A stretch of 64,000 nucleotides of DNA from a virus. Each line of letters opens with the position of its first letter. Within the stretch, counting starts at the first letter, position 1. Position numbers and translations under genes: made by a program. The notes beneath the pieces are model-generated. The model worked only from the letters and a program-made list of their open reading frames with translations. It searched no databases and was not told where the DNA came from. Positions 1 to 64,000 of this stretch are shown here, in pieces. The DNA is taken from the IMG/VR virus record IMGVR_UViG_3300028008_000009, positions 38,439 through 102,438 of that record, one strand, 5' to 3'.

Positions 1-2659
1 TAACTGCACCAGTAAATGGTGTAGCTGTGTAATCAGTTGATCCGACAATAGTAGGAGTGTCCGTAGAATCCGCCACAAAGTCTGCAATACGAATTGCATT
101 GTCTGTGACTACCCCATTACCTAAACTGGATTCTACAGGTATGGACGACTCAATTATTCCAAATGGTGTCGCTGTATGCACTTGAACTTTCTCGGGAAGA
201 GAAACAAAATTTCCAGTGCCATTGACATTATAAGCCCTAACTCTCAATGTTTCCACAGCCGCTATACTTGAATTAGTAATATCGATTGTTTGATCAGCGT
301 ATTGATAAGTTAAGGTATTCGCTGTTGGAATACCAGCGTTTAGGTAAGGGGTATTCTCTAAATCTGAATAACTCTTATATTGAGTGCTAATAGTTGCGCC
401 ACTTGTGCTTTCTAAATTAGCACCGTTGGATATTTCAAACACATTATTTGTATCTCTATATGCTTGTCCAATCCAATTGTTTACTGTAACACCAGCCATT
501 GTTAATTTTGGACTTCCTGTGTTATAGTATGGTATGCCTGAGATATATCTGTAGCTACCGCTGACACTTTCTGTAAGTGTTGCACTAGCTACATCAATAG
601 TTGGGCTACTTGTTAGGTCGTCACAAACTACTGTAACATAGTTTGTGTTGCCTGTTTCACTATGTTCTATACGCTGGTCGTTAACACCAGTTGTATATTC
701 AGAAAATGGTTTAGTAATTTTTGCATCAAATGTTTGATAGAAACCTGTAGGATAAGTTGAAGAACTTATACTATCGTTTGCATCTCTTTGATCACTAACA
801 ACAAGACTTCCAAAAGTGCCGTTTTCGTTTAAGGAAGTTGTAAAGTTTTGAGAACCATCGTCAACGCCATTGACAACTGATTTTACTGTTCCACTTAATC
901 CATTGTATGAATTTTGTGCAACACTAGTGTCAAGGTTTCCACTTGTGTATCGTCTTGCTGTAGTTGTTTCTAAACTTGCACCTGCTACCAATGGAGCTGA
1001 TGCACTGTTTTCTGTGAACCCATGTGCCAGTCTAGGATCGTGTCCTTGTGCTGGGTCTGTTAGTGAAATTGTTTTACTGCTCAAACCACTTGGTGCCGAT
1101 GGCACTGCATTTACTTGGAAAAATATTCCTGCATTGTCTGTTTGTGCTGTTATGTCTGGTGTGCCGCTTGCTGTGAAATCTAATTCGTAGCTTCCTGGAG
1201 TGGCACCAGTAAAGTCGTGTGTTATTATACCATCTGTTGTTGTTGTATCAGTGCTTCCATAACCCCAATCGTAGAAATAACTATCGCCGTTGTGACTTGA
1301 GTTATCTACTCTTGCTAATGCTCTATTATTACCATTGTAGTCAACACCGTCATATAAATCTAAATTATTGTCGCCGTTTCTATCTGAAACAAATTCTGCT
1401 CTACCATCTATGTATGCTCTTACATCTGGTTCAACATGCACTGTAAAATTTGCACTTGCAAATGGACTATTAGTGTGATTACTAATAACTGATAAATTTC
1501 CTACAAAGTCTTTTGCTATACCGTTTTCTTGATCTGAATTTGATAATGTATATGTGTGGTGGAACGGGTGATTTGTGTCACCGTCATCTTCTTCGCCAAC
1601 TGGTATAGTTGTAATTGTACCATCGCCCATTGTCCATTGATATGTTGTTCCAAATACAGGGTTAAATGTACCTATAGTAGTCTCTGTGGTATTTAAAAAT
1701 TCAACATTAACTCCACTATCTTTTTCGTTAATACCTGTAGTAACATCAATGGTGTATGTAGGAGTATGTGTATCGTAAATTTTATATGTAGCATTGTCAG
1801 TCATTGGGAATAGATTCTGATGTGCTGTGCTGTGACTGTCTAATGATAATGTAACGGTTCTTAGCACCTCTGTTTCTGTGCTAGGAGCAAATGTGTGGGC
1901 TATACGTCCGCCGCCTACGCCACCTGCTACATTATCTGCACTAACTACATCATCTGATAATCCATCGCCCCAATCCCAAGTATATTGAACTGTTGCGTTT
2001 GATGTGTTTGTTGCTGTATTTTCAAAATAGACAGTAGCACCGTCATCCCAATATGTTATTGGACTGCCACCTGTTGGAGAGGCATATGCCTCAAACGAAA
2101 CTGTTGGATCAACAGTAGTAATAGTAATATAATCTTCTCTTATTTTAAATACTGAGTGACCTGCACCTGTTCCACCATTGTTAGCTGCGTTTACTCGAAC
2201 AGTATATGGTGATCCAGTATTGCTTGTATATGTATGAGATACAGTATTAATGTAGTTAGAGTTTGGTACGATATTAAGGTTACTTGTGCTATCGCCCCAA
2301 TGGACAGCATAAACATCTGGATTACCAACTCCTGTTATTGTTAGGGTTACTGTTAATCCTGCGCCGCCGGCAGTTTTGTCAGCGACAAAGTCTACTGATT
2401 CAACATAAGTATTTTTACCTACGTTTTTAATAATTTCTAAAAGTTCTGCAGAGTCGGCATCATTGCCACCGTCTACTGAAGCTAATCTGGTTTCAAGGAA
2501 TATTTTTGTGACAGCATCTTGATCGTCAACAGGATCCACAACGTTAACGATTCTGTTTGTTTGGGCACTGATATTGTTATCTAGGCCCTCTGCATCAAGT
2601 TTTAAGTCTTTATCACTTGTTGATATCTTTCCACTGTTGTGGTTAATATTAATCGACAT
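1..2659 (-). CDS. PKD/Ig-like repeat virion structural or adhesion protein (partial, runs off window start)
   Basis: Absent from the ORF track, consistent with its stop lying outside the window. ATG at 2659 follows AAGGGAAGAG. It reads MSININHNSGKISTSDKDLKLDAEG..., with repeated PKD-type motifs (VHWGDS, WDWGDG, WTMGDG, YDWGYG, each followed by HTY/HTF-like strands). The same frame is still open at position 2 (...STDYTATPFTGAV). Confidence 0.8.
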   Translation of the reverse strand, partial: MSININHNSGKISTSDKDLKLDAEGLDNNISAQTNRIVNVVDPVDDQDAVTKIFLETRLASVDGGNDADSAELLEIIKNVGKNTYVESVDFVADKTAGGAGLTVTLTITGVGNPDVYAVHWGDSTSNLNIVPNSNYINTVSHTYTSNTGSPYTVRVNAANNGGTGAGHSVFKIREDYITITTVDPTVSFEAYASPTGGSPITYWDDGATVYFENTATNTSNATVQYTWDWGDGLSDDVVSADNVAGGVGGGRIAHTFAPSTETEVLRTVTLSLDSHSTAHQNLFPMTDNATYKIYDTHTPTYTIDVTTGINEKDSGVNVEFLNTTETTIGTFNPVFGTTYQWTMGDGTITTIPVGEEDDGDTNHPFHHTYTLSNSDQENGIAKDFVGNLSVISNHTNSPFASANFTVHVEPDVRAYIDGRAEFVSDRNGDNNLDLYDGVDYNGNNRALARVDNSSHNGDSYFYDWGYGSTDTTTTDGIITHDFTGATPGSYELDFTASGTPDITAQTDNAGIFFQVNAVPSAPSGLSSKTISLTDPAQGHDPRLAHGFTENSASAPLVAGASLETTTARRYTSGNLDTSVAQNSYNGLSGTVKSVVNGVDDGSQNFTTSLNENGTFGSLVVSDQRDANDSISSSTYPTGFYQTFDAKITKPFSEYTTGVNDQRIEHSETGNTNYVTVVCDDLTSSPTIDVASATLTESVSGSYRYISGIPYYNTGSPKLTMAGVTVNNWIGQAYRDTNNVFEISNGANLESTSGATISTQYKSYSDLENTPYLNAGIPTANTLTYQYADQTIDITNSSIAAVETLRVRAYNVNGTGNFVSLPEKVQVHTATPFGIIESSIPVESSLGNGVVTDNAIRIADFVADSTDTPTIVGSTDYTATPFTGAV

Positions 2660-2715
2660 ACTCTTCCCTTTTTTAACTTTACCACAATGGTTATGTTATT
2701 GCAATCAAGTATAAA

Positions 2716-3303
2716 TTATACTGTCACGCTAGAACGGAAGACCGAAACAATGTTCCAACTGCCATTTACAAATACCAACGATGCACTGTCGCCTTTTGCT
2801 GTGAAAGTAACTGACGTAAAACCTGCTCCATTTGTTGGAGTTACTGTAACAGGCCCCGTAGGTGTAGCTGATACAGTAATAATTTTATGTTGCCCTTCTG
2901 TGCCGTCTGATAAAACAAGAGCAACCGCAGTAGAACCATCAATTGCTGATAATGACGTGTCTGCTGTAATTTCTGTTGTTTCTGTTGTAGTAGATACTAC
3001 AACTGTTTGTATGTTAAGTTGATCCCACATATTAGTACTACTACCAATATTGTGTGTTTTTGTAACGCTTGGCAATAAATCAGTTGATATGTTGCTATTA
3101 AATGCTACAGATCCACTTGCGTTTCCTAGTGTTATAACATCACCAGATGAAACTATTGAACCTTCTATGTATAAATGTCCACCAACCCATGCACCGCCTT
3201 CGACAAGCAGAGCAGAATCTGTACTATTTAAAGCATTTAAATCAATATCTTTAATACTTTTAATTATTAACTGATCACCATCTGGTTTTATATATGATGC
3301 CAT
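2716..3303 (-). CDS. Putative virion structural protein (beta-rich, fibre/decoration-like)
   Basis: 195-aa S/T/G/V-rich ORF preceded by the late promoter CATAAATA and an SD (AAGGAAG). Confidence 0.6.
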   Translation of the reverse strand: MASYIKPDGDQLIIKSIKDIDLNALNSTDSALLVEGGAWVGGHLYIEGSIVSSGDVITLGNASGSVAFNSNISTDLLPSVTKTHNIGSSTNMWDQLNIQTVVVSTTTETTEITADTSLSAIDGSTAVALVLSDGTEGQHKIITVSATPTGPVTVTPTNGAGFTSVTFTAKGDSASLVFVNGSWNIVSVFRSSVTV

Positions 3304-3337
3304 ACGTTATTCTTCCTTATGTTCTCTTTACAATATG

Positions 3338-3345
3338 TATTTATG
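3338..3345 (-). promoter_or_regulatory. T4-type late promoter (CATAAATA)
   Basis: Matches the T4 gp55 TATAAATA core and lies between a terminator and the 3303 start. Confidence 0.65.
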
Positions 3346-3372
3346 CCGATTTAGAAATTGCTTATAGCCATT

Positions 3373-3397
3373 AAAAAGGGCTCACAATGGAGCCCTT
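3373..3397 (-). terminator. Rho-independent terminator after the porin gene
   Basis: Minus strand reads AAGGGCTC-CATTGT-GAGCCCTT-TTT. Confidence 0.8.
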
Positions 3398-3421
3398 AAT
3401 AAATTCGTAATCTATAATAGC

Positions 3422-4225
3422 TTAGAAGCTAAAAGATACACCAACCGCTGGTGAGGTTGTTTTAGCATCTACATCATATGATGCTTCTGCATAAAGATCA
3501 AGGCCGTTTAATGAACCTTTTACGCCTGCACCAATGTGTTGTACTGTATTATTTTCGTCGCCGTCCATGAATACTGTTAATCCACCTGTTGTTGCATTTA
3601 CTTCATATGCTAATGTATCTGCTGCATATGTACCTGTGCCACCAATTGACAATTCTGTTGTAAGATCCAACTCTGAGCTAAGTGCATATGCTTTAGCTTC
3701 TGTGTCAGTGTTATAATCTACTGCTACAGTTGAAGCAATTGCTCCAAGTTCAATGTCATATGCAAGCTGTACGTTGTCAAGATCAGTTACGTCAGTTTTT
3801 AAGCCGTCAAAACCAGCCATTGCTGATAAGTTGCCCATTGTAACCATTACTGATTCGTTAACAGTTGGGTTAGCAAGAGTAGTTGAACCTACTGTTTCTA
3901 ATCCTGCACTTGGAAACAAGTCGCCTTGCTTACCTAGTGATACTGTTGCACCTGCAACTGTTGTACCAATGTGCCATTCTTCAACACTTACTGATGTGTC
4001 TGGAGTCGCTGTAAACGAAATACCGCCAAATGCTGGTCCTGTTCCTGAAATCTCAAGATCAAGTGTTGTTTTACCAACATACTTGTCTGATGTGTTTTTT
4101 GTTACGTCGAACTCAACTGAAGCACTTACTGGTGATGTCGGTGCTGGGTGAGTATGTGCTGTTGTATCTGCTGATGCAACTGATGCCGCCATCAACATTG
4201 CTAAAACGCTTATTGTTGTTTTCAT
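3422..4225 (-). CDS. Outer-membrane beta-barrel porin-like protein (alphaproteobacterial style)
   Basis: Sec signal peptide (MKTTISVLAMLMAASVASA), alternating amphipathic beta-strands, acidic composition and a C-terminal BAM-type signature (AVGVSFSF) ending in Phe. Confidence 0.75.
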   Translation of the reverse strand: MKTTISVLAMLMAASVASADTTAHTHPAPTSPVSASVEFDVTKNTSDKYVGKTTLDLEISGTGPAFGGISFTATPDTSVSVEEWHIGTTVAGATVSLGKQGDLFPSAGLETVGSTTLANPTVNESVMVTMGNLSAMAGFDGLKTDVTDLDNVQLAYDIELGAIASTVAVDYNTDTEAKAYALSSELDLTTELSIGGTGTYAADTLAYEVNATTGGLTVFMDGDENNTVQHIGAGVKGSLNGLDLYAEASYDVDAKTTSPAVGVSFSF

Positions 4226-4299
4226 AATTTATTCCCTTTAAATAATCTAACTTCGTAGTTAGAAACAAACTGACTCTCTAGAGTCAGAATTTAGTGTTA

Positions 4300-4328
4300 A
4301 TTATACTACTGTATGTGAAACTTGTCAA
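4300..4328 (-). promoter_or_regulatory. Consensus sigma70 (early) promoter for the porin gene
   Basis: Minus strand TTGACA (4328-4323), 17-nt spacer, TATAAT (4305-4300), with an A-rich upstream element. Confidence 0.85.
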
Positions 4329-4355
4329 CCTTTTTGTTAACTTTTTTTATTCATC

Positions 4356-4386
4356 AAAAGAACAGGCCCCTTAAAGGGACCTGCTC
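4356..4386 (-). terminator. Rho-independent terminator after the major capsid gene
   Basis: Minus strand reads GAGCAGGTCCC-TTTAA-GGGGCCTGTTC-TTTT. Confidence 0.8.
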
Positions 4387-4410
4387 CATAATATCTTCTT
4401 TAAGTAAAAA

Positions 4411-5571
4411 TTACTTAAATGATAGGTTACCTGCATTAACGTCAATTTTCGCTAAGTAGTCAGCTGCGTTACCAAGTGATGAAGCTTGGTTGTTAAGCTC
4501 TACATAACCATAACGTGTCATGAATGACACAGTTGGCTCGAAAGTTGCCGGATCAAGTACAGTACCAGATGACATCAACGGGATGTATGGGCAATAGAAA
4601 GCTGCAGCGTCAATTTCGCCTTCGCCTTTATAACCAACTAATACTGGTGTTGAATCTGATGCATACTGGTCAACAAATACACGTACTGTATTGTTCAAAG
4701 TACCAACGAATTTAGTGTTAGTTGGAGCTTCGAATGGACCTTCAGTTGTTCTTGCGAACGCTGAAGTTGTCGCTGATTGTAGTACAGTTAACATAGTTGG
4801 TGAAACAACTACGTAGTTACCTGCGCCTCTACGTGTACGTGCTGCAATTAAGTTTGCAGAACGGTTGATCAAGATCGCTAGTGCGGCATGCTGGTCACCA
4901 ACGAAAGTTGCTTGACCTGTTACTGCATTTTGATCGTATGTATCAGTAGCAGTACCTGCCAATGAACGTAATGAAGTTAATACTTCTTGATCGATTTCAG
5001 CAGTAATCTCTTGTGCAAGTGCTTGCATGATTTCTGCTTCAACATCTAGACCGTGCATTGAATTAGCGTCTTGCGCCGCTTCAAAAGTCCAACGTGCTGA
5101 TAATTTGCGTGTTTTCGCTTCAACAGTTTGCTTTAGAACTTGGATAGACATCTTACGTCCAGCCGCTGCTTCTAAAGTGCTTGTTGCTTCTGGTCCACCA
5201 GTTGCCGCATCGCCTGAGTAACCTTTTGCAATTGCAAATGGGCTCAATGCTTCGTCACCAGCTGCAACGCCTGCCGCTGCTTCTGAATAACGAATACGTA
5301 ATGTGTGGATCTGGCCTACTGGACCAGTCATTGGTTGAACACCAACTAATTCGTTCGCAATAACCGTCGGCATTACACGTCTGATTACTGGTAGAATTAC
5401 TTTGTTTAGTGTTGCGATGTTTCCTGACATAGTTGTGCCGGCAGCTGCTGATTCTGAAAGATAGCTCTTAGTATTCTCAAGAACTGATTCCATTACCACT
5501 TTTTTATTGCCGTCTAAACCGTCAGTTAGGGCGCCTTTAGTTACGTCCCAATTTTCAAATAAGTTTGACAT
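4411..5571 (-). CDS. gp23: Major capsid protein (T4 gp23 family)
   Basis: Motifs VGVQPMTGPVGQI, VEAKTRKLSARWTFEAAQD, EITAEID, FYCPYIPL and FMTRYG. Confidence 0.95.
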   Translation of the reverse strand: MSNLFENWDVTKGALTDGLDGNKKVVMESVLENTKSYLSESAAAGTTMSGNIATLNKVILPVIRRVMPTVIANELVGVQPMTGPVGQIHTLRIRYSEAAAGVAAGDEALSPFAIAKGYSGDAATGGPEATSTLEAAAGRKMSIQVLKQTVEAKTRKLSARWTFEAAQDANSMHGLDVEAEIMQALAQEITAEIDQEVLTSLRSLAGTATDTYDQNAVTGQATFVGDQHAALAILINRSANLIAARTRRGAGNYVVVSPTMLTVLQSATTSAFARTTEGPFEAPTNTKFVGTLNNTVRVFVDQYASDSTPVLVGYKGEGEIDAAAFYCPYIPLMSSGTVLDPATFEPTVSFMTRYGYVELNNQASSLGNAADYLAKIDVNAGNLSFK

Positions 5572-5581
5572 GGTATACTCC

Positions 5582-6691
5582 TTAATTTGTAATGATACCT
5601 GCTAATTTTTTAAGGTTTATAATTTCAGCTTCGCTGCTAGTTTCCTGCGTAGTTGCATCTTTATTACCTGTGACCTCAGTCGTCTGAGTCTCATTTAGCT
5701 TAGTTTTGTTAGTTGCTGCTGTAGTTACTGATTCATTTAACACTGTTGGCAAGTACTTATTAAATGCTGCCTTCAATTTTGGTGTGTTAACTGATTCAAG
5801 TAAGTTAGACATCAATTTACGTTTGTCTTTTGACAAAGGTGCAAGCAATTCAGACATAGCTGTTTCACGAGCGCGACTTTCATTAATCTTAGCAACTTCT
5901 TTAGTTGCTTCGACTACTTTAGCCTCTTTATCGTTGATCTCTTTTTGTGATTCCTCTAATTGAGTCTTCACGTCTAAAAGTTCTGTTGAAAGTTTAGAAA
6001 TATGTGTGCCTTCTGCAAGGTGTGAACCCATGAATTCAGCTGCAAATGTTTCGAAAATTTTGCGACCGAACATGTTTTCTTTAGCGGATTTTATATCCTC
6101 TTTAAGCATACCTAGTTCTGTTTTAATTGTAGATTCTACAATTTCAGCTAGTTTGCTTGAAGATTTGTCAATAAAGTCTGCTTTTGCTTTAGCAATCATA
6201 TCTTTACCTTCTGCGACAAGTTTTACCTTTTGTTCAATAAGGTCTTTCTTGTCTTGGTGGAATTCGTTAAGTTCCGAAGTAAGTTGTTCCATAACGAAAT
6301 CTTCCAACTGCTCGAAGTTACCTTCTTGTAGTTTTCTGTCTTCGCGTAGTTCTGTAACCTCTTTTTTAAGAGTTTCCATTACAAAACCATCAAGTAGTTC
6401 TGCATGTTCTGAAACTTTACGTTTGTACTCTACTTGAGCCTCAACTGCTTTTTGTTTATCAGCTTTGAATTCTTCTAATTCGCCTTTGATAGTTTCTGAT
6501 AACATGGCATCTAGTGCTTCCACCATTTGCTCTTTATCTGTTTCATAGCGATTAGCGAATTCTTCGCGTAATTCAGTTGTAATCTCTTCACGAGTTTCGT
6601 CTAGTTTCTCATTCCATGCTTCTGAAAGTGTTGAACGCACTTCCTCTGATAGGACTTCTGAACTTAGGAGTTGTTCTATTGCATGAGCCAT
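5582..6691 (-). CDS. gp22: Prohead core scaffold protein (gp22-like)
   Basis: Acidic coiled-coil protein lying between the protease and capsid genes. Confidence 0.8.
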   Translation of the reverse strand: MAHAIEQLLSSEVLSEEVRSTLSEAWNEKLDETREEITTELREEFANRYETDKEQMVEALDAMLSETIKGELEEFKADKQKAVEAQVEYKRKVSEHAELLDGFVMETLKKEVTELREDRKLQEGNFEQLEDFVMEQLTSELNEFHQDKKDLIEQKVKLVAEGKDMIAKAKADFIDKSSSKLAEIVESTIKTELGMLKEDIKSAKENMFGRKIFETFAAEFMGSHLAEGTHISKLSTELLDVKTQLEESQKEINDKEAKVVEATKEVAKINESRARETAMSELLAPLSKDKRKLMSNLLESVNTPKLKAAFNKYLPTVLNESVTTAATNKTKLNETQTTEVTGNKDATTQETSSEAEIINLKKLAGIITN

Positions 6692-7329
6692 TACTTTCTC
6701 CTAATATCTAGTGATTCAATGAACTTCAATACCTCTTCCTGGAGATATTTTTGTGCTGTAGCATCATTGTTGTTTGCGGCGGCAACGTCAAGTAAAATAT
6801 TACCTCTTCTGCCATTCATAATTTGTTCATAAAGTGGATCTGGATACGCATCGGGTGCCGATGGGTTTGCAACTATGTCAACCGTTTGGATTTCAAAGCC
6901 ACTTACATTTCCACTGTTATCAACTTCACCACTGCCGCGTGATGATACACCAAGTTTAACGCCATTATCCAATAGAGTGATACAAATCTGCCCCATTGGA
7001 GTTGGCAACAATTTTAGTCTTCCATAACCATCACTACCTTGCATCCACATACGTTCAATCATATGTGAAACTCGGTCCAAATTAACTTGTAAGTCATCTG
7101 GGTGGTCAGCTTCGCCTAATACTGTAAAACCCTCGTCAATTTTACCTTGAACTGAATTAACAGCCTTAGTAATTTCACTGACGGGATAAACACGTTGGTT
7201 CTGATTTTGTTTTGCACCTTGTACAAAGATACCTTCCATGAACAGGCTTTTGCCACCTTTGCCGTTATCCACGGCTTCGGTGACCATTTTAGCTTGATCA
7301 AATGTAAGGTGTTCTTTAAGTGTAAACAT
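6691..7329 (-). CDS. gp21: Prohead protease (T4 gp21 family)
   Basis: Motifs NQRVYP, LGEADHP, LGVSSRGSG and DIVANPSAPDA. Confidence 0.93.
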   Translation of the reverse strand: MFTLKEHLTFDQAKMVTEAVDNGKGGKSLFMEGIFVQGAKQNQNQRVYPVSEITKAVNSVQGKIDEGFTVLGEADHPDDLQVNLDRVSHMIERMWMQGSDGYGRLKLLPTPMGQICITLLDNGVKLGVSSRGSGEVDNSGNVSGFEIQTVDIVANPSAPDAYPDPLYEQIMNGRRGNILLDVAAANNNDATAQKYLQEEVLKFIESLDIRRK

Positions 7330-8177
7330 TACTCAGATTTACCTTTTTTCTCAGCACCATGGCCACGTGACTCAGGTGATAGTTTTGCACCATCGCCTGG
7401 GTGTGTTACGCCCATGTCTTTTGCTGTTTTGTCTGATAGACCTTTGTCTGAACCTTTGCTGTCTTTTGTCATGTCAACTGCTTTACCGCCCATGTCATTT
7501 TTACCTGCAACTGGTGATGCTTTACCATCATCGCCTGCTGGCATGTCTACTGGGTGCATTGCGCCGTCTTTACCGACTTTTTGTAGATCAGCTGCTTCTT
7601 CAAGTTCTTCTGCATTATCGTCTGATTCTGCTTCTTCAGTAACTTCGTCCGCTTCTTCTTCCTTTGCTTCTACAAACGCTTCTTCCATTTCTGGTTCCAT
7701 TTCTGGTTCCATTTCTGGTTCGTCGCCCATAATCTTGGCAAATTCTGCTTTAAGGTCGTCTAGTGCGTCTTCTACACTAACTAATTTGTCTTCGATGTCT
7801 CCATGTTCTTCTTCATGTGCGTCTGTTTCACCGTCCATGTCAAAATCCATTTCGCCTTCTTCTCCGCCTAACTCTTCAGCTGCTTCAAGGTCGTCCATTT
7901 CTGGTTCCTCGTCTTCGCCAAAAGCCTCTTCAGCTTCGATTTCTGCTTCATCTGTTTCGATGTCATCTAGGAAGTTATCAGCTTCTTCGCCGCGGATAGC
8001 TTCTTCAATTTCTTCTTCTGCTACGCCATCTTCAACGATTTCATCTGCTTCGACGATATCATTCCAGATTTCACGTGCTTTTTCAACGAAAGCCTCATGT
8101 AATAGATCTGAAGCTGATGCTTCGTCTCCGTTCACTAAGCTCTCGATTATCTTCGTATAACGATCTCGAGTACTCAT
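7329..8177 (-). CDS. Highly acidic prohead core/scaffold protein
   Basis: D/E-rich protein in the position of T4 gp67/68. Probable start is MSTRD at 8177, after SD AAGGAGA and late promoter CTTAAATA (8236-8229). Confidence 0.7.
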   Translation of the reverse strand: MSTRDRYTKIIESLVNGDEASASDLLHEAFVEKAREIWNDIVEADEIVEDGVAEEEIEEAIRGEEADNFLDDIETDEAEIEAEEAFGEDEEPEMDDLEAAEELGGEEGEMDFDMDGETDAHEEEHGDIEDKLVSVEDALDDLKAEFAKIMGDEPEMEPEMEPEMEEAFVEAKEEEADEVTEEAESDDNAEELEEAADLQKVGKDGAMHPVDMPAGDDGKASPVAGKNDMGGKAVDMTKDSKGSDKGLSDKTAKDMGVTHPGDGAKLSPESRGHGAEKKGKSE

Positions 8178-8267
8178 TTGTTGTTCTCCTTTATTCAACC
8201 GAATTAATATTATAGGTTATAACATATATATTTAAGAAGTCTTGGTGTATACCAATACATAATACAT

Positions 8268-8291
8268 AAAAAACCGCACTTTTGGCGCGGT
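8268..8291 (-). terminator. Rho-independent terminator
   Basis: Minus strand reads ACCGCGC-CAAAA-GTGCGGT-TTTTT. Confidence 0.75.
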
Positions 8292-8329
8292 CCGTAATAT
8301 ATTTACCTTTTTAGCGAAAATAATGCTAG

Positions 8330-8530
8330 TTATTCAACGCCGTCACCTGCAGACCCATAAATGTTTTTAAAGTCTTTTACTCGTTCTGCATGTTCTGTTT
8401 TAGCAAGCTCTTTCATATTTCTTAGCTTGTGTAAATGTTTTAATGTAAGTTTAGGTCGACGTGTATCGTCTACATCCCACTTATTGTAGTTATCATCTTC
8501 TGGACTTTGTGCTACATCGTTAAATCTCAT
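8330..8530 (-). CDS. Small head-module protein downstream of the portal
   Basis: MRFNDV...TRRPKLTLKHLHKLR, with SD GGAG. It overlaps the portal stop. Confidence 0.7.
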   Translation of the reverse strand: MRFNDVAQSPEDDNYNKWDVDDTRRPKLTLKHLHKLRNMKELAKTEHAERVKDFKNIYGSAGDGVE

Positions 8531-10178
8531 CTGTATCTCCTTCTCCACCTAAATCATTAATTGGTGATGTATCATCACTCATATCTATATCATCGCCTAC
8601 TTCATTTTCGGCATCCACATCTGTTGGTTCAAACGTGTCTAGGTCTGTGTTTCTAATACCCATACCGCCTAAATCAGTTTGTGAATCGCTAGTAAATGAT
8701 TCGTCGCTGTTTTCTTCTTTCCACATACGCTCGTTATTAATAAGCTCGTCTTCTGACAGCCCTAGGTACTTGCTCATAATAAATCTCTTAGACATATATG
8801 GTGTTGCTTCTATTTGTGAGAATAGACTTGCACGTGCTGTATCTAATTCTAATTCTCTGTATTGACTAAAGCTCTGTGGTTCAATAAAGTTTAATTCAAA
8901 TAAACTACTTGAAACTTCGATACCTCTGTTCTTTAAGAACATTTTAAACTCTTTATCAATTGGTGGAAGTATTATGTTTTGTAGTCTTTCACAGTATTTG
9001 CTGAACCTAAATTCTTGTATCATTGCTGTGCCAACTCGTCCGTCAGTGTATGATGCTGATCCGTCCTCAGCTCCTGTTGGTAAGTAACTACTTGGTATAC
9101 GTAGTCCACGCATTAGTTTGTTATTGAAATATTTTAAGTCATCAATTTCGCCTAGGTTTTCACCACCTGGTAAAACTTCAACTTTAGATCCACGTCCTTC
9201 TGCTGTTTGGGCAAAGAAGTAATCTTCCATGATTGACAGCGGGTTATACGCTGCATCCATAACTTTTGTTCCACCACCACTCATATTTGGAATACGTGTT
9301 TGGTGAACTTCGTTCTTTGTTCGCTCAACAAAACTCATAGCTTTATGCGGTGGTAAGTTACCAACGTCTACATAAAATACTCTACGTTCTGGAGCTCTTT
9401 GAACACGATAGATAATAATACTATCTTCTAATAATTCTTTTTGTTTGTATACTTTAAATACACTATCAAGGATACTGTTACCAAATGGCCATGCATTTGT
9501 TAATCCATCGCTTAATGCGATATGCAATACGTTTGTTGAATCAACAGCAAACTCTGACATTTGGGCGCCTGGTGCACCTGTTTGTATTATTCCTGCATTT
9601 GATCTATTGCTAGTTAACACAGTTGAACTTGCATTAACATCAGAAGTTTGTTTTGTGTCTACTGCAACTAGATCTTGTAAATTTAAACTAATATTTTTAA
9701 TCAAATATTGTTCTACTTCTTTACCTTTACTTTCGTTAACAATAACTTTAGAAACATCTTGCACATTAACCCAAAATAATTTATATGTTTCTGGATCTCT
9801 AATAAAGAATTGATCGCCATACTTAATACAACTACGGAACAATCCATGTATTCTTCTATCAAAGTCGTTGATGTTGCACCATTGTTTAAGTGCAGTTTCT
9901 AATCCAACAACTTCTGATTCAGTTGCTTCTTCTTTGTAATTAATTTTAAATGGAAGCCTGGTGTCTATGTCTGATTGTGTACTAAATTCAGCAATTGTAT
10001 CTAATGCTGAGTTAATCTCACTATCTTGGTCCATAATATCATATTGAGTATAACGTTCAACACGATTTGGTTGTCCGCTGTATACTTCAGGAAGCCAACT
10101 GGCCCATCTGTTTGTTTTTTGTCCAAAAGATCCGGAATTACCAGGATCATATTTTGTAAAATGTTTTTTCCAACTCAT
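8520..10178 (-). CDS. gp20: Portal vertex protein (T4 gp20 family)
   Basis: Motifs LLEDSIIIYRVQRAPERRVFYVDVGNLP, EDYFF, GRGSKVEVLPGGENLGEIDD and LRIPSS. Confidence 0.95.
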   Translation of the reverse strand: MSWKKHFTKYDPGNSGSFGQKTNRWASWLPEVYSGQPNRVERYTQYDIMDQDSEINSALDTIAEFSTQSDIDTRLPFKINYKEEATESEVVGLETALKQWCNINDFDRRIHGLFRSCIKYGDQFFIRDPETYKLFWVNVQDVSKVIVNESKGKEVEQYLIKNISLNLQDLVAVDTKQTSDVNASSTVLTSNRSNAGIIQTGAPGAQMSEFAVDSTNVLHIALSDGLTNAWPFGNSILDSVFKVYKQKELLEDSIIIYRVQRAPERRVFYVDVGNLPPHKAMSFVERTKNEVHQTRIPNMSGGGTKVMDAAYNPLSIMEDYFFAQTAEGRGSKVEVLPGGENLGEIDDLKYFNNKLMRGLRIPSSYLPTGAEDGSASYTDGRVGTAMIQEFRFSKYCERLQNIILPPIDKEFKMFLKNRGIEVSSSLFELNFIEPQSFSQYRELELDTARASLFSQIEATPYMSKRFIMSKYLGLSEDELINNERMWKEENSDESFTSDSQTDLGGMGIRNTDLDTFEPTDVDAENEVGDDIDMSDDTSPINDLGGEGDTDEI

Positions 10179-10208
10179 ATTATTTAGGTACCTTTGTTAT
10201 AAGTGTAT

Positions 10209-13200
10209 TTATCTAGAGTTCATCATACGAGTGTTTATTTTTGATTTCTCGTTAATGTTGTAGCGTTTAACTATGTCTTGCAATACTTTTACTGTTTCTA
10301 TTGTTGATCTTTTAGCATCAATTAACGCAGATAAATCTTGACTATTGTTCATTATAGCAGGATTTGTTAGTTTTGTCAAGTCTCTTTGTATATCCTGTAG
10401 TTTAGTAGACATTTGATTATCTGCTGGTGCTACTTGAGGTATTTGTGTGTTATCTTCTACTACTGTGTTTACTTCAGTTTCACTGGGTACTTCTGTAGGT
10501 GTTCTATTTTCATCAGCAAGTGTTCTATCTGAATTAAATTGTTCAGACATTTCTTCAAATAACATTTTATTAGTAGATAGATTGTCTGAGAATGTTTTAT
10601 TATCTCCAGATAAGCGTTCAGACATTTCTTCAAATAACATTTTATTAGTAGATAGATTGTCTGAGAATGTTTTATTGTCTCCAGATAAGCGTTCTAAAAC
10701 TTGATTTAAGTATGTCTTATCAGTTAACATGCTATCTAAGAGTTTTTTATTTTCTTCGCCAAGTTGTTCTAACAACGTGGCCATATGCGTTTGATTGTCT
10801 GATAAATCAGGTGTTTGTTCAAGTTTATTATTTTCACCAACAAGTATTTTATTCTCTTCAGATAATTGTTCTATTATATCAAATAATCTTTGTTGACTAG
10901 TTAATGATTCCGCAAATCTTTTATTTTCATTAATAAGTTCTACATTCTGTTCAGTTAGTTGTGATATTTGACTGTTTGATAATGCAGGAATTTTTGCAGT
11001 ATCAGTGATAAGTTTTTTATTATCATCAATGAGTATATTATTTTCATCAATGAGAGTTTTATTCTCATTGAGTAATTGTTCTAGTTGTTCATTTGTTCCA
11101 GCTATATGCGAATCAATCTTTTTTGTATTATCTTGACTTATTTGATCTTTGAGATCTTTATTACTAACTATTTGTCCTGATTGATCTGGCACAAACATTT
11201 CTGCTGTGTCCATGCCCAATTCGTCACCAACAATATATGGTAGTCCAGCTGCAACTGGTCCACCGTGTTTTCTTTGAGGAACAGCGTCACCTACTAGGTT
11301 TACTTGCGCTCCAAGAGAACTGCCATCTACATTGTTTTCGGTAATAGGTTCTTCAAAAAATTTCAAAAGACTATTATCTTCTTTATTAAAGATTTTATCA
11401 CCTGAACCTGAGTAAACAACACCTAAGTTTTGATCAAGTGTAGATTTACCTGTTTCAGAATCAACACCGGTTGTAAGATCACCCGCTGCCATTGATTCTT
11501 TTAATAAGTCATATGCTGATCTGCCTGCTAAATTACCATCGCTATCTGATATTACAAACTGTGCTATTACGCCGGCATTTTGTGCTGTTTCTTCTTGCAG
11601 TGTGCCGTCTTCATTTTCGTCTCGTTCGGTTTTACCGCCTGTCATATTAATAAATTGTGCTGGCCCACCTGCTTCTACAACAGCATCCATTTTTTTGTCA
11701 TATGTATCTAATGCTACAATTAATTTTTCAGCGAACCCGGCATCAACAGTATTAATGTATGCAACTGCACCTTCTAAATTTTTAACATATTCAAGTCCTG
11801 CTGATTCTAACATTTCTAATGTTAGTTTTCCTTCGTTTTCTCGCATGGCTGTAATTATAGCACCTGCATCACTGGCTCTATCTACCTCTACATCGTTGTC
11901 GATTTCTCTTTCAACATCTGGATTAACTTCAGGTCTTTGTACTGCTGATGTATCTGCTACAATACCTGCTAGTGATTCAGCAACTCTTTCGTTATCACCG
12001 CCTGCACCACCAAAGTCATTTAGTTCATCTCCAAAACCTATTAGTGCTATTATTTTGTCTAATTCTTTTTTGCCACTCTTTAAGCTAGATGTTAACATGT
12101 CAAACAGTCCTGCGGTGGTTTCCATATCAACTGTTAATGCTTCCTGTACTGCAATAAACTTTTCACCCATTTCATTCATAGCTAAAACTGTTTTTCCAGA
12201 CTCTTTCAAATCTTTTTGAGAAGTTACGATTTTATCCTCAATTGCTTGTGAATCTGCTAGTTTGCCAAGATCTCTTTCTACTACACTGAATTCAGCAGCC
12301 AATGTTAATAATGCAGATGAAAATTTATCACCGGCGTTTCCTGCGGCTGCTAGTTTAGTTTGGTCTGCATTAGAAAGTGCATCAACTATGAATGATAAAA
12401 ATCCTTCAGCTGGTGCAACACCAGATTTTGTCATTCTTTCTATATCTTCTACTATGTTTACATTCATAGCTGTCAGTTGAGCTTCAAGTCCTGGAGATAT
12501 GTTTTCTAAGACTGCACTCATATCAAAGTTTGTTGGATCGCCAACTGATTTGTATGCAGCTATATTGTAAGCATCTAATAGACCTTGCAGACTCGGAGCT
12601 TTTTCACTCATAAGTTTTACTCCTTGTGCAATCTCTTTTTGTACTTCTGCTGCTTCTGGGAATCCGTTTTTAATAAGTTCTCTTTGTGCTGCTGATCCAT
12701 AATCATCTAATGCTTCCATTGATGCTCGCATGGCTTCTTGACGTGTTAGTGATGTTAAGTTTGCAACTGCTCCGGCTTCTATTTGCATATCAATAAATGT
12801 GCCATTCATTTCTTCAGCACCCTGATTTAGACTCTTATGAAACTGACCAGTTCTACGTTGAAAAGATATAAACTCACCATATGCTGACAGCATATCTTTT
12901 GAGCTCATTCCTAAGTCTCCAAAACTTTCTGCTGTTTTATCTAACTGTTTATAGTATTTTACAAATTGTGTACTACCAGAACTAACACTATCACCAAGTC
13001 CTAGCATACCATCACTAAATGTTCCTAGGGTGTTGGATAGATGCAAGTATGTATTACCTGTGTCTTGTATTCCTTTTCTTAATTCATCGTATGCTGCTGC
13101 GCCGCCATTAAATAAAATACCACTATCTATCATTTTTGCTTGTATTGATGCAAACTGTTCTAATTTGGCTGCATTCCAACCTGCATATGCTAAGAAGGCG

Positions 13201-13670
13201 TCTACTGCAACATTTAAAGTTGTTCCTACACCAGCCATGACAGCACCTGTGCTGTTTGTCATTTTTTCAAAGATCTTAAAACCGCCGCCAGTTGCTTTGG
13301 CACCTGCTGCTAGTTTACTGACTCCATCTGTCATTGCAGTTAATGGCTTTTCGTGATTATTAAAGAAGCCCATTGCTCTATCTAGTTTACTAGAAGCTCT
13401 GACTACCTTTTTCGTAAATTTTTCTTGTTCGGTATCTGATTTATCATCTGCTTTAATATCAACACTTGTTGCTTTTGCCAGTCCGCTAATTTCAGCTTGC
13501 AGATCGCCTAAGTCGCCACCAACTTTTTTCATTACCTTATGGAACATTGCATCAGTTTTTGCTGTTTGGGCCATGTAGCTTGCTACTTGTCCCATTGTTG
13601 CTTCTGAGGCCCATGCTGGTACTTGTATTTCTTCTCCGCCAATTAACAGAGTATGCATTTTATCAGCCAT
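10209..13670 (-). CDS. Tape-measure-like protein B
   Basis: 1153-aa helical A/G-rich protein with the tape-measure C-terminal motif HGGPVAAGLPYIVGD...EMFVPDQSGQIVSN, followed by a coiled-coil tail. Confidence 0.65.
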   Translation of the reverse strand: MADKMHTLLIGGEEIQVPAWASEATMGQVASYMAQTAKTDAMFHKVMKKVGGDLGDLQAEISGLAKATSVDIKADDKSDTEQEKFTKKVVRASSKLDRAMGFFNNHEKPLTAMTDGVSKLAAGAKATGGGFKIFEKMTNSTGAVMAGVGTTLNVAVDAFLAYAGWNAAKLEQFASIQAKMIDSGILFNGGAAAYDELRKGIQDTGNTYLHLSNTLGTFSDGMLGLGDSVSSGSTQFVKYYKQLDKTAESFGDLGMSSKDMLSAYGEFISFQRRTGQFHKSLNQGAEEMNGTFIDMQIEAGAVANLTSLTRQEAMRASMEALDDYGSAAQRELIKNGFPEAAEVQKEIAQGVKLMSEKAPSLQGLLDAYNIAAYKSVGDPTNFDMSAVLENISPGLEAQLTAMNVNIVEDIERMTKSGVAPAEGFLSFIVDALSNADQTKLAAAGNAGDKFSSALLTLAAEFSVVERDLGKLADSQAIEDKIVTSQKDLKESGKTVLAMNEMGEKFIAVQEALTVDMETTAGLFDMLTSSLKSGKKELDKIIALIGFGDELNDFGGAGGDNERVAESLAGIVADTSAVQRPEVNPDVEREIDNDVEVDRASDAGAIITAMRENEGKLTLEMLESAGLEYVKNLEGAVAYINTVDAGFAEKLIVALDTYDKKMDAVVEAGGPAQFINMTGGKTERDENEDGTLQEETAQNAGVIAQFVISDSDGNLAGRSAYDLLKESMAAGDLTTGVDSETGKSTLDQNLGVVYSGSGDKIFNKEDNSLLKFFEEPITENNVDGSSLGAQVNLVGDAVPQRKHGGPVAAGLPYIVGDELGMDTAEMFVPDQSGQIVSNKDLKDQISQDNTKKIDSHIAGTNEQLEQLLNENKTLIDENNILIDDNKKLITDTAKIPALSNSQISQLTEQNVELINENKRFAESLTSQQRLFDIIEQLSEENKILVGENNKLEQTPDLSDNQTHMATLLEQLGEENKKLLDSMLTDKTYLNQVLERLSGDNKTFSDNLSTNKMLFEEMSERLSGDNKTFSDNLSTNKMLFEEMSEQFNSDRTLADENRTPTEVPSETEVNTVVEDNTQIPQVAPADNQMSTKLQDIQRDLTKLTNPAIMNNSQDLSALIDAKRSTIETVKVLQDIVKRYNINEKSKINTRMMNSR
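10541..10694. repeat. 75-bp in-frame tandem duplication (2 copies, 1 mismatch)
   Basis: 10541-10615 versus 10616-10690. Encodes ERLSGDNKTFSDNLSTNKMLFEEMS twice. Confidence 0.95.
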
Positions 13671-16600
13671 CGCTACGCTCCCTTTCTAGATTTTGTAATT
13701 TTTTCATTTCAACTGCTAGTTGTGATTCTAACATTATTAATTCGTTTATATCAGCTTCGTTTGTTTCATGTGGATATATTGTAGAATACTGGTCTTGTTC
13801 TTCGTTGATCTGTTCAATTCTGTTAGTCAATGTTTCAATTGTTGCTTGTACAACAATTACGTTTTCTATAACTACTTCATCTTGTGTATCTGTAGCAGTT
13901 GATTTTTTGTCTTCTGCAACTATTGGAGTTAATGAAGTTGTGTCAGTTGTTTCCGTAGAATTATTTTCTAATATTCTTTTTCCATCATTGTAATCTTTTA
14001 ATTGTTGTGCTGGCAATTCATTGCCCATTGCAATTCTCATTGTGGTTGCTGCAACTTGATTCTCTGTCATTGGTACTCCAGGAACATACAATTCGTCAGC
14101 TATTAGAGTATCATTAGTAGAAAGAGAGGAGGTTGTTTCTTCTACAACTACAGTAGTTGTGGAAGAGGTTGTTTCTTGATTACTAAGTTGTTGTTCTTTT
14201 GTTGCTTTTCTTTCCCTTTCTAAATCTAATTGTGCCTTGCTTAGAGCGGTTGCAACTGATTCAATTGAGTGACTAGATCGATTGCCATTTCCATACACAC
14301 TGTTTCCAGTATCTGGATGCGGCAGACTTGCCCACTCACGTGCAAAATCTAGCATAGCATCTCGTATAGTGACAGTTGTATCTCCTTGCAGGTATGCAGC
14401 AAGTTTGGGTCTTTTTGCATAACCATCGTTTCCAACAAGTAATAATTTTCCTAATATGTCTTGGTTTTCTTCTGTAAACTTATCAGTTAAACTTAGTCCA
14501 CTATGTGGGAATATTTCTTGCATTGTGTCGGGTATAATTTGATATTTTCCAACTGCAAATAATCTATCTACATTGTTTGGATTTTTTATTTTTTGAAGCT
14601 CAAAGATTTCTGCAAACGTCATATCTTTTAATGCTTTTCCATCTCTATTTGTATTATGAGTTGATCCAATTATTCTGTCGTTTATTGTTCCTCTATTACT
14701 GCTATTATAACTTCCTTCGCCTTTTCCTATAAAATCTAATAAACGATCTACAGCTGACCCATCAACTGGTGCTGTAATATCTGGTGCATCAGAGTCTGTA
14801 GCCTCAGATGTTGTAAGCATACCCCAATTTTGTGTATTTTCTTTTTGCCCTTGGACATTACGCTGAAGTAACTCTTCTACTTGAGCAAGAGTTTCTTGCA
14901 ATGGTTGTGCTTCTTTTCTTGTTGTTCTAAGTTCTTGTTCGGCTTCGTTGAGATCATTTTGTGCGTTTACGATATTTGAACCATCTTTATCTGGTTGCAG
15001 TTTTGCTTCTTCAAGTTTAGATCTAAGTCTTTCTACAGTAGATAGTTTTCCATCTAAATTTAAAGACGCTAGTTCAATTTTTACATCATTGCGTTGTCGC
15101 ATAAGAACACGATTTTCATCTCGCAAATCATTTCGTCTTTGTTCTGAATCTGTTATTGCTTGACGTCTTTGATCCTTTGTTGCATCCGCAGGTAAAAATG
15201 TAGTGCTTCCACCAATAATAGTTCCTGTGTCAAGTTTAATTGTTTCTAATGAATTTTCTTTTGAGTCGTCGTTAATATTGTTATCAAGTCCAAATATAGA
15301 AGTCCACACAGATGCAAATCCATCTACTGACGTTGCCATAATGTTCATTACTTCGCCTGTGGTTCCAAATCCTGGTGTGATTAAATTTTGTGCTTGAATA
15401 AAAGCCTTGCTCATTCCACCAACAATATCAATAGAATCATCAGCACCATCAACTTTACCAGCTACAGCATCAAGTCTTGCTCGGATATCTGCCATTGTTC
15501 CTTGAAACATCTCAGGCTCTAATAGCATTGCTTGAGCTCTAATTTTTGAAACTTCTAACATGTCTGGAGATAGTCCATCTAGGATAGGACCTTTTCTGAT
15601 TAAATCTACCATCTGAGTCATAGCAAAAATAGTTTGTTCTTCTGTTTTTATTTCGTTTGTTTGGCCTAGTCTTGACATTTCGATAAACTTTTCTAACACA
15701 CCAGGTCCAAGCATTTGCATTTTTTTGATTAATTCGCTGCTCATGTTATTAATAGGCGTATCATCATACTGTATGTCGTTTGCCATATTTGCCATAACAG
15801 TAATTAGTTCTTTTCCTAATTCTTCTCCTAGCATTGGGCCAGCCAGCATCGCAAAAACATCATTAAACCTTAAAATATTATCTTGGGCATCTTCGCCAAA
15901 TTGGTCTCTATAAAAGTCTTGATTTTGCCTCATTGCTTGTTTGAAGTTAGCATTGTCACGTATTAATGCTCTTGAGTCCATTAGTTCTTGCCTACGTCCG
16001 CCCAATGAATCTGCTAGAAATAAACCTACTTTGTTTCCTGTTTCAAAACTACGTACAACTTTATTTTGTTCAATTTCGCTAAATTCATTTACTTCATTTA
16101 ACTCATACAATTGTTTTAATTCATCAGCCATTGCCATTGACAATTGTTTTGGTGCATATCCAAACTGATTCATACGTTTAAACATTTCTGGATTTTCTAA
16201 AAAGTCTAACAACTTACCAGAGCCGTATTGCAATGAACTGCCTATGCCTGTTAATACGTTTGATGTATTTTGCATTACTCCATTGTAATCAGCTAATGTC
16301 ATTCCTAATTGCGCAGCAGTATCACGCAGAGTTGTGTAGTTGTCTTGATCAGACATTACTAATCCCAAATCAATCATTGTTCTTAATTCTTTTTCTTGTT
16401 GAGATATTAATTTACTAAACACTGCTACTACACCGGCGCCGGCTGCTACACCACCTGTTAGCCAAGACGCACCTTTGGCAACTGCACTAATTTTTGGAAA
16501 GGAAGATGTTAATCCTGCTAATCCACCAGCACCGGCAGAAAGTGCTTCTGCTCCTGCGGCAGTTAATTCTGTAATTGCATCTAAACCAGACATGTCTCCG

Positions 16601-16881
16601 CGAACGCCGGCAAATCTGTCTGTATACTTTTTTGTTCTTCTTACACGTGCTGCATTAGCCGCCGAACTAGTTCTCAATTCGCTTGCAGTATCTGATATTG
16701 TTTTCTTTAATTTTTCTGCACCAGAAATACCATGTAATTCTTGAATTGCTATTGCCAGAGCTGTGGCTTTAACGGAATTTCTCGTTGACAAGGTAGCTAG
16801 TTTTCTAGCTGTTTCTTCACTTGCCCATGGATAATTTGCATATACTTGGTCAAGTTGTTGTTTTAAAAGTTCTATGTCCAT
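13663..16881 (-). CDS. Tape-measure-like protein A with a lysozyme-fold (lambda-R/GH104-like) muramidase domain
   Basis: 1072-aa helical protein. The domain at ~14240-14750 has LLDFIGKGEG, AVGKYQIIPDT, FTEENQD and AREWASLP. Confidence 0.7.
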   Translation of the reverse strand: MDIELLKQQLDQVYANYPWASEETARKLATLSTRNSVKATALAIAIQELHGISGAEKLKKTISDTASELRTSSAANAARVRRTKKYTDRFAGVRGDMSGLDAITELTAAGAEALSAGAGGLAGLTSSFPKISAVAKGASWLTGGVAAGAGVVAVFSKLISQQEKELRTMIDLGLVMSDQDNYTTLRDTAAQLGMTLADYNGVMQNTSNVLTGIGSSLQYGSGKLLDFLENPEMFKRMNQFGYAPKQLSMAMADELKQLYELNEVNEFSEIEQNKVVRSFETGNKVGLFLADSLGGRRQELMDSRALIRDNANFKQAMRQNQDFYRDQFGEDAQDNILRFNDVFAMLAGPMLGEELGKELITVMANMANDIQYDDTPINNMSSELIKKMQMLGPGVLEKFIEMSRLGQTNEIKTEEQTIFAMTQMVDLIRKGPILDGLSPDMLEVSKIRAQAMLLEPEMFQGTMADIRARLDAVAGKVDGADDSIDIVGGMSKAFIQAQNLITPGFGTTGEVMNIMATSVDGFASVWTSIFGLDNNINDDSKENSLETIKLDTGTIIGGSTTFLPADATKDQRRQAITDSEQRRNDLRDENRVLMRQRNDVKIELASLNLDGKLSTVERLRSKLEEAKLQPDKDGSNIVNAQNDLNEAEQELRTTRKEAQPLQETLAQVEELLQRNVQGQKENTQNWGMLTTSEATDSDAPDITAPVDGSAVDRLLDFIGKGEGSYNSSNRGTINDRIIGSTHNTNRDGKALKDMTFAEIFELQKIKNPNNVDRLFAVGKYQIIPDTMQEIFPHSGLSLTDKFTEENQDILGKLLLVGNDGYAKRPKLAAYLQGDTTVTIRDAMLDFAREWASLPHPDTGNSVYGNGNRSSHSIESVATALSKAQLDLERERKATKEQQLSNQETTSSTTTVVVEETTSSLSTNDTLIADELYVPGVPMTENQVAATTMRIAMGNELPAQQLKDYNDGKRILENNSTETTDTTSLTPIVAEDKKSTATDTQDEVVIENVIVVQATIETLTNRIEQINEEQDQYSTIYPHETNEADINELIMLESQLAVEMKKLQNLERERSDG

Positions 16882-16912
16882 TGCTTCTCTTAATTAACTG
16901 GTGTTTTAATCA

Positions 16913-16947
16913 GATAAATACTATTGTACTGTACTACAGTATTTATG
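16913..16947. promoter_or_regulatory. Face-to-face pair of late promoters
   Basis: GATAAATA (+, 16913-16920) and CATAAATA (-, 16947-16940) between divergent genes. Confidence 0.7.
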
Positions 16948-16957
16948 GAGATTAAAT

Positions 16958-17788
16958 ATGACGAATCCACTTATACAGGCATATAGGAAGCCTGCTTTGT
17001 ATGTTTCTTTGCCAAGTGGCGGGAATTATTATAAAGAAAAGCCTAAACTCAGCGTTGATGGTGAATTAGCTATCTATAGCATGACTGCTAGAGATGAACT
17101 AATTTCAAAAACACCTGATGCATTGTTCAATGGAGAAGCAACATTTAGTTTAATTAAAAGTTGTGCACCTGACATTGCTGATGCACATGATATGCCAGTT
17201 AATGACCTTATGGTTGTATTAATTGCTATACGCATGGCCAGTCATGGTGATACTATCAGTGTTGACATTAAATGTCCAAAGTGTTCGCACCTAAACCAAC
17301 TTGGTATTAGCACTGCCGGATTGTTGTCTACTGTTGAAGAAAACAAAAGTTCTGACCATATTATATTAGATAATGACTTTAAAGTTAACTGTAAACCTTA
17401 TAGTTTAGCAGACCGTACGCTGTTGCAAATACAACGTATTAAACAAGCTAAATTAATCGAAGGACTTAACAACGAAGATTTATCTGATGAAGAACGTCAG
17501 ATTAGATTTGGTGAGACTTTTATTGAGATTGCTGACATTACTGTTACTCTTATTGCAAATGCAATTACACAAGTAAGTCCACCAGAAGGTGAAAAAGTAG
17601 CTGATCATAATATGATATTGGAATGGTTAAAGAGCATTACCAAAGATGATTATGACAAGATCAAGAACTGTGTAGAAGATTTAAGTGAAAATAATATTGA
17701 CACTAAATTTGATGCAAGTTGTCAAGCATGTGAACATACTTGGAAAACAACAATAGATCTAGACATTGCAAATTTTTTCGTGGGTTGA
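16958..17788 (+). CDS. gp26: Baseplate hub / tail assembly chaperone (T4 gp26/gp51-like)
   Basis: LPSGG..Y, MTARDE and two CxxC pairs (CPKC, CQAC). It ends in NFF. Confidence 0.75.
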   Translation: MTNPLIQAYRKPALYVSLPSGGNYYKEKPKLSVDGELAIYSMTARDELISKTPDALFNGEATFSLIKSCAPDIADAHDMPVNDLMVVLIAIRMASHGDTISVDIKCPKCSHLNQLGISTAGLLSTVEENKSSDHIILDNDFKVNCKPYSLADRTLLQIQRIKQAKLIEGLNNEDLSDEERQIRFGETFIEIADITVTLIANAITQVSPPEGEKVADHNMILEWLKSITKDDYDKIKNCVEDLSENNIDTKFDASCQACEHTWKTTIDLDIANFFVG

Positions 17789-18027
17789 TAGCATCTCGAC
17801 AACCCGCTGAAATAGATGAAATATTAAAACGTTACAACAAAGATCTTGAACAAACTGAAGCCGGCTATTTAGACTTAGTTATTAAATCGGGAGGCTTGGT
17901 AAGTTATGAACAAATACTGGCAATGCCACTTGATGTATTGTCCATGTTTGTTGAGCGTTTGAATAAACATAGAGAAGAACAAAATCAGGCCGCTGCAGCA
18001 GCGTCAAAGCCTAAGGGCAGAAGATAA
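17770..18027 (+). CDS. Tail assembly chaperone C-terminal extension (gp51-like), probably reached by -1 frameshift
   Basis: -1 frame ORF with no ATG/SD start that overlaps the slippery run AAATTTTTTC. The motif SYEQILAMP is typical of tail chaperone extensions. Confidence 0.6.
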   Translation, partial: KFFRGLIASRQPAEIDEILKRYNKDLEQTEAGYLDLVIKSGGLVSYEQILAMPLDVLSMFVERLNKHREEQNQAAAAASKPKGRR

Positions 18028-18477
18028 TTACTGATCTAACATTATAGATTTGTAATACTCTGCAGGCCAGCTATCATAATAAGATGTTCTATGCAATGAT
18101 GCTCTACGTCTAAGCAACTCAGCTCTTATTTGAATTAAAATCACATTAGATATATTTTGAACAAAATGCCCAGAAGTTTTTGTACTTTGTAAGTACATTA
18201 AATCTGGGTTAAGTTCTGACATGGTGACTAAATCAATAGTATCTAAATCTACTTCATCACCAAAGTAACATACACCTACCATTTTTACTCTAGGATCAAA
18301 CTCAAGCATAGCATCAGGATTAGGACCACTGCAATCTATAAACTGTAGTTTATCTTGAACTCTGGCAGTCTTTGCATATGGACAAGTAGGATATCCATCT
18401 TCCTTGTTTACTTCTAATTGGTTTATCATCCAATCAGTAAAGTCTTGTTTAAATTGCTCAAAGTGTTTATTAGTCAT
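18028..18477 (-). CDS. Hypothetical protein with CPYA motif (DUF1415-like N-terminus)
   Basis: 149 aa, containing W...GYPTCPYAK. A late promoter TATAAATA lies at 18629-18622. Confidence 0.6.
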   Translation of the reverse strand: MTNKHFEQFKQDFTDWMINQLEVNKEDGYPTCPYAKTARVQDKLQFIDCSGPNPDAMLEFDPRVKMVGVCYFGDEVDLDTIDLVTMSELNPDLMYLQSTKTSGHFVQNISNVILIQIRAELLRRRASLHRTSYYDSWPAEYYKSIMLDQ

Positions 18478-18657
18478 AACTGTCCATTATCTATTATTAA
18501 GTTTAGTATATCGATGTCTTACGACATCATCATTATCACAAAGCTAACGCTTTGTTCAATGTATGTTTTTAAGAGTTAATATTAGTATCTATAAACAATA
18601 AGAACTTATTAACTACTATGTTATTTATATTAGCTTATTTCCTTGATTTTTTATTCA

Positions 18658-27768: not shown

Positions 27769-28994
27769 TGGCAGGATATAGTGGAATAGGTATAAAATCA
27801 ACAAATGTTGAAACTCCAGGTAGAGCAAATCCGCATCAAGGTTATAATATTAATAATATTGCGGGAGTATATGTAGCTGAAGTAGTTAATGACAAAGATG
27901 TAAAACATAATGGTAAGGTAACTGTAATCATACCAGAACTAGGAACAAACTTTGAACGTATTATTTTATTAACAACACCGTTTGGCGGCAATACGGAAAT
28001 TACAGAATCATCAGAAGATGTTACATCATACGAAGGTGCGCCAAAAACGTACGGCATGTGGCCTCAACCGCCAGCAGTTGGATCAAATATATTAGTAGCA
28101 TTTGTTGGATCAATGGAACAAGGATTTTTTGTGGGATATCTACCACCGCTAGATCGTAATGCTACCATGGGAGGTCAAGCAAGTAGTAATGCATATGATG
28201 GATCAGAAGATAAACAAATACTTTCCGGAAGTAGTGAAAAAAATGATCTTGATGAAATAGATAATGATACTAGACCTGCAAACCCTGAATCAGTGGCTCA
28301 CCTAAACGACTCAGGACTTGCAGCTGATCTTGTGCGTGGACACAGCATGAGTAGTGCAAGACGAGAAAGCCCTAGTAATGTATTTGGTGTTACTACAAAA
28401 GCAGGACATACTATTAGCCTAGACGATGGCGCAGAAGATGGAACTAGTAATAATATTAGACTAAAAACAAGAGGTGGCCACACTGTATTACTTGATGACA
28501 CTAACGGTTTCATATTTATAGTCAACAAAGGTGGAACCGGTTGGATAGAATTAGATGCTGAAGGTCAAGTAGACATATACAGCCAAGGTGGCGTAAACAT
28601 AGGAACAGATGGAGATTACAATGTACATGCCAAGGGAAGTATTAATATGGAAGCAGAGCAAGGAGTTAACATCAGAAGCACAGGAACTGAAGGTATTAAA
28701 ATACAAAGCACTGTCGGTTCAATTGATATTCATAGTCATATCAATATTAACAGCACTGCTGATCAGCAAGTAAACATGTGGTCAAAAAGCAATACGTATA
28801 TCAAAGGCACACGTGTTGATATAAATCATCCTAAAAACCCAGCAGAAGCAGAAAAGCCTACACCACAAAGTCATATGGTAAACACTAGCGTAACGGAAAC
28901 CATTAACAGTAGAGTTCCAGAACATCATCCGTGGAAAGGTGCATCGACAATCCAAGAAGGATATCAGTATCCAAAAGGAAATTCAGTATCATGA
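27768..28994 (+). CDS. gp5: Baseplate central spike (gp5/VgrG-like)
   Basis: OB-fold N-terminus (GKVTVIIPEL, PPAVGSNILVAF), GHTISLDD/GHTVLLDD, beta-helix repeats and RVPEHHPW. Confidence 0.8.
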   Translation: MAGYSGIGIKSTNVETPGRANPHQGYNINNIAGVYVAEVVNDKDVKHNGKVTVIIPELGTNFERIILLTTPFGGNTEITESSEDVTSYEGAPKTYGMWPQPPAVGSNILVAFVGSMEQGFFVGYLPPLDRNATMGGQASSNAYDGSEDKQILSGSSEKNDLDEIDNDTRPANPESVAHLNDSGLAADLVRGHSMSSARRESPSNVFGVTTKAGHTISLDDGAEDGTSNNIRLKTRGGHTVLLDDTNGFIFIVNKGGTGWIELDAEGQVDIYSQGGVNIGTDGDYNVHAKGSINMEAEQGVNIRSTGTEGIKIQSTVGSIDIHSHININSTADQQVNMWSKSNTYIKGTRVDINHPKNPAEAEKPTPQSHMVNTSVTETINSRVPEHHPWKGASTIQEGYQYPKGNSVS

Positions 28995-29716
28995 AGAATT
29001 TAACTTTACCAACAACCATAGAAGAAACAGATTTGTTACCTTTTGATTTATTTAAGGCTACTGACAAAGAACTGGCGACAACACTTGTGCCTATTAAAAA
29101 TTTAGAAGCAAGTCCGGCTATAATTAATTTACTGTTGCGTAAAATAACATGGCGTGGATACTCATATTTAGATACAGATGGAGTTAGAAAAATTGGATAC
29201 AATTTAACTAACGGCGTTGATGGAAATGGACTCACCGAAGAAGAATCGTACAGTATATGGATTGAAGTATTTAAAGATGCTGAAAGAAGATTCAAAGAAA
29301 TATTTGTGTTAGACTCCCTAAGCCAAAGCCAATATGATGGTATGTTAAGTTTGTATTATCTAACTGGTGACTGGACAACAGTGGGTTCTGAAACAAGAAA
29401 ATTTAATCTATATGATTATGTAAAAAATAGACAATGGAATTATGTAGCAACTGCAATGGTTAATAGTGGGCCCAATAGGACTATGAGACAACTTGAAGCA
29501 AAAGTTATTATGCTTGCTGATTATGGAATTCGAAAAAATATACCGCTGATCAGACGACAAGGAATACAAGACATAGCAAGCAAGTATCCATCAAGATTAC
29601 TTGATGATAAAAGCAGAGCTCAAGCAGAGTATGTATACTACGAATTAACAAATAGGTTCTTGCCCCACATGGCAGAATCACGACAACGGATATTATCATC
29701 TCAACTTAATAAGTAA
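28991..29716 (+). CDS. Lysozyme-fold (GH24-like) baseplate protein, possibly catalytically degenerate
   Basis: YLDTDGVRKIGY and LSQSQYDGMLSL motifs. ATGA overlap with the spike gene. Confidence 0.6.
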   Translation: MKNLTLPTTIEETDLLPFDLFKATDKELATTLVPIKNLEASPAIINLLLRKITWRGYSYLDTDGVRKIGYNLTNGVDGNGLTEEESYSIWIEVFKDAERRFKEIFVLDSLSQSQYDGMLSLYYLTGDWTTVGSETRKFNLYDYVKNRQWNYVATAMVNSGPNRTMRQLEAKVIMLADYGIRKNIPLIRRQGIQDIASKYPSRLLDDKSRAQAEYVYYELTNRFLPHMAESRQRILSSQLNK

Positions 29717-29727
29717 AGGACGACAAA

Positions 29728-30285
29728 ATGCATGCAAGTGTATTACTTTTAAACGCTGATGCAACACCTTTAAGTTTACTTCCGTTGAGTACAATCAGCT
29801 GGCAGAATGCAATCAAGGCCATGTGGAGTAACAAAGTACATGTACTAGAAAACTATGCAGGTCGATTTTTGCATACACCCACAATAGAAGTACCACTACC
29901 AAGTGTTGTTATGATGAACACTTATCACAAGCCTCCAAGCAAAGCAAAGTTTTCTCGCAAAAATGTATACTTACGTGATGGATACTGTTGTCAATACTGT
30001 GGTAATCTATTTTACTACAACGAGCTTACAATAGATCATGTAGTTCCAAAATCAAAAGGTGGGAAGCTAACATGGGAAAATAGTGTTACTGCATGCGGTC
30101 CTTGTAATGTAAAGAAAGCCGACAAGTTATATCCAAAACCAATTAGGCAACCTGTGCGTCCTACATGGTTTCAAATAAATCATTCAACAACCTTTCATGA
30201 TCTTCAAATTCCAGATGCAAATTGGAAAAATTACCTAAAGTGGCCAGAAGAACGACTACATGTTGCTGATACTATCACACTTTAA
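29728..30285 (+). CDS. HNH endonuclease (McrA/HNH_5-like)
   Basis: RDGYCCQYCG, TIDHVVPKSKGG and WENSVTACGPCNVKK. Confidence 0.9.
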   Translation: MHASVLLLNADATPLSLLPLSTISWQNAIKAMWSNKVHVLENYAGRFLHTPTIEVPLPSVVMMNTYHKPPSKAKFSRKNVYLRDGYCCQYCGNLFYYNELTIDHVVPKSKGGKLTWENSVTACGPCNVKKADKLYPKPIRQPVRPTWFQINHSTTFHDLQIPDANWKNYLKWPEERLHVADTITL

Positions 30286-30327
30286 TAAAAATTAAATACT
30301 ACTATAATTTAATTGATAAATACTTGT

Positions 30328-30777
30328 ATGAGTAATATAGTAGGCTACACAACCGTAAATCAAAAGAATGCAAGTTTAAGATTAAATGATCTGGAACTAG
30401 CTAAACGTGATTTGATAAATCACTTTCATATCCGTAAAGGTGAGAAGTGGACACAACCTGACTTTGGCAGTAACTTACCGTATTATGTCTTTCAACCATT
30501 GGGTGATAGCACAGTTCAGTTAATTAAAGATGAAGTTTATGAGATTGTAACATACGATCCTAGATTTGAGTTAGCAGACGGAGATGTTGTATTACTCGAC
30601 GACACAGGTAGAAACGTTGCTAGTTGGAACGCAACAAGTGGTAATGTTGTAGTTACAACAGACAATGACGGACATTCAATAACAGTAGCGGTCAAGTTAA
30701 TATATGTACCAACTACGACTGCAACAGATTTGCAGATTAAATTTGACAGAGAATTTAACGAAAAAGAAGAGTTTTAA
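30328..30777 (+). CDS. gp25: Baseplate wedge subunit (gp25-like)
   Basis: IRKGEKWTQPDFGSNL and YDPRF motifs. The ATG lies 5 nt after GATAAATA. Confidence 0.85.
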   Translation: MSNIVGYTTVNQKNASLRLNDLELAKRDLINHFHIRKGEKWTQPDFGSNLPYYVFQPLGDSTVQLIKDEVYEIVTYDPRFELADGDVVLLDDTGRNVASWNATSGNVVVTTDNDGHSITVAVKLIYVPTTTATDLQIKFDREFNEKEEF

Positions 30778-30779
30778 TT

Positions 30780-33700
30780 ATGGCACAAAATATTAGACAA
30801 TCAAAACTTTTTGCATCAGAAGATTATAAAGCAGTATACGATTCATATATCAATGCTAATTTACAAGCATATGATTATGATACTATTCGTACAGCGATGG
30901 TCGAGTATGTAAGAAACACATATCCAGAAAACTACAATGACTGGATCGAAAGTTCAGAATTTGTTGCACTACTTGACGTAGTAGCACAAATGGGACACAA
31001 CTTAGCATTTAGAGTTGACCTTAACTCGCGCAATAACTTTTTAAGTACAGCCGAAAGACAGGACAGTGTTTATAAACTTGCAGAATTTATTGGCTATACA
31101 CCAAGACGTAACGTGCCAGCGTTTGGTGAGATGAAAGTAATTAGTGCAAAAACAAACGAGACTGTAATAGGTAGTGCAGGAACAAGTTTGGGTGGACAAG
31201 ATATTAAATTTGAATCAACAAGCAATGTAAACAACTTAGATGATTTTATTGCAGTAATGAACAGCATACTACAATATGGTAACCAGTTTGGTAGCCCAAA
31301 GAAACAAACATCAGTTGGCAATATCACACAACAGTTTTATGAATTAAACAATACACCAGGACAAATTAAATTTAATGTAACTGGCCTGGCAAATGGAACA
31401 ACAGCCACATACAATATTATAAGTGTAGACTATGACAACAATCTTGTATACGAAAAAAGTCCAAGCCCAACTAGTGCGTTTGGTGTTTACTATAAAAACA
31501 GTGGACTTGGTTTAACAAACAAAGACACAGGATTCTTCTTAGCAGTCAAAGAAGGAACATTAGAATTTAAAGATATTAACATTACAGATCCAGTAGATAA
31601 CCAAACAATAGATATTAATGTTGATAACGTTAATAACAGTGATGTATGGGTACAAACTGTTAACACAGATGGTACAGTTATTAAACAATGGACTAATGTA
31701 AAAAATGCGGCAGCATACAGTAACACATCATACAACGGTGTTATGTCATCTACCAGAGATATCTATTCAGTAAAGACACGCAAAGATAATCAAATATCAA
31801 TTAACTTTGCCGACAAGTCGTTTGGTAATTTACCAAAAGGTATTATACGTGTATGGTATCGTGTAAGTAAAGATGAAACATATGTAGTGCGTCCAGATGA
31901 TTTATCAAACAAAAAAGTTTCAATTAAATATCAAGGACTTGACGGTAACGAATATACTGCACAGCTTACATTACAATTAAAGACAAGCATTACAACAGCT
32001 TCTGCAGCTGAAACATTGGATAACATTAAACAAAATGCTCCACTGGCATATGCAAGTCAAAACAGATTAGTTACAGCAGACGATTATAATACATTATTCT
32101 CATATCAATCTAATAACGTAGTAAAAGTTAAAAGCCTCAACAGAACATTTAGTGGACACAGTAGATACATTGACTTTAGTGATCCTACTGGTGAATACAG
32201 TAACCTATTGATAAATGGAGCTGATGGCAGACTTTACGAAGACAACATTGTTAAAAGTAAAACCACAGTAGTTGGACAAAATAAAGATTACATATTTGAA
32301 AAGTATGTTAAAAATCAATTAGGTGATTTTGATCTTATTAATTTATATTATACAAAATTTACAAATGCGTTTGATACGCTCAAAACTGAGTATTCATATG
32401 TAGCAAATACTACATATGGAGATGCAAATTTTGGCATAGGCGGATTTGTTTGGACAGTACCAGGTGGTAATATTTATAATGCTAACACAGGATACTTTAT
32501 TATTAAAAATGGAGTTGACGTACAACGTGTAGGTAAATCACAAACAAATTACTTGAATCAACTTAAAGTAGGCGCAATGGTTAAGTTTATTACTCCAACC
32601 GGAGAAACTGTATGGTCTAAAGTATTAAACATATTTGCAAGTGGACTAGGCATTGACAGGGCACAGCTAGGTGAATCCAGCGGACTAAAGTCAGATGGAC
32701 TAGGAGCCATTACATTAGATTCTGTAGTTCCAAATAATAGTATCATCGATATTATTGTACCATCATTTCAACGATTATTTAAAACAAGAGAATCAAATAT
32801 TATTAAAACATATCTTGATGCAAAAGTTTCATTCTCTCTTAGATTTGATTATAAAAATCAAAGTTGGGAATTAGATAACACACCAGAGGCATATGATGCT
32901 GATTTTAGTAATGTTGTTTTTGATAACACAGATAGCAGCTGGTTAATTTATTTTAAATTTGAATCCGGTAGGTATGAAATTTATACTAGAACTACTAGAT
33001 ACGTATTAAAAAGCGATAGTGTTGCATTTACTAATGTTAGTTTAAATGCTGGACTTGATTCGCTTACTAAAAAGAAAGCAAAAGATACAGTTGAATTTAC
33101 TATTAATAATATTGTAAATGCTGAAATTAGCACAACAACTGGAATAATGCATGTAAGCGGAATAGCACAAGATGATAATGGTGTTATTGATGCTTCGCAT
33201 GTTTACTTGTCGTTAGTAGATGATAACTATGATAATCGACCAGACAACCCACTGGTGTTCAGTGAGCTTACCAATCCTTTAAATTTATCTCCTGCACCAA
33301 ACCCAATTATTACAGAAGACAGTGTAACATACACTGGACTTAAAAATCTAAACTTTGTTTGGAAACACATTGCTGCAGATAGAGAAATTGTAGACCCAAG
33401 CTATACAAATATAATTGATGTATATGTTCTTAACAGAACATATGACACTGCATATAGAACTTGGCTATTAACAAACGAAGGCGAACAACCTCTTCCACCT
33501 ACAAGCGATGCTTTGGCATCTAGCTTTGTGGATGTTGAAAGACAAAAAACAATTAGTGATACAGTAATTTATAAACCAGTTAAATATAAAACACTATTTG
33601 GTCCAGCAGCACATTCATCATTACGTGCAACGTTTGATGTAGTAAAAACAAAAGGAAGCAACGTAGTTGACAGTGAAGTTAGAGCAAATGTTGTTAAAGC

Positions 33701-33947
33701 AATCTCAGATTTCTTCGCAGTTGAAAACTGGAGCTTCGGCGAAACATTTTACTTTACAGAACTTGCTGCATATGTACACAAAGAATTATCAATGCAAGTG
33801 AGTAGCTTTACTATTGTACCTCATGGGTCATCAAGTGTATTTGGTGAACTATTTGAAATCACACCAAACATCGATGAGATGTTTATACCAGATGTGAGCA
33901 TAGATGATATTGATATCGTTAGTAACGTTGTTACTAAAACAAATTAG
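30780..33947 (+). CDS. gp6: Baseplate wedge subunit (gp6-like)
   Basis: YDYDTIR, LAFRVDL, FLSTAER, IGYTP and IKQNAP...QNRLVTADDY. Confidence 0.85.
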   Translation: MAQNIRQSKLFASEDYKAVYDSYINANLQAYDYDTIRTAMVEYVRNTYPENYNDWIESSEFVALLDVVAQMGHNLAFRVDLNSRNNFLSTAERQDSVYKLAEFIGYTPRRNVPAFGEMKVISAKTNETVIGSAGTSLGGQDIKFESTSNVNNLDDFIAVMNSILQYGNQFGSPKKQTSVGNITQQFYELNNTPGQIKFNVTGLANGTTATYNIISVDYDNNLVYEKSPSPTSAFGVYYKNSGLGLTNKDTGFFLAVKEGTLEFKDINITDPVDNQTIDINVDNVNNSDVWVQTVNTDGTVIKQWTNVKNAAAYSNTSYNGVMSSTRDIYSVKTRKDNQISINFADKSFGNLPKGIIRVWYRVSKDETYVVRPDDLSNKKVSIKYQGLDGNEYTAQLTLQLKTSITTASAAETLDNIKQNAPLAYASQNRLVTADDYNTLFSYQSNNVVKVKSLNRTFSGHSRYIDFSDPTGEYSNLLINGADGRLYEDNIVKSKTTVVGQNKDYIFEKYVKNQLGDFDLINLYYTKFTNAFDTLKTEYSYVANTTYGDANFGIGGFVWTVPGGNIYNANTGYFIIKNGVDVQRVGKSQTNYLNQLKVGAMVKFITPTGETVWSKVLNIFASGLGIDRAQLGESSGLKSDGLGAITLDSVVPNNSIIDIIVPSFQRLFKTRESNIIKTYLDAKVSFSLRFDYKNQSWELDNTPEAYDADFSNVVFDNTDSSWLIYFKFESGRYEIYTRTTRYVLKSDSVAFTNVSLNAGLDSLTKKKAKDTVEFTINNIVNAEISTTTGIMHVSGIAQDDNGVIDASHVYLSLVDDNYDNRPDNPLVFSELTNPLNLSPAPNPIITEDSVTYTGLKNLNFVWKHIAADREIVDPSYTNIIDVYVLNRTYDTAYRTWLLTNEGEQPLPPTSDALASSFVDVERQKTISDTVIYKPVKYKTLFGPAAHSSLRATFDVVKTKGSNVVDSEVRANVVKAISDFFAVENWSFGETFYFTELAAYVHKELSMQVSSFTIVPHGSSSVFGELFEITPNIDEMFIPDVSIDDIDIVSNVVTKTN

Positions 33948-33958
33948 GATAAGATTTA

Positions 33959-36900
33959 ATGGCTAAGAAAAAAGCAGGAAGTTATAACACTCCAATCACA
34001 AAAGCATCTAATTTATTACCTCAGGTTTTTAATACTGATGTAAATAAAAAATGGTTAGACAGTACGTTAGACCAGATGATTTCAAAAGGTAGCCTCAAAA
34101 ACGTTGAAGGCTATATTGGAGATACTTCGGGCAAGAATAGAAATGTCGGAGACACTTACACAAGCGAACAAAAATTATCACCTACAGTTACAGTTAAAGA
34201 TGAGAATAAAAATCTAGTAGATGCAATTACACCAGATGACATTGCAAACTCTGTTAATATTAATTTCTCAGAATACAATTATAGTTCTGCCAATGCTAAT
34301 AAAAAATACAGTTATCGTCCACCAATTAATGTAAACAAGTTTATAAATTATACAAACTATGCATGGGTTGACCAAATGCCTACATACGAAAGTGTGCGAA
34401 CACTTAATGCGGCAACTGTAGATGCAGCAAATCCAAGTATACCAACTGGCTCAGACTTACCCGGTGGACCGTCGGATGGTGATTACTTTGCGTTAGACAC
34501 TGGTGGCACAGTAAGAACATACAGATATTCTATCTCTATTAATAAATGGCAACCTAGTAAAACTACTAATGCAATATATAGCAAAAATGGAAACAATGAA
34601 GGTTATACAACATCTATTAATCCAGTAGAACTTTCAGCTAATCAATTAAGATATATTGTGGAAGACAATAATAATACATTTGCATTAGCAGACCAAATGC
34701 TTATTAGATTTGTTGGCGATGGATGGGACCCTAGTTCAAAGATAGGTACATATCTTGTAACAGGCACAGGCAACGGAATAAAATTAGTACCTTGGTACAA
34801 TTGGGCCTATGGTACACAAATATATCCAATGACAACAAAAACTACAATAACAGTAGGTGGCATCTGGGACGAAAGCACGGTAACAATAGTTTCCCCAAAT
34901 ACAAATAGTTCTATGTGGAATAATAATCTTACACACTTTGGAACAATGATGACTGCATACAATGAAGATGCCAATAGATTACCTATATTTGATGGGTTCG
35001 TATTTAATAATGCAGAATCAAACCCAACACAATTTATGGAAGATAAGTTAATTGTATTTGGTCCTGAATGGGTTACCGCTAATGAGAATCCTGCACTCGA
35101 TCCGCTTGAATATTATAAAGTATATTACACTAGTAGAAATAGTACAACTGGTGATGTTTCAGTTAATGTATTCATTGACGCAATGCAAGAAAACAATGCA
35201 ATAAAACAATATATAGCAACAGGCGTATCAGAAAAGGTATGGGAAAAGTATAAGGATCAACTTATAGGTTTCGATGAATTAACTTGGGATAAATCTACAG
35301 CTATAGTTTCAGCAAAAGATTATATAGTTTCAACAACAGACAGTCCATTTAGAACTGCTTGGAGCAGAAACAACAAATGGACAGACATTAGCACATTAAA
35401 GAAAGTTAACGAACTAGTACATGACGGTATTGATCTTAAAACTTTAATAGAATCTAAGAACATTGCAAAGCGTCCTATTATAGAATTTGACGGCAAGCTG
35501 AATCTATGGGATTGGGCAAGTTACTCACCGGAACTAGGTAATAATCAATGGTTAGGCGTAGCTGACTTTATGGTTAAGCCAACTGGCGACTATGCATTAG
35601 AAACTGTCAATGGTGTACTTAGATTTGCTACACCAGATAAAGTAGAAATTAATCCAACTGATAAAACTCGTATAATATTTACAGAAAGCGAGCACCAAAA
35701 TAAAGTATGGAAAATTACATTAAATGGTACACACAAACAATTAACATCAGTTACTGATCTCCAAATCAATCATGTTATGTATGTTAGAAATGCATCGCCA
35801 GATACACAAGATAGATTATGGACAAACAGTGATGTTTGGTTTGATGGTGCAAAATGGAAAATAGGACAACAACGCATTGACAATAATCAAATGCCACTGT
35901 TTAGACTTTACACAGCAGACGGTGTAGCACTTGAAACACTTGACGGTGTAGTATTCAACGGCAGCAGAGTATTCAATTACAAATTAGGCTCGGGACATGT
36001 TGATAAGGAATTAAATCATTCACTATCTTATAAAGATGTCAACGGCAGAGCTGAATATCAATTTGAGAATTATTTGTTCACTGAAGATTATTTTCAAAAT
36101 GTTAGGTCAGATGCAAATAGAGATATTACACATCGTAGAAAAATTCCAGGACAATACTTCTTCAAGCATAATAACAAGCTGAGTACATTATATAAACAAA
36201 GCGAAGATATTGCTGGTGCTGAAACATTACTAACAACAGATGTTACAAGTGTAAAAACAGACTTAGAAATTGCTGTCGGATGGAATGCTTGGAGAACAAA
36301 TCGTATTGTTCAATTACACCAAGCCGGCAAGGAATGTGTGTTAACTGAATTACAAAATGGTGTTTACTTAGATAAGACAAATATCAATCATAATAATATT
36401 TACGTAGGTAAAAGCATACAAGTTGAGTTTGACAACTTATTAGAAAACAGTAATATTAAATTTAAAACTGTAAGTGGAACAGAAATTAATATAAACAATT
36501 ATGATCCAAATCAAACAGGATACACGCATAACGTATCTGGAATAGAAATGTGGAGAGATATTAATTACAACATTGTATTAAACGTTACTACATACAATGA
36601 TAAAATTATTATCGAGCCAGATGACTTAACACTAACAAATAACTATACAATTATACCGCTTGACGACTACGATGAAATAGATCATACTGTAGAGATCAAT
36701 GGTGTACATTTGTCAGCTAACCAATATACAATCAGTGCAGACACTATTACTATACCTAAAGAATTAATAAAAGTCAACGATATTGTTGATGTAAGATATA
36801 CAAACAATGACAATGATAATAGAGCAACAAACATTTCTATTCCAAATACATTAAAGCATAATGCAACCAACGAGTTAATAAAAGACTTTACTCATAGCGA

Positions 36901-39900
36901 AACAATAGGCCACTGGCAGAGTATAATAAACTCAACACCTGGATTCGAAGGTAACATATATTCTACCAACAACTATGAAGCGATAAACACGCACACAGTA
37001 TTTGGTGGTAACTTATTCATATACAAAGACCTTAGTTTAGTACACGATGCCTTGTACGCAAGCAACCAAATAGATTTAACTAATGTACTAATATCAACAG
37101 GTGAAGAATGGGATAATTTTAAAAGTAGATTCTCAAGTCAAGTAAGTAGACTTTATGCAAGCAAGCCTTACACATCGGTTAGAGCATTAGTTGACGAGGC
37201 ACTAAAATCAATTACAGTTATTCGCAAGGGCGGTGATTTATATTCAACGTCTAATATGGTTTACTTTGAAAAGACAAAAGCACAAAAACTTGTTATTGAG
37301 CATACTTTATCTTTTCCTACATTAAAATTAAAAAACAACATTCACAGCGATACTAACATACAAGACCATGCATATGTTTATATAACCGAGCTTATCAATA
37401 CAAAGCTATCTACGAGATTAGCAGTAAAAGATATTGACTATTATCAAATTGGTAACACAGTTACATTTACATATCAGCCAGTTGGTACAGCAACTGATAG
37501 TCCATACATAGAAGTTTATTATCATCAAATGGATGGCCAATCAAATGTTCCACCAAGTTTAACTAAACTTAGACTTGCACCTGCACATGTTCCAACATTT
37601 GTCTCCGGCACATTGATTGGACACGATTGTGCAATAAAAAAGGGAAGAGTAGATTCTGTAGTAAATGATATGAACTCAGACAAATTTGATGTCGTGTTAT
37701 CTGCATTATTTGAATTAGAGAAAAGAGTATATGCTGGACTTGTAAAAGGTGATAATATTAATTCGGATAACGAAAACATAAACTATGGATTTACTTCTAT
37801 GTTTATACCAAACAAGTCAAGAAAAACTTGGTACACATTAGACGTAGTTAATAATGCATTGTATAGACATTTCAAAAAATGGAAAGCTAAGTATATCGGC
37901 GAAAACATTACACCAGCAGGCTATGATGCTAACGATCCTAAAACATGGAACTGGAGCAATTCTGCAGTAGGTGGACATTTTAAAACTAACAAACTACCAG
38001 GGCATTGGACTGGAGCATACGAAGTATTGTTTGGAACACAAACTCCACACCTTACGCCGTGGCACATGCTTGGTCATGCATTCAAACCTACTTGGTGGGA
38101 TTCAAAATACAGTTGGGTTGACCCTACAAAACGTGCAGCTCTAATCAAAGCACTAAAGCATGGCTCTATATCAGAGACAAGACAGGACACAGAATGGGCA
38201 AACTACATGTGGGATTGGGATAATTATTGCCCAGTTAAAACTGATGGTTCACCTGAAAACATTGATAATGTGTTAGGTAGCGTGTCGGAATTCGACGCCG
38301 CACAAGAATTTGTGTTTGGTGATTGGGCTGGACTAGAGGGCGTGTGGAGAAATACTTCTGCAGGCAAGGCTGCATTAATAGATGTATTATTGAAACTAAA
38401 TCCAACAAAAGCATTTGGTAAATTTTACGCACCTGGTACTGCTAGACTAGAGAAGCATTTAGACTTCTTAGACAGAGACGGTAATATTAATACACTATCT
38501 TCTAATTTAATACCAGCAAAGATTTACAAACGAGTAATATCAGATATTACTATAGAAACTATAGATCAATTTGCACGTGGTACATTTATTAGACTTGCAG
38601 GACCACAAGGTGGAGTTGATGCAATAGTTACACCTAACTTTGTTGGCTCTTCTAATATGTCTTACATAGATGGAGTAAGCCTATCATCAAGAGGCAGAAA
38701 CTTAACAAACACACCTGCATTGTATACCAACTTTACACAAAAGCAAATTGATACTTCAACTGTTACATACGAAACAAAAGAAGTACAACATGTGTCATCT
38801 GGTATAGCTCAAGCATTATATAATTTTGTAACACAAAATAATATCAATTATAGTATTGATAATTTGCATAACAGAATAGATACACATTTTGGAACACGAC
38901 TAAATGGATTCTCAAGTAAACACTTGTTAGATTTTAAAACAGATACATTTGATACAACAAATCATACGCTTAGTGAAAATGATTTTGAACTAGCTATGTA
39001 TGAAAGTACACCTATTAATATTGCAATTGCAAGTTCAATTACAATTGAAAAGACAAACCAAGGTTGGCAGATTACAGGAGCCGGATACGGTAAACAAGAG
39101 TTTGCATTCTTTGAACCAAATTATACTAACTCAACTTCTTACACAAATGTACAAATTGGAACACACGAAGTTAAACAATATAAAAACTTCGCTCCTATAC
39201 ATAGCGTAATAGATTATGAAACAACACTTAAAAAGATACAAGATACTTATTCGTTCATACGTGGGTACTATGTATATCTTGAATCAATTGGTTTTACATT
39301 CCCATACAGCGGAGATAGTGTAGCAGTATCATTTGTCAAGTGGGCATTAAGTTCAAATTATGGTGATACTAAAACATTCGACTTGGGTACAAATTTAAAG
39401 TTTGCACCAACACACGGCAATGTATTAGAGCTTAACACTAGCATATATAAAGAAAATACAATAGCAACATTGGACAGCACAAGTATTGACACATCAAACT
39501 TATTCATTGATAGAGTCGATAATATATTGTCGTTGGAAACTATCGACAACACTATTATTGGTTCGGTTGGATTTGTTGTAGTTGAACATGACCATATAGC
39601 ATTGTTAAATGATAAAACAACATTTGGTGTTGTTGTTCATGATGATGTAAAAGATATATCACAAGATAGAGTATCATTTAGAGGATTAATAACAAGCAAC
39701 TGGACTGGACACAAACGTGCTCCTGGTTACCTAGTGTTTGATAATAAGATTGTTGAAAACTTTGATAGCAGTGTACAATCAATTGATGATTACTATAGAA
39801 CTGATAGCATAGATTTTAATCCAGCAATTACAAAACTAGAAGATATAACAATTGGCAACTCAAATAAAAATCTTGCAATATACGGAAAAGAATTTGATGC

Positions 39901-42900
39901 TATTAGTAAACGTAATTATTTCCAAGGACTAATTAAAGAAAGCGGCACACTAGGAAGCGTAGATAAAATTGATCGTAAATTTGCAATAAACAATTTAGAT
40001 GTTTCAGTTAACGAACAGTATATGCTGGCGAGAAGTTATTTCGGAAGTACCGATAGATTAGATAGTGTAGAATTTACATTAGACAATAATCAAAATCAAA
40101 ATAGCACACAGGCTATTAAGTTTTCTGATTATGCAATCGGCGAAACAACATATGACGATGTGTTATTATATAAACACAATGATAAAAGATTTGTTAACCC
40201 ATTTAAGAATAACAGTGTTGATAAATTTACAACAAAAGATATTACTCGCGTGGACAGTGTTAGCTTAACAGCAGGTTCTGTACTAGATGCTGAAACAAAA
40301 TACAAATCAGCAAACACACGTGGTATTGGTTCAGTGTACAATGCACTTGAGGACTATGCAACTATACCATCATGGATTAATACAAAAAGTTACAAGTTAG
40401 GCGATAGAGTTAGAAATCAAGGAAGACTACTTGAATGTGTAGTTGCAAGTACAACAATTACAAGAGGCGGCGATGCTGATATTAGCATACAAGGTGTTGC
40501 AGTTAATCCAGAATTTGATTACGGAACAATTGCTACAATAGATGGTGTAGCAACACAGTTTACTGATATTGTTAAACAGTATGCAACTATAGAGTTAACA
40601 GGCACTGAAAGCAATCCCACAGTTACACCAACGTCTAATGATACATTTTCAATTGACGGAGAAGCTATTTCGTTTAACAATCCAGTAGAAACACCAGTTG
40701 TTGATGGACCAGCAGTTGACGTAGGTGGCAACCCAGATCCAGAATTTAGCGATGTGACTGGCAAGAGTATTAGTATCAACGGTACGAACATTAACTTTGA
40801 TACTACACCAAGTGATGTAATAGAAACTTTTGCAGGCGAAGACATTGGTGTTACACCAAGTGATGTAGTAGAAAATATTACAGGTATTGCAGCACAACAA
40901 ACATACACAATTATTCAATCATTAAGTGGATCAACATATAGTGTCAGTGGTGTTACGGTTGACGGAACAGCAAACACAGACTTTACAATAAGCGGTCAAG
41001 ACATTACATTTAATACTCCAACATTTGCAGGTAGCGAAGTTATTGCAGTTACAATGACACATGCTACAGTAGTAGACTTAAAAGATACATTTACAATTGC
41101 ACAAGATCTGTCAGGGTTATACTTTGTTAATACAGTTACAGTTGACGGTGTTGTAAAAACTAGCCCAACACATTATTCAGTAAGTGGACAAGACTTAATA
41201 TTTACAGCAGGCAACGAACCAACAGTTGGTCAAGCAATTGTTGTAACAATGGCGCACACTTCTGTGTCAATGACAACAGCAGAAATTGTTGCTAGAATAA
41301 ACAGCGAACTTTCTGCAGCAAGCATCAACATAACACCTGGTGTTACTGGCGCCGTATTTGCAGATTTAAGTCCAACAGCACAGCCGGTAGATTCAAGACT
41401 ACGTATAAGATATTGGTCACCCACTATTAGTGACGACTTGATTATAACAGGTGATGCTGATATTATGATAAACGATTTAGGATTCCCTACAGCAACAACA
41501 ACTAGTCCACCAGAACAAAGTTTAGACTTAATACAACAACCATTAAACTTAGCTGGTATTATAACTCAGATTAATTCAGTTGTGGGATTACCTCACATAA
41601 CTGCATCTGCATCTGGTACTTCATTAAAATTAACAAGTGATAGCGGCGGCAGTAGATCTACAATAGTAGTAGCTGGAAATATTGCAGCATCAATAATGGG
41701 TACAGCATTAACAAAGGATGCAGTGTTGGAAGATGTACAAGTTAAAACAACAATGATAAATGCAGTACAACAAATCAACAATGCGCTAACTGCCGCAAAC
41801 AAAACTGGTGTATCACTAACAACAACAGGTAGTGTTGTTAATATTATTTCAACAAATGCAACACTTGAACTATCAGCACAAGGAGATAGCTTCTTATCAC
41901 AAGCAGGTATATCTGAGTTTGGAACAGTTAACAGGATTACAGATGATACAATTAATAATTCAATCTTACCAGCAGAATGGACTGACATCAGTTACAAAGA
42001 CCCAGCATTGTTTAATATTTGGGTTGCTAACGATTCAGATTATACTGTTGAATCAGTAGATACAATTAAAACAAAATTCTTTGGATGGAATGTATTCCAA
42101 ATGCAAAATAATGGACTGTTTCCAACTACAGCAGCTGACTGTCCAATATGTGCAGGTACATCAACCACCGACGGCAATGATGCACAGATCACCACAAATG
42201 TTAGTCATAACTTAGCAGTAGGTGACTACATTATGTTAATGAACACAACAACTATTCCTAATATAGATGGTATACACAAAGTAACTAAAGTTGAAGGAAC
42301 TGATAGATTTTACATAGACGAGTACATTGACCGATGCGGTAGTGCTTCGAGTATCATGTTATTACGTTCTGTAAGATTTGATACAATTGCAGATAGAACA
42401 GCAGCACTTGAAACTACAAAATGGAATGTACCACCTGGATCAAATGTTTGGACAGACTACAATGCAAATGGAGAGCGTTCTGTAAATGTGTTTAGTTTAG
42501 ATTATCCAAATGATGGTGGAGCAGTATTAACTGGTGCAAGTTATACAGCGGGTTACTTAAATGCAAATGTTAATCAAAGTACACCTCCATACACATTGAA
42601 TTCAATACGTAGTGCTACAAAAGTAATTACAAATACAGACTTAGACAATATTACAATATATGACTATGAGAACAATACACCTATACTTGATTTAGAATTG
42701 TATGACCCGATGCGTGGAATTATTCCTGGCGTTGCAGATGCAGAGATTGATGTTAAGAGTGTACATGATGTAGCTATATATAATACATCTACAGAAGAAA
42801 CATACGAAGCAGATGAAGATAACGCTTGGGGCAACGAAGAAGTAGGCAGACGTTGGTGGGATACAGGCAGAGTAAGATTTTACGATTACGACCAAGGTGA

Positions 42901-45181
42901 TATCAATGACAAGGCAATCAATTGGGGTAGGCAGTTTATTGATAGTGAAATTGTAGTCTGGGAATGGACCAAAAGTACAGTAGCACCAGATGATTATGCA
43001 AAGGCAGTTGCTGGCAACAAAGTAATGTTTGGTGTACCAGCTAGTGGTACAGCATATGCTGAATTTGATGCAATTAAAAACCAAAACGAATATTATTATA
43101 CATTACAAACTGTTTGGAATAACAAAACAGCAACAAATGATAATGTATACTACTTCTGGGTACGCAACAAAGAAACTATTGGCAGTAAAGATAAAAATAT
43201 TATCACAAGTGAGGTTGAAAATATTATTGCAAACCCAAGTGCAAACGGCATATATTGGTTCTCAATAATTGACAATGATGCTATTATTTTATCGGACATT
43301 TGGGATTTTGTTAACAAAAAAGTTGTGGTACAATTAAACAAAAAGTTAATAAGTAACAATCATCAAAATTGGATACTGTTAAGCAAGGACTCAGATATTG
43401 TTCCTGATTATTGGTACACTGGTTTAGTAAACAATTTAGCTGCGCACGATAAAAACGAATTACGTATTCCAGATTTTAACAAACATCCATATGCAAGATA
43501 CGGTGATGACAGAGCTAATAGACAAGCATGGTTTGATGATGTACCTACTGCAAGAACAACCGCAGTTGACATTATTAATAGATTGTTAGTATCAGTTAAT
43601 GTTTATGATGATTGTAAAGATAAATTCCAATCTCAAATTAAAACATTAAAATTATTAGACCATACATGGGACTGGGCAGATTATATTACAGCAGATCATT
43701 CTTCAGAAAGCACATACATAACAGATGTTGAAACAGTTGAACAGCTTGAAGCACTTGATGTTTCTAATTATGAAACTGCAAAAATTGAAATCATAAACGA
43801 AGATGAAGTTGACAGATCAGAATTTTACACGTATACTGTTAGTGATGGATGGAAGTTAACTAAGAAGAAAAATGCTACAATCAAATTAAGCGAACTTCTT
43901 TTAGGTAAATCATACGCATGGGATATTGAAGCATGGGATACTACGCCGTGGTCAAATACTGCTATTGCAGATTGGTGGATTGGTATAATTGCAGTGTTAA
44001 GAGATACCGTGTTCGTTGGTAATCATCAAAGCAAATTTAATAAGTTTTTCTTTAGTATGATAGACTATACTATGGCAAGAAACTTACAGGTTGATTGGGC
44101 AATGAAAACATCTTACATACGTTTGAACATTAGCAGTGAACTAACACAACAAAAGAAATATAAGAAAGATAATGTTGCAGTCATAGAAGGTTATGTAAAT
44201 GAAGTTAAACCTTTCCATGTTAAGATAAGTGAAACAAATAGAAACTTTACTAACCTCGACAAAACTACACTGAATGTTACTGAACTAAGTCACAACAAAG
44301 TTATAACTATAAAACATGATAACAAAGGTTTAAACTTTGAAGGACTAGTTATAGATGCCAATGAAAGTCTAACCAAAGACATTGTATTAACAAACAAGGG
44401 TGTTGCTATTAAGAAATATACTATACTAGAAACAGATGCAATACTTGAAACACATGCTAACCAAGATGATGGCGAGTGGGATATTACAAGTGTCACAGAC
44501 GACACAGGCACTCTTGTAGTTGACGTTGATTATTATCAAATAGATCAAGTACTTATGTTTACTGTACCTCCAACTGGTGATATTACACTAAGTCTTAAGT
44601 ATCTCAAAGACATAATTATATCAGGAGGCGATGCAAGCGATACGCCTGGTACTATCAACGGCGGAATAGCAGACTACAGCGAATTAGAAAGATCAACAGA
44701 AGTACGTCTAAGACCACAAGAGGTTGTGTCAATAGTCGTGCAGACAAACAGAGCAGGATCAACAGACGATACAGAAACAAGAACATTTGCATATATCAAA
44801 GATGTGTTTAGTCGTGAACATGTATTTGCATTACAGGATGCTAAGAGCACAACACTTGCAAGCGATATAACATCTAACATTATATCAGTTGCAACAGCAA
44901 GTAATCTTGTAGGTGCAGAATATATATTAGTTAACGACGAAGTAATGCAAGTGACAGTTGATGGAAGTACAATACGTATTTTAAACAGAGCAGTCAACGG
45001 AACATTTGAACACAAACATTTATCAGGAAGTAGAATTACTGATATTACAGATGTTGCAGTATCATTTATGAATCCAGTCACTGACAGAAGATTTAATGAT
45101 GTAGGAACAACATTACTGGATAGTACAACAACTGACGAAGCAGTGTTGTTAAACAGTTTAGGAAAAGGCGTAGTGCTATAA
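33959..45181 (+). CDS. Giant baseplate wedge/virion structural protein (gp7-like position), 3740 aa
   Basis: Follows gp6. Has N-terminal NLLPQVF and late EVKPFH motifs, plus internal CBM5/12-like, Ig-like and FCCH-like (SHNLAVGD) modules. Confidence 0.75.
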   Translation: MAKKKAGSYNTPITKASNLLPQVFNTDVNKKWLDSTLDQMISKGSLKNVEGYIGDTSGKNRNVGDTYTSEQKLSPTVTVKDENKNLVDAITPDDIANSVNINFSEYNYSSANANKKYSYRPPINVNKFINYTNYAWVDQMPTYESVRTLNAATVDAANPSIPTGSDLPGGPSDGDYFALDTGGTVRTYRYSISINKWQPSKTTNAIYSKNGNNEGYTTSINPVELSANQLRYIVEDNNNTFALADQMLIRFVGDGWDPSSKIGTYLVTGTGNGIKLVPWYNWAYGTQIYPMTTKTTITVGGIWDESTVTIVSPNTNSSMWNNNLTHFGTMMTAYNEDANRLPIFDGFVFNNAESNPTQFMEDKLIVFGPEWVTANENPALDPLEYYKVYYTSRNSTTGDVSVNVFIDAMQENNAIKQYIATGVSEKVWEKYKDQLIGFDELTWDKSTAIVSAKDYIVSTTDSPFRTAWSRNNKWTDISTLKKVNELVHDGIDLKTLIESKNIAKRPIIEFDGKLNLWDWASYSPELGNNQWLGVADFMVKPTGDYALETVNGVLRFATPDKVEINPTDKTRIIFTESEHQNKVWKITLNGTHKQLTSVTDLQINHVMYVRNASPDTQDRLWTNSDVWFDGAKWKIGQQRIDNNQMPLFRLYTADGVALETLDGVVFNGSRVFNYKLGSGHVDKELNHSLSYKDVNGRAEYQFENYLFTEDYFQNVRSDANRDITHRRKIPGQYFFKHNNKLSTLYKQSEDIAGAETLLTTDVTSVKTDLEIAVGWNAWRTNRIVQLHQAGKECVLTELQNGVYLDKTNINHNNIYVGKSIQVEFDNLLENSNIKFKTVSGTEININNYDPNQTGYTHNVSGIEMWRDINYNIVLNVTTYNDKIIIEPDDLTLTNNYTIIPLDDYDEIDHTVEINGVHLSANQYTISADTITIPKELIKVNDIVDVRYTNNDNDNRATNISIPNTLKHNATNELIKDFTHSETIGHWQSIINSTPGFEGNIYSTNNYEAINTHTVFGGNLFIYKDLSLVHDALYASNQIDLTNVLISTGEEWDNFKSRFSSQVSRLYASKPYTSVRALVDEALKSITVIRKGGDLYSTSNMVYFEKTKAQKLVIEHTLSFPTLKLKNNIHSDTNIQDHAYVYITELINTKLSTRLAVKDIDYYQIGNTVTFTYQPVGTATDSPYIEVYYHQMDGQSNVPPSLTKLRLAPAHVPTFVSGTLIGHDCAIKKGRVDSVVNDMNSDKFDVVLSALFELEKRVYAGLVKGDNINSDNENINYGFTSMFIPNKSRKTWYTLDVVNNALYRHFKKWKAKYIGENITPAGYDANDPKTWNWSNSAVGGHFKTNKLPGHWTGAYEVLFGTQTPHLTPWHMLGHAFKPTWWDSKYSWVDPTKRAALIKALKHGSISETRQDTEWANYMWDWDNYCPVKTDGSPENIDNVLGSVSEFDAAQEFVFGDWAGLEGVWRNTSAGKAALIDVLLKLNPTKAFGKFYAPGTARLEKHLDFLDRDGNINTLSSNLIPAKIYKRVISDITIETIDQFARGTFIRLAGPQGGVDAIVTPNFVGSSNMSYIDGVSLSSRGRNLTNTPALYTNFTQKQIDTSTVTYETKEVQHVSSGIAQALYNFVTQNNINYSIDNLHNRIDTHFGTRLNGFSSKHLLDFKTDTFDTTNHTLSENDFELAMYESTPINIAIASSITIEKTNQGWQITGAGYGKQEFAFFEPNYTNSTSYTNVQIGTHEVKQYKNFAPIHSVIDYETTLKKIQDTYSFIRGYYVYLESIGFTFPYSGDSVAVSFVKWALSSNYGDTKTFDLGTNLKFAPTHGNVLELNTSIYKENTIATLDSTSIDTSNLFIDRVDNILSLETIDNTIIGSVGFVVVEHDHIALLNDKTTFGVVVHDDVKDISQDRVSFRGLITSNWTGHKRAPGYLVFDNKIVENFDSSVQSIDDYYRTDSIDFNPAITKLEDITIGNSNKNLAIYGKEFDAISKRNYFQGLIKESGTLGSVDKIDRKFAINNLDVSVNEQYMLARSYFGSTDRLDSVEFTLDNNQNQNSTQAIKFSDYAIGETTYDDVLLYKHNDKRFVNPFKNNSVDKFTTKDITRVDSVSLTAGSVLDAETKYKSANTRGIGSVYNALEDYATIPSWINTKSYKLGDRVRNQGRLLECVVASTTITRGGDADISIQGVAVNPEFDYGTIATIDGVATQFTDIVKQYATIELTGTESNPTVTPTSNDTFSIDGEAISFNNPVETPVVDGPAVDVGGNPDPEFSDVTGKSISINGTNINFDTTPSDVIETFAGEDIGVTPSDVVENITGIAAQQTYTIIQSLSGSTYSVSGVTVDGTANTDFTISGQDITFNTPTFAGSEVIAVTMTHATVVDLKDTFTIAQDLSGLYFVNTVTVDGVVKTSPTHYSVSGQDLIFTAGNEPTVGQAIVVTMAHTSVSMTTAEIVARINSELSAASINITPGVTGAVFADLSPTAQPVDSRLRIRYWSPTISDDLIITGDADIMINDLGFPTATTTSPPEQSLDLIQQPLNLAGIITQINSVVGLPHITASASGTSLKLTSDSGGSRSTIVVAGNIAASIMGTALTKDAVLEDVQVKTTMINAVQQINNALTAANKTGVSLTTTGSVVNIISTNATLELSAQGDSFLSQAGISEFGTVNRITDDTINNSILPAEWTDISYKDPALFNIWVANDSDYTVESVDTIKTKFFGWNVFQMQNNGLFPTTAADCPICAGTSTTDGNDAQITTNVSHNLAVGDYIMLMNTTTIPNIDGIHKVTKVEGTDRFYIDEYIDRCGSASSIMLLRSVRFDTIADRTAALETTKWNVPPGSNVWTDYNANGERSVNVFSLDYPNDGGAVLTGASYTAGYLNANVNQSTPPYTLNSIRSATKVITNTDLDNITIYDYENNTPILDLELYDPMRGIIPGVADAEIDVKSVHDVAIYNTSTEETYEADEDNAWGNEEVGRRWWDTGRVRFYDYDQGDINDKAINWGRQFIDSEIVVWEWTKSTVAPDDYAKAVAGNKVMFGVPASGTAYAEFDAIKNQNEYYYTLQTVWNNKTATNDNVYYFWVRNKETIGSKDKNIITSEVENIIANPSANGIYWFSIIDNDAIILSDIWDFVNKKVVVQLNKKLISNNHQNWILLSKDSDIVPDYWYTGLVNNLAAHDKNELRIPDFNKHPYARYGDDRANRQAWFDDVPTARTTAVDIINRLLVSVNVYDDCKDKFQSQIKTLKLLDHTWDWADYITADHSSESTYITDVETVEQLEALDVSNYETAKIEIINEDEVDRSEFYTYTVSDGWKLTKKKNATIKLSELLLGKSYAWDIEAWDTTPWSNTAIADWWIGIIAVLRDTVFVGNHQSKFNKFFFSMIDYTMARNLQVDWAMKTSYIRLNISSELTQQKKYKKDNVAVIEGYVNEVKPFHVKISETNRNFTNLDKTTLNVTELSHNKVITIKHDNKGLNFEGLVIDANESLTKDIVLTNKGVAIKKYTILETDAILETHANQDDGEWDITSVTDDTGTLVVDVDYYQIDQVLMFTVPPTGDITLSLKYLKDIIISGGDASDTPGTINGGIADYSELERSTEVRLRPQEVVSIVVQTNRAGSTDDTETRTFAYIKDVFSREHVFALQDAKSTTLASDITSNIISVATASNLVGAEYILVNDEVMQVTVDGSTIRILNRAVNGTFEHKHLSGSRITDITDVAVSFMNPVTDRRFNDVGTTLLDSTTTDEAVLLNSLGKGVVL

Positions 45182-45198
45182 TGCAAGATCACTAAAGG

Positions 45199-45206
45199 CA
45201 TAAATA
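45199..45206 (+). promoter_or_regulatory. Late promoter (CATAAATA)
   Basis: Intergenic, upstream of SD AAGGAG and the ATG at 45231. Confidence 0.7.
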
Positions 45207-45230
45207 GTATACAAGGAGTAGGCAGAAGCA

Positions 45231-45830
45231 ATGAATAATAATTTTAACGAGCAAACAAACATTTCAGTAGATGGACATGTCTTGATTAAGGACGTGGACA
45301 CGAATGAAGTATTGTTAGACAAACATAATGCTATTAACTTCCAGAACTTTGCTTTTGCAGTTGCAAATTGCCTAGCAAACAAAACGGAAAGTAGTGAAAA
45401 CTTTTACATAACCAAAATGGCGTTTGGCTATGGCGGTACAGAGATTGACGGTAATGGAAATATTACATATAAAAGTCCTAATGTAGATGGCAGTAATGCA
45501 TCTCTATATAATGATTTATTAGACGGCAACAATAACCCCTACTACAAACAAGTTTCAAACATAGAAGTGTTGAATGCAGAAGGAAGTCCATATACAGATA
45601 TATCTGTAACGGTTGTACTTGATTATGATGATCCAGGAACAAATGACGAGCAATTAGCTTTAGACAATGCATCAACCTTTGATACAAATACAGACTGGGT
45701 TATAGATGAACTTGCACTAGTTACCGAATCAGGTTACAAGTTAACACACCTAATATTTCATCCTATACAGAAGTCAAAGAATCGTAAAATAGAAATTCTG
45801 TATTCAATTAGAATCAGAGCAGGAGTATAA
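45231..45830 (+). CDS. Virion structural (baseplate/tail-fibre attachment) protein
   Basis: GHVLIKD...KHNAI, MAFGYGG, IDELAL and LTHLIFHPIQKS. Confidence 0.65.
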   Translation: MNNNFNEQTNISVDGHVLIKDVDTNEVLLDKHNAINFQNFAFAVANCLANKTESSENFYITKMAFGYGGTEIDGNGNITYKSPNVDGSNASLYNDLLDGNNNPYYKQVSNIEVLNAEGSPYTDISVTVVLDYDDPGTNDEQLALDNASTFDTNTDWVIDELALVTESGYKLTHLIFHPIQKSKNRKIEILYSIRIRAGV

Positions 45831-45833
45831 AAA

Positions 45834-46748
45834 ATGTCGTATACAGTAAATTTAAATAATAAAACATTAACCGTAGAGTACGGAACACTTAATACTGAAA
45901 CTAGTTTAGAACTAGTAGGTAAAGATTACTTTGGGTACGGAGAAGCAATTGCACAAAACTTTGCAACATTGTTAGAGAACTCAGCAGTAAAAGATGACGC
46001 AACAGGTCCTGAAAATCCAGTTGCAGGTCAGCTATGGTATAAAAAAACAGCAGGCAGATTAGAAGTATACGATGGAACTAACTGGTCAGGTACTGACATT
46101 GCAGACAAAGTAGTAAAAGATACGGTTGGCCATAGTCATAACGTTCACATCATTGAAGCTACAGGCAAGTTTACAAATGGAGTTGCTGGAACAAATAAAC
46201 CTATTGCTGCATTTGCTAAAGAGTCATTTGATTTAAGTACAACTGATGCAGGCACGGCAGCATTTCTTACACATTTTCCAGCAGATAGAATAGAAGTAGG
46301 CTTAACAATGGCAACCGGTATGATAATGCATGGTACAGCCACTACAGCACAATATGCCGACCTTGCAGAATTATACACAAGTGATGAAGCATATGAGCCA
46401 GGCACAGTTGTTAAAATTGGCGGCGAGCATGAAGTAACACAAACAACAATTGAATATTGCCCAGAAGTATTTGGTATTGTATCCACAAACCCAGCATACT
46501 TAATGAACAGTGCTGCAACAGGTATTACTGTTCCAGTAGCATTAGAGGGTAGAGTTCCTTGTAAAGTTATAGGCGAAGTTCGAAAAGGGCAAAGACTAAT
46601 AGCAAGTAACGAACCAGGCATTGCACGTGCATTGTCTACATACGAAAAAGAAATAGGTATGGATTGGTTCCGTGTAGTTGGTCGTGCAATAGAAAGCAAA
46701 GACACATTAGGCGTTGGATTAGTTGAAGTAGTAGTTGGAGTAAAGTAA
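45834..46748 (+). CDS. Tail fibre-like protein with C-terminal intramolecular chaperone (peptidase G2/IMC-like) domain
   Basis: LVGKDYFGYGE..QNF..LLEN and GQLWY, followed by YADLAELY...YEPGTVV, GIVSTNPAYLMN and VALEGRVPCKV. Confidence 0.75.
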   Translation: MSYTVNLNNKTLTVEYGTLNTETSLELVGKDYFGYGEAIAQNFATLLENSAVKDDATGPENPVAGQLWYKKTAGRLEVYDGTNWSGTDIADKVVKDTVGHSHNVHIIEATGKFTNGVAGTNKPIAAFAKESFDLSTTDAGTAAFLTHFPADRIEVGLTMATGMIMHGTATTAQYADLAELYTSDEAYEPGTVVKIGGEHEVTQTTIEYCPEVFGIVSTNPAYLMNSAATGITVPVALEGRVPCKVIGEVRKGQRLIASNEPGIARALSTYEKEIGMDWFRVVGRAIESKDTLGVGLVEVVVGVK

Positions 46749-48152
46749 ATGCCAACTATCCCTATCAACTCGGGTGAGAATATTACTGCCGCACAGTTCA
46801 ACGAACTGGTCAGTGATTATAATACATTTTGGCAGGGCAATGTCTACACTTATACTGATAGTATAGTAACCGAAACTTACAACGACGGCAACGGTGCCGC
46901 TGGTCAAACATACACTATTCAACAGCTACTTGGCGCACCTGCTGGTTGGTTTATAAAAAAAGTAATGTTACTAAAAGCTAACGGCTTTCTAAAAGAGCTT
47001 CAAACACAACACAATGAGTATCAAACAAATGGTCAAGTTATTACATTTACCGATCCATATGGAGATATTCCATCATCCGGCGATGTAGTTACAATTACTA
47101 TAGCAAACAATCACACCACAGAAGTAGCTAGAAGAAAAGGTTGGGGACAACCAGCAGTTATACCAACTGTAGCGCAAACCACAATAATTACAGCAGAACA
47201 CACAAACTACTTGCTTGCACAGATTAATGCAGGACTATGGCACATCGAAGAAAATCTTTCTAATATGCAAACTAAACGTGGAGCTTCAACTTCGGTATTA
47301 GCAAGTATATACGAAGCATTAGAAAATTTATACGACAATGTTATTGAACCAAAGAAATTTAATATAGACCCTTCATCGAAGAGTGTCAACAATGCTTTGC
47401 TTACTACAGGAAACAGTAGCACACCTTGGCAATCAGATTTATACAGTGTACATAAATTTGTATTCACAAGTTATAATGAAGCAAGACATTTCTTTAACAG
47501 TGGTGGAGAATTAATTGTTGACATGTCATCTACTTCCGGTGGCACAAACGCACCATCAGTTACGTGGAACTCATTCTTTGATAACCTAGGTATTATTCGA
47601 ATAGGTGCAGAAACTACAACCAATGACGGTGATAACGCAAACGATGTACCTTATACTAGTGTAGGTGGTGCAAAAGGTTTTTATAGTATGAGCGGAGCTG
47701 ACAACGGAGACAATCCTACAAATGATGATTGGCAAACAATATATAATATTGCTGCTGACAATGACAACGGCTCTGGTGCATACGGTGGTGAATATGGTGA
47801 ATATGGTTCTGGTTATTCTACTCCAGGCGGCATATATTCACAGCGAAGATTTATAATGGATATAAGAGGAACCATTAACACTACCACAAACAATTTTGAA
47901 GTGCATTTAAAAGTAAAACTTATAGAAGATGACGACGATGGTGCTATGTTTGTTAATGCTAATATCGTTGGCGAGTTTGGATATGCACAACCACTGGAAA
48001 CTCCAATAGCATCTGAATCATCAACTCATCAATTCTTCTCACCAGTAGCTGGTGTAGACTACGTATTCCTAGAGCGTGCCGCGCCAACTATATCAATGGT
48101 AGAGACGTGGACGGCTGTTAACTACCTAGGCGTTACAATTACCGGCGTCTAA
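46749..48152 (+). CDS. Virion structural protein (tail-associated)
   Basis: GENITAAQFN, GWGQ and EARHFFNSGGEL motifs, with an inserted Ig-like module. Confidence 0.65.
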   Translation: MPTIPINSGENITAAQFNELVSDYNTFWQGNVYTYTDSIVTETYNDGNGAAGQTYTIQQLLGAPAGWFIKKVMLLKANGFLKELQTQHNEYQTNGQVITFTDPYGDIPSSGDVVTITIANNHTTEVARRKGWGQPAVIPTVAQTTIITAEHTNYLLAQINAGLWHIEENLSNMQTKRGASTSVLASIYEALENLYDNVIEPKKFNIDPSSKSVNNALLTTGNSSTPWQSDLYSVHKFVFTSYNEARHFFNSGGELIVDMSSTSGGTNAPSVTWNSFFDNLGIIRIGAETTTNDGDNANDVPYTSVGGAKGFYSMSGADNGDNPTNDDWQTIYNIAADNDNGSGAYGGEYGEYGSGYSTPGGIYSQRRFIMDIRGTINTTTNNFEVHLKVKLIEDDDDGAMFVNANIVGEFGYAQPLETPIASESSTHQFFSPVAGVDYVFLERAAPTISMVETWTAVNYLGVTITGV

Positions 48153-48158
48153 GTCGAT

Positions 48159-48196
48159 AATAAATACTTGACAAAACCCCACAATTAGCGTATTAT
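48159..48196 (+). promoter_or_regulatory. Tandem late (AATAAATA) and sigma70 (TTGACA-17-TATTAT) promoters
   Basis: Late core at 48159-48166, -35 at 48168-48173, -10 at 48191-48196, then SD AGGAG before 48221. Confidence 0.7.
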
Positions 48197-48220
48197 AGTA
48201 TATAAACTAGGAGAACTTCT

Positions 48221-48571
48221 ATGGACGAACGTCTGGAGAAAGCGTTAGAGTTTAGCAATTACACTCTGACACTTAACAATCAAAAACGAAATATTAAAAA
48301 TAGAGTAGCACAGTTACAATTGGTGCATCACCAAGCAGGTGTATTCATTGCAGACCAAGAAACAATTGCATTTGTAAAGACATTAATTGATCTAGAGAAA
48401 ACCAAAAACACAGTTCTAATTGATTCAAAAGATAACCCTGTCCGTGTTAGTGACTTAAAAGAATTACTAGAAAAACTAGTAGATCAGTATATCAGTGCTA
48501 CACAAGAATATGATGTTGAATATCAGAAACTGAGAAAGTCAAGAAGTATCAAAACAATAATGGATTGGTAA
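48221..48571 (+). CDS. Hypothetical helical protein, first gene of the modification operon
   Basis: 116 aa (MDERLEKALEFSNY...) with a strong SD. Confidence 0.7.
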   Translation: MDERLEKALEFSNYTLTLNNQKRNIKNRVAQLQLVHHQAGVFIADQETIAFVKTLIDLEKTKNTVLIDSKDNPVRVSDLKELLEKLVDQYISATQEYDVEYQKLRKSRSIKTIMDW

Positions 48572-49482
48572 TGAGCGAAAACAATTTGCAAGTATACGAA
48601 GAACACGAAGGTGTATGTTTCTTTGTGTACAATAACGAGCATTTGGATTATGTTGACTTGGCAATACTTGCTTCTAGGTATGTTAAAGAATATCTCAAAT
48701 TACCAGTATGTATAATTACTGATGCTGGAACATATAAATGGATGATGCAGTCACAAAAAGAAGAAGTCATTAACGAATGTTTTGATTATATAAAACTAAC
48801 AGATGATGAGTTTAAACCTAATGAACGCAGGCACCACGATAGTCCATGGACACAATTCAAAGCACAGTTCAGTAATAGCAACAAACATAAGATATGGGAA
48901 TACAGTCCATTTGAAAAAACATTATTGCTCGACACTGACTATATTGTAAAGAACAACTTCTTACTACGTAGTATGTCCTACGAAGGCGTTGCAATGTTTG
49001 ACAATGCCATAAGTGCTAGAAATGATAGACCACACATAAACGAAGTGTTGTTATACCCTGGCGGCATTAAGATGTGGTGGAGTACAGTTGTGTATTTTGA
49101 TCGTAGTGAATTTAGTGAAATGTTTTTTGATACATGGGCTCACGTTGCAGACAACTATGAGTTCTATCAATTCTTATATAACTTTCCAAGTAAACTATTT
49201 AGAACAGACTATTGTGTAAGCATTGCGGTTCACATATTAAATGGAATGGAAGAAGGCGATGTTATTCATAACTTTGACAATCAGCCAATGTACTATCTAT
49301 CTCAAAAAGATGATATAGTTGATGTTAATAATATACAAGATTGGATCTGTCTTGGCAACGACACAAGAGAAGAATGGAAAAACATATTAGTTAAGCATAA
49401 AAATTTAGACTTACATGTTATGAACAAACGTGCATTATCAAGAGTAAAGCCAAAACTTATGGAGTTCTTTGATGGACGATGA
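48571..49482 (+). CDS. Glycosyltransferase-like protein (GT-A fold, GT8-like)
   Basis: DYVDLA, LPVCIITD and a DxD motif in SPFEKTLLLDTDY, plus WWSTVVYF and FRTDY. Confidence 0.65.
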   Translation: MSENNLQVYEEHEGVCFFVYNNEHLDYVDLAILASRYVKEYLKLPVCIITDAGTYKWMMQSQKEEVINECFDYIKLTDDEFKPNERRHHDSPWTQFKAQFSNSNKHKIWEYSPFEKTLLLDTDYIVKNNFLLRSMSYEGVAMFDNAISARNDRPHINEVLLYPGGIKMWWSTVVYFDRSEFSEMFFDTWAHVADNYEFYQFLYNFPSKLFRTDYCVSIAVHILNGMEEGDVIHNFDNQPMYYLSQKDDIVDVNNIQDWICLGNDTREEWKNILVKHKNLDLHVMNKRALSRVKPKLMEFFDGR

Positions 49483-50323
49483 AATTATATCTGAGAACGG
49501 CTATGTAATTATAGCTGTCAATCCTATTGAGTTTAGACAAGCACAATGTTGTGCATTTTCAATTAAGAGCAAGATGCCAGATGCCAGTGTTACATTAGTA
49601 GTTCCAGACAGCAATAAAGTAGAACGTTCTTTTCTGGAAGGGTTTGATGCAGTTACAGAATTACCATTTAAAAAACATACAACATGTAGACAGAATGATT
49701 GGCAGCTATATTGGAGTAGTCCATATGAAAATACAATAGCTATAGATTGCAAGTCGTTGGTCAAAGATGATCAAACTAGCATTTGGGATTACTTAATAGA
49801 TCATTATGATATTGTATTTCCAACTCAGGTAAATGATATTAGAAAAAATAAAATTAATCTAAAATACCAAAACAATTTACAAAGCGAATATGATTTAAAT
49901 GTAGTGTACTCTAATATGTTCTTCTTTAAAAAGAATGAAGTATCACTACGTCATTTTAAATTAGCAGATGTTTATTTTCAATATTGGAAAGACACTTGTG
50001 TTAAATTTTTACAGCCTCAACACATACCAGACTTCTTTGATGCTGATGTTATGCACTCACTTGTTGCTACACACACTGGTGACGATGCAGTTGCACAACA
50101 CAATGTATTACAATACATTGACATGAAGAATAGTGTAGTGTCAGGTGCATTAGGTAGAATAACTAAGTGGACTGATAAATTAAACATTTGGTCAAGTTCT
50201 AATGGAAAAATTAAAATCCAAAACTATGCAATCAACGGAACACTAAGTTACCACGAGAATGAATTCTTAACAGACGAAATATTTAATGAGCAACGAGACT
50301 ACTACAGCAACATCACAAAATAA
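49472..50323 (+). CDS. Second GT-A-like paralogue
   Basis: GYVIIA, SIKSKMP, NDWQLYWSSPYENTIAIDCK and VYSNMFFFKK. The DxD position is degenerate (DCK). Confidence 0.6.
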   Translation: MDDEIISENGYVIIAVNPIEFRQAQCCAFSIKSKMPDASVTLVVPDSNKVERSFLEGFDAVTELPFKKHTTCRQNDWQLYWSSPYENTIAIDCKSLVKDDQTSIWDYLIDHYDIVFPTQVNDIRKNKINLKYQNNLQSEYDLNVVYSNMFFFKKNEVSLRHFKLADVYFQYWKDTCVKFLQPQHIPDFFDADVMHSLVATHTGDDAVAQHNVLQYIDMKNSVVSGALGRITKWTDKLNIWSSSNGKIKIQNYAINGTLSYHENEFLTDEIFNEQRDYYSNITK

Positions 50324-51260
50324 AAAGTGGTACATTCGATTTAATAAAAACTCAGGCAAAATACTGAGTGTTGGTCCACGACCGTTTGTTACTGTAAACG
50401 AAGAAGAAGAAGTAACATCGACTGAGAATGATATATGTAAACAGTTAATAACAGGTGCAAAAAAGATTAACAAGTATTCAGTGCATTGGGATGTTTTTAA
50501 TGAGACTTGGGATATTGATGTTAAAAGTTCAACCCTAGAATTAAAAACAAATGGTGAAAAACTAAACCAAGCACTAGAAAGAGATCCAAGTATGTGTGAT
50601 GTATACATTAAAGTTATACGTGCAACTAATACTATTAAGATGGAAATTAATTTATACACTGTCAAGAAATCATTAAACTTGGGACAGATCAATAGTATTA
50701 AACAAGATAACACAAGCATACTAGATCTTTATCTTTGTAGGAAGAATGATCCAGATTATATGATTGGAGTTATTCCAGTTGATGCGATTAAATTAATCAA
50801 TAAAAGACATCTTTATATACAAGTTCCACCTAATATAACACGTCATATTAATAGTTGGGATGAGATAAGTTTTTTTACCCAGCCTGTGTTTGAAACATAT
50901 GGTATTGAATTTACTGATGTCACAGTAACAGCAGCTGATGATAACAATCAACGTCCGCATCAATATGCAAACAGAGGTGAAACAGCACACATAAATATGT
51001 ATACATTAAATGATAAGTTAATGATTAAAAGCGATGTGAGTGCTGATACAATGTATTATTTTGATAACAAACCTAAATTAGAATTACATATATCAGGCGA
51101 GACAATTGATAACTATATTAACACGTTGACACTTAACACTGCTAGATTAATTAATGATACAATAGAAATAGATTTGCCAAATGAGTGGCCTGCTAATCCT
51201 ATAATTACATTTAAGAATAAAAAGTTGACAGTAAATTACCACGGAGAAAAGAATGAGTAA
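50286..51260 (+). CDS. Hypothetical protein
   Basis: 324-aa ORF overlapping both neighbours. Confidence 0.65.
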   Translation: MSNETTTATSQNKKWYIRFNKNSGKILSVGPRPFVTVNEEEEVTSTENDICKQLITGAKKINKYSVHWDVFNETWDIDVKSSTLELKTNGEKLNQALERDPSMCDVYIKVIRATNTIKMEINLYTVKKSLNLGQINSIKQDNTSILDLYLCRKNDPDYMIGVIPVDAIKLINKRHLYIQVPPNITRHINSWDEISFFTQPVFETYGIEFTDVTVTAADDNNQRPHQYANRGETAHINMYTLNDKLMIKSDVSADTMYYFDNKPKLELHISGETIDNYINTLTLNTARLINDTIEIDLPNEWPANPIITFKNKKLTVNYHGEKNE

Positions 51261-52239
51261 CATACAAAGTATTAATGAATTTGATATTGTATATATCAGC
51301 TACGACGAGCCTAATGCAGATGAGAACTATGCAGACTTGTTAGACAAATGCCCGTGGGCTAAACGTAGTCATGGCGTAGAGGGAAGTGATGCGGCACACA
51401 AGGCTGCGGCGCAGATGGCAGAGACTGATAGGTTTATTACAATTGATGCAGACAACATTGTACATGATGCTTTCTTTAGTGTTGACGTTGACATGGATAA
51501 AATTGGACCCACTGATGTTATTAGTTGGGCAGGCAAGAACATTACCAACGGACTTGTATACGGCAACGGTGGTATCAAGTGTTGGCCAAAAGATGTTGTT
51601 ATGAATATGCAAACACATGAGAATGCACCTGCAGGTGACAAGCGAGCGCAAGTAGATTTTTGTTGGAACATCAACTACGTACAAATGAATAATATCTATT
51701 GTACAGTAATGAACAACGGTAGTCCACTACAAGCGTGGCGTGCCGGCTTCCGTGAAGGTGTTAAGATGGGATTAGTAGATGGAGATGTTATTGACCCAAT
51801 TGACTTAAAACAACGTGTGCATAGTAAAAACTACAAACGTTTGTTAACATGGATGAGTGTTGGTGACGATAGTGAGAATGGTATATGGGCAATCTACGGC
51901 GCACGCCTTGGTTGTTACATGACAAACATTACTAGAACAGAATGGGATTGGAAAAACGTTAGAGATTTTAAATGGCTTACTAACTATTTTGAAACAGACG
52001 TATTGCCCAACTTCCAAGATAATGATGATCAATTATGTAAGCGAACAGGCATTCGTTGGAACTACAAATCAGTAGAGGACGAAAGCAACAGACTTGGAAT
52101 TGAATTACGCAAGCAACTTGATTTAGAAATTGCAGACCTAGGCAAAGAAGGATCACGCTTCTTTAAAGAAGTTTATATTAACCCGAGCCGCATGCATGCA
52201 CAAATCAGAGAAGACCAAGTAATAGATACACTGGAATAA
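51253..52239 (+). CDS. Glycosyltransferase-like protein (GT-A, DxD)
   Basis: DIVYISYDEPNA, AHKAAA, FITIDADN, NGLVYGNGG and QAWRAGFREGVKM. Confidence 0.7.
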   Translation: MSNIQSINEFDIVYISYDEPNADENYADLLDKCPWAKRSHGVEGSDAAHKAAAQMAETDRFITIDADNIVHDAFFSVDVDMDKIGPTDVISWAGKNITNGLVYGNGGIKCWPKDVVMNMQTHENAPAGDKRAQVDFCWNINYVQMNNIYCTVMNNGSPLQAWRAGFREGVKMGLVDGDVIDPIDLKQRVHSKNYKRLLTWMSVGDDSENGIWAIYGARLGCYMTNITRTEWDWKNVRDFKWLTNYFETDVLPNFQDNDDQLCKRTGIRWNYKSVEDESNRLGIELRKQLDLEIADLGKEGSRFFKEVYINPSRMHAQIREDQVIDTLE

Positions 52240-52240
52240 A

Positions 52241-53245
52241 ATGGCATTAGGTGAACAAGGATTCTATAACGTACTTGACCACCATCACAAAGAAGCAAGT
52301 GATTGGGTTGTAGTAAATTGGAACTTGGGAAATATGTGCAACTATAGTTGTTCGTATTGCCCGAGCATACTCAATGACGGCAGCTTTGGTTGGAATGATT
52401 TTACAGTAGTGCAAGGATTTATTGACGCTACTGCTAAACACTATGCACCACGTAAAGTTTACTTTGAGTTCACTGGCGGCGAAGTTACACTATGGAAAGA
52501 CTTTATTAAGACTGTACAATACATTAAAGAGATTGGACATGACGTAGGGTTTATCAGCAACGGTAGTAGAACATTACGCTGGTGGGAAAAGAATAAAGAA
52601 AACTTTGATCACGTGTGTCTAAGTTATCATCCAGAGCATGCAGATGCTGATCACTTCTTTGAAGTAGTAAAGATTATGGCAGGCAGTTGTCGTACACACG
52701 TAAACGTAATGGGTCATACCGATCCAGAATTATTTGACAAAGGTATTGTACTAAGTGAAAAGCTATGTACACAAGTAGAAAACATCAGCATGGCATTCCA
52801 GCCTTTGGTAATAGACTTTGGCGAAGTACGTTTTCCATACACAGATGAACAACAAAAGATATTTGATGATCAATGGAAGTTGTATGGTAGCAAAATAAAA
52901 CACACAAAAGAATTTAAGTTATACAGAGGTAGCATGGATATGCACGATACTGTTAACACACTAAAACAAAATAGTTCAGCACATAGATTTATTGCAGACA
53001 ATAATAACAACTGGAAAGGTTGGGATTGTTGGGCAGGTGTTGAACAGTTCATTGTAGACTTTGATGGTACAGTATGGAGAGGCTGGTGTAGAGTAGGCGG
53101 AGCATTTGGAACTATACACGAACCAGATAAAATTAAATTTCCTACTAAGCCAGTAGCATGTAATAAGAGTTACTGTCATTGTAACTTTGATATTATGTGT
53201 AAGAAAGTTTTACCAGAACATAAGTATGAGGTAATCGAAGAATGA
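52241..53245 (+). CDS. Radical SAM enzyme with C-terminal Twitch/SPASM-like domain
   Basis: CNYSCSYC, TGGEVT and SNGS, then C-terminal CWAG...DG...WC...CNKSYCHC. Confidence 0.9.
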   Translation: MALGEQGFYNVLDHHHKEASDWVVVNWNLGNMCNYSCSYCPSILNDGSFGWNDFTVVQGFIDATAKHYAPRKVYFEFTGGEVTLWKDFIKTVQYIKEIGHDVGFISNGSRTLRWWEKNKENFDHVCLSYHPEHADADHFFEVVKIMAGSCRTHVNVMGHTDPELFDKGIVLSEKLCTQVENISMAFQPLVIDFGEVRFPYTDEQQKIFDDQWKLYGSKIKHTKEFKLYRGSMDMHDTVNTLKQNSSAHRFIADNNNNWKGWDCWAGVEQFIVDFDGTVWRGWCRVGGAFGTIHEPDKIKFPTKPVACNKSYCHCNFDIMCKKVLPEHKYEVIEE

Positions 53246-53853
53246 TAGCTACATACGATGAAACTTGGAAGTTTCTAGTTAGGCAGTTCGGATACACAGC
53301 TAGACATCCACAGTTCAATCCATTTTATATAATAGATACCTTACATCACTTTATACAATCAGCTGACGATACTATACTTGATATTGGATGCGGAGACTTT
53401 AATCTAAAGTGGGCATACCCACATAAGAAATGGTTTGGTGTAGATAAAACAGTAGAAGCTGACATATGGGGTTATCCATCTGATGGCGCTCTACATTGGA
53501 CACATAAATTTAAATACGGAGTTGCTATTAATAGTTTACATCATGGTAATATAAAAAAGAATATAGAAATAGCAACAAAGCATGCGAACATTTTATATGT
53601 AACACTAAACGAAGTTAAGAACATTGACGAGTGGAAAGACAAAACATATTGGGAACAGTTTGGTAAAGTAAAAATGTTTTGGCATGGACAAAAATCAGAA
53701 ACTGTAAATGAAATGACTGAGTATGTGCAAAACGATAGTATGTATATCGATAGATGGAAACCAACACAAGAACATATAAATCGTATAGCAGAAGATGGAA
53801 TACACACTGATCCATATTATGGAGTAGTAAGGGTTATTATATCAAATGAATAG
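53242..53853 (+). CDS. Class I SAM-dependent methyltransferase
   Basis: ILDIGCG, FGVD and INSLH. Confidence 0.8.
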   Translation: MIATYDETWKFLVRQFGYTARHPQFNPFYIIDTLHHFIQSADDTILDIGCGDFNLKWAYPHKKWFGVDKTVEADIWGYPSDGALHWTHKFKYGVAINSLHHGNIKKNIEIATKHANILYVTLNEVKNIDEWKDKTYWEQFGKVKMFWHGQKSETVNEMTEYVQNDSMYIDRWKPTQEHINRIAEDGIHTDPYYGVVRVIISNE

Positions 53854-54766
53854 AGTAATTACATTTGGATGTAGTCATGCCTGGGGAGCTGAACTAACGT
53901 CAGCAAGTCGTCAAGATTTACCTGAGAACTTAAATGCATCGTTTGGAAAACAAGTAGCAAACAAACTGGGTTTAGATTTTGCAATGTCGGCTCGTACAGG
54001 AGTAGGCAATGATCAAATATTATTTGATGTCATAGAGCATGTGCAAGAGAACGACCTTTGTTTAGTGTCGTGGACATATCTTGATAGATATCTGTGGACT
54101 GCTAGAAACAAAGATGAAGAAAGCAGTTGGTTTACTAATTGGCATGTGCTTACTGTATTGTCAAACAACTTGCCGAGATATTTTGAAATAGCAGAAAAGT
54201 TTTTTAAACTAAAACAAGAGGTTAGAGATAGACATATACATGCAAATAGATTTCATCCATTTCTAAAAGATATGCACAATCCAGACTTAATAAAATTTTG
54301 TGAAGGACAAGCAATATATGGATTAGCATCTATGCCTAAGATTGTAAACTTTCTAAAAACATATCATGCTGTAGATAATATTATAAGGGCACGTGGAGCC
54401 ACACCAGTTTATTTTCATTACGACATGGAAATACAAGAACTACAAAATATATCAGGCACAGATGATTTAGAAGTAAAAAGAATATTCCCTAACAGACTGT
54501 ATGAAATGGAAGAAACAAAAGAAACAGATGCATGGAACGAAGTGTTGTTTCATAATGAGATTGACAATACAAAATTGCTAAATGGTTATAGAGCAGATAC
54601 TAATTTTATACGTTGGAAGATAAAAGACAATGCAGCAAGCTATAAGGATTGGTACTTTCATAATAACAATCTTACATCGTGGCCAGGAGACAGAATAGGA
54701 CACCTTGATGAGAAAGCACACAAGGAACTTGCAGATATTATATTGGAAAAAATAAATGCCGATTGA
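53846..54766 (+). CDS. SGNH hydrolase/acyltransferase-like protein
   Basis: TFGCSHAWG (block I), GVGN, VSWTYLDR and C-terminal DRIGHLDEKAH. Confidence 0.65.
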   Translation: MNRVITFGCSHAWGAELTSASRQDLPENLNASFGKQVANKLGLDFAMSARTGVGNDQILFDVIEHVQENDLCLVSWTYLDRYLWTARNKDEESSWFTNWHVLTVLSNNLPRYFEIAEKFFKLKQEVRDRHIHANRFHPFLKDMHNPDLIKFCEGQAIYGLASMPKIVNFLKTYHAVDNIIRARGATPVYFHYDMEIQELQNISGTDDLEVKRIFPNRLYEMEETKETDAWNEVLFHNEIDNTKLLNGYRADTNFIRWKIKDNAASYKDWYFHNNNLTSWPGDRIGHLDEKAHKELADIILEKINAD

Positions 54767-56012
54767 GAACAATCCAGATATTCCATTAGACAATAAACAG
54801 TTGCGGTTGTATGACAAGGACGGCAACTATACTCGTGCGAGTGTTGATGAGACAATTGCACGAGGACATAATGCTTGGAAGGGTTGGAAGTGTAGTGCTG
54901 GTGTACGAGGTATGTACATAGACTACGATGGAAACATTTGGAGAGCTAACTGCTTTAGTACAAAGCTAGAAAGATTTAATCGTCCTGGTTGGAAAGAGAA
55001 GATGAAGCAGTTTCATTTTGACAACGGAGAGGACTCACCTGCATTATTCAAACAACAAGAATCTAAACTTAAAAAAGAATTTGCTATGAGTGGCAAAGGC
55101 TTTAGAAGTCACTTGTCGTTAGAGGAAGGCCTTGGCAAACAACAAGGATATGTAGGAAATATATTTGAAGGATTAGATGTACCAGACGACTATGTAGTTT
55201 GTCCATACAGTAATTGTGGATGCGGTGCTGATGTTATATTAAGCAAAGCACGTACAGACAAAGATAAAATGCTACTAGATGTAACACAAAATGGATACGA
55301 AGCTACAAATCGTACACAAAAGTATACACACAGTATACAAGATAGTGTAGCAGTTGAAATGAACTTCCCTATACCATATCAAATACTATGGGATATAAGT
55401 AGACGTTGTAACTATGATTGCACATACTGTTGGCCCAGCGTACACAATAACAAAGAAGGCTTTCCAGAGTTTGATAGTGTTATTGCTACAATAGATATGA
55501 TGATTGATAACTGGAGCAATGGTGAACCTATACGTTGGAACTTTGGCGGAGGCGAACCAACTATGCACCCGCAGTTTATAGATATTATCAAACACTTGAA
55601 GTCACGCAACCAATGGGTGCTTGTAACTACTAATGGTGCTCGCAGTACAAAGTTTTGGACTGAAGCAAGTAAGTACATCAACAGTGTTAACATGAGCGCA
55701 CACTTTGCCAGTATGGATCAGTTCCGTGGCAACGAACAACGCTTTATTGAAAACTGCAAAGTTATAATGCAACAACATGATAATGTAGATGATGATCATT
55801 GGTTAGAGATTAAACTAATGGTTGAGCCAGGATATTTAGATCGTGCGCTACAACTTAAACAGAAGATAGAAGAATTAGATATGCTTCATCGCAATGGAGC
55901 TAATGGTCGCATGAAAGGAATACTAAGTCTTGTTCCTTTGCGTGGCATCGAAGATAGTAGTCAATTAGTAGGATATAGTGATAATGAAATTGAATATTTC
56001 AGCAATCAATGA
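54756..56012 (+). CDS. Radical SAM enzyme with N-terminal Twitch-like domain (circularly permuted)
   Basis: N-terminal WKGWKCSAG...C...CPYSNCGC, then CNYDCTYC, GGGEPTMHP and TTNG. Confidence 0.9.
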   Translation: MPIENNPDIPLDNKQLRLYDKDGNYTRASVDETIARGHNAWKGWKCSAGVRGMYIDYDGNIWRANCFSTKLERFNRPGWKEKMKQFHFDNGEDSPALFKQQESKLKKEFAMSGKGFRSHLSLEEGLGKQQGYVGNIFEGLDVPDDYVVCPYSNCGCGADVILSKARTDKDKMLLDVTQNGYEATNRTQKYTHSIQDSVAVEMNFPIPYQILWDISRRCNYDCTYCWPSVHNNKEGFPEFDSVIATIDMMIDNWSNGEPIRWNFGGGEPTMHPQFIDIIKHLKSRNQWVLVTTNGARSTKFWTEASKYINSVNMSAHFASMDQFRGNEQRFIENCKVIMQQHDNVDDDHWLEIKLMVEPGYLDRALQLKQKIEELDMLHRNGANGRMKGILSLVPLRGIEDSSQLVGYSDNEIEYFSNQ

Positions 56013-56799
56013 TACTAAGCCATTGCTAATACTTTATAGCAGTGGGTTAGGTGGAGAGTTTATTACAAAGACTATTAGTAATCTTTGTAAGGACTTCAAC
56101 GATGTTACGTTTAGAGAAACAACTAATACTAATCAGACACATTCAAAGTGTGTAATTAAATACGGAGTGCTATGGACAGACCCACATGATACAAGCACAT
56201 GGATAGATCAAGATGCACCCTTGCAAGATTTATCTAAACGTGTTATAATAAAGGATCATCCAAGTATATACATTGCAAAGCATTATTGGAAACAGTTAAG
56301 TAATCTACAAGTAATACATTTAGTTGTTGACAAAGAAATAGAATACTTTGCAAGACTAACAGTAAAGAAACTTGCAAAACCAATTGACGTTAAACATATC
56401 ACTCGTAAATGGATAGATGAGAACATAGATGGAAAGGTTACAAAAAAGATAGCAGATGGAATATTAGAATGGGCAAAGCCTTATCCTTGGGTGTGGCAAA
56501 ACGAATTAAGAACTGTACATACATTCTTAAGCGAAGGTCGTTCTGTAGATACATACAAACACGAACAGCATCCTGAAAGACAAGTTACAATGCAAAGCGA
56601 TGCTATTGCATATCAATGTAACGAAATGTCAGATGTTCTCAAAGAAATATACACAGATTATAATACTGTATGCGTAGACGAGCTAACTACTAGTAGTAAA
56701 CAGTTTTGGAAAGACATTAAAAAGTTAGTACCAACATTACCAGTAGCAAAGGCTAATAAACTTACACAGGCATGGATAAACAAGAACAATGAACTTTGA
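55984..56799 (+). CDS. Hypothetical protein (possible P-loop/sulfotransferase-like)
   Basis: LILYSSGLGGEFI and IIKDH motifs. Confidence 0.55.
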   Translation: MKLNISAINDTKPLLILYSSGLGGEFITKTISNLCKDFNDVTFRETTNTNQTHSKCVIKYGVLWTDPHDTSTWIDQDAPLQDLSKRVIIKDHPSIYIAKHYWKQLSNLQVIHLVVDKEIEYFARLTVKKLAKPIDVKHITRKWIDENIDGKVTKKIADGILEWAKPYPWVWQNELRTVHTFLSEGRSVDTYKHEQHPERQVTMQSDAIAYQCNEMSDVLKEIYTDYNTVCVDELTTSSKQFWKDIKKLVPTLPVAKANKLTQAWINKNNEL

Positions 56800-58432
56800 A
56801 TTAGATCCTAACATACAAAGAACAATGCAAGAGCGCATTGAAATGGTCACTCATCCTGAATGTCCAATTGAAAACCTGTTGGTTGTTGCAGAATACGATA
56901 CTGATATTAGTGTAGTAGAAGCATGTGCGTTAAACGAAAATGCTACAACAGAAGTACTTGAAGTTGTTATGCAAAAACTAGATGTAGACATGGATCACAT
57001 TAATCGAGCAAAAGCCAGTCACAAAATTAAAAGCAATGCTAAGTTTAAGAAAAGTTTCTGTGTACTTCCATGGAATCATGCAGCCACTAACAGTAATGGT
57101 AGTGTGCGTATGTGTTGTCAAATGATATACGGCGACAGTGATATGCCGTTTGGTGATGTACGCAAGGAAGATGGCAGCAGTCTTACACACGCAGATAACA
57201 TTAAAGATCATCGCAATGCACCTGAGTGGAAGAAGCTACGCAAGATGATGTTGGATGGCAAACGACATGATGTATGCAAACTATGTTGGGACGAAGAAGC
57301 AAATGGAATTGAGAGCAAACGTCAACAACACAACAACATTTGGAATTCAGACATTGCAGACATTGTAGCTAACACACAAGAAGATGGAAGCATAGACGAC
57401 GAGCAGTTTCCTATTAAGTATTGGGACTTACGCTTTGGTAACAAGTGCAATATTAAATGTAGAAGTTGCGGACCTAACGATAGTGATCAATGGTACAGCG
57501 ATTGGAAAGCACTAGGCTTAGGTGATAGCTTTACAACCAAGGACGGAGATAAACTACAAATTGAAAATGTAAAGGGCAAAGATGTTGTTAAGAAAACATT
57601 TGACTGGGTAGATGAATCTCCACTGTGGACATACTTGCAAGACAACTTGGGTACTACACAACGTTTTTACTTTACAGGTGGCGAACCAACTATCAACAAC
57701 ACACACAGACAGTTATTACAATATATGATTGATAACGATCGTGCAAGCGAAGTAACACTTGAATACAATACAAACATGGCAGCTATTCCAAGTGGCGTGT
57801 TTAAGCAATGGGGTCACTTTAAAGAAGTTAACATTGGTATGAGTATAGATGGATTGTTCGAACACTTTGAATATATACGTAACCCAGGTAAGTGGGCGGC
57901 TGTTGAACGTAACTTAAAACGCATTGACACAGATACTAACCTAAGCAATACTACAGCGAGCTTTACAGTAACCACAAGCATTATGAATGTAGTGCATGTG
58001 TTAGATATGATATGGTGGCTAAAGGAACAAAAGTTCTCACGTATTAACAAGAACTTAGTAAGTCACAACTTGTATTACCCATTGTTCTACAACATAACAA
58101 ACTTACCGCCAGAGATTAAAACAGCAGTCACTAATGTATACGAACGTTTTATAAACGAAATACATAGACGTTGGCCCAATGAAATTGAGTGGTGCCACAA
58201 AGCTGAAAGCACATTGCGTAGTATACTTAAACATATGAATAGTAATGAATGGGACCCAAGCGAGTACTTGGCATACTTTACAAGACAGGACGCACTTGAT
58301 AAGATTCGTAATGAGAACTGGCGTGAGAGTTTAAAAGGATTAGCAGACTTAATTACATACTACGAACAAAGTAAAGCACGTAGTAAGAAGCTAACACTTG
58401 ATACAGCATCTAAGAAAAAAGTACGCAAATGA
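56789..58432 (+). CDS. Radical SAM enzyme (LRV-like N-terminus, then Twitch, then rSAM core)
   Basis: FCVLPW...MCC...CKLCWDEE, then DLRFGNKCNIKCRSC, TGGEP, YNTN and SIDG. Confidence 0.9.
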   Translation: MNFELDPNIQRTMQERIEMVTHPECPIENLLVVAEYDTDISVVEACALNENATTEVLEVVMQKLDVDMDHINRAKASHKIKSNAKFKKSFCVLPWNHAATNSNGSVRMCCQMIYGDSDMPFGDVRKEDGSSLTHADNIKDHRNAPEWKKLRKMMLDGKRHDVCKLCWDEEANGIESKRQQHNNIWNSDIADIVANTQEDGSIDDEQFPIKYWDLRFGNKCNIKCRSCGPNDSDQWYSDWKALGLGDSFTTKDGDKLQIENVKGKDVVKKTFDWVDESPLWTYLQDNLGTTQRFYFTGGEPTINNTHRQLLQYMIDNDRASEVTLEYNTNMAAIPSGVFKQWGHFKEVNIGMSIDGLFEHFEYIRNPGKWAAVERNLKRIDTDTNLSNTTASFTVTTSIMNVVHVLDMIWWLKEQKFSRINKNLVSHNLYYPLFYNITNLPPEIKTAVTNVYERFINEIHRRWPNEIEWCHKAESTLRSILKHMNSNEWDPSEYLAYFTRQDALDKIRNENWRESLKGLADLITYYEQSKARSKKLTLDTASKKKVRK

Positions 58433-59658
58433 GTTGGAGAGAACAAACAAAAGATAATCCACACTTTTGCATAATGGCATTTGATCATATGCATGTAAAC
58501 ACCAACGGCAATGTAAACTTATGTTGTGTTGCAGATTGGCAGTATCCTATTAGAGCAGATGCACATGGTACTGACTTGCAAACACTATGGACTGGTGATG
58601 CGTACAAACAAATAAGACAAGACATGCTTGATGGCAAGGCTGTTAAGCAATGTGAAGGTTGTTATAAGATAGATCGAGAAGGCGGAGGCAGTGATAGAAC
58701 TGTACACAACCGCTACAGCAAAGTTCCAGACAGTGATGAACTTAATGTTGAAACTGGTAACGCACAACATGGACCACTGTGGGTAGACTGGAGACCAGGA
58801 CGCTTTTGTAACTTTGGTTGCAGAATGTGTTTTGTTGGAGTAAGCAGTACAGTAGCAGACGAACACAAAGCAAACCCAGAACTACAAGATGTAACAGGTG
58901 AGAGCTGGTTTGATGTTAAGGACTGGATAGAAGACCCTATGTTGTTTGAAAGCGCAAAGAGTTTACTGCCAAGTCTTAAGACATTAAAGATAGCAGGTGG
59001 TGAGCCTTTCTTTATGCCAGGTGTAATAAAACTATTACGTCATTGCATAGAAGACAATCAAACACATCTGCATTTAGATATTACAACCAATGGAAGTAGA
59101 ATGCAAGGTAAAGTATTACGTTGGTTAGAAAGTTTTGCAGAAGTAGACATACAGTTTAGTATCGATGGTGTAGGCTATACAAATGATTACATACGCTACA
59201 AAGCAGACTGGAAAGCATTAGACAGTGCATACAAACAATACTTAACAATGCCTGTGCGTACACATATACTAAGCACAGTGCAGGCCTACAACGCATATGA
59301 CTTAACTAGTATTATACAGTACTGGATGGATAACGGAAGCAACAACAATTTGATATTTAACTTTGTTGATAGCCCGCACGACCTAAGCATTGATATACTT
59401 CCACTAGAAGATAGAATACAAATAAGCAAAGACATAGCAGAGCTTACAGTAAACATGGACGAGCATATGCTTGAGCAATCAAGAATAAATGCATTGCATG
59501 TTAAACTAAACAAAGCAGAACCCAACAACGTAGATGCACTAAGACAACAGTTCGCCCAACGTACGGCGGCTTATGACGCTCTAAGACACCAGGATGTAAA
59601 CCTTGTACACACTAGACTAGGGGAGTTAACAGCACAATGGCTGACGACAACGAACTAA
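58429..59658 (+). CDS. Radical SAM enzyme (N-terminal Twitch, then rSAM core)
   Basis: FCIMAF...LCC...CEGCY, then CNFGCRMC, AGGEPF, TTNG and SIDG. Confidence 0.9.
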   Translation: MSWREQTKDNPHFCIMAFDHMHVNTNGNVNLCCVADWQYPIRADAHGTDLQTLWTGDAYKQIRQDMLDGKAVKQCEGCYKIDREGGGSDRTVHNRYSKVPDSDELNVETGNAQHGPLWVDWRPGRFCNFGCRMCFVGVSSTVADEHKANPELQDVTGESWFDVKDWIEDPMLFESAKSLLPSLKTLKIAGGEPFFMPGVIKLLRHCIEDNQTHLHLDITTNGSRMQGKVLRWLESFAEVDIQFSIDGVGYTNDYIRYKADWKALDSAYKQYLTMPVRTHILSTVQAYNAYDLTSIIQYWMDNGSNNNLIFNFVDSPHDLSIDILPLEDRIQISKDIAELTVNMDEHMLEQSRINALHVKLNKAEPNNVDALRQQFAQRTAAYDALRHQDVNLVHTRLGELTAQWLTTTN

Positions 59659-61718
59659 ACAGTGAAGACCGTGATCAAGTTATGCTACACATCATTGAAC
59701 GTGACAAGGCAAAGCTACGACATGCCAACAGTCACTTGGGTGATCTAAAAGACAGGAAGCGCAACACAACTTACTGGAGTGAAGCAAAGGAAGTTAGCAA
59801 AGATAGATCATATCGCTACTGGAGTGAATACAACGGCATAGTCAAAAGCACACATGGTATCAGCATGGTAATGTGCCCAGCTTGGGGTGTTATCTTTCCT
59901 CCATACAACATTGCAAGACTATCAGCACTACTAAGACACAGTGGATACAACGTAGGCGTACATGACATCAATGTAACTGCATTTCATCACCTAAAGAAAG
60001 AATACAACGTAGACTATTGGGATAGTCAAAACTATTTCAAATGGGAACAGCCTGTGTACAGTGAAGAAGTGCATCCAATACTCAAACCTCACTTAGATCA
60101 ATACATACATGACATATTAGATGATGGACACGACTTTGTAGGCTTTAGCTTGTACTTGACTAACTTGTTCCCTACGCTATACATGATACGCACTATAAAA
60201 GAACTAGCACCAGAGAAAGTTATTATAGTAGGCGGCCCAGAAGCATTTAACGATTGGTTTGACGAACTAGTGCATGTAGAACACAAGTTTCCACGTGGAC
60301 TTATTGACTATGTAGTTAAGGGCGAAGGTGAACAAGAACTATTAACAATACTTGAGAATCATCACACTATACCCGACAGCAATGACGTTACATACTTTGG
60401 TGGACTTAAAAGTAACTTAGATCTAAACACACTGCCGTTTCCAGACTACAGCGACTACGACTTAGACTTGTACGAACATGCAGATGGTGTAAGCATTGAA
60501 ACATCACGTGGGTGCGTAGCCAAGTGTACGTTCTGTGCTGAAACACACTTTTGGAAATACAGATGGCGAGAAAGCAATCGTGTGGCAGACGAAATGGAAT
60601 ATCAAGTAAACAAGTATGGAATCAATAGGTTTTGGTTTGTGGATAGTTTAGCAAACGGAAACATACACGAGTTCCGTAACCTAGTAGATGAGATACTGGA
60701 ACGCAAACTTGATATAAGATGGAACAGCTATGCACGTTGTGACGGACGCATGGACTTGGAAATGTTTCAAAAGATAGCAGACAGTGGTTGTATTAGTCTT
60801 AGCTTTGGTGTTGAAAGTGGAAGCGAACGTGTACTAAAGGACATGAAGAAACTTATCAGCGTAAAGGAAATAGAAGACAACCTACGTGATGCTAGTGCAG
60901 TTGGATTAGCTAGTCATGTTAATTGGGTAGTAGGCTTTCCTACAGAAACACCTGCAGACTGGTTACACAGTTTAATTGTACTACACAACACACGCAAATG
61001 GATATATGCTATCAGTCCAGGTATGACATGTGGCGATGCAGCATTCTCAGACATCAATGTTAACTGGAGCAAATACGATCTACAGTGGATAGAAAAGCCT
61101 TGGGATAATGTGTTTATGAGCAACTGGTGGACCAAAGACTATGCTAATACTATTATACATCGTGGCATACGACTAAAGTTTATGAACATATGGTTACGCA
61201 TACTACAAGACGAAGCAGGTGCTACACTTGTTAACGGACAGAACCGCAAGAACATAACAGACTTCTACAACTTCTCACACAGCTCTACGAGCATACCAGA
61301 AGGACTATCACAGCGTTGGAATGCCAACATGGATAGGTTTGGAACTGGGTTCAGCAACAGCATAGCAAATGAATACTTGCCAATGGCTGTAGCATTACAC
61401 AATGTATTTGGTGATTACGAGTTTGATATGACCACAGACCCTGAACGTGACATAGCAGAGTTTGGTGGATTTATAGCAACACACTACAGCGCAAAGCTAA
61501 AATTGTGTGTAGTTGACAGCGTATTAACATTTAAACTGGAACACAGCTTCAAACATGCTACCAGTAGAGGTGATGAAAACGTAGCTAACCATGAGATACC
61601 CAGAGAAGATATGAGCTTTGATACTGTTGTATATGAGTTTGAAACCGATATGAATGAGTTCGATGGTGAGCTGTTACACTCAGTCGCTCATGATGTCATT
61701 CCAAGTATCACTAATTAA
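59637..61718 (+). CDS. Cobalamin-binding radical SAM enzyme (class B methyltransferase-like)
   Basis: B12 domain (PPYNIA, VGFS, IIVGGP, GEGE), LPFPDY, ETSRGCVAKCTFC, FGVESGS and VGFPTET. Confidence 0.9.
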   Translation: MADDNELNSEDRDQVMLHIIERDKAKLRHANSHLGDLKDRKRNTTYWSEAKEVSKDRSYRYWSEYNGIVKSTHGISMVMCPAWGVIFPPYNIARLSALLRHSGYNVGVHDINVTAFHHLKKEYNVDYWDSQNYFKWEQPVYSEEVHPILKPHLDQYIHDILDDGHDFVGFSLYLTNLFPTLYMIRTIKELAPEKVIIVGGPEAFNDWFDELVHVEHKFPRGLIDYVVKGEGEQELLTILENHHTIPDSNDVTYFGGLKSNLDLNTLPFPDYSDYDLDLYEHADGVSIETSRGCVAKCTFCAETHFWKYRWRESNRVADEMEYQVNKYGINRFWFVDSLANGNIHEFRNLVDEILERKLDIRWNSYARCDGRMDLEMFQKIADSGCISLSFGVESGSERVLKDMKKLISVKEIEDNLRDASAVGLASHVNWVVGFPTETPADWLHSLIVLHNTRKWIYAISPGMTCGDAAFSDINVNWSKYDLQWIEKPWDNVFMSNWWTKDYANTIIHRGIRLKFMNIWLRILQDEAGATLVNGQNRKNITDFYNFSHSSTSIPEGLSQRWNANMDRFGTGFSNSIANEYLPMAVALHNVFGDYEFDMTTDPERDIAEFGGFIATHYSAKLKLCVVDSVLTFKLEHSFKHATSRGDENVANHEIPREDMSFDTVVYEFETDMNEFDGELLHSVAHDVIPSITN

Positions 61719-62828
61719 CTGTGGACTTGGTGGCGTGTTTGGTGTAGGATAATTGTAGTCACTGTTTATAAAGTTGTGTAAATCTCGTATACTATCCTTG
61801 CTTGTATCTAAATAGCTATCACCAACAGCAGTATGTACAGCCGACTCTAGTCCTTCAATTGGACGCAGTACTCCTTGATATATAGGCCTCAGTGGCGGAT
61901 GCATACTAACCATACATGTATCTTTAAACACTAGACTCCACAATTGATGTTGTAGATTACTGCCACTGTCTAGTAAACTAGCCAACAACCCAGGATGATT
62001 CTCCCATGCATCAATTAATTTGTTGCATATATTACCATAGTGTTCTATTTCATTGGGGCTACTATAAAAATTATAGTCAGCAATATAAGGACGACCATTT
62101 GCTATACTAGTATTAGTACAGTGTATACCCGGCATATTCCTTACACTGTGTTTGAGATTGTGCCACACATTGTCGGGATACCAACCAAATGCATCAGGTC
62201 TTGTACACCATATAACATCAGGTTTCCAGTCTGGGTTCTGTGATATTAATTCTTTATAGCTGTTGTATGCTTCGCCCATGCTCCATATTTGTCCTAGAAC
62301 ATAATGAAACTTGAGTAATTCTAATTTAACACTGTTAAGGAATGCATCAGCTCCACTGGTCTTGTCCATGTTGTTATCATCTAATATAACATTATCAATC
62401 ATATCATTTGCCATTGCACGTGCTATACCATCACCACCTAGTGGAAACATTAAATGTCTATGCTGTGTATGTGCCCAGTGATCGCCCAATCCAGTATACT
62501 TGTGTATTGCAATGTTATACAGTTGATGACAACATTCCATTAGCTCTCTGGTTCTCACTTGTCTTACATGTTTTGGTCCCCAACTACTTAAATAATGGTC
62601 TATGGGTTGAGGTAATCTACTTTGTGTTGTTTCACGTGGATACACAACTTCATCTTGTATAGTACTCATAGTACTGCTAACAGTGTTGGGTACACCAGCA
62701 CATATACGAAAGCCTACATCCCAAAATCTATCTTGTACAGTCCGCTTGTATAACAACCCGCCAAGTTCTGCATGACCTAATTGTCCTCTTAGTAATATTG
62801 CTACTTGTGTTTTATGGTCTTTGTTCAT
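61680..62828 (-). CDS. Hypothetical protein, weakly glycosyltransferase-like
   Basis: VAILLRGQ and PDVIWCTRPD resemble a viral 'IAxxxSGQxR...YDxxxRxRPD' family. Late promoter TATAAATA at 62841-62834. Confidence 0.55.
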   Translation of the reverse strand: MNKDHKTQVAILLRGQLGHAELGGLLYKRTVQDRFWDVGFRICAGVPNTVSSTMSTIQDEVVYPRETTQSRLPQPIDHYLSSWGPKHVRQVRTRELMECCHQLYNIAIHKYTGLGDHWAHTQHRHLMFPLGGDGIARAMANDMIDNVILDDNNMDKTSGADAFLNSVKLELLKFHYVLGQIWSMGEAYNSYKELISQNPDWKPDVIWCTRPDAFGWYPDNVWHNLKHSVRNMPGIHCTNTSIANGRPYIADYNFYSSPNEIEHYGNICNKLIDAWENHPGLLASLLDSGSNLQHQLWSLVFKDTCMVSMHPPLRPIYQGVLRPIEGLESAVHTAVGDSYLDTSKDSIRDLHNFINSDYNYPTPNTPPSPQLISDTWNDIMSD

Positions 62829-63014
62829 GCTAGTATTTATATAGTATGTTAATGTGGAATTTCAAGTTTGGCGAGCTTAGACTACAACACCCAAATGCAA
62901 CTGCGCCGTCAGGCGCTTTACGCCAATTTTTTTAAAGGCTTTATCTATAGTTTTAATCAAGGGTATCTATAGTACGCCAAAGGTTAAAAATAGTTGTTGT
63001 AAATTTTTTTTGGG

Positions 63015-63506
63015 CTATAACCGTGAAGGTCTCGGCAAAGTTTCTAGTGTAGTTGAATCTATAGTGTACTCTTCTCCGGGCGCATAAGCACCACCATCTA
63101 CAGGTATAGTACACCAATCATTCCATGATATAATACCCTTTACTTGCTGATACAGGGTAGTATGATAATAGTTGTGCGTGTTGTATAAACCTTCTAATGG
63201 ACACTCTCTCCAATCAAAAGTCTTGTGTAGTTCTAAACATTCTAGTGGAGTTAAGTCTGTGTATGGAGTGTAAGTCTCTGTAGGTAATTCAAATTGAAAG
63301 TTATCACATACTAGGTTATATTCATCTGGAGCAGGATTCATAAAGTCGTGACTTGCGTATACTATTCGATGTGGATAATCTATCTTATTCAACCTACTAG
63401 CACGTACTATACTTAGATAGTTATAGTATGGATCTGTCCAGTGTAACTTATTCCCGTGAATTAAGTTATGTGTACATCCATGTCCGTGTATATAGTAAGT
63501 GATCAT
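63015..63506 (-). CDS. Hypothetical protein
   Basis: 163-aa H/Y-rich ORF with late promoter TATAAATA at 63519-63512. Confidence 0.55.
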   Translation of the reverse strand: MITYYIHGHGCTHNLIHGNKLHWTDPYYNYLSIVRASRLNKIDYPHRIVYASHDFMNPAPDEYNLVCDNFQFELPTETYTPYTDLTPLECLELHKTFDWRECPLEGLYNTHNYYHTTLYQQVKGIISWNDWCTIPVDGGAYAPGEEYTIDSTTLETLPRPSRL

Positions 63507-63519
63507 AACAGTATTTATA

Positions 63520-63800
63520 TAGCTACAGTGCGTATACCGTAGCCAGACGACAATAGTAGTAAAGGTCTATATAGTAGTAAGCCGAAACTATATAGTAAGA
63601 ACTACTGTAATACAAGGTCTATGCTAGTGCCTATCCCTTGCGTACACAGTGCAAGCACAGTATACGATACTCTATATAGTAAGGTTAGCTATAGTAATGG
63701 GAAAGGTTTATATAGTGCAAAAAAGGTTTTAGGCTGCAATGGTTAAAAAATAGAGCGCAAACAAGCGCCCCTATATTTTTTTACAACCTTTTTCACTCTC
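63520..63800. repeat. Non-coding array of short palindromes (CTATATAG/CTATAG, AAGGT, ACAGT)
   Basis: CTATATAG at 63567, 63588 and 63672, CTATAG at 63689, TTATATAG at 63708, AAGGTCTAT twice, and an imperfect hairpin at 63741-63788. Confidence 0.6.
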
Positions 63801-63881
63801 ATCTACAGTCCCCCCGGTTATTTTGATCGAAGATTCTTTTGACCGAAATGATTATTAATTCTTTTTAATAATTAATAAAGG

Positions 63882-63910
63882 TTGACATCACCATTCATAC
63901 TGTGTATAAT
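63882..63910 (+). promoter_or_regulatory. Consensus sigma70 (early) promoter pointing out of the window
   Basis: TTGACA, 17-nt spacer, TATAAT with an extended -10 TG and an AT-rich UP element. Confidence 0.85.
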
Positions 63911-64000
63911 AGTGTGCCTTGCGAACAGTCGTGGGTATACACTATGCATAGCACAGTGTATCTACAGTATAGGCTACAGTGTTATACTATATAGCTGCTG

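What the first reader, a model, noticed from the sequence alone, without database searches (positions are those of the whole stretch)
3373..4386. Self-contained early-expressed porin cassette inside the late head module
Seen: a gene for a signal-peptide, C-terminal-Phe beta-barrel protein, insulated upstream by the capsid terminator. It has its own perfect TTGACA-17-TATAAT promoter and its own terminator, and the next gene restarts from a late promoter. Established: such units are phage morons, and phage outer-membrane proteins (Lc/NmpC, Lom, Cor) are known mostly from temperate enterobacterial phages. Inference: a T4-like jumbo phage remodels the host outer membrane early in infection, either for nutrient uptake or for superinfection exclusion or receptor decoy. 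The acidic small-porin style suggests an alphaproteobacterial (Rhodobacteraceae-like) host.
Basis: partly seen in the sequence, partly recalled or inferred. Interest (0 to 1): 0.75.

Follow-up and report, generated by a model that had tools for sequence, protein, structure and literature searches.

The report
Virus-only mini-porin cassette in marine phage
An uncultured marine phage carries a self-contained gene for a small outer-membrane channel that belongs to an unannotated porin family found so far only in viruses, which suggests that many ocean phages fit the infected cell with a pore of their own.

Summary
Window 3422-4225 (minus strand) encodes a 267-aa protein with a Sec signal peptide and a C-terminal ...GVSFSF. 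The predicted fold is a 16-strand general-porin barrel (Z 17-18.6 to OmpU, OmpT, OmpC and OmpF). The gene is monocistronic. It lies between the capsid-gene terminator and its own terminator, behind a perfect TTGACA-17-TATAAT promoter that all ten close relatives keep. The next gene restarts from the phage's late motif.

Fifty-one related phages have no porin at this site, and two show an empty site, so the cassette is a moron-like insertion.

New here: the family has no Pfam, PHROG or NCBIfam name. It comprises 111 clusters among 1.84 billion proteins. It occurs in at least 213 viral contigs, in no cultured phage and in none of 185,579 species genomes. In T4-like marine phages it often lies directly behind a phage two-piece tmRNA, among nucleotide-metabolism genes.

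Not shown: expression timing, channel activity and host. The Rhodobacteraceae guess is unsupported. The best reading is a phage-installed, acidic, probably cation-selective diffusion pore made independently of late transcription. First readers of this scan noted the same family in two other genomes.

The parts
4411..5571 (-). Major capsid protein gene (T4 gp23 family), upstream neighbour; last gene of the portal-to-capsid block
   Evidence: Pfam PF07068 Gp23, E 6e-100. PHROG 138. 65-70% identical to the MCPs of Rak2-like jumbo phages.
4352..4387 (-). Intrinsic terminator after the capsid gene (13-bp stem followed by UUCUUUU)
   Evidence: -22.5 kcal/mol, z -5.0, 0 of 200 shuffles as stable. The hairpin is kept with different stem sequences in relatives and is also present at the empty site in L141 and L147.
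4324..4341 (-). Inverted repeat GTYAAC-N6-GTTGAC overlapping the -35 box; possible operator
   Evidence: Conserved in the relatives (alignment A2). Apart from one 1-mismatch site at 36773-36790, it occurs only here in the window. Function not tested.
4300..4328 (-). Perfect sigma-70-type promoter TTGACA-17-TATAAT, preceded by an A-rich tract
   Evidence: 12 of 12. 4 perfect sites in the window against 0.10 expected. 12 of 12 at -100 to -106 in all 10 close relatives, although the coding sequence is only 62-87% identical.
4226..4293 (-). 5' leader of about 68 nt with two 7-bp hairpins (4287-4270 and 4262-4247) and a Shine-Dalgarno AAGGGA (4238-4233)
   Evidence: Fold of -16.3 kcal/mol, z -2.65. 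The second hairpin is conserved, with a covarying closing pair, in 8 of 8 sequences. Its motif CTRACTAYGAAGTTAG occurs once in the window. The first hairpin differs in sequence between relatives; a hairpin there was read by eye, not tested.
3422..4225 (-). Porin gene, 267 aa: signal peptide residues 1-19, mature protein 248 aa, 16 predicted beta-strands, conserved L3 loop (residues 100-123), C-terminal beta-signal GVSFSF
   Evidence: dN/dS 0.22-0.39.
3371..3397 (-). Intrinsic terminator of the porin cassette
   Evidence: -14.4 kcal/mol, z -3.0, followed by UUUUU. 14 of the 16 other family members inspected also end in a GC-rich hairpin followed by a T run.
3338..3345 (-). Late-promoter-like motif CATAAATA(C), 42 nt before the next gene
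   Evidence: ATAAATA lies upstream of 20 genes against about 1 expected. GATAAATA holds the same place at the empty site of L141.
2716..3303 (-). orf195, downstream neighbour; first gene of the fibre block, followed by a 1053-aa fibre-like protein
   Evidence: No family hit. Homologues follow gp23 directly in L141 and L147. The downstream ORF has T7-tail-fibre N-terminal and PKD matches.

Best explanation
The unit is a moron-like, monocistronic cassette that was inserted between the capsid-gene terminator and the late promoter of the fibre block in one sub-lineage of uncultured marine Rak2-like (probably jumbo) phages.

Proposed mechanism, step by step:
1. Host RNA polymerase with its primary sigma factor starts at the perfect consensus promoter, independently of late head and tail transcription. 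This probably begins at the onset of infection.
2. The roughly 68-nt leader with two hairpins, and the inverted repeat over the -35 box, may modulate the output.
3. The product is exported by Sec and cleaved after ASA.
4. The BAM complex recognises its C-terminal GxxFxF signal and inserts it into the host outer membrane.
5. There it forms a very small 16-strand general-porin-type channel with minimal surface loops. The lining is conserved, strongly acidic and free of arginine, so the channel would favour cations.

The likely benefit is to keep or raise the outer-membrane permeability of a nutrient-limited marine host to small solutes during infection, like an auxiliary metabolic gene.

Shown: the sequence elements, the insertion, the predicted fold, purifying selection and the distribution of the family. 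Inferred: timing of expression, location in the outer membrane, ion selectivity and the benefit to the phage.

My sub-confidences: outer-membrane porin 0.9; own sigma-70 transcription 0.8; strictly early expression 0.5; a solute-uptake role 0.45.
For: Fold:
- AF2 model with 16 strands, pLDDT 76.
- Foldseek E 2e-9 to the Rhodobacter blasticus porin and to Vibrio OmpU.
- VIA Z 17-18.6, with 223-240 residues aligned at 2.8-3.5 A, to OmpU, OmpT, VhChiP, OmpC and OmpF.
- One distant family member touches Pfam Porin_4 (E 2.4e-5, 24.7 bits). The nearest named Atlas cluster is Porin_4.

Targeting signals:
- Signal peptide and terminal Phe.
- G262, F265 and F267 are invariant or nearly so.
- It is the only Sec-signal protein in the 102-kb contig.

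Channel rather than surface function:
- L3 (residues 100-123) is the most conserved segment.
- Predicted external loops are 2-9 residues long.
- The mature protein has pI 4.05, 33 D+E against 8 K, and no Arg.
- Conserved D, E, N and Q residues alternate with hydrophobic residues in the strands.

Real gene: dN/dS is 0.22-0.39, against 0.06-0.09 for gp23.

Own transcription unit.

Insertion.

Early or metabolic context elsewhere:
- Family members lie next to gp59 and gp32, RNR, GMP reductase, PRPP synthase and a cation-efflux gene.
- In 30 of 137 loci the gene lies less than 100 nt behind a two-piece tmRNA.
- In phage Melnitz that tmRNA follows an early promoter (PMC9004378).
- The related phage PA5oct depends on host RNA polymerase (PMC7318152).
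Against: - There are no expression, localisation or conductance data.
- The model is of moderate confidence, and the oligomeric state is unknown.
- Perfect sigma-70 sites also occur inside ORFs and before the portal gene. Such a promoter therefore does not prove early-only expression.
- Six relatives (L004-L007, L009, L017) also have a GATAAATA late motif just upstream of the -35 box, so expression may be both early and late.
- An acidic pore does not fit uptake of phosphate or other anions.
- Association with metabolic genes is weak evidence.
- The gene evolves 5-9 times faster than gp23 at non-synonymous sites. That would also suit a role in conflict with other phages.
Confidence: 0.55

Rival explanations
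1. It is a superinfection-exclusion or receptor-remodelling protein. The phage porin would replace, mask or dilute host porins that serve as phage receptors, or act as a decoy on vesicles, so that competing phages adsorb poorly. Conductance would be secondary.
For: - The gene borders the hypervariable fibre region. It evolves much faster than the head genes (dN 0.08-0.27 against 0.02-0.05), and its divergence is decoupled from that of the capsid.
- Very short surface loops would offer few sites for other phages.
- Early expression would suit exclusion.
- From my own knowledge, outer-membrane proteins of temperate phages (Cor, Llp, Lom) act at the cell surface.
Against: - The strongest conservation lies in the pore-constricting loop and the lumen-facing residues, not in the surface loops.
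- dN/dS stays well below 1.
- Existing host porins are stable and would remain in the membrane during a lytic cycle.
- In other phages the neighbours are metabolic genes and a tmRNA.
Confidence: 0.2
2. It is a lysis or release accessory: an outer-membrane pore that weakens or opens the outer membrane late in infection, in the manner proposed for phage CsgG pores.
For: - In several T4-like loci an endolysin-like gene lies 3-6 genes away.
- Marine myophages carry other outer-membrane pores (CsgG and CsgF) for which a lysis-timing role has been proposed (PMC9004378).
Against: - A general-porin eyelet passes only small solutes.
- The promoter is of the host sigma-70 type, and the window copy has no intact late motif.
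- No holin, endolysin or spanin lies in the cassette or beside it in the window.
- The family's linkage is mainly to the tmRNA and nucleotide-metabolism genes.
Confidence: 0.07
3. It is expressed only as late read-through from the capsid operon, or is a virion-associated protein. On this reading the consensus promoter is incidental.
For: - The gene has the same orientation as the late genes.
- Other perfect sigma-70 matches lie inside ORFs.
- Some relatives have a late motif upstream.
Against: - A strong terminator separates it from gp23.
- The promoter is invariant in 10 of 10 relatives, while the spacer, leader and coding sequence vary.
- A Sec signal peptide and a BAM signal do not fit assembly into virions in the cytoplasm.
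- The related phages PA5oct and Vibrio phage 2.275.O have no homologue anywhere in their records, and other genes follow their capsid genes.
Confidence: 0.05

Closest known systems
Trimeric general bacterial porins (OmpF, OmpC, PhoE; Vibrio OmpU and OmpT; Rhodobacter blasticus porin 1PRN; Pfam Porin_1 and Porin_4; TCDB 1.B.1)
   Same: Predicted 16-strand barrel, with Z 17-18.6 over nearly the whole mature chain. A long conserved loop lies between strands 5 and 6, where L3 sits. It has a signal peptide, a C-terminal aromatic beta-signal and an acidic overall charge.
   Different: No sequence match to any porin HMM or solved structure. The mature protein is only 248 aa, against 289-340. Surface loops are 2-9 residues long. 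The mature protein has no arginine, so the usual basic cluster facing L3 is missing. It is known only from viral contigs.
Porins of temperate enterobacterial phages: Lc of phage PA-2 and NmpC of prophage DLP12 (own knowledge)
   Same: A phage-borne general porin carried as an accessory gene with its own expression signals.
   Different: Lc and NmpC are close homologues of host OmpC and OmpF, sit in lambdoid temperate phages and are expressed from the prophage. This gene sits in lytic-type T4-like or Rak2-like marine phages and has no detectable cellular sequence homologue.
Outer-membrane pore genes of marine myophages of streamlined hosts: CsgG and CsgF in pelagimyophages and in OM43 phage Melnitz (PMC7029224, PMC9004378)
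   Same: Lytic marine myophages that encode an outer-membrane channel absent from the host repertoire. Enhanced uptake is one published hypothesis. The same kind of phage carries the two-piece tmRNA that precedes this porin family in many loci.
   Different: The fold and secretion system differ: a nonameric lipoprotein pore against a 16-strand porin. The cultured phages Melnitz and Mosig lack this porin family.
Other porin cassettes of marine jumbo phages noted earlier in this scan (e1-5362615, TorF/Gcw_chp type)
   Same: A self-contained porin cassette with early-type signals among the late genes of an uncultured marine jumbo phage.
   Different: It is a different protein family. PF09694 does not match here. 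That family has cellular relatives, and this one has none detected.

Membership tests
General bacterial porin (16-strand; Pfam Porin_1/Porin_4; TCDB 1.B.1) | 16-stranded antiparallel beta-barrel | tested here: met
   The AF2 model has 16 strands. Z is 17-18.6 with 223-240 aligned residues to solved porins. This is a prediction, not a structure.
General bacterial porin (16-strand; Pfam Porin_1/Porin_4; TCDB 1.B.1) | Long loop L3 between strands 5 and 6 that forms the constriction | tested here: inconclusive
   A 24-residue loop sits at exactly that position and is the most conserved segment. I could not inspect whether it folds into the lumen in the model.
General bacterial porin (16-strand; Pfam Porin_1/Porin_4; TCDB 1.B.1) | Sec signal peptide and a C-terminal beta-signal ending in an aromatic residue | tested here: met
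   MKTTISVLAMLMAASVASA|D at the N-terminus and GVSFSF at the C-terminus. G262, F265 and F267 are conserved across the family. Read from the sequence; no predictor was available.
General bacterial porin (16-strand; Pfam Porin_1/Porin_4; TCDB 1.B.1) | Significant match to a porin sequence profile | tested here: not met
   P0001 has no Pfam, NCBIfam or PDB sequence hit. Of 30 family members, only P0109 touches Porin_4, at 24.7 bits, below the cut-off of 27.
General bacterial porin (16-strand; Pfam Porin_1/Porin_4; TCDB 1.B.1) | Basic (Arg/Lys) cluster on the barrel wall facing acidic L3 residues | tested here: not met
   The mature protein has 0 Arg and 8 Lys. No basic residue is among the invariant or nearly invariant columns.
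General bacterial porin (16-strand; Pfam Porin_1/Porin_4; TCDB 1.B.1) | Homotrimer | not testable with these tools
   No multimer prediction or experiment was available.
Phage moron | Own promoter and own terminator, separate from the flanking operons | tested here: met
Phage moron | Present or absent between otherwise collinear related genomes | tested here: met
   10 of 10 relatives with MCP at least 95% identical carry it. 0 of 51 relatives with MCP 72-92% identical do. The empty site is seen in L141 and L147, and other cargo fills the slot in L142 and PA5oct.
Phage moron | Dispensable for lytic growth, and expressed from a prophage in the classical cases | not testable with these tools
   The phage is uncultured. 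No integrase is seen in the contig, but it was not searched exhaustively.
T4-type early gene | Host sigma-70-dependent promoter | tested here: met
   A 12 of 12 consensus, conserved in relatives. The related phage PA5oct uses host RNA polymerase with TTGAC/TATAATA promoters (PMC7318152).
T4-type early gene | Transcribed in the first minutes of infection and shut off later | not testable with these tools
   No transcript data. A perfect sigma-70 site also precedes the portal gene.

The most novel reading that the evidence does not exclude
This is an old, virus-only lineage of minimal 16-strand porins kept by many marine and freshwater myoviruses of streamlined heterotrophs (SAR11/OM43-type hosts). 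It would normally be made early together with the phage's own two-piece tmRNA. The window's jumbo lineage would have moved it into a late region with a private sigma-70 promoter. Its arginine-free acidic eyelet would act as a virus-installed cation channel (for example for ammonium or polyamines) that lifts a nutrient bottleneck at the outer membrane of oligotrophic hosts.
Probability: 0.3. Interest if true: 0.75.

Novelty: new variant of a known kind. Interest (0 to 1): 0.6.

Why it matters
Phage-borne porins are known mainly as host-derived genes of temperate enterobacterial phages. This is instead a sizeable, unannotated porin family that appears only in viral sequence. It has its own conserved regulatory architecture, and several marine myovirus lineages share it.

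If the protein is a working channel, three things follow:
- Lytic ocean phages routinely change the permeability of the infected cell's outer membrane. That process is missing from current lists of auxiliary metabolic genes and from models of nutrient flow in infected cells.
- The protein would be the smallest 16-strand porin scaffold so far, with almost no loops. That is useful for studies of porin folding and selectivity.
- The tmRNA-porin tandem offers a marker for a group of phages of abundant, hard-to-culture bacteria.

Tried and rejected
Searches that returned nothing or that I rejected:
- Pfam, PHROGs, NCBIfam and PADLOC on P0001: no family.
- Sequence search of PDB with the protein and with a family profile: nothing credible.
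- tblastn of four family members (P0001, P0049, P0044, L033 porin) against 50,697 cultured phage records: no match.
- Two pattern scans of 185,579 species genomes: 91 and 32 pattern hits, none confirmed. These scans depend on conserved peptides and could miss very distant cellular relatives.
- A third scan with the most divergent alignment could not run, because no stretch was conserved enough.
- Rfam on the cassette: only sub-threshold chance hits.
- I tested the idea that a glutamine riboswitch, like the one in Melnitz ssrA, controls the porin. No glnA motif lies between tmRNA and porin in L033 or L135.
- A tmRNA in the window's own 102-kb contig: none.

I could therefore not inspect the contexts of the most distant family clusters.

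Literature searches for a description of this family or of porins in marine jumbo phages found none in the held library.

Rejected idea: the antisense ORFs at 3534-3716, 3753-4151 and 4030-4227 (+) are not genes, because the conserved family lies on the minus strand.

Full report
**1. What is there**

The finding's coordinates (3373-4386) enclose one minus-strand gene, 3422..4225, encoding 267 aa. The N-terminus MKTTISVLAMLMAASVASA|DT reads as a Sec signal peptide with an AxA cleavage site and no lipobox. The C-terminus is ...PAVGVSFSF.

Upstream, a 13-bp GC-rich hairpin and a U run follow the capsid gene (-22.5 kcal/mol, z -5.0). Downstream, an 8-bp hairpin is followed by UUUUU (-14.4 kcal/mol, z -3.0). 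Between them lies TTGACA-17-TATAAT at 4328..4300, a 12 of 12 match. Four such perfect sites occur in the window against 0.10 expected. No other ORF of 20 aa or more fits inside the unit on that strand.

The flanks are a T4-type head block on one side: portal gp20, protease gp21, a gp22-like protein and gp23. On the other side lie orf195 and a 1053-aa fibre-like protein. The cassette therefore sits at the head/fibre junction.

**2. Late motif and the next gene**

ATAAATA(C), usually preceded by G or C, lies within 100 nt upstream of 20 genes of the 102-kb contig, against about 1 expected. It sits 42 nt before orf195 and 35 nt before the portal gene.

In the window the porin has no intact copy: GATGAATA lies upstream of the -35 box. 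Six relatives have GATAAATA there.

**3. The protein is a porin by fold**

With a 30-sequence alignment, AlphaFold2 gives 16 strands (pLDDT 76, pTM 0.70). Foldseek's best matches are the Rhodobacter blasticus porin and Vibrio OmpU (E about 2e-9, TM 0.62). VIA-align gives Z 17-18.6 with 223-240 residues aligned at 2.8-3.5 A to OmpU, OmpT, VhChiP, OmpC, OmpF and Omp32.

By sequence it matches nothing: not Pfam, PHROGs, NCBIfam, PADLOC or PDB. The only sequence bridges are weak. One distant member hits Porin_4 at 24.7 bits, below the cut-off. A Porin_4 cluster is the nearest named neighbour in the ESM Atlas (score 0.95).

The mature protein has these properties:
- It is 248 aa long, with pI 4.05.
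- It has 33 acidic and 8 basic residues, and no arginine.
- The loop between strands 5 and 6 (residues 100-123, the L3 position) is the most conserved segment.
- The predicted external loops are only 2-9 residues long.
- Conserved D, E, N and Q residues alternate with hydrophobic residues in the strands, as expected for a polar, acidic lumen (my reading of the alternation).

**4. The cassette is an insertion**

Ten IMG/VR contigs whose MCP is 95-97% identical carry the gene in the same slot. Among 80 further marine relatives (MCP 72-92% identical), 51 have at least 1.2 kb of sequence after gp23. None of them encodes a family member within the 4-kb flanks.

- L141 and L147 show the empty site: gp23 stop, terminator, late motif, orf195 homologue.
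- L142 holds three reverse-strand ORFs in the slot.
- PA5oct holds a homing endonuclease there, and Vibrio phage 2.275.O holds small ORFs.

The slot is an insertion hotspot. The unit inserted here runs from the promoter through the leader and porin gene to the terminator.

**5. The regulatory region is conserved**

In all ten close relatives the promoter is 12 of 12 and lies 100-106 nt before the ATG, although the proteins are only 62-87% identical. The alignment also shows an inverted repeat GTCAAC-N6-GTTGAC over the -35 box. Apart from one 1-mismatch site at 36773-36790, this repeat occurs only here in the window.

The leader has two hairpins. The second, CTRACTAYGAAGTTAG, is conserved, has a covarying closing pair and occurs once in the window. 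The first differs in sequence between relatives; a hairpin there was read by eye and not tested.

In other clades:
- Near-consensus promoters (10-11 of 12) sit 93-97 nt upstream in two clades and 202 nt upstream in a third.
- Leaders also carry a stable hairpin.
- 14 of the 16 other members inspected end in a GC-rich hairpin followed by a T run.

**6. Selection**

Against six relatives, the porin has dN/dS 0.22-0.39 and dN 0.08-0.27. For gp23 the values are 0.06-0.09 and 0.02-0.05. The gene is under purifying selection, so it is functional. It evolves several times faster than the head genes, and its divergence is decoupled from that of the capsid.

**7. The family**

- A word-indexed search found 49 clusters.
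- An exhaustive profile search of 1.84 billion representatives found 111 clusters. Full-length members are about 240-283 aa, and the search did not spill into the bacterial porin families.
- Every source name is 'hypothetical protein'.
- IMG/VR holds at least 213 loci, and JGI metagenomes hold 58 more, on contigs of at most 330 kb.
- The 28 nearest Atlas clusters are 100% Viruses where a taxon is known.
- Nothing was found in 185,579 species genomes or in 50,697 cultured phage records.

A maximum-likelihood tree places the window's lineage as one well-supported clade among at least seven. The clades follow genome context: 10 label changes against 27.7 in shuffles.

**8. Contexts elsewhere, and a host lead**

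Outside the window's lineage the carriers are T4-like marine and aquatic myophages with 33-43% G+C. The neighbours include:
- gp59 and gp32, the latter about 52% identical to cyanophage gp32;
- the RNR small subunit, GMP reductase and PRPP synthase;
- a radical-SAM protein, a cation-efflux protein and a sugar epimerase.

Rfam and ARAGORN find a permuted two-piece tmRNA of the alphaproteobacterial type in 51 of 137 porin loci. In 30 loci, from several clades, it ends less than 100 nt before the porin ATG on the same strand.

The L033 tmRNA matches only the ssrA of four kinds of cultured phage: OM43 phage Melnitz, Pelagibacter phage Mosig, Sinorhizobium phage Phosso and a Brevundimonas phage. 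Buchholz et al. (PMC9004378) report that two-piece tmRNAs are typical of marine phages of SAR11 and OM43 and that, in Melnitz, ssrA lies directly after an early promoter.

This gives comparative support for early expression of the family. It also hints that many carriers infect streamlined Alphaproteobacteria or OM43.

The window's contig has no tmRNA, so its host remains unknown. Its nearest cultured MCPs come from hosts of three different groups: Sinorhizobium 70%, Vibrio 68% and Pseudomonas 67%. At 36% G+C, a Rhodobacteraceae host is unlikely (own knowledge of their G+C content).

**9. Interpretation**

The best-supported reading is a phage-installed outer-membrane diffusion channel, transcribed by host RNA polymerase independently of the late genes. 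Conservation is concentrated in the constriction loop and lumen rather than at the surface. That favours a transport role over a surface or decoy role, but the fast evolution keeps an exclusion role alive.

Timing of expression, location, selectivity and benefit to the phage are all inferences. PA5oct, a cultured relative, depends on host RNA polymerase, uses TTGAC/TATAATA promoters and mixes temporal classes along its genome (PMC7318152). A sigma-70 cassette among late genes is therefore in character for this group.

**10. Limits**

- The genome scans rely on conserved peptides.
- The model is a monomer prediction of moderate confidence.
- The contig is a 102-kb fragment, so 'jumbo' is inferred from relatives.

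First readers of this scan noted the same family in two other genomes (e1-5975745, e1-5975751). A follow-up described a different porin family as a cassette in another marine jumbo phage (e1-5362615).

Noticed in passing
L010:7365-7861, L033:3866-4257, L056:1954-2296, L135:9526-9902 and 47 further loci: A permuted two-piece, alpha-type tmRNA gene lies in 51 of 137 porin loci. In 30 of them it ends less than 100 nt (sometimes overlapping) before the porin start codon on the same strand. This suggests a conserved ssrA-porin tandem in T4-like marine myophages. The tags end in YALAA, MALAA or MAIAA.
   Followed up: partly
window 10351-10379 (-), 20327-20355 (-), 63882-63910 (+): There are three further perfect TTGACA-N17-TATAAT sites. 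The first lies inside the 3' end of a 1153-aa ORF, 173 nt before the portal ATG, and the portal gene also has a GATAAATA late motif at -35. The second lies inside a 591-aa ORF. Their role is unknown.
   Followed up: partly
whole 102-kb contig; for example window 3338-3345, and about 10206-10213 before the portal gene: The motif [G/C]ATAAATA(C) is about 20-fold enriched within 100 nt upstream of genes. It is likely the late promoter of this phage lineage, in the manner of T4 TATAAATA.
   Followed up: partly
window 4324-4341: An inverted repeat GTYAAC-N6-GTTGAC overlaps the -35 box of the porin promoter. It is conserved in relatives and, apart from one 1-mismatch site at 36773-36790, occurs only here in the window. 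It is a candidate operator for an unknown regulator.
   Followed up: partly
L142:5216-6504; L081 (PA5oct) 7307-8884; L080 (Vibrio phage 2.275.O) 7294-8355: The slot directly after the major capsid gene is a hotspot for unrelated cargo in Rak2-like phages. It holds three reverse-strand ORFs in L142, a Hef-like homing endonuclease in PA5oct and small ORFs in the Vibrio phage.
   Followed up: partly
window 33959-45181 (+): There is a single ORF of 3740 aa, flanked by many co-oriented genes. It was not examined.
   Followed up: no
window 2-3303 (-): orf195 and the following 1053-aa fibre-like protein (T7 tail-fibre N-terminal and PKD matches) are 60-93% identical among relatives whose capsids are 95-97% identical. 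This marks a hypervariable host-recognition region next to the porin.
   Followed up: partly
PV764938.1 (Sinorhizobium phage Phosso) 349674-349730: The cultured phage with the closest capsid protein (70%) also has a short match to the alpha-type tmRNA found next to porins in the T4-like loci. No feature is annotated at that place.
   Followed up: no
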